Part shown: piece by piece, positions 1 to 33,811 of the stretch
Layout: each line of letters begins with the position of its first letter
Numbering within the stretch: position 1 is the first letter of the stretch
Assembly (NCBI GenBank): GCA_963788655.1
Contig: CAWBHS010000051.1
Span: 1 to 33,811, forward strand
DNA length: 33,811 nucleotides
Source of the DNA: an uncultured Verrucomicrobiae bacterium
Lineage (GTDB): Bacteria > Verrucomicrobiota > Verrucomicrobiia > Limisphaerales > JAFGQR01
Direction: 5' to 3'
Notes under the pieces: generated by a model
What the model was told of the DNA's origin: nothing
Database searches by the model: none
What the model saw: only the letters and a program-made list of their open reading frames with translations
Position numbers and translations under genes: made by a program

Positions 1-1237
1 CTGCGTTCGAGCAGTTCGAGGCGATTCCACAAGGCGAAGTGCGCCGCGTGCCACCAGTGCATTTCGAGATGGAACTTCCCGTACCAGCTATTCTGAACCA
101 GACCCGTTTCCTGCGGCGGCATCGAACCGGCGCAATTAATGGCCGTCAAGTATTGGGAAAGCACAATCCGGCGCTCCAATTCGTGCCAACGTGGATCAGT
201 GCTGCCGGACAAATCGATGGCCCCACCCGTGGACCAGAACTTCTGCCAATGGCGAGCCGCGGCATCGCGCACAGCGGTAGAGTCCGGCAACCCCTCCGCG
301 GCCGGGCGCGGTGAAAATGCTAACACCACCTCCAGCGTTTCATGGTCCTTCGCCCATATTTCAAAATGATGCGGAGCGGTTTACTTGATGGCGCCGCCGG
401 CCGACCATGCCGCTTGGACGTAATAGCGGTCCGCATCAGACACTCACTCGAACCGGCCCTGATTTCCCTGGATGCGCAGCGTGGTGGTGTGGCGGTTGGG
501 TTTCGTCCGATCGGAAGGATTCCGCCAATTGTCCGAGCCGTAAGGAAAGGCGAGTTGCACCCCCAATCGCTGATTCTGCAACCGGGGAGACTCGATGCAC
601 ACGGCCAGCAGATCGCGTTCGGGATGGCAAACTGTTAACACCCGCACCGCGTGGCCGTCCATGGTAAATCGGCTGTCGAGTAATCCCTGCCACAAATCAA
701 GCGTCTGCCGCGTGGCCGTCAAATCTGGCAGGCTTGCCGGAGAGCCGTCCGGGTGGCGGAGGATGAGTCCGAGGCGACCCAGGTTTAGGCGATGCGGATT
801 GGCGCGCAGCCATTGATTGGCGGCCTTGGCCAATGGGCTTGGGGCGGCTTGATCCGGGTAGGAACCGGGCGGCCGTTGACCGCGTAGGAATTCAGCACGT
901 TCTCCAACTTGAATCCCTGTGGATTGGGCAGGCGGTGCCATCCCCATTGCGACATCGTGGCGAGCAAGATGTCCGCTTGATGAAACTCGGGAAAAGTCTG
1001 AAGCCCCGTGATGTCGGCCGTAAACGCAAACTCACCGTTGCCGACCGTCAACGGGGTGAGCGGATCGGGGTGGGTGAGCGTGACGTTATGGCGCGTCACC
1101 AACGCCCGTCGATCGATGGAAGATGCGGCACCGTGGGTTGGATTCTCGCTGCCGCGGCTTCCCTGAGCAAGCGCATCTTGACCGCAGACGCAACAGCCCA
1201 GCAGCAGGGCGACGGAGGATGTGAATATGTGTTTCAA
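1..1237 (-). pseudogene. Secreted six-hairpin glycosidase (GH65-like), disrupted; runs off the left edge
   Basis: Signal peptide, then IDRRALVTRHNV..LTVGNGEFAFTADITGLQTF..TMSQWGWH (ORF 785-1237). Frameshift near 862 into the frame WLRANPHRLNLGRLG (444-947). In-frame stops TGA 444-446 and TAA 381-383, after which the same frame reads WQKFWSTGGAIDLSGSTDPRWHELERRIVLSQYLTAINCAGSMPPQETGLVQNSWYGKFHLEMHWWHAAHF. Confidence 0.8.
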
Positions 1238-1326
1238 TGCTTCAGATTAACATGACCGCGAGATTTGTTAACTCTGGATCAACTGGTTTCAAGAAGGCCG
1301 GTAATTGTGGTTCTCACGCCTCTCCC

Positions 1327-1485
1327 GCAACCGGCGGCGGAAATTATTTCGAAGAACTGCTGGCGCGCATCCGCGACATCCGATCTTCGGAGAAGGTCTT
1401 CTGGCGCAAGGCGGAGAAGGATTTTGAGGCGGCGGTGAAGCAATTGAAGCCGTTATCGCCAGGCAGCCGGAAGAAAAAGACCAGC
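1327..1485 (+). pseudogene. Remnant of a RhuM-family (virulence/DNA-binding) gene, internally deleted
   Basis: GGGNYFEELLARIRDIRSSEKVFWRK resembles the central RhuM motif and is joined directly to AEKDFEAAVKQLK, which resembles a RhuM C-terminus; no credible N-terminus. Confidence 0.65.
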
Positions 1486-1580
1486 GAACGTCAAGGCGTT
1501 GCTTCCGCTTTCGCGGCTGGGTTTCCAGACCATTCCATTGACCCGCGCCAATTGCTGGCGTAAAACAATGTTCCATAAGC

Positions 1581-3061
1581 ATGAAACAGACATCGCTCTT
1601 CAGCCTTCTCGCAGTGGCGGCGTTTACTGGCCTTGTTTCCGGGGCCGGCGCCGCTGATACCCAACCGCCCACCCCGTACGGCCCGGTGCCCACCGCGCGC
1701 CAACTGCGCTGGCACGAGATGGAGTTTTACGGCTTCCTGCACTTCACAGTGAACACGTTCACAGACAAGGAATGGGGTTACGGTGACGAAGACGAAAAGG
1801 TGTTCAATCCGACGGATTTCGATGCCGACCAAATCGTGCGCACGGCCAAGGAAGCGGGCATGAAAGGGCTCATTCTAACGTGCAAACACCACGACGGCTT
1901 CTGCCTCTGGCCCAGCCAATACACCGAACATTGTGTGAAGAACTCGCCGTGGAAAGACGGCAAAGGCGACGTGGTGAAGGAGATTTCCGAGGCTTGCCGC
2001 CGGGCCGGGCTGAAGTTCGGCGTCTATCTATCGCCCTGGGACCGCAATCACAAAGACTACGGCCGGCCTGCCTACATCACGTATACCGCAATCAACTCCG
2101 CGAACTGCTCACCCATTACGGCGACATCTTCACTGTCTGGCTGGACGGCGCCAACGGTGGCGACGGCTATTATGGAGGCGCTCGCGAAATGCGGCGGATT
2201 GACAACAAGGTCTATTACGACTGGAAAAACACCTGGCAGATTGTGCGCGACCTGATGCCAATGGCGGTCATGTTTAGCGATGTGGGCCCGGACTTTCGTT
2301 GGGTGGGCAACGAACGGGGAATTGCCGGCGAAACCTGCTGGGCGACGATCAGCCCCGGTGACGGGGTGCCAGGTAACACGCGCGCCAACTTGAACCAGGG
2401 CGAGCGGCCAGGGACGAATTGGATTCCGCCGGAGTGCGATGTCTCCATTCGGCCCGGCTGGTTTTACCACGCCAGCCAGGATAACGCTGTGAAAACTCCC
2501 GCCCAGTTGCTCGACATCTACTACAAAAGTGTCGGTCGCGGCGCCTGTTTGAATCTGAACCTGCCCCCGGATCGGCGGGGCCAGATCCACGACAATGACA
2601 TCAAGTCATTGCGCGAGTTCCGCCGGCTGCTGGACGCCACGTTTGCAGCGGACCTGGCCAAGGGAGCCAAGCTCACCGCCAGCAATACGCGCGGCAACGG
2701 GGCCAGACAATTCGCGCCGGAAAACGTGCTCGATGGCAATCGCTACACGTATTGGGCCACCGACGACAACGTGACCACGCCGGAATTAGTCTTGGACCTG
2801 GGCCAGGCCAAAACGTTTAATGTGGTCAGTCTGCGCGAAGCGTTGCCGCTGGGCCAGCGCGTCGAGGCCGTTGCGTTGGATGCCTGGAAGGAGGGCCGCT
2901 GGCAGGAATTCGCCAAAGCTACCAGCATTGGCAATCGCCGGTTGCTCCGTGGCAAGGCAGTCACCACGGACAAAGTCCGACTGCGCATCACCCAGGCGCC
3001 GGTCTGCCCGGCAATTTCGGAAGTTGCCCTTTACGCCGAGCCTGAGGCGAAGTCCAGGTAA
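1581..3061 (+). CDS. Alpha-L-fucosidase (GH29) with C-terminal F5/8 type C (discoidin) domain; one frameshift near 2085
   Basis: Signal peptide; [34 protein letters not shown] in ORF 1581-2255; [41 protein letters not shown] and a C-terminal [13 protein letters not shown] domain in ORF 1880-3061. Adding one T at ACGTATACC joins them as YITYYRNQ. Confidence 0.92.
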
Positions 3062-3084
3062 CTGGCGGATAATCCCGGCCAAAC

Positions 3085-5319
3085 TTATTTCTTTATTTCG
3101 ATCAGAGGCGCGGTGTTGGTGAGGACCAGCGTCGGCGGTTTGTAGGCCGGAGCATTGGTGCCCAGCACGTGCAGGCTTCGAGCTTTGGTTGGCAGGAGTC
3201 GATCCAGCTTGCCCTCGTACCAAAGCGCCCCCAGTGCCACCAGAATGAGCAAGGCCAAAATCCACGGCCAGCGGCGCTTCTTCTCCGGATACGGATCATC
3301 AAAGGAGCGCTGCGATCCCGGCGGCAGCTTGGGAATGTCAGTCAGGACCTTGCCAAAGGGCACGTTGATTTTGGCGCGGCCATTGATGGCCCAACCGTTG
3401 GCATCGAGAATGGGACCCACATTGCGCAGGCGTAACTTCAGATAGGCTAACACCATCGAGGGCACCGAGATCAAGAGAATCAAACCCACGATCGCCAGCG
3501 GCATCCACAATCCCAAATCGACGAATTTGGCCAACAGCAAGGCCACGAAGGTGCCGATGCTGCCCAAGGCCACGCCGATGGCGGCCACGGTGCCCACGTC
3601 CACTTTCTTGGGCGCGGCGGGTGGTGGGGCGGCCTTGGTTTTGTCCGCCTGAGCCACCGACTCCGCGGTCGAGGTCAATTTCGCCGTCGAAGCCGCGTCC
3701 GCGGCGGCGGCCCGCTTGGCGACCATCGCTTCAATGGCCCGCACAAATTTTTTATAGGGCAGCCAGAACGCTTCCCGCAGGCTGATTGGATTGGCGACCG
3801 CTTTGGTAATGGTAGCATCCCAGTCGCGCCCTTTACGGTCGTAAAAGATGCCGTTGCGTCCCACCATTAAGTAATCGCTGTCGCCGTTGGTGAACGCCGC
3901 GACAATGGTCATCTTTTCTCCGCCGGGCCGGGTGCAGTCACAATACGCCAAGTAGGCTTGCGACAAGCCGGCTAACAAGGCGTGTTTAGCCGGATCGGTC
4001 ACATGCACGCACAGCTTGCAACTCCGCCCGTCCAGGTAAAGGGTGCCCGCTTGAAAGATTGCGCCCTTGCGCCCGTAGAAGTCAGCGAAGTTAACGAAGT
4101 TGTCCAGGAGTTTGAGAAAGTCGCGCTGCAAGAGGACGAGCTTTTCGACCGCCAGGATCTGGGCATACTCCGGTTCGAGCGCGGCATCCTGCTGAAGGAG
4201 TGCCGCCAGGTTTTGTTTGGCTTGACTGGCCAGCAATTCCCGCACGCGGGTCAGTCCCAGTTTTTCCACGCTGCCGGCAGGTTTGCCGGCCATCCAGGCT
4301 TCATAGGGCGCCAATTTGGATTGCACCGCCGCCCAATCATTTTCCGTCAGGCTGGTTTGGCCATCGCCGAGCAGGGGCTTTAACGCTTTGCTCACCAGCG
4401 CGGAAACCGCGTTCGCCCAAGCGGGATTAAGGCCCTCGTCCAGGGGCAACGGGCGCTTTGGTTCGACGCGGGCCAGCGGAAAACCGGCCAGTTCCTGCGC
4501 CGAAATCGTCATGTCTTGCGCTGCCACGGCCAGGTATTCGGCCTCTTGACGGTTCACCGCCGCCAGGGCGCGCTCATCAAAGGCCGCCAGGCGACTGCGG
4601 GCAAAATAATCGTCCACCTTGGCCTTCACCGTTTTGACGGCGGCGGCCGCGGCCGCGGTGGCTTCAGGTCCCAGCGGGAAGATGGTCGAGTCGGTTTCTG
4701 CGTGGGCCTGCCAGTCGGCATAGGCTTTGGCTTCGGCAAAGAATTGATCGAGACCGGCCAGGTTGATGCCGGGTTTGCCACTGCGGTCAGCCACGCTGCC
4801 CAGGGCCGTAATGATGTCAACGATGGCCTGTTGGTCGGCGGCTTCACTGGCGGCATCAGCGGGTATGATGCCGTCACCATTCAACGTCGTGTTCGCAAAG
4901 ATGGTTTTGGTGTCCGCGACATCGGCCAAGCTGATGGCCGGCGCTTCACTTTTCCCGAGGCCATGGAGAATGCGCCGGGCTCCCGCCAGCAACGCGACTC
5001 CGGCCGGCGTCTGCTCATTGATTCCCGCCAGCGGCACGGAATCTCCGCGCTTCAGGACATCATCCGGATTTTTGTAAACGTCGCTGATCCAGCGGACCGC
5101 TCCGAGAATTTCCGGGGCGCGAATTCGTCCATCCTTGTCGGTGTCCAGGTGGTCGAGGGTTTTGGGATCGAACTCGATGCCGCGCGTGGGCATGGCCAAA
5201 GCCACCCACAGTTTTTGATCCAGTTGATCCAAATGCAGGATATCCCGGCCATTGGTGAAGGCGACTTGTTCCACGCCGCCGGAGCGAAAGAACCTCCAAG
5301 TGTGTTGGGTGGTGTCCAT
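3085..5319 (-). CDS. Large hypothetical membrane-anchored protein (~744 aa) with N-terminal EF-hand-like loop and C-terminal TM helices
   Basis: Long ORF, likely start MDTTQHTWRF; DTDKDGRIRAPE EF-hand-like loop; hydrophobic segments VAAIGVALGSIGTFVALLL, LWMPLAIVGLILLISVPSMVLAYL, WPWILALLILVALGALWY. Confidence 0.85.
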   Translation of the reverse strand: MDTTQHTWRFFRSGGVEQVAFTNGRDILHLDQLDQKLWVALAMPTRGIEFDPKTLDHLDTDKDGRIRAPEILGAVRWISDVYKNPDDVLKRGDSVPLAGINEQTPAGVALLAGARRILHGLGKSEAPAISLADVADTKTIFANTTLNGDGIIPADAASEAADQQAIVDIITALGSVADRSGKPGINLAGLDQFFAEAKAYADWQAHAETDSTIFPLGPEATAAAAAAVKTVKAKVDDYFARSRLAAFDERALAAVNRQEAEYLAVAAQDMTISAQELAGFPLARVEPKRPLPLDEGLNPAWANAVSALVSKALKPLLGDGQTSLTENDWAAVQSKLAPYEAWMAGKPAGSVEKLGLTRVRELLASQAKQNLAALLQQDAALEPEYAQILAVEKLVLLQRDFLKLLDNFVNFADFYGRKGAIFQAGTLYLDGRSCKLCVHVTDPAKHALLAGLSQAYLAYCDCTRPGGEKMTIVAAFTNGDSDYLMVGRNGIFYDRKGRDWDATITKAVANPISLREAFWLPYKKFVRAIEAMVAKRAAAADAASTAKLTSTAESVAQADKTKAAPPPAAPKKVDVGTVAAIGVALGSIGTFVALLLAKFVDLGLWMPLAIVGLILLISVPSMVLAYLKLRLRNVGPILDANGWAINGRAKINVPFGKVLTDIPKLPPGSQRSFDDPYPEKKRRWPWILALLILVALGALWYEGKLDRLLPTKARSLHVLGTNAPAYKPPTLVLTNTAPLIEIKK

Positions 5320-5469
5320 AATTTCTATTGGTTGTTTTGAACTTCTTTTTTGTTGGGCGGGACTATTAGCAACCGTTGCCAAAATGTCAAAGGGGAGATT
5401 TCCGCATTCTCCATGCTGTCCGGATTGCCGGCTGGACGCTCGGGAGCGCCTCAGGCACCATTCCGGCTT

Positions 5470-6621
5470 ATGAAATCAGTTTCTTCCGCCTTGGGCCGGT
5501 GTGGGCCGGTAATCCTGCTGCTTCAATTTGGCTGGCTGGCCTTCGGCGCTGGCGTCGAAGAGGGCTTGCGTCCGCTATTCGACGGCAAATCACTGGCCGG
5601 CTGGGTGAACGTGAATTGCGCCCCGGAAACCTGGACGGTACGTGACGGCCTGCTGCACTGCGATGGGGTGCCCACGGGCGCGTTGCGCACTGAGCAGCCT
5701 TACGAGAATTTCATCCTGGAACTGGAATGGCGCCACCTGAAGCCCGGCGGTAATGCCGGGGTCTTTATCTGGGCCAGCCCGCTGCCCGCCCAAGGCCAGC
5801 CGTTTCTTCGGGCCATCGAAGTGCAGGTGCTCGATCACGCTTACGGCACCTCGGACTGGTTCACCACCCACGGCGATGTTTTTGCCATCCACGGTTCGAC
5901 GATGAAACCATTTCCTCCCAGCCGCGGCATGCGAAGTTTCCCCACCGAGCATCGGAGCAAAGGCTCGCCGGAATGGAATCATTATCGCGTCGTTTGCACC
6001 AATGGGGTCATCCGGTTGTCGGTGAACGGCAAGGAAGTGTCCGGTGGCAGCGACTGCGTTTGGCGCCGGGGCTACCTCGGACTCGAAAGCGAAGGAGGCA
6101 TCGTGGACTGGCGCAATATCCGCCTTCAGGAACTGCCGCCTTCCGGTGCGTCTTCGGAGCAGTCGGCCCCGGCTGCGGAAGCCTGGCGTTCGCTGTATGA
6201 CGGGCGCAGCCTGCGCGGTTGGCAGGCGTCGGCGGCCGAGGCGGACGGATGGAAAGTCGCCGATTGGACGCTGCGCTGGGAGGCGCCGCGGGAAACCCAC
6301 TCCGTGCTTTGGGCCGGGGAAACGTGGGGGGATTTTGAACTGCAAGCCGACTGGAATTGGGCCGGCGAAGTGCAGTCGAAAATCCCGCCGTTCGTGTTGC
6401 GGACGGTCGAAGACTCGCCGCGTGATACGGAATTGCCCGCCTCTGACCTGGCCTTGGTCAAAGGATGGAACCGCCTTCGATTGACGCGCCGTGGCACCGC
6501 CTTGAAGATAAGCATCAACGGCCAGTCAGCCGATCCCATGCGAGTGTTCAACGGCAAGTTGAGATTGGGACTGAAGGGCGCCGGTGGGCCCACGCGTTTT
6601 GCCAATTTGTTTGTGCAATAA
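5470..6621 (+). CDS. DUF1080 (3-keto-disaccharide hydrolase-like) protein with two tandem domains
   Basis: Signal peptide; LFDGKSLAGW..YENFILELEW..GNAGVF..EVQVLD..WNHYRV..GYLGLESEG..WRNIRL, then a second degenerate copy LYDGRSLRGW..WGDFELQADW..GWNRLRL..FANLFV. Confidence 0.88.
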   Translation: MKSVSSALGRCGPVILLLQFGWLAFGAGVEEGLRPLFDGKSLAGWVNVNCAPETWTVRDGLLHCDGVPTGALRTEQPYENFILELEWRHLKPGGNAGVFIWASPLPAQGQPFLRAIEVQVLDHAYGTSDWFTTHGDVFAIHGSTMKPFPPSRGMRSFPTEHRSKGSPEWNHYRVVCTNGVIRLSVNGKEVSGGSDCVWRRGYLGLESEGGIVDWRNIRLQELPPSGASSEQSAPAAEAWRSLYDGRSLRGWQASAAEADGWKVADWTLRWEAPRETHSVLWAGETWGDFELQADWNWAGEVQSKIPPFVLRTVEDSPRDTELPASDLALVKGWNRLRLTRRGTALKISINGQSADPMRVFNGKLRLGLKGAGGPTRFANLFVQ

Positions 6622-7424
6622 GACACGGGGCTCGATTTCCCGGGAGCACAACCGGAAACCAGACGGGCGGAGGATTGACTGTGAAGTGGCGGTGTTTGTT
6701 CGGTTCGATGAAGGCGAGACAGTGCGCCGAAGCGCGTTGAATTTGTTGTGCCGGCAGGGATAATGCCTCTCCATTCGCGCACCGTCGAGCCACCGACCAG
6801 TCGAGGGTACGTCATCACTTTTTTGATGCAAAGGCTGGCAGGGAGGGGCAAATTGCCTGCGAGGTTCGATATGTCAGAGGCAAAGAAACCTTTACCGCTT
6901 CGTCTTCCGGTTTCCCTCCGGGGGCATTTCGATGTGCCTGCGGACGGGGAAGCTACAGGTCTGGTCGCAAACGACCGGAGTTGCCATTACTGTCGGCAAA
7001 ATGCCCACCGTGCGCCAAGGCGCTTGGGTGACACTTTGGGCAAATGGACGATGACGACGCGAATTCTTCAGAACAGTCAGAATCGCGCGATTCTTGCTCA
7101 TTCTCTTACTCCACCGGCGCCGGTTGCCCCTGGCCGCACCAGCAACGCGACATTCAGTCAAAGCACGCCTGGAGGATTCAACACTACCAAGAATTTTCTC
7201 CGAACTTTCCCGCTTAGTCCCCCATGACCTGGATCGCCCCATCCGAAAAGGACACCGCTAACGCCGCCCTGGAAAAACGCCTCTGGGCCGCCGCCGAGCA
7301 GACAGTGCCTGCACCCCACTTTGCCGAAGCGGATCGCAATCATGCCCGTCCGGAAGGACTCCTCGGCCTCATCTTGCTGCGCTTTGCCGAAGTCCGCTTC
7401 GCCGCGAGGCACGCACAATTAGAA

Positions 7425-7517
7425 TCTCCCTCGCCCCTCGGAGGGGAGAGGGCCGGGGTGAGGGGTGATTCAGGCCACCGTCGCCCATCGGATGGGAGAG
7501 GGACTTGGGGTGAGGGC
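7425..7517. repeat. Two tandem palindromic REP-like elements (CCCTCGCCCC..GGGGAGAGGG..GGGGTGAGGG family) inside hsdM
   Basis: tctccctcgcccctcggaggggagagggccggggtgagggg (7425-7465) and ccgtcgcccatcggatgggagagggacttggggtgagggc (~7478-7517); each contains a hairpin. Confidence 0.75.
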
Positions 7518-7681
7518 GCGGCACACGTGTCACGCCGCGGCAGCCGCGTGGATGAACCCGCCGCCTATCACGCCGAGGGCATTCTCTACCTGGCCGCCGA
7601 GGCGCGGTTCGATTACCTGCTCAACCGTCCCGAAGCCGAGAACATCGGCGCGAAGGTCAATGTCGCCATGCGCGACGTAGC

Positions 7682-7853
7682 GAAGTTCGAAGTTCGAGTT
7701 GCGAAGTCCGAACTTCCATCAGTTCGACACTCGTCATTTGACATTCGCACTTCGCGTCAAAGAAAACCGCACGAGGCAACCATGATTGACTTGTTCGCCA
7801 TTCGCCCTTCGGACTTCGCCACGTTCGACAGTCGAACTTCTTCATTCGGCATT
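7682..7853. repeat. Degenerate heptamer arrays in opposing orientation (GAAGTTC-type then TTCGNCA-type)
   Basis: gaagttc gaagttc gagttgc gaagtcc gaacttc, then tcgtcat ttgacat tcgcact, and ttcgcca ttcgccc ttcggac ttcgcca..ttcttca ttcggca. Confidence 0.75.
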
Positions 7854-7950
7854 CCCCAGCCCCGCACGACGCCACGAGCCGCTTGGACTTCGTCCTCGCC
7901 AACCCGCCGTTCGATGTCAACGCCGTGGACAACTTCTTAGGCGACCGTAA

Positions 7951-8650
7951 TCAACTTATTTGTTCAGGAACCTCGTCTGCTTCTTCGACTGAAGCTTGTC
8001 CAAGTTCAGCAACTGCTGTCTTTGTCTTGAGATCAAAAAGTATTCGCAGCGAATCGCCGGGCTCACCACCACGCCGGCTGAAAAGTGGGCCAAGCCCCCA
8101 TGCTTGGGATTCTTTTACGACCAACCTGCCTATGGACACGCCATCAGCCACGCGAAGTTCGTGCGCGCCTGCAAGGTATTGCTTCATTCCTGATGGCACG
8201 CTGACGATTCCGTTCGCCAGTGTTCCCGCCGATAGCTTATAGGTCAGGAAAAGCTTCCCATCTTCCAACCAGCCATAGTCCGCAAGGACTCGCCTTGCTC
8301 TCGGACGCTCCATAAAAATGGAATCAGCCGATCCCGGAGGAACTTCCGTCCCTCGAAGTCCGTAAACGCACTTGGCAAATCTCGCGATAATTGGCGAATA
8401 GGTGAGATACTGCATGTATGTCGCGCGGTTCATCCCCCTCCTCAAGCACTCCTTTTCGAGTTTGTGCGACTCCACGAGTGGACCAACACCCCTAAAAACA
8501 GCAACGAATGTCTTTTCCGTCTCTGCAAGAATCGCCGAAAAATCCAAAGGTGGGTTTGCACGAATTATATTTCCAACCACTTCGTATGCTCCCGCTTGTT
8601 GACATAAAGCCAGCAGGACGCGTTGCGGAGGCGCAAACCCTTCGCGGCGG
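7951..8650 (-). pseudogene. 3' part of a hypothetical gene, 5'-truncated at the IS21 junction
   Basis: Protein-like frame GFAPPQRVLLALCQQ..SPIIARFAKCVYGLRG..DYGWLEDGKLFLTY ending at a stop at 7951; visibly more AT-rich than its neighbours; upstream of ~8650 the DNA is istA on the opposite strand. Confidence 0.65.
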
Positions 8651-9778
8651 TGGGAAGCGGGGCGGGCGCTGCAATTGGACTGGACGCACGCCCAGGAGTT
8701 GGCCGTCACGATCGGCGGACAGCCTTACGAGCATTTGCTCTGTCACTGCGTGTTGCCGCATTCCAACTGGGAGTGGGCCACGCGGTGCCTGTCCGAGTCG
8801 TTGTTGTCGTGCCGGCAGGGTTTGCAGGCTGCGCTGCATCGGTTGGGCAAGGTGCCCGGGGAGTTGCGAGTGGACCACAGCAGCGCGGCCACACACTGGG
8901 TGGGCGGTGAGGGAACGGGTCGCGAGTTCAACGCGCAGTTCGTCTCCCTGTGCGAGCATTACGGGTTGCTGCCACGGACGATTGGCATCGCGTGTCCGAA
9001 TGAAAACGGGGACGTGGAATCCAGCAACGGACATTTGAAGCGGCGACTGCGCCAGCATTTGCTGTTGCGGGGCAGTCGGGACTTCGAATCCGCAGCCGGC
9101 TATGAACGGTTTTTGGAAGAGGTCCTGGAGCGTGGCAATCAAGGCCGGCGGGAAAAGCTGGCCGCGGAGTTGGCCGTGATGAAGCCGTTGCCGCCAACGC
9201 GTCTGAGCGAATATGACGAGGTGAGTTGCACGGTCGGTTCGGCCAGTACAATCCGGGTCAAGAAAGTGGGCTACTCGGTGCCGGCGCGACTGATTGGCCA
9301 GGAACTCAAAGTGGAAGTCTACGAGCGCGAGCTCAAGCTTTACAGCGGGCGGGAGCTGTTACTGAGCTTGCCGCGGCACTGCGGGGATCGGGGCGTCGTG
9401 CTGGATTATCGTCACGTGATTGATCACCTGTTGCGCAAGCCTGGGGCGTTTGAGCGGTATCGGTATCGGGAGCAGTTGTTTCCAGGGCGGCTCTTTCGTG
9501 AGGCTTACGATCACCTGGTCGCCAAGCAGGGGCAGCGTCGCGGGGCGGTGGAGTATCTGCGGCTGCTTAAACTGGCCAGTGAGGTGGGCGAGCGCAACGT
9601 CGAAGTGATGCTGGCCGATTTCCTGAGCCCGCCCTTTCCCTCCTGGAGTGTGGAGGAATTGCGCCGTATTTTGCAGCCCGACCCACGGCCGCACATCGCG
9701 CTGGCCGAGTTGCAGCCAGAGTGGAATTCGTATGACGCGCGGTTGAGCCCGGAACCGGAGGTGACGTATGCCGGCTGA
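8645..9778 (+). pseudogene. istA: IS21-family transposase IstA, N-terminus and left end missing
   Basis: GRALQLDWT..LRVDHSSAAT..PNENGDVESSNGHLK (DDE core), YSVPARLIG, DYRHVIDHLLRKPGAFERYRYREQLFP; no HTH or start codon upstream. Confidence 0.9.
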
Positions 9779-10271
9779 GGGACTCTCGGTGCTGTTGCGC
9801 TCATTCCGCTTACCCACCCTGGCGGCGATTTGGGAGGAGCGGGTCGCGCGAGCGGAGCGCGAGAACTGGGGCTACAAACGCTTGCTCCAGCATTTGTGTG
9901 AGAGCGCGGAACAGGATCGGCGCGAACGCAAGGTGCAGCGACTGCTCAAGGAATCCGGGCTGCCCGAGGGCAAGACGCTGGGCAACCTCGATGAAAAGCT
10001 TTTGCCGGCCAAACTTCGCCGGCTGATGCCCACGCTGCTGGAAGGCGACTTTGTTGAGCGAGCGGAGAACGTTTTAGCGTTCGGTCTTCCGGGCCGGGGC
10101 AAGACGCATTTTCTGGCCGTCGTGGGGCGCGCGTTGATCTTGCGCCACCGTTACCCGGTGCTCTTTACGCCGACGTTCAAACTGGTGCAGCAGTTGTTGG
10201 CCGCCAAGAAAGAGTTGCGTTTGGAACGCGAACTCAAACGGCTGGACCGATTTGCCGCGGTGATATTGGAT
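9768..10271 (+). pseudogene. istB: IS21 helper ATPase IstB, 5' part, interrupted by the RIT element
   Basis: Overlaps the istA 3' end; LRSFRLP, Walker A GLPGRGKTH; Walker B VILD is broken at 10271 and resumes as LDDLGY at 13848-13865. Confidence 0.92.
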
Positions 10272-10366
10272 TCATGTGAAGTGGTCAGTAATGTGGAGTA
10301 GTGGGGGCGATCACTGCGGCTGGCGCGGGTTCGGCTCGTGTTTTACTTCACATTATTGACAAGGGG
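10265..10366 (+). repeat. Left 102-bp inverted repeat of the RIT element
   Basis: Exact reverse complement of 13727-13828; contains TCATGTGAAG, TAATGTGGAG, CTTCACATTA and TTGACA. Confidence 0.95.
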
Positions 10367-10375
10367 TTTTGACGA

Positions 10376-11393
10376 TTATAGCGACTCCAGCCATTTGATC
10401 AGATTTTGATCTGATCGCCATCGCCCCGACTGACCGTTGCGCGCCAACATTGGTTTTGCCTTGGCCAAAGCTTCCCGTTTGGCCTCCAGATCAAGCGTGA
10501 TGTACTTATTAGTGGTGTTCACGCTCGCGTGTCCAAGCAAATGCGCAATAGTGCTTAAATCGACTCCCGATCGGAGGAGGTGAACCGCAGTGCTGTGACG
10601 CCAACTGTGCGGGTGAAGCCGCTTCTTTTTCAGTGTCGGGGTATGGCGGGCGGCTTGATGGACATGCTTTTGCAGTATCCAGCGGATCCCAAATCGGCTG
10701 AGCGGAAATCCCCGATGATTGCAGAACACACTGCGCTTTTCCTCGAGGCCGATGGCACGGCCCTCCAGATACTGCCGCAACGCCCGGACGGTTTCCGGCC
10801 AAAGGGGACAGACTCGCTCCTTTCGGCCTTTTCCTCGCAAGAGAACACTGGTCGGTGGGATTAAACGAAGATCACAGGCTTGTAACCCCACCACTTCACT
10901 GACGCGGGCACCGGTGTTGAACAACAGACTTAACAGCACAAAGTCGCGCTGACCTTCGCCGACCCGCTGGTCGATGCCCCGGAGCACCGCTTGGATTTCC
11001 GCACACTCCAGGTGCTGGATCTCGCGGGAAGCGGTGCATTTAAATGGGATACTCAGGAGGCGTTGAGTTTGCGCCAGGTGCTGGGGATAATGGGCCCCCA
11101 AATAGCGGAAGAAGCTGTGAATGGCACTCAAGTGTACATTGCGTGTGCGGGCCGCATTGTGGCGCTCGGTCTCCAGATGCTGCAAAAACGCAGTGACCTG
11201 CTCAACCGTCAACTGCTCGACGGCCAACTGACTGGGATCGGCCTTCTTCCCGGCGACAAATTGCAGCAGCAGCTTTAGGCTGTCTCGGTAGCTGGCAACC
11301 GTATGTGGGCTCATGGCTTTCTGCCGGGGCAAGTAGTCGGTAAAGAAGCCCCGTAAGGCAGACGCTAAGACGGTGATGGGGCCGATTTTTCAA
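10376..11393 (-). CDS. Tyrosine recombinase RitC-like; probable frameshift in the first codons
   Basis: SPHTVASYRDSL, NTGARVSE, GKGRKER, HSWRHS, LLGH, TTNKY; the frame extends upstream of TTG 11332 as KIGPITVLASALRGFFTDYL but is out of frame with the TTG at 11393. Confidence 0.9.
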
Positions 11394-12282
11394 TCGGCAC
11401 CTCCGTCGGCAAAGATGGGGAACGCGTACTGATGGAAGCGCCGGTTGGCGGCTTGTTGCAGCTCCGGCGTGAGGTGGAGATAGTGGTGCGTGGAAACCGG
11501 ATTAACATGGCCAAGATAAGTCGCCAAATGGGGCAGCTTGGTGTGGAGATTTGTGCCCGTTTTGTACCACCGCTCTAAAATGGCTACCGCGCAGCTGTGC
11601 CGGAGGTCATGGATTCGTGGGGGACGACCGCGTTCGTCTAGCCCCCCGGTGGCTAGACATAAGAACTGCCAATTGCCGGCGAGTGCGGAAGCACTATAGA
11701 CTTGGGTGGCAGCCACGGGATTATCGCTCCAGATGAGATAATCGTTGGGTTGGACCGCCAACCCTCGACGCCGTCGCAGTGCCCGATACCATTGTAAGGC
11801 TTGGGCGACGGATTTGGATAAAGGAACCAAGCGAGATTTGTGGAACTTGGTGGCTTCGATGCGGAGCAGGTCTTCCTGGAGATCGCAGTGGCGCCATTGC
11901 AGGCGCAACAACTCACCGCGCCGCAAGCCACAGCAAAACAACAGGAGCAATGCCAACCGAACGGTTTGAGGTCGAAGAGGATTTTGATGAGAGGCTGGCA
12001 ACTGATCGGCCGTGGCCAGCACCCGGGCCATCTCCGAGGCCGAGACCAGATATGGGGGACGATGCGGGCTGGGTTTGGGGAAGGTCGCCAAATCCGGGAT
12101 GAAGGTTTTCGGATGCTGGCGGGCATGGAAAAGCAGAAAGTTGCGCACGATCCGCAGGCGATTCCGGAGCACTGTCGGGTGGAGTTTGGTCAGGGTCTGC
12201 GACCAGTGGTAAAACATCTCGGAGCGGACTTGGCGCACCGAACCAAACTCACGATGCAGAAACTCATCCCACCGTCGGAGGA
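11390..12282 (-). CDS. Tyrosine recombinase RitB-like domain (probably the C-terminal half of a RitA-RitB fusion)
   Basis: CGLRRGEL, TKFHKSRLVP, HDLRHS, LPHLATYLGH, THHYL; its expected N-terminal helices lie in the tail of the upstream ORF. Confidence 0.88.
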
Positions 12283-13712
12283 CCGGTCTCTTCCCGGTCA
12301 TAGCGTCGGCCCAAAGCGCGACGGTTGGCCAGATAGAGCCGAAGGGAGTTCGCCAAGCTGCTGTGAAAATCCGCGCTGGTCAAGGGCAAGGCTCGCACGG
12401 GACCCACGCGGAGCAATTTGACGTTCCAACCGGCGGGTTCCAGCATGGCGGCGGTTCCACCTTGGGGCACGCCCAAGCCCACTTGACGCAGATCGTCGAC
12501 CGCCAAACGGAGATAAACGGTGGTGCTTTCTGGATCACGATGTCCCAGCACATCCCCGATGGCTCCGAGCGTAACTCCGCGGCGCAACAGGTGAACCGCC
12601 AGTGAATGGCGCAACGCATGCGTGCCCATCGGGGGAAGATCCAGACCGCTCTGGCCGATGCGATGCTCCAAAATATCATGCACGGCCGTGGGGGCTAACG
12701 GCCCCATCGGAGCTCGTCGCCGTAGGAACAGTTCGCGAAACGAACTGCGTGGGCGAGCGATTTTTAAGTAGCGCGTGAAAATATCCCCGGCTTCATCGGT
12801 CAAGGGCAGTCGGAGAACCTGCCGGGTCTTTGTTTGCGGGACTTGCAGGATACCCGCACGCCAATCAATGTCCTCCAATTTCAGTCGCACCAGCTCCCCG
12901 CTGCGCAAACCATACCGGGCCGCCATATACAACAGGGTGAAGTCACGCAGACCAGCCGGCTGTGAGCGGTCAATGGAGCGGAGCAGCGCAACGATCGGCT
13001 CCCAGGGCAACGCGCGCGGCAGTTGCTCCAGTCGGTAGGTGCGCGGGGTGTCGATCTGCTGATGTAACGGTTGTTTGATAACGCCTTGGGCATGCTGCCG
13101 CCGGAGAAAGCCACGTAACGAGGCGACGACGTGTGGGAGGCTAAACCGGTTGTTGGTTTTGGCCGCCTTGCGCAGAAAGGCCGCGATCCGGTCTGTCCGT
13201 AACCTGCGGATTACCGCAGGGTCTTGATCAAACTTCAGGAATCGCAGGAAGAACCGGAGGCGGTTCTGGTGCCCCGCGATAGTCGACTCCGCCATGCCGC
13301 GCACTTCTCGCAAATAAGTGCCGTAAGCTTGCAACTCCCGCTCCGAAGCCAGGAGCGGAGCGGCCTGGCCTTCGGGAATCAGTTGCTGATCTCGAAAGAA
13401 TCTTTCCACGGCGCGCGTCGTGCCGGCCACATCCGGACGACGTAAGCGAAACCAATCGTAGGCCGCACTCAAATCCAGTTGCGTGAGTCCCTTGAGGGCA
13501 GGTCCTCGGCGTCGTTTTAGCCAGCGGATCAGGCAACTGATCCCCTTGAGGTAATTACGGAGTGTCGACTCGGCGTATTCGTGGTGCCGAAGCCAAGTCA
13601 GCATATCGTCCAAGACCGGACCAATGACCGGCAGTTGACGATACCGGGACCGAGGCCCTGGAGGCATACGAAACTGTTTGCAAGGTAATATTGCTTTCAT
13701 TCCCGGCAGCAA
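12264..13712 (-). CDS. Tyrosine recombinase RitA-like with a C-terminal extension that is the RitB N-terminus
   Basis: LRDFTLL..YGLRSGEL, HALRHS, VLGH, TTVYL; continues without a stop into FHSSLANSLRLYLANRRALGRRYDREE. Start codon uncertain (13712, 13700 or 13667). Confidence 0.9.
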   Translation of the reverse strand: MLPGMKAILPCKQFRMPPGPRSRYRQLPVIGPVLDDMLTWLRHHEYAESTLRNYLKGISCLIRWLKRRRGPALKGLTQLDLSAAYDWFRLRRPDVAGTTRAVERFFRDQQLIPEGQAAPLLASERELQAYGTYLREVRGMAESTIAGHQNRLRFFLRFLKFDQDPAVIRRLRTDRIAAFLRKAAKTNNRFSLPHVVASLRGFLRRQHAQGVIKQPLHQQIDTPRTYRLEQLPRALPWEPIVALLRSIDRSQPAGLRDFTLLYMAARYGLRSGELVRLKLEDIDWRAGILQVPQTKTRQVLRLPLTDEAGDIFTRYLKIARPRSSFRELFLRRRAPMGPLAPTAVHDILEHRIGQSGLDLPPMGTHALRHSLAVHLLRRGVTLGAIGDVLGHRDPESTTVYLRLAVDDLRQVGLGVPQGGTAAMLEPAGWNVKLLRVGPVRALPLTSADFHSSLANSLRLYLANRRALGRRYDREETGPPTVG

Positions 13713-13726
13713 CCGGGAAACCCAAT

Positions 13727-13828
13727 CCCCTTGTCAATAATGTGAAGTAAAACACGAGCCGAACCCGCGCCAGCCGCAGTGATCGCCCCCACTACTCCAC
13801 ATTACTGACCACTTCACATGAATCCAAT
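13727..13828 (-). repeat. Right 102-bp inverted repeat of the RIT element
   Basis: Exact reverse complement of 10265-10366. Confidence 0.95.
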
Positions 13829-13853
13829 TATGTGGAGCTCCACATAATTGGAT
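13822..13853. repeat. Perfect 32-bp palindrome at the RIT right end
   Basis: ATCCAATTATGTGGAG|CTCCACATAATTGGAT. Confidence 0.95.
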
Positions 13854-13864
13854 GATCTGGGATA

Positions 13865-13910
13865 TTGAACCTGTCACTTTATTTGAACCTGTCACTTTAT
13901 GTCACTTTAT
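13865..13910. repeat. 18-bp direct repeat x2 plus a 10-bp partial copy
   Basis: TTGAACCTGTCACTTTAT TTGAACCTGTCACTTTAT GTCACTTTAT. Confidence 0.9.
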
Positions 13911-14064
13911 TTTATTTGCCGAACACGACACCAAACTGGCCGATTGGTGCTGGGTCGCTCCTGGAAGTGAAGCCCGATTGCTCAAAGCGATTCGGACGGT
14001 GCTGGCTGTACAATCGCAATAACTCCTGGAGCTACGACATGCTTGGGCGTCGTTGGAAACGGTA

Positions 14065-14574
14065 TTACTTTCCGCGCGAGCCTTTTGGCGAGGTTTCTTC
14101 CAGGTCCAGCAGGCGAACCTTCCGATCCAGTCCTCCGGAAAAACCGCCCAATTTTCCACCGGTCGCAACCACTCGATGGCAGGGCACCAGCACCGGGATG
14201 GGGTTCGCGCCACACGCTCCACCCACCGCCCGCGAGGCTTTGGCATTGCCAAGGGCCTGGGCAATCTCCGCATAAGTCCGCACCTGTCCGGGCGAAATCT
14301 GGCGCAGTTGCGACCACACTTGCTGCTGGAAAGGCGTAGCCGCCGACCAGTCGAGTGGCGGCAGGGATTGCGGCGCCCGTCCCGCCAATGCCGCTTTCAG
14401 TGCCGCTGCGGTTTGCTTTTCCCACTGACGCACTCGGGGATCGGTCGCCGTCGCTGCTGGTTTTGGGATCGTGCAGCCGTTGCGATGCGATGGGAACGTT
14501 AGCTTTACCAGTCCACGTTCAGAAAACTCGGCGGTAAACACGCCCCACGAAGTCTGGATTATATGGCTGCTCAT
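14065..14574 (-). CDS. ogt: Methylated-DNA--protein-cysteine S-methyltransferase
   Basis: TPFQQQVW..GQVRTYAEIA..ASRAVGGACGANPIPVLVPCHRV..LGGFSGG; active-site PCHR motif. Confidence 0.95.
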   Translation of the reverse strand: MSSHIIQTSWGVFTAEFSERGLVKLTFPSHRNGCTIPKPAATATDPRVRQWEKQTAAALKAALAGRAPQSLPPLDWSAATPFQQQVWSQLRQISPGQVRTYAEIAQALGNAKASRAVGGACGANPIPVLVPCHRVVATGGKLGGFSGGLDRKVRLLDLEETSPKGSRGK

Positions 14575-14669
14575 TTTCTTACTCCAACATGGCACTCGGG
14601 TAAAGATACGGTACTAACGCGCTTCCCAAATGGCTCGTTCCATTATTCCTGGCGCCTGAAAGAATTTGA

Positions 14670-14747
14670 TTAGGCTCGCCAAAAATAGACGATTGCGGCA
14701 ATCCCCACCACGACCACCGCCAGCACAACAATCAGGCCAATTGACAT
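14670..14747 (-). CDS. Putative 25-aa single-pass membrane microprotein
   Basis: ATG..TAA frame MSIGLIVVLAVVVVGIAAIVYFWRA, co-oriented and starting about 20 nt after the stop of the upstream gene; alternative ATG at 14762. Confidence 0.45.
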   Translation of the reverse strand: MSIGLIVVLAVVVVGIAAIVYFWRA

Positions 14748-14768
14748 GTGGGAAGCCACCATGGGTGG

Positions 14769-15296
14769 TCAATGATGTCCGATGAATGAAGTGAGAATGC
14801 CCAGCAACAGCAGGACCAGGAATACCACCAGAAAGATGAACCGGTTCCGCGCCACCCGTTTCTCGTAACGCAGCGGACGCAGTCCCTGAATGCTGCCGGC
14901 GGCCAGATAATTGACGAGCTTCGGATTCGAAGGCGGTGCGCCTTGAAACTGTTTGAAGAAACGCCGGAAGGCAGCGCCAAAATCGTATTTGCGCACTTCC
15001 AACTCATTAAAACGCTCGGCAGGTTCTGCCTTGCGCGACTTCGCCGGCGTCGCCAGGGACTTGTCGCGGACTTCTTCGAAGGCCGGTTCGGCGATCACCG
15101 CCGCTTTGGCCGCGCGCGCTGCGGGCCGTTGGGGGGAGCGAGATCGGGGCTGCTCCGGAGACGGTTTGCGTTTCCGCGCGGATTTTTCCTGTTGCGTGGT
15201 TAGCCGCTGGATTTGTGATTCCAGGGCGGCAATTTCGTTATTGAGCGATCGAGCCCTTGCTGAGACGGGATCGGCCTTTTTCGTAAAATATCCCAT
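14769..15296 (-). CDS. Hypothetical protein: N-terminal coiled coil, C-terminal TM anchor
   Basis: SLNNEIAALESQIQRL; LVNYLAAGSIQGLRPLRYEKRVARNRF followed by a hydrophobic helix; 9-nt gap to the upstream gene. Confidence 0.8.
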   Translation of the reverse strand: MGYFTKKADPVSARARSLNNEIAALESQIQRLTTQQEKSARKRKPSPEQPRSRSPQRPAARAAKAAVIAEPAFEEVRDKSLATPAKSRKAEPAERFNELEVRKYDFGAAFRRFFKQFQGAPPSNPKLVNYLAAGSIQGLRPLRYEKRVARNRFIFLVVFLVLLLLGILTSFIGHH

Positions 15297-15305
15297 GGGA
15301 CTGCC

Positions 15306-15998
15306 TTAACTTAGCCGGATCAGGAGCACGACAAAAGTGGCCAGCGCCAACAGCGCCAACGGCCAAGTCAGCGCCAAACCCATTTTGCACAGCTCTGCAT
15401 AGCTTTTCGGGTAAAGCAAATGTTGCACCGCACCGCCGGTTTCATCCGATTTTGCGGTTCCTTCTGTTTTTTCTCCCGTCAAAACCGGGAATTTCAACCG
15501 GGCCGCGTTCCATTCCATCCGAGCGTTTTCTATCGTGGTCAACGCCCGCGTCAACTCCACATTCAGGTTGTCCTGTTTCCAAGTTTCTTCTTGGATGGCT
15601 TGAATCTTCCCCAGGGCATCACGAAATTCCGTCAATGCCCGGCTCATCTGCTCGGCGTCGCGGCGGGCGGCAAATTCCGCTTCTTCCAGCAAGCCGAGGC
15701 CGCGCGTGAGATTCTCCAACATCTCTTCCCGTCCAGTGGAGAATTCGTTTTGCCGGCGACGCAATTCCTCCAGTGACGAACGTTCACGCTCCAACTCCTG
15801 CTGCGCCTGTTTGAGGCTGGTCAGTTTATGCTGCATTTCCGTCACCCGGCTCTCGACATCCTCGCGGGTGGGAGCGCGCCCCGAAGCCGGTTCACTGAAC
15901 GGGTTGGTGCTTGGTGGAGTTTCCGATTCCGCCGCCGTCTTTTTGACGGGCTGGAAATCGTCATCCACGAACTCCGACGGATCGAATTGCGAAGCCAT
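15306..15998 (-). CDS. Hypothetical coiled-coil protein with C-terminal TM anchor
   Basis: Long E/Q/R-rich heptad region; C-terminal MGLALTWPLALLALATFVVLL. Confidence 0.85.
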   Translation of the reverse strand: MASQFDPSEFVDDDFQPVKKTAAESETPPSTNPFSEPASGRAPTREDVESRVTEMQHKLTSLKQAQQELERERSSLEELRRRQNEFSTGREEMLENLTRGLGLLEEAEFAARRDAEQMSRALTEFRDALGKIQAIQEETWKQDNLNVELTRALTTIENARMEWNAARLKFPVLTGEKTEGTAKSDETGGAVQHLLYPKSYAELCKMGLALTWPLALLALATFVVLLIRLS

Positions 15999-16077
15999 GG
16001 CGCGACTTTAGTGCGAAGCCCTGGTACTGTAAAGCAGCCTTTGAAAAAAAAGAAAACGTCGAAGCGCACGCCTTTAA

Positions 16078-16102
16078 CGTGCTGCCGGCGTCCCGCCGGC
16101 AG
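16078..16102. repeat. REP-like hairpin
   Basis: ctgccggcg tcc cgccggcag: 9-bp stem preceded by cgtg. Confidence 0.55.
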
Positions 16103-16233
16103 AACCGAACGCGCGACAATCGTCCCAACGTCGGAGCATGCTGACCTCCATCTCCAGTTTTGAATCCGCCGCGAACCTGCGACGCCAGCCAGAAATTCGG
16201 ATATCGAAGACCTACTGCCAGTCCGCCCTCGCA

Positions 16234-16289
16234 TATCCGGCATCCGGCATCTGGTATCCGGTATCCGGTATCCGGTATCCGGCATCCGC
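16234..16289. repeat. Heptamer tandem repeat (YATCCGG) x8
   Basis: tatccgg catccgg catctgg tatccgg tatccgg tatccgg tatccgg catccgc, directly after the DUF420 stop codon. Confidence 0.95.
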
Positions 16290-16294
16290 CCTCC

Positions 16295-16720
16295 TCATCC
16301 CTGCGGGAATATCTGATAAAGCAGCAAGTAAATCACCACCCCTGTTACCGACACATACATCCACACTGGCCACGTCCAACGCGCAATCCGTTTGTGGCGG
16401 TCGAAGTGACCCCGAAGAGCGCGGAACAGGGTCACCATTACCAATGGGACAATCACCGCGGCCAGCACGGTGTGCGTGAGCAGGATCGCCAGGTAAATGG
16501 GGCGGAACCAGGTTGGGTCTTTAAATACCGTCCGTCCCGCCTGATAGTGATAAACCAGGTAACTCACCAGGAACAACGTGGAGGTTACCACAGCTCCGAG
16601 CATGCAGTTGCGATGGGCGGTTTGCCGGCCTCGGCGGATGAACACGAAACCCGCAGTAAGGAGAACTGCGCTCAGGGAATTGAGCGAGGCATTGACAATC
16701 GGTAGGTCGGCAATAGTCAT
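16295..16720 (-). CDS. DUF420 (YozB-like) membrane protein
   Basis: LPIVNASLN..AHRNCM..FLVSYLVYH..ILLTHTVLA..HKRIARWTWPVWMYVSVTGVVIY; typical companion of cox operons. Confidence 0.92.
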   Translation of the reverse strand: MTIADLPIVNASLNSLSAVLLTAGFVFIRRGRQTAHRNCMLGAVVTSTLFLVSYLVYHYQAGRTVFKDPTWFRPIYLAILLTHTVLAAVIVPLVMVTLFRALRGHFDRHKRIARWTWPVWMYVSVTGVVIYLLLYQIFPQG

Positions 16721-16814
16721 GGGCGGCAAGGTAGGAAGCTGGGTCAGGGGATAAATCCAACAGAAATCCGAAAGTCGAATACCCGAACACCCACCACAGC
16801 GTATGGCGTCGCTG

Positions 16815-17471
16815 TCATGAGGTCTCCTGCAAGAGCGCATGGATGGTTTGCAGCAGGCGCTTTTTCATGTTGGGTTCGTTGTATTCAAACACCCCGCGGG
16901 CGCGGCCCTTTTGGTCCACCACCACGAAATAGGTTGAGTGTACAAACAAATCGGCCGGCGTGGTGCGTTCTTCGGGTTGCTTCTTGGCCGCCACGAATTT
17001 GAATCCGTCAATCGCCAGGTTGGCGATGGCGTGGGGATCGCCGGTGAGAAACCACCACCGATTGAATTGGGCGCCGTAGCGTTCGCCGTATTTCTTGAGG
17101 ACGGCGGGCGTGTCGTATTCGGCATCGGTGGTGAGTGTGACCAATTTGACCGCCTGGTCGGAGGGCAGGGCCGCCTGAATCTCGCTCAGCCGCTGGGTCA
17201 TCAACGGGCACGGGCCAGCGCACCGGGTGAAGATAATGTCGGCTACCCACACGTGTCCGCGCAGGTCCGCCAGCGTGACCCGTTGGGAATTCTGATTAGT
17301 GAGCGCGAATTCCGGAATCGTGAAGAACACCGGCGGACGATGGAGCGTCTGCCGCCGCTGGTTGATGAGATACAGCGCACCAGCCAGGACGACGCCCGTC
17401 AGTAGCATCAGCACGACTCCCCAAAGGAGCAGCCCTACGGGGCGACTCGGATGATGGGTTGCATTTTCCAC
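16815..17471 (-). CDS. SCO1/SenC copper chaperone
   Basis: N-terminal TM; FALTNQN, IFTRCAGPCP (CxxxC), distal His in VHSTYFVVVD. Start uncertain (17471 or 17507). Confidence 0.93.
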   Translation of the reverse strand: MENATHHPSRPVGLLLWGVVLMLLTGVVLAGALYLINQRRQTLHRPPVFFTIPEFALTNQNSQRVTLADLRGHVWVADIIFTRCAGPCPLMTQRLSEIQAALPSDQAVKLVTLTTDAEYDTPAVLKKYGERYGAQFNRWWFLTGDPHAIANLAIDGFKFVAAKKQPEERTTPADLFVHSTYFVVVDQKGRARGVFEYNEPNMKKRLLQTIHALLQETS

Positions 17472-17539
17472 AACCTCAACGATAGGGATATCCCCGACGG
17501 AAAACAATTCCCAGATTCGTCCGGGCGATTGGCATCGCT

Positions 17540-18313
17540 TTATTCAAAGCCGTTGGCTCTGGGGGCGCCGACCTTGTCCGCGACCCACTGGTCGTACTCC
17601 TTCTGGGTGACCACCGTCAGGCGGCCGCGCATGCTATAATGTCCCAGTCCACAAAGCTGGGCGCAATTGATCGGCATCGAGCCGGTTTTGGTAGCGATGA
17701 AGTGGAGGGGCACACTCATGCCCGGAATGGCGTCCTGCGTAATGCGCAACGGCAGCACTTTGAAGCAATGAATGACATCCAGCGAGGAGACGTGGATAAT
17801 CACCGGTTTATTGACGGGGACTTTGAGATCGTTGACGACGACAAAATCATCAGCGCCCGCGGGATCGGTATTAGGGTCCAAAAAGCCAAACTTGTTTTCG
17901 GGCGTGGCCAGGCGCATTTCTCGCCGGCCAAAAACACCGTTGGTTCCGGGGTAAATCGCGTTCCAGGCGAATTGCTGGCCGATGACATGAATGACGACTG
18001 ATTCGTCCTCCGGGGGAAACTTGTCCACCGCCTTGGACCAAACCGGGATCGAGATACCCACGAGCAGGACGATTTCGAAAATAGCCACCGCGACTTCGAG
18101 ATAGCTGGAGAAGTGACTGGTAACGCCAACATGCTCGGCGCGGGGGTGCTTTGATTGGCGATAACGCCACAAGACAAAGAGGAAAAAAAGCGACCACCCG
18201 ACAAACAAGGCGCCCATCAGGAAATGCATTAACACCATTAAGCGGTCAACTGCAGCTCCGTTTTGGGAGGCTAATTCCGGGAGTCCGATCAGTTTCTCAA
18301 CAAAATGCATCAT
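17540..18313 (-). CDS. ctaC: Cytochrome c oxidase subunit II (no fused cytochrome c)
   Basis: Two TM helices; GQQFAW; CuA ligands DVIH..CAQLCGLGHYSM; QDAIPG. Confidence 0.95.
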   Translation of the reverse strand: MMHFVEKLIGLPELASQNGAAVDRLMVLMHFLMGALFVGWSLFFLFVLWRYRQSKHPRAEHVGVTSHFSSYLEVAVAIFEIVLLVGISIPVWSKAVDKFPPEDESVVIHVIGQQFAWNAIYPGTNGVFGRREMRLATPENKFGFLDPNTDPAGADDFVVVNDLKVPVNKPVIIHVSSLDVIHCFKVLPLRITQDAIPGMSVPLHFIATKTGSMPINCAQLCGLGHYSMRGRLTVVTQKEYDQWVADKVGAPRANGFE

Positions 18314-18314
18314 G

Positions 18315-18584
18315 TTAGCCTAGAATTTCAGAGGTCGGTTTATCTTTGGAATCTTCCGCGACCTCGGAGGATTTCCGTACCAGGTAAATTAAGAAAGCAG
18401 CAAACGATCCCAGAACAATAACCACGAAACCCAGGAGGGTGAAGATGCCCCAATTCATCCCCACGGCCAGTTGGGAGTCCGATTGTCCAAAACACGCCGC
18501 ACAGGCCAATACCGAACGAGGTAGCAACAAGCAGCTACTGCCCAGCAGCAACGTCACCGCTCTTGGAAAATTGCGTATCATCAT
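18315..18584 (-). CDS. Small membrane protein with CxxC after the signal peptide
   Basis: Signal-like N-terminus, ACAACFG, one TM helix; overlaps or abuts both neighbours. Confidence 0.8.
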   Translation of the reverse strand: MMIRNFPRAVTLLLGSSCLLLPRSVLACAACFGQSDSQLAVGMNWGIFTLLGFVVIVLGSFAAFLIYLVRKSSEVAEDSKDKPTSEILG

Positions 18585-18787
18585 TGGGAACTAATTTTCT
18601 TGAGCTTCTTAAAGACATAACGACCATAAAAAATCAGGCCAACCCCGACGGCAAGTGACACGAGACCGAATCCGAGATTCGACATCGCCTGGGTATCCCG
18701 ATATTGTGCCAATTCCCAAAACCCAAACCCAAACGCCAGTAGTGTGGAGGCAATAATAAAAACAATGTGGAATGTCCTCAGAGACAT
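18581..18787 (-). CDS. Small two-TM membrane protein in the cox cluster
   Basis: MSLRTFHIVFI..; two hydrophobic helices and a basic tail; 4-nt overlap with the next gene. Confidence 0.8.
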   Translation of the reverse strand: MSLRTFHIVFIIASTLLAFGFGFWELAQYRDTQAMSNLGFGLVSLAVGVGLIFYGRYVFKKLKKISSQ

Positions 18788-18790
18788 AAA

Positions 18791-19153
18791 CTAGTGGGCG
18801 GGAAGATTGGTTGCCGCACGGGACGGAGGCTGCGTGCCATAATAGGCGGTTCCGTGCGGCACTTGCTGGCGCGACAACACGGTGAGATACATCAAGGCCG
18901 TAAAGAAAATAACGGCAGCTATCAAGATGGTGTAAATGGCTTTGCGTTCCGAGATTAAATGCATGAAGAACCCGGCCACCAGGAAGCCTTTGACCGTGGC
19001 GATGAACAAGGCAATGGTTACCGTTACCGCCATGCTGGCAAAATGCACGTAATACATCGCGACCGTCAGGATCGTGCCGACGAGCAAGCCAATGAAGACG
19101 CAGATGTAAATTTTAACTTGCCGGGAGAGATCGTGAGGATGGGTATCTGCCAT
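18791..19153 (-). CDS. ctaF: Cytochrome c oxidase subunit IV (prokaryotic type)
   Basis: MADTHPHD..YICVFIGLLVGTILTV..IATVKGFLVAGFFMHL; three TM helices. Confidence 0.9.
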   Translation of the reverse strand: MADTHPHDLSRQVKIYICVFIGLLVGTILTVAMYYVHFASMAVTVTIALFIATVKGFLVAGFFMHLISERKAIYTILIAAVIFFTALMYLTVLSRQQVPHGTAYYGTQPPSRAATNLPAH

Positions 19154-19164
19154 AATCTTTCTTA

Positions 19165-19990
19165 TTAGAGAAGATATAACACCGGAAACAGAAAAATCCA
19201 AATCAGGTCCACAAAGTGCCAAAAGAGTCCGGACACCTCCACGCGATTGGTGAAGCGTTCCGGATCTGTCTGCCACATCTTCGACCCCGGCCCCCACAGG
19301 TAACCAATCACCAAGGCGCCACCCAACACGTGCAACGCGTGCAGGGCCGTCAGTGTGAAATACAGCGCAAAATAAGTACCTGTGAGCCGGAACAAACGCC
19401 GCGAGCCGCTTGACGTTGGAGGTTTCAATTTCCACCTTTGGCCCGTGCGCGCTGTGCTCGCTGCCGCCCTCCTGGCCCGGTTTGGGGCGATGGGGATCCG
19501 CGTAATGATGGGCGTCCGGATGAAAGACAATCCGTTCGAGCTTTTTGTCCTTGAGGGTTCGGGTATTCCAGAACCAGGGGTTACCTTCGATGTGGCCGGT
19601 CATGCGCCGACCATCGGTCAGCCATACTTCGTAATGTTTGAACTTTGCGCTGTATTCGTACGATTTAATGGACAAAAAGCCAAGGGCACACAACAGGGTG
19701 ATGGCCTGCACCTTTTTAAACCGGGCGAAGTTGTTCATTTTCAGCGCAGCCCAGGATAGCACGACCGTCACGCTGGAAGTGATGAGAACCGCCGTATTGA
19801 ACGTGCCAATCGGGATATTTAGCAGGCCCCGGGGCCAGGTTCCAGGATCGGCGCCAACCCGCAGCAGGATGTAACCGGAAAAGAGGGCGCCGAATAACAT
19901 GACTTCGGAGGCCAGGAACAACCAGATGCCCAGTTTGGCATTGTATAGACCGGTATCCCGACGCAGTTCGACAATGTAGGGAATATCCAT
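19165..19990 (-). CDS. ctaE: Cytochrome c oxidase subunit III; one frameshift near 19380
   Basis: LGIWLFLASEVMLFGALF, NTAVLITSSVT (frame from 19990) and YFALYFTLTALHALHV..GLFWHFVDLIWIFLFPVLYL (19165-19530); removing one G at CACAGGTACT gives PAHSTYF. Confidence 0.93.
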
Positions 19991-19996
19991 GAAAGA

Positions 19997-21856
19997 CTAG
20001 TGTTTGGGTGATTCGATCACCGCGTTCTGCGGCGTGAAATCGGTGGGTTGCCCCGGGAGGGAGTACTCATAAGGCCCGCGATGAATTTCCAGCGGTTGCG
20101 TGAAATTGCCGTGAGGCGGGGGGGTGGGGGTTTGCCATTCGAGCGTGGTGGCTCCCCATGGGTTGTTCGATTCGGCCTTGCGGCCGTGCCGAATGCTCCA
20201 AAAGAGATTGATGATAAACGGAATCTGGGCAACTCCCAAAAACCACGCGGCTACGGAAATCCATTCGTTGGCGTGAATCACGGTCGCGTTCAAGACCCCC
20301 ATCATGCCCGATGTGTTCGCTTCGTTATAGACCGAGTAGGAAATGCCTCCGTCCGCCATGCGGCGCGACATTCCCGCCATGCCTTGCAGGAACATGGGCT
20401 GGAAAATCAAGTTCATGAAAATAAACGAAAGCCAGAAATGCACCTTTCCCCAGTAGTCGTTCATGAACCGACCGGTCAGTTTGGGAAACCAATGATAAAT
20501 ACCCGCGAATAGCGCAAAGATCGTACCGGGTGCCACCACGTAGTGAAAATGGCCAATCACGTAATACGTGTCGTGCAAATGAATGTCGCTGACGCTGAGC
20601 CCCAACGGAAGCCCCGTCAAACCGCCGATACCGAACATGGGCAGAAAGGCCAGGGCAAACAACATTTGCGTGTTGAAACGGATGGAACCGCCCCACAGGG
20701 AAATAAACAGGCAGGTGAGAATGATGACCGAGGGGATGGAAATCAGCATGGTGGTGGTCTGGAAGAACGCACTGATTTTCGTGCCCATGCCGGTGAGATA
20801 CATGTGGTGAGCCCAAACGATGAAGGAGAGAAAGCCGATTGCCAGCGACGAATAGACGAGCGACTTGTAACCCCAAATCGGCTTGCGGATGTTATTCGTC
20901 AGCACTTCCGCCACGATTCCCATTGCGGGCAGGATCAAGACATAAACCTCGGGATGTCCGAGAAACCAAAACAAATGCTGCCACAGCAAGGGATTGCCCC
21001 CGCCGCTGAGGTGGGCTCCGCCAGAAACCGCCAAGCCCGTTGGCAGAAAGAAACTGGTTCCGAACACATTATCCATCAATTGCATTACCGCGGCCGCTTC
21101 CAGGGGCGGGAAGGCCAGCAATAGGAGAAACGAGGTGACAAACTGCGCCCAAACAAAAAAGGGCAGCCGCATCCAGGTCATGCCCGGCGCCCGGAGTTGA
21201 ATGACCGTGGCGATAAAATTGACGGAACCCAAGAGGGACGAGGTGATCAAGAAGACCATCCCGATGATCCACATCGTTTGGCCATTGATCGGATGCACCG
21301 TATCGGCCAGCGTGGCCAGCGGTGAATAGGACGTCCACCCTGACTTCGCCGCGCCCCCGGGAATAAAGAAACTGGACAGCATGATGACCCCACCCAGGAA
21401 ATAGCTTTGATAGCTGGCCATGTTGAGTCGGGGAAAGGCCATGTCCGGCGCGCCAATTTGCAGCGGCATTACGTAATTGCCAAACGCGGCAAATGCCAGC
21501 GGCACCACCGCCAAAAACACCATGATGGTGCCATGCATGGCGCCGAAGGCGTTATACAAGTCCGGCATGATGATCCCGCCGGCTGCCACGTCCTTGCCCA
21601 GCAAGGATTCCAACAGTGGACCGACCAACGGCACCGCGCGTCCGGGAAAGGCCAGTTGCCAACGCATCAGCATCATCAGAAAAAAACCGAACAGCATAAA
21701 CGACAGCGCGGTGATGCCGTATTGAACGCCGATCATTTTGTGATCGGTGGAGAAGATGTACGTCCGCCAGAAACTTGTGGGTTCGTGAACGTCGGCGTGA
21801 GCTTCCGGTAACTCGGCCACGCCGATGATGGGTTCTATCGCTCGTTCGTGATTCAA
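19997..21856 (-). CDS. ctaD: Cytochrome c oxidase subunit I, A1-type motif, atypical K-channel
   Basis: STDHKMIG, MHGTIM, APDMAFPRLN, WFLGHPEVY, VWAHHM, HDTYYVIGHFHY, GMSRR. Confidence 0.97.
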   Translation of the reverse strand: MNHERAIEPIIGVAELPEAHADVHEPTSFWRTYIFSTDHKMIGVQYGITALSFMLFGFFLMMLMRWQLAFPGRAVPLVGPLLESLLGKDVAAGGIIMPDLYNAFGAMHGTIMVFLAVVPLAFAAFGNYVMPLQIGAPDMAFPRLNMASYQSYFLGGVIMLSSFFIPGGAAKSGWTSYSPLATLADTVHPINGQTMWIIGMVFLITSSLLGSVNFIATVIQLRAPGMTWMRLPFFVWAQFVTSFLLLLAFPPLEAAAVMQLMDNVFGTSFFLPTGLAVSGGAHLSGGGNPLLWQHLFWFLGHPEVYVLILPAMGIVAEVLTNNIRKPIWGYKSLVYSSLAIGFLSFIVWAHHMYLTGMGTKISAFFQTTTMLISIPSVIILTCLFISLWGGSIRFNTQMLFALAFLPMFGIGGLTGLPLGLSVSDIHLHDTYYVIGHFHYVVAPGTIFALFAGIYHWFPKLTGRFMNDYWGKVHFWLSFIFMNLIFQPMFLQGMAGMSRRMADGGISYSVYNEANTSGMMGVLNATVIHANEWISVAAWFLGVAQIPFIINLFWSIRHGRKAESNNPWGATTLEWQTPTPPPHGNFTQPLEIHRGPYEYSLPGQPTDFTPQNAVIESPKH

Positions 21857-21938
21857 ATCGACTTAAGTTGATGGTTAATCAAGGGAATGTATGGCAAACG
21901 CCGCGCGCCTGTCAATGAAGCCATGAAGCCGGTTCTCA

Positions 21939-22844
21939 TTAGAGTTTCGCCTTGTCCAATACCAGTACGCCGAACAAGAGCGGCAGATAAAGAATGGACA
22001 TCCAAAACAGCCGGCGGGACAGCGGTAACGTGAGCTGACGCGCGAACTGTGCCGCCGTCCCGGCAAAAGCCAATCCCAGAATCAAAGCGCTTACGAGATA
22101 GGGCAGACCGGCCGTGCCGAAGAAGACGGGCACCAGGCTGACCGGAATCAACAAGCTCGCAAAGACTACTGCCCACCGGCCCGTCAGTTTGCCCGTCTCA
22201 TCGTGAACCGATAACATTTTAAATCCGGCTTTTTGGTAATCGTTACGATAGAGCCAGGCAATTGCCAGAAAGTGTGGAATCTGCCAACAAAATTGGATGG
22301 CGAACAGTGAAGCGGCTTCCCAGGTGATCGCATTTCGAGCGGCGACCCAGCCCATTAACGGCGGCAACGCGCCCGGAACGGCGCCCACCACGGTGTTCAA
22401 CCAAGTCACGCGCTTGAGCGGGGTGTAAATGAATAGGTAAATGAACCATGTCAGGCCTCCCAGCAAACCGGTCATCGGATTGACCAGCACCGTTAGGTAA
22501 CCCAAACCCAACGCCGAGCTGATCGCGCCAAATGCCAGCACGGTTTCCGGCTGCACTTGACCGGCGGGCAAAGGTCGGCTCTGCGTGCGGGCCATGCGGG
22601 CATCGAGATCTCGTTCCAGAAGCTGGTTCAAGGCCGCCGCGCCGCCGGCAATGAGGCCCGTGCCCATCAACAAGTGCAACATCAGGGCAAAATCCACCCC
22701 GCCCAAGCTGCCCAGATAAAAGCCCATCGAGGCGGTCAACAACACCAGAAAGGTCAGCCGCGCCTTGACCAAGTCGGCGTAGATCGAGATCCAGGATCGT
22801 TCGGTGACCGCGGCGGCACTGAGGGTGTCGGCGGTGGCTTTCAT
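21939..22844 (-). CDS. ctaB: Protoheme IX farnesyltransferase (heme O synthase)
   Basis: LNQLLERDLDARMARTQSRPLP, YTPLKR, GAVPGALPPLMGW, WQIPHF. Confidence 0.96.
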   Translation of the reverse strand: MKATADTLSAAAVTERSWISIYADLVKARLTFLVLLTASMGFYLGSLGGVDFALMLHLLMGTGLIAGGAAALNQLLERDLDARMARTQSRPLPAGQVQPETVLAFGAISSALGLGYLTVLVNPMTGLLGGLTWFIYLFIYTPLKRVTWLNTVVGAVPGALPPLMGWVAARNAITWEAASLFAIQFCWQIPHFLAIAWLYRNDYQKAGFKMLSVHDETGKLTGRWAVVFASLLIPVSLVPVFFGTAGLPYLVSALILGLAFAGTAAQFARQLTLPLSRRLFWMSILYLPLLFGVLVLDKAKL

Positions 22845-22857
22845 GCGAGAATAGTCT

Positions 22858-23925
22858 TCATGCGGGTAATTGATACTGATTACTGCCGGCATCGGCCTGC
22901 GGTTCGGTCATCCTATTGGCGACGAATGAGGTTGCCGGCGACGGATGACACTGCCGCGCGCGCAACCACAAGAACACTCCGACGACCAACGACGAGGCCC
23001 CCACGGCTACGTGCAGCGTGGCGATGTCGGCCGATTTATTGGTCCATACCGTGGCGGCACCCAGGCACACTTGCACGACAATCAGTCCCAGCCACAGCAG
23101 CGCGGTGCGCGGCAGTCCGCTTTGCCGGTCGGCGTTTTGGAAGGTCCAACGGACGGACAAAAACACGCCCACTAGAATGCATAGCGCCACCAGACGATGG
23201 ATCATGTGCAGAACCACTTGGAAAGCGGTGATGGGATTCAGCGCCATCAGTTCATTGCGACTTTCGTTGTAATGCTCGATGGCAGCCGGTGAGACGTCCG
23301 GCCAGACTTTGCCATAGGCCAGTGGGAAATCCGGGACCGCCAGCCCCGCGTGTTGATGACGCATCGTCGCGCCAATGATCAATTGCAGCAGGATGATCCC
23401 GGCGGTTACGCCGTAAGCCAGACGCAATTTGCTGGCGTGAGTAATTTCCGGCCGATTGGCCGTGAGTTTCCGCCAATTCGGTGAGGTGACCAAAGCGATG
23501 GCGCTCATGAGTACCAGGAACAACTGTGCCAGCGTCGCGTGAAAAATCCCCAGCGAGTCCATCATTTCCGTTACGCGCAGCCCGCCTAACACGCCTTGAA
23601 CGATCACCAGCAACACCGCCACAATGCCCAACCAGCGAAGCCAGCGCCGTGATTCTTTCAACCAAAGCCAGACGGCCAAAATGATGGTCAGCATACCGGC
23701 CACCGAAGCCACCAGCCGGTGGGTGTGTTCGTAGAATACGCCGCCCGTCCACAGGGAAATGGGAAAGAAGAACATGTTGTACCCATACGTCGTGGGCCAA
23801 TCCGGCACCGCCATGCCGGCGCCATGGCTGGTCACCAATCCTCCGACGCATACCAGCGCCAGGGTCCACAGCGCGACGCCGATCGCAAACCAGTGCAGGC
23901 CGCGGTGGTAGGCGTTACTCCTCAT
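22858..23925 (-). CDS. ctaA: Heme A synthase (COX15/CtaA family)
   Basis: GGLVTSHGAGMAVPDWP, EHTHR, QGVLGGLRV, GIFHA, HMIHR, ATLHV. Confidence 0.93.
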   Translation of the reverse strand: MRSNAYHRGLHWFAIGVALWTLALVCVGGLVTSHGAGMAVPDWPTTYGYNMFFFPISLWTGGVFYEHTHRLVASVAGMLTIILAVWLWLKESRRWLRWLGIVAVLLVIVQGVLGGLRVTEMMDSLGIFHATLAQLFLVLMSAIALVTSPNWRKLTANRPEITHASKLRLAYGVTAGIILLQLIIGATMRHQHAGLAVPDFPLAYGKVWPDVSPAAIEHYNESRNELMALNPITAFQVVLHMIHRLVALCILVGVFLSVRWTFQNADRQSGLPRTALLWLGLIVVQVCLGAATVWTNKSADIATLHVAVGASSLVVGVFLWLRARQCHPSPATSFVANRMTEPQADAGSNQYQLPA

Positions 23926-24026
23926 GAAGTAACCTCCGATTGCTGCTTTTAAAGCATTTCATTTGCACCTCGTATTGATGGGCGCGACCGCTGTGAACGC
24001 CGGACGGTCCGCCAGGGAGTTAACGC

Positions 24027-24737
24027 TTATTTGCGCTTGGGGGGTTCGAACGTGAAATTGATTTGTTTCGTGTCATCCGCGCCGACGGTGATTTCCTGGG
24101 TCTGCTTGCCCGCCTTCAAATGATAGGCCTCGATCGTATATTTGCCCGCCGGCAGATTGGAAATCTTGTAATGACCTTCCTGGTCAGTCACGGAAAAGAA
24201 CGGATGATCCACGACCCCCACGTAAGCGAACATCCATATATGGACGTCGCACTTGAACTTCACCATCACTTCCTGATGGTCAAAGACCTTGGTGCTGGTC
24301 TGGCCTTTGACCACCTGGGCCAGATTGAAGCGCTGGTTCTTGTTGGCCTGGCAATCCACGTTGTGCAAAAATGGATCCGAATTCACAATCTTCAGCGGTT
24401 GCCCTGTCTGAATGCCCTGTACGTAGGGAACGTATTCGCAACCTTTTTGGTCCAATTCGGCCGGCTTGGTCGGAGGATCGTACTTGCCGGTAACCCCTTT
24501 CTTGATCCACACAAATACGTTGGCCAGCCCGCCGTCCGGACTTACCACGTAATGCCGGGTCGTAATCTTCTCCGGCTGAACTTTGCTGCACTTTTCATCC
24601 AACGGAATGGGGATTTCGGGCGGCGGAGTTCCGCGGAGTGTGACTTTGCCGGTAAGCTCCGCGCCAATGGCTGGTGGCAAAACAGTGATCACTGCCAGCA
24701 CCGCCAGCAGCCGGATTTTCTTCGTAGTTACAATCAT
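24027..24737 (-). CDS. Exported protein with cupredoxin-like core and carboxypeptidase-regulatory-like (Ig-fold) C-terminus
   Basis: Signal peptide; LDQKGCEYVP, NSDPFLHNV, KCDVHIWM (candidate Cu ligands H..C..H..M), TDQEGHYKISNLPAGKYTI. Confidence 0.8.
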   Translation of the reverse strand: MIVTTKKIRLLAVLAVITVLPPAIGAELTGKVTLRGTPPPEIPIPLDEKCSKVQPEKITTRHYVVSPDGGLANVFVWIKKGVTGKYDPPTKPAELDQKGCEYVPYVQGIQTGQPLKIVNSDPFLHNVDCQANKNQRFNLAQVVKGQTSTKVFDHQEVMVKFKCDVHIWMFAYVGVVDHPFFSVTDQEGHYKISNLPAGKYTIEAYHLKAGKQTQEITVGADDTKQINFTFEPPKRK

Positions 24738-24934
24738 GTCTCGTATTAAAAAACGTGGTGCAAAGTTAGCAAACCCCCCACCGGCTTGCAAGTGGTTTTA
24801 ACCAAGATTAATACAGAGCATGGAATATTCTCCGGCGGTACGCCGACCGGAGTGCGTTTTTCGCGAACTATTGGCGGTTTTTTTGCCGTGAAAGAAAGTC
24901 GATGCGAGCGCGGCTGCCGAACCGCGCACCGCGC

Positions 24935-25140
24935 CTGGAGTGCGCGGACCTTGCCACACATTCGACCCTCGCCAAACGGGCCAAGCCTGGCATAGCCCTC
25001 GTAGGAATTCGAACACGGTTCCCCGTGCGAAAGCGCCGGCAAGTCGGGCGCAGTGCCAAACGCTGGCGCGACTTTTCGGCTGGTCCTGTTAAATCACGCG
25101 CCCGCGTTTGGAGGGCGCGGAGCTTGCTCCCGCTTTCGTT
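24935..25140. repeat. Cluster of degenerate REP-like elements (TGGAGTGCGC../..GCGCACTCCA type)
   Basis: ctggagtgcgcggaccttgcc; aaagcgccggcaagtcgggcgcagtgccaaa (inverted copy); ttggagggcgcggagcttgctcccgctttc. Confidence 0.55.
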
Positions 25141-25201
25141 GGATCGGGAGAAGCCGCGGTTCAGTCTGACGGCCCAGTGCCAAGCGCCTGGCGGTGAATT
25201 C

Positions 25202-25705
25202 CTATCGGTCCGTGCGGCGGCGAGGCGCGGTGCCGTCAGGCAACGTTGCCATGACCCTTGCCATGGTCACTGCGGTATGGGCGGCTTCGGTCCCGCGATT
25301 GTGGGCCGGATCCAAACATCGTTCGACAGCTTGTTGCTGATTTTCCAGAAGCAGCACCTCGTGAATGACCGGGATCCCGTGTTGCACCTGAATCTGCATC
25401 AGCGCTTGACTGACCGCTTCGCCGATGTGCTGGGCGTGCGTGGTGGCCCCGCGAATAATCACGCCCAGGCAGATCATCGCCGCGAACGGTTTTCCGGTAG
25501 CCTGCGCCAATCGGCCGGCCACCACCGGGATTTCAAACGCACCTGGCACGCGGATGACCGTCACCTCCGCTGCGCCGGCGCGGTTCAATTCCGCCTTGGC
25601 CGCGCGCAACATGGCGTCCACGTAGCGGGCATTGTATTTGGAGGCGACAATGGCAAACCGGCCGCCTTGGACACCCTTGACCGTGGTTTTGACTTTTCGG
25701 AGCAT
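25202..25705 (-). CDS. ribH: 6,7-dimethyl-8-ribityllumazine synthase
   Basis: FAIVASKYN, VPGAFEIP, CLGVIIRGATTH, NRGTEAA; directly downstream of ribBA. Confidence 0.95.
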   Translation of the reverse strand: MLRKVKTTVKGVQGGRFAIVASKYNARYVDAMLRAAKAELNRAGAAEVTVIRVPGAFEIPVVAGRLAQATGKPFAAMICLGVIIRGATTHAQHIGEAVSQALMQIQVQHGIPVIHEVLLLENQQQAVERCLDPAHNRGTEAAHTAVTMARVMATLPDGTAPRRRTDR

Positions 25706-25750
25706 GATTATGAATGAGCGAATTTGAGAGGCATTACCGTCCCACCGAGA

Positions 25751-26951
25751 CTAAATGAGATGGCCCAGTTTACGGCGCTTGGTATCGAGGTATTTGCGAT
25801 TGTGCGGATTGGGTTTGACGCGGATGGGCTCCTGCTTGGTCACGATCAAACCGTAGCCCTCCAGGCCCACGATCTTCTTGGGATTGTTCGTCAGCAAACG
25901 GATGGTTTTCAGCCCCAAATCAACCAGGATTTGTGCTCCGAGGCCGTATTCGCGCAGGTCCATTTTGTAGCCCAGTTTCAAATTGGCCTCCACCGTGTCG
26001 TAGCCCAGTTCCTGCAACTTGTAAGCCTGGATTTTTGGCGCCAAACCGATGCCCCGGCCTTCCTGCCGCATGTACAGAATAACGCCCGCTCCTTCCTTGG
26101 AAATCTGGCGCATGGCCTGATGCAGTTGCGCGCCGCAGTCACAGCGTCGGGAACCGAACACGTCGCCGGTAAGGCATTCGCTATGGACCCGCACCAACAC
26201 GTCCTTTTTACTGGCTACCTCGCCTTTCACCAGGGCCAGGTGATACTGGTTGTCCACCGTGGAAAGATACAAGTGCAGGTTGAAGTCGCCGTAATCGGTG
26301 GGCAGCTTGACCACTTCAATCATCTGAACCAGCTTCTCCCGCGTGCGGCGATACTTGATCAACTCTTCGATGGCAAAGATCTTCAACTTGTGCCGCCGGG
26401 CGAACCGCCGCAATTCGGGCAGCCGCGCCATGGAACCGTCTTCGCTGAGAACTTCGCAAATCACGCCGATGGGACGGGCGCCCGCCAACGTGACCAAATC
26501 AACGGCCGCCTCCGTATGGCCGGCTCGTTGCAACACCCCGCCCAGCTTGGCTTGCAGCGGAAACACATGGCCCGGTTGCACCAGGTCTTCGGGGACGGCG
26601 GTGGGCTTGGCCATAACCTGGATGGTGCGGGCCCGGTCGGCGGCACTGATCCCGGTGGTAATGCCTTCCGCCGCATCCACGCTGACCTGAAAATCGGTTT
26701 TGAAGGTTTCCCGGTTCTGCACCACCATGCGTTCGACCCCGAGTTGCTTGAGCCGCTCGGCGGTGGTCGGCACGCAGATCAAACCGCGACCGTATTTCGC
26801 CATGAAATTGATGGCCTGCGGCGTGGCGTATTGGCCCGCCATGATCAAGTCGCCTTCATTCTCGCGGTCCGCGTCATCCACCACGATGCACCATCTTGCC
26901 TTGCTGCAAGTCGGCTACCACGGACTCAATGGAATCAAATTTCTTCTTCAT
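25751..26951 (-). CDS. ribBA: Bifunctional DHBP synthase / GTP cyclohydrolase II; frameshift near 26889
   Basis: DDADRENEGD, GITTGISAADR, RAGHTEA, RVHSECLTGDVFGSRRCDCG, QEGRGIGL, TNNPKK; the N-terminus MKKKFDSIESVVADLQQGKMV from ATG 26951 is one base out of frame. Confidence 0.96.
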
Positions 26952-27082
26952 CAGATGGGGGTGAGTGTAATCGAAGCGCCACCGGGAGCGACAACAAATA
27001 ACGCTGTGGCTCCTGGATCGTGCTTGCATTTGGCCGGTCGGGCCGGTTGATTTCGCCCATTACTTGAACCCAATAATTGACT

Positions 27083-27730
27083 ATGAGAAAGACATCTTTA
27101 CTTAACCTTCTGGTTTCCACCTTGGTCCTCTGCCTGACGGCGAATTGCGTGTGGGGGGCGGACGTTGACCGCAAAAGCGACGAGTTCCGCAAGAAATTCC
27201 TCGAGAACTTCCACCGCATCGGCCTCAACACCACCCCGGGCGACGCCATGATGCTGCAAATCCTGGTGGAAAGCTCCCACGCCAAACGGGGGGTCGAAGT
27301 CGGTACCGCCACCGGCTACGGCGCCTTGCACATGGGGCTCGCGTTCGAGCGCACCGGCGGGCATTTGGACACGGTGGATATTGATCCGAACATGGTCGCC
27401 AAAGCCCGCGAGAACCTGAAGGCAGTTCGATTGGAAGACACTGTGACGGTCATTCAAGGTGACGCACTCAAAGTACTGCCCAAGCTCACCGGTGACTATG
27501 ATTTTGTTTTCATCGACGCGTTGAAGCAGGACTATTTCAAATACTTCCAGGCCCTCAGCCCCCGGCTCAAACCCGGGGCCGTCATCGTGGCGGACAACGT
27601 CATCCAGAGCGCCAACCAAATGCGCGACTTTCTCGGGTTCATGGAAAAGAGTCCGGATTACGATCTGGTCATCATTCGCTGCTCGCTGGAAAAGCGCGAC
27701 GGCATGGCAGTCATATACAAACTTCGCTGA
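27083..27730 (+). CDS. Class I SAM-dependent O-methyltransferase (caffeoyl-CoA OMT/YrrM-like) with a predicted signal peptide
   Basis: VEVGTATGYGA, TVDID, QGDAL, YDFVFIDALK, LKPGAVIVADNV; N-terminus MRKTSLLNLLVSTLVLCLTANCVWGA. Confidence 0.9.
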   Translation: MRKTSLLNLLVSTLVLCLTANCVWGADVDRKSDEFRKKFLENFHRIGLNTTPGDAMMLQILVESSHAKRGVEVGTATGYGALHMGLAFERTGGHLDTVDIDPNMVAKARENLKAVRLEDTVTVIQGDALKVLPKLTGDYDFVFIDALKQDYFKYFQALSPRLKPGAVIVADNVIQSANQMRDFLGFMEKSPDYDLVIIRCSLEKRDGMAVIYKLR

Positions 27731-27802
27731 AGCTGCACGAAGCGGCTAACGGGCCGTTTATTCAGTGCCAGTTTCGAAAACCCGTAATATTGCACACCCG
27801 CT

Positions 27803-27872
27803 GTAGCCGCCGACGTGAGGAGGCGAACTCGACACATCTGACCGTGTTCCGCCTCCTCACGTCGGCGGCTAC
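27803..27872. repeat. GTAG-type REP doublet, 23-bp perfect inverted repeat
   Basis: gtagccgccgacgtgaggaggcg (27803-27825) and cgcctcctcacgtcggcggctac (27850-27872). Confidence 0.9.
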
Positions 27873-28023
27873 GGGTTTTCGGCGCTTACGCGGCGTGCGA
27901 AAAACCCGAGCACGGGCCGCCGTATCGCATATTCTCGAAATCCGCGGCCCATTTGAATCGGCGAGCGGCGCGTATATCAGTTTTGCGCTACCACGGCGTT
28001 CCCTATCTGCGTAACATGGGGCC

Positions 28024-29086
28024 GTGCGCAAATTGAACATCAACCTTCTGGAACTCGAGGGTGCGTTCGTGACGAACTTTCCCGAATCGCACTATTACCT
28101 GGACTTGGAAACCGGCGAGATGCTGATGGTGCAGGATGAATTCCGCGCGATCACTGGAGCGGTTGATGGCTGAAGCCGGGGCCGAGGCGGACGTGGAAAC
28201 CGTCGTCCGCCAATCCGACCTCCCCGGTTGGCAACAACAAGCCGTGCTCATGCTGCACCGCGTCGATGAAGATTACGGGGAGCGCATCGTAGCGGTGCCT
28301 TCCTCGACGGAGCCGGGCGAGAATTATCGTGTCATGCAGGATTTCATTGCCACGCTCAGCGACCCGCAGCTTAAGGAGTCCCTGACCCGCGCCATCCAGG
28401 GCAGGGGAGCGTTCGGCCGGTTTCGAAGCGTCTTGGGTCGCCATTTCCATGCCCGCGAGCAATTCCAGGCCTTCCAACAAAGCCGGGAGCGGGAACGCGT
28501 GTTGACTTGGCTGACCTCCTTGGACATCGAACCCGAAGATACGTCGCCCACGCTGGCGGTGACTGGTTCATTGCGACCGGCCGTGCGGCCCCATTTGCTG
28601 GAAGGAGTGCTAATGTTCGTGCGGGAAGCGGCCCGCTTGGAAGGTGTCGAACGTATTGCCCTGTTCGGCTCGCTGGCCACGGACGCGCCTTCGCCCGAAG
28701 ATGCCGACGTACTGGTGAGCATTCGAGACGACGTGCCGCTGTCGCCGTTGGCACGTGTGGCCCGAAGATTGAACGCGCACACCATGCATCTCGGGCGTGC
28801 CGGCAAGGTCTTTCTCGCCGATCCCCAAGGTCAGTATCTCGGCCGTACCTGTCCTTGGAAACAATGCGAGCCGAATTTGCACTTCGATTGCCTCGCTTTG
28901 CACTGCGGGCAACGCCAGTACCTTTACGACGATTTGAACAACATCACCCTTGCGGCTTCCACCATCCAAACGCCGCCCCTGGAACTGTGGCCGGCAGTCC
29001 GCGTGCGCGAGACAGCGCCGGAGGACGTCGAGCAATTCTTGTTGGCCCCGTTGCGAGTGGACGGTTCCGCCAAGCCTCAAGGTTGA
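28024..29086 (+). CDS. UPF0158-family domain fused to a minimal nucleotidyltransferase with Cys-rich tail; frameshift near 28146
   Basis: GTG 28024 frame: LELEGAF..YYLDLETGEML; ORF 28136: YRVMQDFI..AIQGRGAFGRFRSVL (UPF0158), LFGSLAT..PEDADVLV (Pol-beta NTase GS/DxD), GRTCPWKQC..DCLALHCG. Confidence 0.8.
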
Positions 29087-29099
29087 GAAAGAAACCTTT

Positions 29100-30299
29100 A
29101 TGAAACTACCCAAGCTACTTGCGGAGGAATTCCAGCAGAAACGGGGGCATGCGCCGTTGGTGGCAGTGCGCTCCATGTATGATCTTCAGGGAGCGCTTGG
29201 CGAAACATACGTGGCGGCCGATGCGGAGGGCGCGGTGCTATTTGGCCGCACCATCGGCGGTTCGCGGGAGACACGTGTTTTGGCCTGGTCGGAAGTCCGG
29301 CAGGCAACGGTGCAAACCGAACAAGTGTTCGCTTTCCTGGAACTGCACCTGCCAACCGGCCCTGTTCGGTTGCAATTTTCCGGTTGGGACGCCCCGCGGT
29401 TGCGTCAGGTTGTCGAATTGTGGCGGGCCCATCAAGCGCCCGCTGCCACGACCACTTCGGCGGCATTGGCCGCGCCAGCAATCGCCGTGAGCCCGCCGCC
29501 GCAATTCCTTCCGGCGGTCACGCCGTTGGCCGCGTTCTGCGCCGGCATTCATGCCATGATCGAGTGTGATGGCCGTCTCGAACCGGCGGAACTGAATTTC
29601 CTTTCGCAGCGAATTCCCGACGCAAAAGCCATTCTGGAGGGGCATCAGTTTCTTCGCCAACACGGGATAAATACCTTGTGCCAGTGCGTGAATGCGGTTT
29701 TAAACGACGCTCAAAAACGATGCCTCTGGGCCAACCTCGTTGCGGTGGCGATGGTGGACGGTCTCTTGCAAAGCACCGAGCAGGAACTGCTGGAGCGTTT
29801 CCAGTCCGCACTCACCATTCCGGAGGAGGAGAAGCAAACCGTCTTCGAAGTGCTCATGGCCAAGAACAACTTGGCCGTCTTTGCCTCCGACGAAGGCGCC
29901 GCCGCGCTGGCGGATTCGGATGGGTTGACACCGTTGATGGCCTATTGCGCGGCGTTGCGGGCGATGATGGAAGCCGACCAGGACAGATCCCCGCGAGAGG
30001 AAGAATTACTCGTATCAACCGTCCCTTACCCGGAGGACATCCGGTTGGGGCAGGACTATTTGCAGGCTTACGATGTGGACCATCTGCTGGGTCGGTTGGC
30101 TTCGGTTTTGAACCACTCCCAACGGCTTTGTCTCGCAGCCAACCTGATCGCGTTGGCCATGGTTGATGGCGTCATCCACGGCTCCGAGCAGGAATTGCTG
30201 CATCGCTTCCAGCAAGCCATGGAGCTATCCGACGCGGACTATGTCCGGCTTTATGGGACGCTGCTGCTGAAAAACAGCTTTTCAATTTTTGGAAGCTGA
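29100..30299 (+). CDS. Protein with an N-terminal beta-rich domain and two tandem TerB-like domains
   Basis: Internal duplication: TPLAAFCAGIHAMIECDG..AEL..LWANLVAVAMVDGLLQSTEQELLERFQ..KNNLAVF and TPLMAYCAALRAMMEADQ..REE..LAANLIALAMVDGVIHGSEQELLHRFQ..KNSFSIF. Confidence 0.82.
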   Translation: MKLPKLLAEEFQQKRGHAPLVAVRSMYDLQGALGETYVAADAEGAVLFGRTIGGSRETRVLAWSEVRQATVQTEQVFAFLELHLPTGPVRLQFSGWDAPRLRQVVELWRAHQAPAATTTSAALAAPAIAVSPPPQFLPAVTPLAAFCAGIHAMIECDGRLEPAELNFLSQRIPDAKAILEGHQFLRQHGINTLCQCVNAVLNDAQKRCLWANLVAVAMVDGLLQSTEQELLERFQSALTIPEEEKQTVFEVLMAKNNLAVFASDEGAAALADSDGLTPLMAYCAALRAMMEADQDRSPREEELLVSTVPYPEDIRLGQDYLQAYDVDHLLGRLASVLNHSQRLCLAANLIALAMVDGVIHGSEQELLHRFQQAMELSDADYVRLYGTLLLKNSFSIFGS

Positions 30300-30349
30300 G
30301 ACGGCAGTTTTTGCGTGCTTTTCTGCCGAGCAGAATTAAACTTCACCAC

Positions 30350-31543
30350 ATGTTTTGGATCATCGCGTTGGTCATCATAGGTATCGGGGCGGCTGAGGGT
30401 TATTTCACCGGGGCCGTGCGGGCTGCCTTTGCATTCCTGGCCTTGGTGCTGGCTTGTAGTCTGTCGGTGCCCCTGTCATCGATGGGCAAACCAATCGTGT
30501 CACTGTTCGGCTTCAAGAACTCCGTGGTGGTGGCGTTGTTGGCGCCGATTGTCGTCTGGATCATTATCGTGCTGGTGGTACGGGCCCTCGGCGAGTCGGC
30601 CAATTACAAAATTAACTACTACTTCAAATACAAGGTCGGCGACGAAATGCGGTTATTCTGGCAGCGAATGACCCAACGAGTGGGTTTGTGCGTGGGGGTG
30701 CTGAACGGCGGGCTTTATTTCTTCGCCTTTTCCGTGGTCTTGTATGTGGTCGGGTATCCGATTATTCAAGTGTCATCCGATTCCGATCAGAATTCGTTCA
30801 TGTTGCGCACCGTGGGTCAACTGAGCGAAAGCATGAAGGACACCGGGATGGACAAAGCCGTGACGCCGTTTGTGCCCGGGTCGAAGCTGTTCTATGACGC
30901 TTCGGACACGATCGGTCTGTTATACCAAAACCCCAAGCTGGAGACGCGCTTGGGCAATTACCCGCCGTTCCTGAGCTTGATGGAGCGACCGGAGTTCGCC
31001 GCCCTGGCCACGAACCGGGACTTTCAAAAGGTGTGGTTGAGCCAATCAGCGGTCGGGGAACTGTTGCAAGAAGGACCAATCCAGAACCTCATCACCAATG
31101 AGCAATATTACACGGTGGTACAGGACGCGCTCGGCGGGGATTTGAATGACTTGCAGGAGTATCTTAAGACGGGCGTTTCGCCGAAATTCGCCGACATCCT
31201 GATTCTGGGAAAATGGCACTTTGCCATGAACCGTTCGTACAAGCTGGCCCGGCGCGCCAATATCAGTGCCTCGCCCTTGGAGCGGTTATTAGTGCGGCGG
31301 ACGCTGGAAAGCACCATGGGCAAGTCGGTCTTGACCGCGTTTGTGGACAACAAAGTGTTGCTGCGGGCGCCGGGTACCAACAAAACCGAGCGGGTCGTCC
31401 GCGGCACTTGGAAGCAAAACAACCGGAACACTTACACCATCAGTCTGGATGAGGGCGGGCACCAGGCAAAGGCAGAAGCAGACGTGGAGGAGCACACGAT
31501 GAACTTCAAAATGTTCGGCCTCCCCCTGGTCTTTTTGAAGTGA
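30350..31543 (+). CDS. CvpA-family membrane protein with a long C-terminal soluble domain
   Basis: EGYFTGAVRAAF, four hydrophobic helices, RVGLCVGVLNG; about 240-aa soluble extension. Confidence 0.75.
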   Translation: MFWIIALVIIGIGAAEGYFTGAVRAAFAFLALVLACSLSVPLSSMGKPIVSLFGFKNSVVVALLAPIVVWIIIVLVVRALGESANYKINYYFKYKVGDEMRLFWQRMTQRVGLCVGVLNGGLYFFAFSVVLYVVGYPIIQVSSDSDQNSFMLRTVGQLSESMKDTGMDKAVTPFVPGSKLFYDASDTIGLLYQNPKLETRLGNYPPFLSLMERPEFAALATNRDFQKVWLSQSAVGELLQEGPIQNLITNEQYYTVVQDALGGDLNDLQEYLKTGVSPKFADILILGKWHFAMNRSYKLARRANISASPLERLLVRRTLESTMGKSVLTAFVDNKVLLRAPGTNKTERVVRGTWKQNNRNTYTISLDEGGHQAKAEADVEEHTMNFKMFGLPLVFLK

Positions 31544-31602
31544 CCGCTTTGACTCGGCTGTATTCCTCACTGTATCCGCCCACGCTAAGCCGTGACTATT
31601 CA

Positions 31603-31626
31603 GTAGGACAGGCGTCTCGCCTGTCC
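31603..31626. repeat. GTAG-type REP hairpin
   Basis: gta ggacaggcg tct cgcctgtcc: 9-bp stem. Confidence 0.7.
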
Positions 31627-31703
31627 CGAACGAGTGCAAACCAACGACTTGTATCACGGCGCCGCGAGTATTTCTATGTCACCAAACGGTGAGGATGCCT
31701 TAG

Positions 31704-33811
31704 CCTGACCTCGTTTATCAGTTAACGTTATCGGATCGTTTTCCGAGAATTATTGTTATGTAAGTTGCTGATTGACAGCGATCGCCCAGTTCGCGTGCTC
31801 TGTAGGGACTATAAATGGCAAAATCTCCACTATTCCTTTGACCTCCCCGTGGCCCCACCTTACTGTGCTCGCAAGAACCCAATGTTTTTCCGGCGCAAGA
31901 AGTCCCCTTCGGGTCGGGTGCTCCAACTCTTGGAGTCTTACCGTAACCCCCAAGGCCAACCGCGGCACCGCGTGGTGATCTCGCTGGGCGACGCCCCCTT
32001 GGCGCAAGAGGATTGGAAAGCGGTGGCGGCGGCAGTCGCCGACCAACTCTACGGCCAACCCCCACTGCTGGCGGCACAGGTTTCGACCCGAGCCCAGCAG
32101 TACGTGGACTCGATTACCCGGCGGGTGCTGCGCGAAGGTCGTTGGCTGCCTTTGCGCCCCGTCGTGGCTGACCCGCAAGCCCAAAGCTTGGACGGCGTGT
32201 TGGTGGACCAGGTCAGCCATAGTCAAAGCGCTGTCCTGGGACCGGTGCTCTTGGCGCACCACGCCTGGAAGGAATTGGATTTGCCCGCCGCCTTGAGCGG
32301 CCTGGGCTTCAACCCGACGCAGCAAGCGCTGGCCGCGGCAGCGGTGATCAACCGACTGGTCGAACCCTTGAGCGAACATGCCCTGGCGGAGTGGCTGGCG
32401 GGCACCGCGCTGCCCGACCTTCTGGGCGAGGGGATTCTCAAGGGGGATTCCAACCGCTTCTATTATGTCAGTGACGCGCTGCTACGCCAGCAGGTGAAGC
32501 TGGAAGCGCACCTGCGTGAGCAGCAGGCCCGGCATTTCCCCTATCCGCGGACGATTCTGCGATGATCTGACCAACACGCACTTTGAGGGGGAGGCCCGGG
32601 GCAATCCCAAGGCCAAGCGTGGCAAGAACAAGCAAGGCCGCAGTGATTGTCCGCAAGTCGTCGTCGGGATGGTGTACGACGAACAGGGCTTTGAGCTGGC
32701 CCACCGGACCTTTGCGGGCAACCAGTCTGACAGCACCAGCCTGGTGAGGATGGTCGAGAGTTTGCGGCAGGCGGCGGGTTACGCGGAGTCGGCAGAACTG
32801 CTACCCCCAGCCAAGGTATTGGTCATTGTGGATGCGGGGGTGGCGACGGTGGCCAACTTGAAACTCTTGGCGGCAGCCCATTTCCACTATCTGGTCAACG
32901 ACACGCGGCGGGGACGTAAAAAGTGGCAGGCGCAGTTTTCGCAAGAGGACCAATTTGAGGTTTTGCCCGGGCGGGAGGACCGGCCCGAGGTGAAGGTGCG
33001 GGCGGTGGACCTCAAGGGCCAAGTGCGGTTGGTGCTTTGCAAGAGCCAGGGGCGGCGGCAGAAGGAACTGGCCATCCGCAGCGGGGCGGAGACCCGCTTT
33101 GTGGCTGGTTTGGAAAAGCTGCATGCCCGGCTGCAAAAGGGGCAACTGATCGACGGGGCCAAAGCCCAACGCGCCTTGGGCAAGATCCTGGCGCGGGCGA
33201 CGCGAGTTCAACGCTTTTACCAGGTCGAGTTGAAGGATCCGACCAACCTGCGGGCGGGACTGGCTTGGCAGCGCAAGGATGGCCTTCGGGCGCAAGACGA
33301 GCAACTGCTGGGGTGTTATGTCTTGCGCACGGACCGCTCGGAGTTGATGCCCAGCAGTTGTGGGAACTCTACGTCTTGCTCAGCCGGGCCGAAGATGGCT
33401 TTGCGGCGCTCAAGGGCGATTTGGGGTTGCGCCCCAACTATCATCAACTGGAGGGGCGGGTGGACGCCCACATCTTTCTGAGCGTCCTCGGGTATCAGCT
33501 TTTGCGCTTTATCACCTATCATCTGGAACAGAAAGGAGGCCATCGCGATTGGCCGACCTTGCGCCGGGTATTACAGACACACTGCTACGCCACCGTCAGC
33601 CTGCCGACGCGCAGCGGGACGGCGTGAACGTGCGCCGGCCCGGCACTCCGGAGCGTTGCCATCAACAAATCTATGAGCAGTTTGGAATCGACTGGAAAGA
33701 GCTGCCGACCAAGAAAATTACGGCCGCCGTAGAAACGCCAGCGACTTGGTAGTGCCTAAAAAAGGCGACCGTTGATGACCAATAGCTTGCAGACTAAAAA
33801 AACGAACTAAG
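31704..33811 (+). mobile_element. IS1634-family insertion sequence (right end at or just beyond the window edge)
   Basis: Transposase remnant inside; candidate imperfect ends cctgacctcgtt (31704) and aacgaactaag (33801-33811); subterminal similarity taagttgctgattgacagcg vs reverse-complement caagctattggtcatcaacg. Boundaries approximate. Confidence 0.72.
31882..33752 (+). pseudogene. IS1634-family DDE transposase with three frameshifts (~32560, ~33347, ~33624)
   Basis: MFFRRKK..LLESYRN..QPRHRVVISLG; DLTNTHFEG, AKRGKNKQGRSDCPQVVVG, FAGNQSD, IVDAGVAT, GCYVLRT; YVLLSRAEDGFAALKGDLGLRPNYHQLEGRVDAHIF. Confidence 0.88.

Follow-up and report, generated by a model that had tools for sequence, protein, structure and literature searches.

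The right end of the element studied here (positions 13727 to 13853 of the window, by which we mean the whole 33,811-base stretch of DNA that was analyzed) carries an inverted copy of the hexamer that flanks the element on both sides, and this internal copy is part of a perfect palindrome. What does such an end do, and where do its three hexamers come from? We characterized the element and its host gene, compared the end with similar palindromes in public collections, and followed the hexamers among nearly identical copies that share a genome.

The RIT element in istB and its palindromic end

The element is an intact RIT (ritA-ritB-ritC) lying in the Walker B codons of an IS21 istB gene (Table 1). 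Its three recombinase genes are arranged on the minus strand in the order ritA-ritB-ritC, relatives align in the same A-B-C order, and the element is 3576-3582 bp long. No fourth gene was found between the repeats, and the gene content is neither an IntA-Tfp-IntB-Srap nor a TnpA-TnpB-TnpC set. The catalytic motif of tyrosine recombinases is defined by an HxxRH box and a GH...Y, and both are kept in all three proteins, as judged by pattern matching only. The ritA ORF comprises 482 aa when read from a TTG codon; the true start may be a Met four codons further in. Pfam searches assigned two SAM-like domains to RitA, Phage_int_SAM_4 (34-157) and Phage_int_SAM_1 (128-204), and one core-binding domain to RitC, with none above threshold in RitB. 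RitC continues for about 40 residues beyond its catalytic Tyr. In passages of Smyshlyaev et al. (2021, PMC8138268), RitA is credited with two core-binding (SAM-like) domains and RitC with an extra conserved C-terminal helix; protein subgroups are described there, and the Rit proteins are treated as Xer-like simple tyrosine recombinases.

We write the element as x HL A [ritC ritB ritA] A' H' B B' HR y, where A and A' are 95-bp inverted repeats, B-B' is a 20-bp palindrome, and HL, H', and HR are 6-bp spacers. The repeat search paired 10265-10369 with 13724-13828 (105 nt, 99% complementary), and the palindrome formed by 13822-13837 and 13838-13853 is perfect, with 16+16 nt and no spacer. A pattern search of both strands for THATGTGRAG returned exactly 8 matches in the 33,811-base window, compared with a mean of 0.18 in 100 shuffles of the window, none of which (0/100) reached 8. 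Genome-wide (8.96 Mb), clusters of this motif occurred only at two RIT copies and in the first bases of contig C52. The minus strand of 13812-13837 reads arm-TTGGAT-arm, and 13812-13853, folded computationally as single-stranded DNA, gave a 14-bp stem (-13.2 kcal/mol). The sequence-only reading of this locus had listed the eight motif copies, the flanking TTGGAT pair, the inverted ATCCAA, and the 32-bp palindrome, and all of these were recovered with the same positions and strands. It had also likened the arm-TTGGAT-arm arrangement to the junction of an excised circle, and 13812-13837 indeed has all the parts of a core-type site and matches the predicted circle junction letter for letter.

Beyond the element, istB does not resume as a normal gene. 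A homologous flank (L186) continues V-D-E-M-G-Y-L-N-L-R-P-E... as in a normal IstB, and by comparison the window is without one T; the remainder of istB is absent from the window, and the next gene is unrelated. The whole-genome assembly holds two rit gene sets, one istB 5' part, and one istB 3' part. The second RIT copy, on contig C13, is 100% identical over 3556 bp and has a different left flank, in which TTGGAT again adjoins A; this contig ends exactly after ATCCAA. The C13 flank has three ORFs on the other strand than that which leads into the element, and none of them matched a Pfam family. Contig C52 starts with AC, B-B', and GTCGAT, followed by an istB 3' part (profile positions 159-236). 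Its outer hexamer, GTCGAT, differs from that of the window, and the two visible inner bases (AC) fit the reverse complement of GTCGAT. A related end turned up in just one of 60 genomes of the order and was not accompanied by rit genes.

Table 1. Features of the RIT element and its istB host gene, in window coordinates
Feature	Position	Strand	Basis
istB 5' part (IS21 family, target), ends ...V-I-L-D in Walker B	9768..10271	+	Pfam IstB_IS21, E 6.3e-28, profile 3-161 of 238
Left hexamer HL, TTGGAT, istB Leu-Asp codons	10266..10271	+	Sequence; probably the target's own hexamer, from the rule seen elsewhere
Left terminal inverted repeat A, ritC side; motifs 10272(+), 10289(+), 10346(-)	10272..10366	+	Repeat and motif search
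ritC, tyrosine recombinase, 318-aa ORF	10376..11332	-	Phage_integrase E 2.5e-30; HxxRH box, GH...Y
ritB, tyrosine recombinase, 303 aa	11390..12301	-	Phage_integrase E 1.1e-19; HDLRH, GH...Y
ritA, tyrosine recombinase, two N-terminal SAM-like (core-binding) domains	12264..13712	-	Phage_integrase E 3.3e-26
Right terminal inverted repeat A', ritA side; motifs 13738(+), 13795(-), 13812(-)	13727..13821	+	Repeat and motif search
Core-type site: 10-bp arm, 6-bp spacer ATCCAA, inverted 10-bp arm	13812..13837	.	Sequence; putative role from the G061/G518 hexamer genealogy
Internal hexamer H', ATCCAA	13822..13827	+	Sequence
Perfect 32-bp palindrome H' B B' HR	13822..13853	.	Repeat search
20-bp palindrome B-B', two abutting inverted arms, motifs 13828(+), 13838(-); moves with the element	13828..13847	.	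Repeat and motif search
Right hexamer HR, TTGGAT	13848..13853	+	Sequence; probably element-carried (parent's internal hexamer), not a target duplication, from the G061/G518 rule
istB stub past the element: D-L-G-Y, then out of frame	13854..13882	+	Sequence; L186 flank comparison

Hexamers of RIT copies in other genomes

To survey comparable ends, a degenerate 20-letter B-B' pattern, which covers only part of the RIT family, was run against public genome and metagenome collections, where it matched at least 122 and at least 121 stretches. We took 80 loci per collection with their flanks and left out palindromes near locus edges. Among the matches listed, 74 of the 149 unique palindromes were perfect for at least 6 bp on both sides, with 41 distinct hexamer pairs (GGCCGA in 27), where the chance of a hexamer match is 1 in 4096 per site; 42 of the 149 had no extension at all. 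The nearest rit gene, again among the matches listed, was ritA for 32 palindromes and ritC for 29, and 88, which include solo palindromes and contig ends, had no rit gene within 800 nt. The order of terminal repeat, inverted hexamer, 20-bp palindrome, and hexamer recurred widely, single-contig genomes included, and RIT families with other B sequences had the same layout.

Both ends could be located for 28 junction sets among the matches listed, namely, 22 elements with one palindrome and 6 rows from elements with two. When HL, the reverse complement of H', and HR were compared in the 22 complete elements, all three were equal in 12, the internal and right hexamers alone agreed in 3, the left and right alone in 1, the internal and left alone in none, and all three differed in 6. 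HL therefore equals HR in 13 of the 22 and differs from it in 9. The palindrome adjoins ritA in 14 of these elements and ritC in 8. Some copies have a palindrome on both sides (L024 and L038/L039), and two have it at neither end (L308 and L316). An apparent reciprocal swap of hexamers between two copies, L037 and L092, was discarded, as it proved to be the same junction on two scaffolds.

The targets are conserved-motif codons in genes typical of mobile elements. Walker B of istB is hit in the window, at C52, and at seven further loci (L029, L059, L082, L161, L176, L180, and L186), and Walker A of parA is hit at L037 and L163. The other targets are the C-W-A-H-A-R-R codons of an IS66 transposase (L070), the H-N-H-P-S-G codons (JAMM motif) of radC (G255), and the H-P-H-L-H codons (HUH motif) of an IS91-type gene, read by eye, for copies c1 and c9 of genome G061. 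The target hexamers share only the 2-3 bases that adjoin A, namely, ..TG for the G061 copies and, for the clade of the window, ..GAT or ..GAC. Two loci in homologous targets, L212 and L090, identify HL as the native target hexamer: HL fits the target, and HR does not.

The genome that holds L016 (G061) contains nine copies of one RIT, which allowed the hexamers to be traced from copy to copy. Eight bodies are uninterrupted, with 3536 nt and differences at 0-2 positions. Table 2 lists the triples in body orientation. They obey one rule: the new HL, reverse complement of H', and HR are the target hexamer, the parent's HL, and the reverse complement of the parent's H', respectively, and the cassette is flipped relative to the palindrome. 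With this shift-plus-flip rule, a parent was found for 8 of the 9 copies, in the chain c9 to c1, c2, and c3; c1 to c5, c6, c7, and c8; and c7 to c4. The parent copies are still present in the assemblies. The parentless founder, c9, is the only G061 copy broken by a later insertion (1.3 kb). Four rival rules (reciprocal daughter, junction from HR, and two rules of junction re-use without a flip) fit 0 of 9 each, and when HL and palindrome side were shuffled among the copies, a score of 8 was reached in 4 of 20,000 trials. A rule in which only HL changes, with no flip, fits 7 of 9, the siblings being alike. A conservative count for G061 is three independent transitions, not eight, each of them amounting to 12 matched bases plus a predicted flip. 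The three variable body positions occur in all four haplotype combinations; they did not fit the hexamer tree and supported no tree, and gene conversion or a repeat polishing error in this metagenome-assembled genome would have to be invoked for the conflict.

Table 2. Hexamers of the nine G061 copies
Copy	HL	rc(H')	HR	Palindrome side
c1	AGGATG	GGGATG	GGGATG	ritC
c2	TCGCTG	GGGATG	GGGATG	ritC
c3	GGTATG	GGGATG	GGGATG	ritC
c4	CAGTTG	GACTTG	AGGATG	ritC
c5	AACATG	AGGATG	GGGATG	ritA
c6	ACACTG	AGGATG	GGGATG	ritA
c7	GACTTG	AGGATG	GGGATG	ritA
c8	CGTATG	AGGATG	GGGATG	ritA
c9	GGGATG	GGGATG	GGGGTG	ritA

Further multi-copy genomes provided replicates as well as misfits. In G518, where the copies belong to another family (98-99% alike, B-B' imperfect), L343, L341, and L342 follow one another in two exact steps. 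In G513, two paralogous targets whose flanks have diverged contain RITs with 100% identity over about 3400 nt; the palindrome lies on the same target side in both copies, and the body is flipped. In G063, the flanks stay the same and the body is flipped in each of two families. For G063 and G513, we considered inversion of the cassette in situ, for which RecA acting on the 100-bp repeats would be a possible agent; we set it aside as less likely, since the identical RIT in diverged flanks of G513 favors two insertions with a flip. In G064, the step from L301 to L303 fits the rule, and L302 has no parent in the assembly. In the single-contig genome G255, the four copies are identical over 5092 nt and divide evenly between the two polarities, with hexamers that fit the rule but are nearly invariant. 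The ratio of ritC- to ritA-side palindromes was 4:5 in G061 and 2:2 in G255, and both polarities were also present in G063. G062 did not fit: in L292, the expected hexamer sits at the end opposite to the one predicted, and the left end of L291 is shortened. G480 (7 copies) and, on plasmids W01 and W02, the majority of the 14 RIT sites (repeats were found in 6) were left out of the scoring as too rearranged. The C51 and C13 copies of the genome of the window share polarity and HL, so under the rule they are not parent and child and are siblings at best.

These comparisons bear on several proposals of the sequence-only reading. It had offered two alternatives, a core that selects matching targets and a core that is rewritten from the target, and each holds in part. 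The hexamers appear to take their letters from targets, one and two jumps late (G061 and G518), but an internal hexamer that differs is the previous left-flank hexamer and not a copy of the present target. As to selection, the internal hexamer would meet the target, with 2-3 bases of identity always seen and 6 of 6 common. The suggested equality of internal and flanking hexamers survives as covariation, visible in the 74 extended palindromes and 41 pairs among the matches listed, and not as an obligation, given that the 22 complete elements include 6 with all three different beside the 12 with all equal. The flanking TTGGAT pair had been taken as a direct repeat of the host hexamer; its right-hand member was probably carried in by the element rather than duplicated from the target. 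Finally, the predicted existence of both cassette orientations was borne out by the survey counts for ritA and ritC, but the flip accompanies each transposition, and a separate inversion in situ between inverted sites, though it may occur, is not needed.

A proposed shift-plus-flip movement and competing explanations

At the level of sequence, comparison of parents and daughters showed that a new copy can be read as a circular permutation of its parent, with B' joined to the parent's HL and the break placed between A' and H'. Only one of the two assortments expected from a double staggered exchange was ever seen. The feature at 13727-13853 is probably a recombination module at one end of an active RIT in istB, which would move according to the shift-plus-flip model. 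In this model, the segment HL-A-genes-A'-H'-B-B' would be closed by joining B' to HL, which would create the sequence found on the minus strand of 13812-13837. A break between A' and H' would then open the closed segment, presumably a circle, and its ends would be joined to a target that has been cut 5' of the target hexamer. One specific strand would be exchanged per step, with a cut 5' of each hexamer; a short homology check may follow the cut, and replication would complete the product in a copy-out/paste-in manner. More speculatively, the circle may be single stranded, with A'-H'-B folded onto B'-HL-A so that it provides its own duplex attachment site. The predicted junction hairpin of the window has a computed stem of >100 bp (-151.4 kcal/mol), and a single-strand fold of this kind would explain why the long perfect repeats and the palindrome are conserved. 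Among Logan contigs of depth 2-6, no run contained half of the query words, and neither joints, circle junctions, nor empty sites turned up, an absence that at this depth is uninformative.

Applied to the window, the model makes 13812-13837 most likely both a junction that arose when the element last excised and the place where it would be cut when it next integrates; ATCCAA would then be compared with the hexamer of the new target. Of the two TTGGAT copies, the left one would be istB's own, and the right one and the internal ATCCAA would be the record of two earlier sites. Since all three hexamers are equal, the last three sites would have shared one hexamer, as one would expect of an element that moves among copies of similar IS21 elements; for the same reason, the rule cannot be seen in the window itself. 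An alternative cut, between x and HL and between A' and H', would leave a solo palindrome x-H'-B-B'-HR-y plus a palindrome-less circle and would thereby account for solo palindromes and for L308 and L316. At L048, the one solo site checked, the left flank was not the expected IS66 5' part. A crossover at the axis of the palindrome, considered for two-sided elements with 7-bp arms around a central GAGCTC, was rejected because the genealogy puts the exchange at the hexamer borders.

A double-stranded circle might instead use two identical inverted core sites, with two-strand exchange over a 6-bp overlap and, where the hexamers are mismatched, a heteroduplex that segregates at replication, like the coupling sequences of Tn916 and CTnDOT; either site could be used, which would generate flips and shuffle the hexamers. 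This scheme explains the anatomy, the one- and two-sided types of palindrome, the carried hexamers, and both polarities, and shift-plus-flip is one of its four possible outcomes. The other three, however, should arise about equally often, and they fit 0 of 9 copies in G061 and none of the G518 steps. The 22 complete elements point the same way, with small numbers: 3 in which the internal hexamer equals the right only, against 0 in which it equals the left only. Biased mismatch repair could mimic such a one-sided outcome. On balance, we regard two-strand exchange as unlikely.

We consider it very unlikely that integration is guided by a fixed core, that is, that each element carries one core hexamer twice (inverted), inserts only at the same hexamer, and changes it only by mutation. 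Equality of the three hexamers in the window and in the 12 complete elements would be natural in that case, as would HL = HR in 13 of 22 and the GGCCGA family, in which the same hexamer adjoins unrelated flanks (27 palindromes among the matches listed; L041, L072, and L073). Point mutation, however, does not yield eight different HL and three different internal hexamers among G061 bodies that differ at 0-2 of 3536 positions, and 6 of the 22 complete elements have three different hexamers. Homology thus acts as a preference beside the cut and not as a 6-bp requirement; as the sole explanation the fixed core is contradicted, and it survives only as a preference within the shift-plus-flip model.

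A linear intermediate with covalently closed hairpin ends, processed at the B-B' axis by telomere-resolvase-like chemistry, would make the palindrome a replicated or fused hairpin tip. The perfect palindrome with its abutting arms and the palindromes on both sides of some copies (L024 and L038/L039) would suit such a form, as would the report, in passages of PMC5737581, that RIT DNA is exonuclease resistant with no circle junction. Yet the genealogy places the exchange at the hexamer borders and not at the axis, a hairpin-ended form does not by itself predict circular permutation, and the Rit proteins are, in the passages of PMC8138268 cited above, Xer-like simple tyrosine recombinases and not telomere resolvases. 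This reading is most improbable. Still less credible is an ordinary 6-bp target-site duplication from staggered cuts, with ATCCAA and the palindrome fixed in the element: the 6-bp direct repeat of the window would be expected, but HL and HR are unequal in 9 of 22 complete elements and in all nine G061 copies, seven G061 copies at different, unrelated loci share one HR, and the internal hexamer varies between identical elements, so that we give the idea hardly any weight. An assembly fold-back in a metagenome-assembled genome, which the sequence-only reading had named as one finding that would undo it, is practically negligible: assemblers do break here, as C13 stops right at the internal hexamer and just two bases precede the palindrome at the start of C52, but the layout recurs in many independent assemblies and at 149 unique places among the matches listed, single-contig genomes included, and a contig of a different sequencing run (X2; Logan contigs, depth 2-6) spans 13812-13847, with two letters changed, and continues into a different flank, one with GTCGAT.

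Relation to known systems and implications

Among tyrosine-recombinase transposons, Tn916 and CTnDOT tolerate non-identical overlaps and carry flank bases to the next site; they use one integrase and exchange both strands, which gives both daughter types, and are not known to have a palindrome or a flip. Their coupling sequences are like the RIT hexamers in being carried flank bases. In integron attC sites and in CTX-phage attP(+) with XerCD, the site is a single strand folded on itself, one strand is exchanged, 2-3 bases of homology beside the cut suffice, and replication resolves the product. The likeness of RIT elements to these folded sites would follow from the proposed fold, which the one-sided outcomes in G061 fit, and may be only partial: the RIT stem of >100 bp would be paired along its whole length, and RIT elements bring three recombinases of their own.

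The element would resemble the SE/Tn554 family in its working, yet it is not a member. According to passages of the 2023 SE paper (PMC10214605), SE and Tn554 bring 6 bp from the left flank of the donor to the new site, and a copy-out/paste-in scheme has been proposed for the strand-biased circularizing elements and Tn554. Several tyrosine recombinases and a carried 6-bp left flank are thus shared by SE, GInts, and Tn554 with RIT elements, here with the G061 and G518 relatives. These elements circularize a single strand and leave the donor in place (copy-out), with which the persistence of RIT parents in the assemblies would be consistent. As described in the same passages, they differ in having no long terminal inverted repeats, palindrome, second intact site, or flip and in having a fourth or accessory protein (Tfp/Srap or TnpC), whereas the RIT has three recombinases only; moreover, the RIT keeps two earlier hexamers, compared with one in SE, GInts, and Tn554.

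RIT elements are found in many bacterial phyla, often inside genes of other mobile elements, and their movement is not known to have been reproduced in the laboratory; in Table 1 of the 2023 SE paper (PMC10214605), formal tests are marked as lacking for RIT movement, for target-site specificity, and for empty-site formation. Our element agrees with the RIT elements described in passages of Van Houdt et al. (2012, PMC3414803) in having three adjacent genes A-B-C and terminal inverted repeats, in its length (about 3.5 kb), in occurring as identical copies within one genome, and in lying inside a gene of another mobile element. That paper also mentions variation at RIT ends and a palindrome, which in the passages concerned is left uninterpreted. 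Nielsen et al. (2017, PMC5737581) report, in part of their text, that RIT DNA was enriched in exonuclease-resistant DNA with the circle junction undetected, and they propose hairpin intermediates. The junction predicted here would be the reverse complement of the element's own end, with >100 bp on each side, and would for that reason be missed by read mapping. Exchange points, target rule, and mechanism are not given in the portion of the RIT literature searched and were here deduced from copies; in that portion, no statement of the spacer rule with its flip was found, and it may already be in print elsewhere.

Altogether, the comparative evidence suggests a specific mechanism behind the RIT spacer rule. 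From the rule one could place the points of exchange exactly, derive an intermediate and a strand bias, and predict the form of each new insertion, and it would explain the "varying" RIT ends in passages of PMC3414803, the undetected circle junction in those of PMC5737581, solo palindromes, and palindrome-less copies. The set of targets hints that this family of transposons may subsist by inactivating other mobile elements. We tentatively go further, in a reading that we hold possible without yet thinking it the probable one: RITs may be natural insertion-site recorders that keep the cores of their last three landing sites in order, moving as a self-folding single-stranded circle whose hairpin serves as the attachment site, and the internal hexamer may bias the choice of the next target and so confer a heritable, changeable preference. 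If the rule holds, the order of transposition events would be readable from the genome alone.

The istB parts in the window genome

Table lists features beside the RIT element (the ritA-ritB-ritC transposon inside the IS21 gene istB) and related structures on other sequences. To the left of the element, the IS21 istA gene of the window may be incomplete. To the right, directly past the istB stub, TTGAACCTGTCACTTTAT occurs twice in tandem as an exact 18-bp duplication, and the motif TGTCACTTTAT(T/G)T is present three times in the same stretch. Of the two 18-bp units, the first is homologous to the istB sequence of L186, an istB flank found elsewhere; the remainder of istB is absent from the window. 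On contig C52 of the same assembly, the 20-bp palindrome B-B' begins two bases from the contig start and is followed by GTCGAT and then by the 3' part of istB (profile positions 159-236). This is the only istB 3' part of the assembly, and the only 5' part lies in the window. The start of C52 suggests either that the genome has a third RIT end or that RIT copies have rearranged with each other.

Coordinates of features around the RIT element and of related structures
Feature	Sequence	Position	Strand	Remark
ORF upstream of istB	window	8675-9778		only match, Mu-transposase C-terminal domain (E 5.7e-11)
18-bp duplication and three-copy motif	window	13865-13912
Next gene after istB stub	window	14065-14595	-	O6-methylguanine-DNA methyltransferase DNA-binding domain
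Palindrome and istB 3' part	C52 (locus L310)	1-310
RIT right-end structure	L014	5419-5533

RIT copies with altered ends or bodies

Two RIT copies, L308 (genome G064) and L316 (plasmid W01), have two terminal repeats each, and the palindrome is absent from both ends of both copies. In L291 (G062), 17 bp are missing from the left end, which places the second arm, whose sequence has changed to that of B, directly against the flank; the inner arm is apparently able to act as a junction. Four copies of a longer RIT relative (L330-L333) in the single-contig genome G255 have 5092 bp in common at 100%; thus, this relative carries extra DNA. Its insertion points are the codons of the H-N-H-P-S-G motif in four radC-like genes. 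Moreover, the nine RIT bodies of G061 (L258-L267) vary at positions 469, 1814, and 3052, and two shared variants occur in all four combinations, which suggests gene conversion between copies or errors in the repeat consensus. The body of the inferred founder, c9 (L266/L267), is split at position ~2270 by an insertion of ~1.3 kb.

RIT ends and palindromes without rit genes

L014, in a genome (G041) of the same order as the window genome, presents the full right-end structure, composed of three arms, AGCCGT, B-B', and ACGGCT, with no rit genes within 5 kb. Its hexamers recur at L032, where a solo palindrome reaches 40 bp. Furthermore, the matches listed include solo 32-bp palindromes, TCGGCC-B-B'-GGCCGA, with unrelated flanks in Betaproteobacteria (L017, L026, L031, L036, L054, L058, L060, L068, and L089), and a 3.2-kb RIT (L024) carries this palindrome at both sides. 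The solo TCGGCC-B-B'-GGCCGA palindromes are possibly docking sites or leftovers of alternative excision.

Follow-up and report, generated by a model that had tools for sequence, protein, structure and literature searches.

It has long been asked why A-family heme-copper oxidases require a pair of proton channels and what role the K-channel lysine plays in them, and mostly inactive mutants have been used to study these questions. Replacement of this lysine in model enzymes (K362M in R. sphaeroides, K354M in P. denitrificans) results in a near-total loss of turnover. Statements in the accessible literature likewise hold that mutation studies show the importance of the K-channel lysine. The window analyzed here (the whole stretch of 33,811 nucleotides, from an uncultured Verrucomicrobiae bacterium) carries an oxidase operon whose subunit I has isoleucine in place of the lysine, which raises the question of whether such an enzyme works and by what path protons would reach its active site. 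The Lys-less oxidase is real, selected and widespread; it has been catalogued and is apparently uncharacterized. The clade to which it belongs supplies a natural enzyme that lacks the lysine and is abundant and apparently dominant, and it has a bearing on how respiration is annotated in the Verrucomicrobia and Acidobacteria common in soil and water. Its significance is tempered by the earlier cataloguing of the lysine loss, by the existence of other Lys-less lineages and by the fact that the mechanism of the clade is one that we infer.

Subunit I and the missing lysine

The best PDB match of the cox1 product is P. denitrificans 1AR1_A (9e-116, phmmer), to which it aligns without gaps throughout helices VI-XI, the numbering being offset by 25. 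Residue states were compared between 62 clade sequences and 92 Lys-bearing sequences. P417 served to delimit the clade, in agreement with the tree, which makes the count for P417 itself circular.

19997..21856, minus strand: cox1/ctaD, A1-type heme-copper oxidase subunit I, 619 aa, TTG start uncertain (PF00115, 1e-132; 1AR1_A, 9e-116)
20720..20722, minus strand: Ile379 at the K-channel Lys position (P. denitrificans K354, R. sphaeroides K362, bovine K319; gap-free alignment)
20909..20911, minus strand: Ala316 at P. denitrificans S291, R. sphaeroides S299 (gap-free alignment)
20942..20956, minus strand: HPEVY, with CuB His301, D-channel Glu303 and cross-link Tyr305 (62/62 clade sequences)
20711..20761, minus strand: remodelled helix VIII with Q366, T368, T369, S373, S376, V377, I379, T381 and C382 (clade alignment)
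21098..21100, minus strand: Glu253, a new acidic residue in helix V at P. denitrificans A239 (clade alignment)
20528..20641, minus strand: new prolines in helices IX-X, P406, P417 and A442-P443 (clade alignment)

The original prediction had placed Ile at bovine K319 and Ala at bovine S255, and the gap-free alignment bears out both. Position 379 is Ile in 44 and Leu in 18 of the 62 clade sequences and Lys in none, and Ser occurs at position 316 in 5/62 clade versus 90/92 Lys-bearing sequences. S376, V377 and C382 correspond to P. denitrificans T351, G352 and S357, respectively. The serine that had been remarked upon at bovine T316 is indeed present but is ordinary, as 27/92 Lys-bearing sequences have Ser there. 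No alternative lysine in register was found in the 1AR1_A alignment or within helices V-X of the 62 clade sequences, in which Lys and Arg are confined to helix ends (positions 331, 389 and 459), and the lysine has therefore not moved to another register.

The lysine is one of several changes. The equivalents of S291, G352, K354 and S357 are all non-polar or bulkier in the clade, and an S373/S376/T369 ladder is invariant. Helix VIII of the clade has S373 (62/62), V377 (60/62), Q366 (60/62) and Thr or Ser at 381 (62/62), where the Lys-bearing sequences (n=92) have Ala at 373 (85), Gly or Ala at 377 (91) and Phe at 381 (88). Position 253 is Glu in 59 and Gln in 3 of the 62, compared with Ala in 65/92 Lys-bearing sequences, and Q259 is likewise specific to the clade in this comparison.

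The claim that the catalytic core is intact holds in the alignment for the heme and CuB histidines, the cross-link Tyr, the helix VI Glu, the D-channel and the arginine pair: the cox1 product retains H108, H301, E303, Y305, H350, H351, H436 and H438 as well as D138, N127, N145, N213, H428-D429 and R498-R499, and the ligands, D-channel residues and R498/R499 are conserved in 61-62 of the 62 sequences. The six His ligands and the helix VI His-Tyr cross-link residue that characterize A-family O2 reductases occur in 62/62, and the A-family D-channel (D124, N131, N113, N199 and the serine ladder) is complete. A Glu within XGHPEVY defines the A1 subfamily (PMC8361435, from the accessible text), and the cox1 product reads LGHPEVY. 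The canonical two-channel A1 enzyme has Lys354, Ser291, Thr351, Ser357 and a subunit II Glu; the first four are Ile, Ala, Ser and Cys here, leaving only the subunit II Glu and a hydroxyl at 351. Scores for NCBIfam TIGR02891 (583 bits, cut-off 670.75) and TIGR02866 (130.5 bits, cut-off 147.7) also place the enzyme outside the canonical A1 type. B-family enzymes lack the D-channel and have a polar Thr/Ser/Tyr analog of the K-channel, whereas here the D-channel is intact and positions 312, 316 and 379 are non-polar. With regard to the presumed heme A at both sites, ctaA and ctaB adjoin cox1, and Arg65, the formyl-binding Arg, is kept. NO reductases are marked by the absence of the cross-link Tyr and a Glu/Gln ligand for FeB, and O2 reductases by the His-Tyr/CuB site (PMC11214002, from the accessible text); Tyr305 is invariant in the clade.

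A monophyletic clade under purifying selection

Close relatives with PTGVK or PSAIK were not found: the best 120 homologs (74-84% identity, own protein included) all read P-S-V-I-[I/V]. Among 80 GTDB loci, 56 have a PSVI-type helix VIII, 23 have the lysine and one (L056) has another Lys-less motif. The phylum labels of 55 clade GTDB loci are Verrucomicrobiota (33), Acidobacteriota (9), Fidelibacterota (3), Planctomycetota (3) and seven single ones, about 10 labels of which some look misbinned. Of 71 genomes sampled from the order of the window, 61 encode a clade member (64-80% identity; partial in three) and 7 encode another A-family type (38-47% identity). A sample of the phylum, in which 42/151 genomes matched, served only for finding clade members.

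In a midpoint-rooted FastTree tree of 118 of the 191 well-covered sequences (241 aligned), the clade is monophyletic with support 1.0 and a long stem, and 33 other Lys-less sequences fall outside it. The support for its sister group is weak (0.65, 0.43), and we therefore propose no sequence of events. The dN/dS of the eight closest clade pairs is 0.04-0.13, no higher than in Lys-bearing pairs and with no sign of relaxed selection; for cox1 of the window against L002, dN/dS was 0.129/1.42. The medians over all pairs with pS<0.6 (clade 0.24, 415/1953 pairs; Lys-bearing 0.33, 17/325) are inflated by saturation and GC bias, and the close pairs are therefore relied on. The Lys-less clade is under purifying selection, and the proposal of a natural, selected oxidase without the lysine withstood all three of its refuting conditions: there is no Lys in register, selection is not relaxed, and close relatives share the Lys-less motif.

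The operon and its genome

Clade loci usually have the order cox1-cox3-cox4-two small ORFs-cox2, and ctaA, ctaB, sco and DUF420 lie close by. The window contains the following genes around cox1.

19165..19990, minus strand: cox3, frameshifted near 19380-19390 in the assembly (two PF00510 matches in different frames; tblastn frames -1, -2)
18791..19153, minus strand: cox4, caa3-type subunit IV (PF03626, TIGR02229)
18315..18787, minus strand: two small membrane ORFs, encoding 68 and 89 aa, that separate cox4 from cox2 (39 and 31 of 90 loci have homologs, respectively)
17540..18313, minus strand: cox2, CuA subunit II, 257 aa, no fused cytochrome c (PF00116; aligns to 1M56_B)
16815-17507, minus strand: SCO1/SenC assembly gene (profile match)
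16295-16840, minus strand: DUF420 assembly gene (profile match)
21939-22892, minus strand: ctaB, heme O synthase (PF01040; TIGR01473 over cut-off); the ctaA-ctaB pair spans 21939..23925
22858-23925, minus strand: ctaA, heme A synthase (PF02628)
24027..24791, minus strand: exported protein with HN...C-x2-H-x2-M, likely a type-1 copper electron donor (motif)

The 68- and 89-aa ORFs matched no NCBIfam or Pfam family. The HN...C-x2-H-x2-M motif of the exported protein was present in 27/27 homologs, every one in a clade locus; a PDB search with this protein gave non-significant matches only, one of them to a blue-copper protein (E 0.38).

The accessory operon is not intact as the prediction had it, since cox3 is broken near 19380-19390 by a frameshift of one base; it is a single ORF in 52/53 related loci. 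Several other genes of the assembly are split across frames as well, which points to an assembly indel error as the likely cause. The genome (G000; 86% complete, 5.6% contamination) also encodes two Lys-bearing paralogs, one of type A1 (PTGIK, contig C58) and one of type A2 (PSAIK, contig C88), and a bd oxidase. These alternatives, together with the frameshifted cox3, count against reading the enzyme of the window as a working one. A decaying gene or strain-specific lesion, which the frameshift and the redundant paralogs would suit, nevertheless has only a very slight chance of being correct given that the motif is common to 120/120 best homologs, that dN/dS is low, and that ActC and ActD (C88/C110) and a NOR-like match on C11 show the same splitting between reading frames here. 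Decay of the entire clade is refuted by the shared motif and low dN/dS.

Subunit II and a possible rerouted K-channel

The cox2 product aligns to R. sphaeroides 1M56_B with helix 2 gap-free. Comparisons were made with 53 clade subunits II, of which 52 aligned at helix 2, and 21 aligned Lys-bearing controls.

18095..18097, minus strand: Glu73, the K-channel entry Glu (R. sphaeroides E101), retained (gap-free helix alignment)
18074..18076, minus strand: Glu80 where R. sphaeroides has P108; it may substitute for the Lys (alignment)
18194..18226, minus strand: helix 1 changes His30 and Gly39-Trp40 (R. sphaeroides F71-V72; alignment to 1M56_B)
17657..17659, minus strand: Gln219 in the CuA motif CxQLC (R. 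sphaeroides E254; alignment)

The CuA ligands of A-family subunit II (His/Cys/Cys/His/Met) are present, and a C-terminal CxxCH was found in 0/52 clade loci. The entry Glu is kept in 51/52 aligned clade sequences, the exception being L047, and the position of Glu80 is Glu in 52/52 clade sequences versus Pro in 21/21 Lys-bearing ones. W104 is replaced by Val or Ile in 52 clade subunits II (in cox2 of the window, W104 is V and T105 is A), while all 21 controls have E101, W104, T105 and P108. In helix 1, the clade has the His, Gly and Trp in 48, 46 and 51 of 52 aligned sequences. The position of R. sphaeroides E254, which we take to be the subunit II Glu ligand of the Mg/Mn site, is Gln in 51/51 aligned clade sequences; the Mg site described as intact is thus so in subunit I (H428-D429) but not in subunit II.

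In the canonical K route, active in the reductive phase, protons pass from the subunit II Glu through Ser, Lys and Thr to the Tyr (PMC8361435, from the accessible text). In the clade, the middle of this route is non-polar and both ends are kept. We give an even chance to the prediction that the enzyme functions as an aa3 O2 reductase whose K-channel has been rerouted, the relay role of the subunit I lysine having passed to a buried Glu80 of subunit II. Protons for the reductive phase would enter from the cytoplasm at Glu73 and move to Glu80, then through a cavity that runs next to the farnesyl tail of heme a3, with the subunit II helices on one side and helices VIII-IX on the other, and finally over Ser373/Ser376 to the cross-linked Tyr305. 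The old lumen between helices VI and VIII (S291, K354, S357) is filled by non-polar residues, and the intact D-channel would serve O2 reduction and pumping. Electrons would likely reach CuA from alternative complex III, carried by a cytochrome c or by the type-1-copper-like protein encoded upstream. Residue states, conservation, selection, gene order and co-occurrence were observed directly; O2 reduction, pumping, where Glu80 sits and how it is protonated, and the electron donor are points that we infer.

From helix geometry, Glu80 lies seven residues and 10.5 A above Glu73 on the same helix face, and the height difference between E101 and K362 is about 11-13 A by our own estimate from the accessible part of PMC9687966, so Glu80 is predicted to sit at the depth of the missing lysine. 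The accessible part of PMC4256069 describes a transient cavity that starts at subunit II, follows the farnesyl tail of heme a3 and reaches Y288; F71, V72, V107(II), I363 and F391 line it. These residues map to G39, W40, F79 (which adjoins Glu80), L380 and F408, on or beside the subunit II changes of the clade. In Table 3 of PMC8239418, the entry Glu is kept in 4/36 Lys-less bacterial rows by our own count, versus 51/52 in the clade. The retained entry Glu, Glu80 and the cavity mapping favor a rerouted channel over use of the D-channel only.

Several observations count against rerouting. The finished AlphaFold2 model is too weak for a fold search (pLDDT 53.8, pTM 0.55, from a 20-sequence alignment), and the orientation of Glu80 is therefore a prediction. 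One clade is one evolutionary event, and the loss of Lys with the gain of Glu is therefore not replicated covariation. L047 is without the entry Glu, and Glu253 in helix V has no place in the proposed route. Glu is opposite to Lys in its charge behavior, and the lysine may act by charge compensation. L056, from another Lys-less lineage, keeps Pro at the Glu80 site; together with the 33 Lys-less sequences outside the clade it indicates that the A family can lose the lysine without a Glu80 fix. Elusimicrobia GWA2_38_7 matches at 9/10 subunit I positions in its row of the PMC8239418 tables, yet has Thr at the entry Glu.

Alternatively, the enzyme could be a working O2 reductase that takes both chemical and pumped protons through the D-channel alone, with the K side sealed. 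This is the main rival, and we regard it as rather unlikely. E80, H30 and W40 of subunit II would then be structural or bind the heme a3 tail, and Glu253 would aid the D-route or the reductive phase. Such a mechanism agrees with the non-polar or bulkier residues at S291, G352, K354 and S357 and with the invariant D-channel. Moreover, the entry Glu is lost too in 32/36 Lys-less rows of Table 3 in PMC8239418, and with so many lineages lacking it the K route looks dispensable. It leaves unexplained why helix 2 of subunit II keeps two Glu residues on the same face in 51-52 of 52 sequences, and why the S373/S376/T369 ladder is invariant. Of the mechanisms that the prediction had left open, the evidence thus leans to the rerouted channel, and the D-channel-only option is less favored mainly on account of subunit II.

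Relation to described oxidases

Like the canonical aa3 oxidases of P. denitrificans (1AR1) and R. sphaeroides (1M56), the clade has the metal ligands, HPEVY, the D-channel and the RR pair, a CuA subunit II with the entry Glu, subunits III/IV and ctaA/ctaB/sco. It differs from them in lacking K354, S291 and S357, in having V, A and E for W104, T105 and P108 and Q for E254 in subunit II, and in Glu253, the helix IX-X prolines and the order cox1-cox3-cox4-orf-orf-cox2. The B-family ba3 oxidase of T. thermophilus also has a helix VIII without Lys, but it is only a weak match (E about 1e-6), the clade keeps the D-channel, and the clade is non-polar at the positions where ba3 has the Thr/Tyr analog of the K-channel.

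The prediction could not say whether the variant had been described. Its fingerprint is tabulated for Lys-less A1 enzymes, including a clade member, in the supplements of PMC8239418 (Degli Esposti et al. 2021), where the lysine loss is already catalogued: Tables S1 and S3 list a Lys-less A1 'KC channel' group comprising Elusimicrobia, Ca. Calescamantes and Methylacidiphilaceae. By our own column mapping, the cox1 product of the window reads Y-A-I-S-C-E-G-L-S-S and Elusimicrobia GWA2_38_7 reads Y-A-I-S-C-E-G-I-S-S; the Methylacidiphilum row, Y-G-L-S-V-E-S-F-S-S-E, equals MFUM_v2_0387 of M. fumariolicum SolV. L081 and L088, which carry the Methylacidiphilum fingerprint in helices VI and VIII, nest in the clade on the tree. 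The clade thus shares with the published group the residue fingerprint at the 11 tabulated positions and a kinship to the Methylacidiphilum type, the latter shown via Methylacidiphilum-type proteins. The accessible parts of PMC8239418 differ from the present account in giving three taxa, in calling the channel cbb3-like and in leaving out the second Glu of subunit II, Glu253 and the breadth of the clade.

Another way to replace the lysine would be a helix VII 'KC channel' of the cbb3 kind, the class to which Degli Esposti et al. assign such enzymes. In its favor are this published classification of matching fingerprints (PMC8239418, tables) and the presence of E317 (60/62) and S344 (58/62) in the clade. 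We consider it very improbable. Tyr227, Ser240, Ser244, His247 and Tyr255 of the C family read E, G, M/L, S/A/G and S in the clade, and Lys-bearing enzymes share E317 (38/92), S336 (31/92) and S344 (31/92), so these common Ser/Glu states are not diagnostic of a KC channel. A functional C-family KC channel was accordingly rejected for the clade on its residues.

Other Lys-less A-family oxidases (the Acidithiobacillus rus-operon Cox, the CyoCAB subclade and F. straubiae COX) also lack K354 but are separate lineages by the classification in PMC8239418, mostly without the subunit II entry Glu in its tables. The accessible text of a preprint (10.64898/2026.01.22.701106) describes another K-less COX whose consequence was unclear to its authors. 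A literature search, with subscription journals mostly outside its coverage, found neither a biochemical or structural study of a clade enzyme nor a reference to the second Glu of subunit II.

Probable oxygen reduction and role in respiration

Fifteen genomes with a clade-type match and at most two PF00115 matches were picked, and the clade-type protein is Lys-less in 15/15. The second PF00115 match is CcoN-like without active-site histidines in 13/15, ligand-bearing in G266 and absent in one, and the search for bd oxidase gave a partial match in G210 only. In 13/15 (92-97% complete), the search detected no bd oxidase, and the clade enzyme is the sole heme-copper oxidase with intact ligands; these 13 genomes are incomplete and akin, and their respiration is presumed.

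A cultured methanotroph, M. fumariolicum SolV, provides further, indirect evidence. Its MFUM_v2_0387 is a clade-type protein, and MFUM_v2_0387-0392 have the same gene order and a subunit II with E-x6-E and CGQLC. Both WAHH motifs of the SolV proteome sit in the Lys-less copies; a GPHH motif was not found in the proteome text, in which line breaks could hide a motif. The 'CcoN' of SolV reads as lacking the active-site histidines. In a methane chemostat, mean TPM was 264 for MFUM_v2_0387, 81 and 16 for the ba3 genes, 71 for the second Lys-less copy and 36 for 'CcoN' (PMC10205796 supplement 4), which makes MFUM_v2_0387 the top transcript among five oxidase-subunit-I-type genes in these published data, although transcripts do not equal activity. 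Sulfide-insensitive respiration was 3% of methanol respiration and was assigned to ba3 by the inference of the authors (PMC10205796, accessible text). Taken together, the Lys-less enzyme would appear to carry most of the respiration of SolV. The 'aa3-type' oxidase of verrucomicrobial methanotrophs thus resembles the clade in kinship, gene order and expression, and differs in its treatment: in the accessible parts of PMC8498564 and PMC10205796 it is handled as an ordinary aa3, with neither the missing Lys nor a purification mentioned.

It is very likely that clade enzymes reduce O2, and they likely pump protons through the intact D-channel. Alternatively, the enzyme could have changed its job, acting as a non-pumping or low-stoichiometry oxidase or preferring a different substrate or ion (NO, peroxide, Na+). 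In favor of such a change are the peroxidase-type turnover that model enzymes keep when the Lys is mutated, the Gln at the Mg-site Glu of subunit II, the new prolines in helices IX-X and the new Glu in helix V. We nevertheless hold it to be improbable, as the His-Tyr/CuB site of O2 reductases is invariant without a NOR-type Glu at Tyr305, the pump elements are intact, and the clade enzyme is the sole intact oxidase candidate in 13 picked genomes.

In a tentative joint reading, to which we give somewhat less than an even chance, the clade might provide Limisphaerales-type Verrucomicrobia and Methylacidiphilum with their main respiratory oxidase, its K-channel relay might have moved from the subunit I Lys to the subunit II Glu along the heme a3 tail, and the 'cbb3' gene that these organisms have beside alternative complex III might be a histidine-less scaffold and not an oxidase. 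Cultured carriers (M. fumariolicum SolV and Rubritalea marina DSM 17716, which is L044) bring a structure, the H+/e- ratio and E80 mutants within reach. In the genome of the window, alternative complex III clusters lie on contigs C88 and C110, the one on C110 together with a His-less CcoN-like gene.

Neighbors of the lysine-less oxidase operon

The cox locus of the window adjoins a gene for an exported protein that is annotated only as carboxypeptidase-regulatory-like, and two small membrane ORFs that belong to no family are conserved between cox4 and cox2.

24027-24791, minus strand: exported protein
18315-18787, minus strand: two small membrane ORFs

All 27 homologs of the exported protein adjoin a lysine-less cox1 and keep its HN...C-x2-H-x2-M pattern (27/27), and from this motif the protein is likely a type-1 copper carrier. 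The 89-aa small ORF carries a CxxC motif (CAAC in the window, CGIC in MFUM_v2_0391 of Methylacidiphilum fumariolicum SolV), and its product is possibly a copper-handling factor.

Genes for CcoN-like proteins without the active-site histidines occur at the following positions, beside ccoO and the genes for a cytochrome c and for alternative complex III (ACIII).

L044 (Rubritalea marina DSM 17716), 4893-6353
Loci L111-L123
G000 (the window's own genome), contig C110, 123042-124436
SolV, MFUM_v2_0384

In L044 and SolV this gene lies immediately upstream of the lysine-less oxidase operon, and the protein might serve as a scaffold joining ACIII to that oxidase. Although its product lacks these histidines, the gene is tallied in PMC8498564 among the cbb3 oxidases of verrucomicrobial methanotrophs.

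Other lysine-less oxidases

Within the lysine-less clade, a deep sub-branch of the subunit I tree (P0122, P0125 and P0131) has also lost the D-channel Asp and Asn (D124/N131, which read S-S, A-H and R-S) and retains E278 and Y280; these proteins are predicted to be enzymes without either channel entrance. A second, stand-alone lysine-less cox1 copy is present at these positions.

Locus L082, 5865-7781
SolV, MFUM_v2_2181

No cox2 or cox3 match was found within the 15-kb locus of the former, and transcripts of the latter reach 71-128 TPM. Several unrelated A-family groups also lack the lysine (L056, which retains the Pro of subunit II; P0133; subsets of P0197-P0269), with helix VIII motifs such as PFAII and PSGVQ.

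Rest of the window

A one-base frameshift at 19380-19390 brings the first half of cox3 into the cox4 frame; because other genes are also split, an indel error of assembly is suggested. An alpha-L-fucosidase gene is divided between two frames, and IS21-like transposase and IstB pieces adjoin three tandem tyrosine-recombinase genes in a RIT-like arrangement.

1581-3061: alpha-L-fucosidase
8675-13712: transposase, IstB and recombinase genes
25202-26884: ribH and ribBA
28136-30299: UPF0158/DUF6932 and TerB-domain genes
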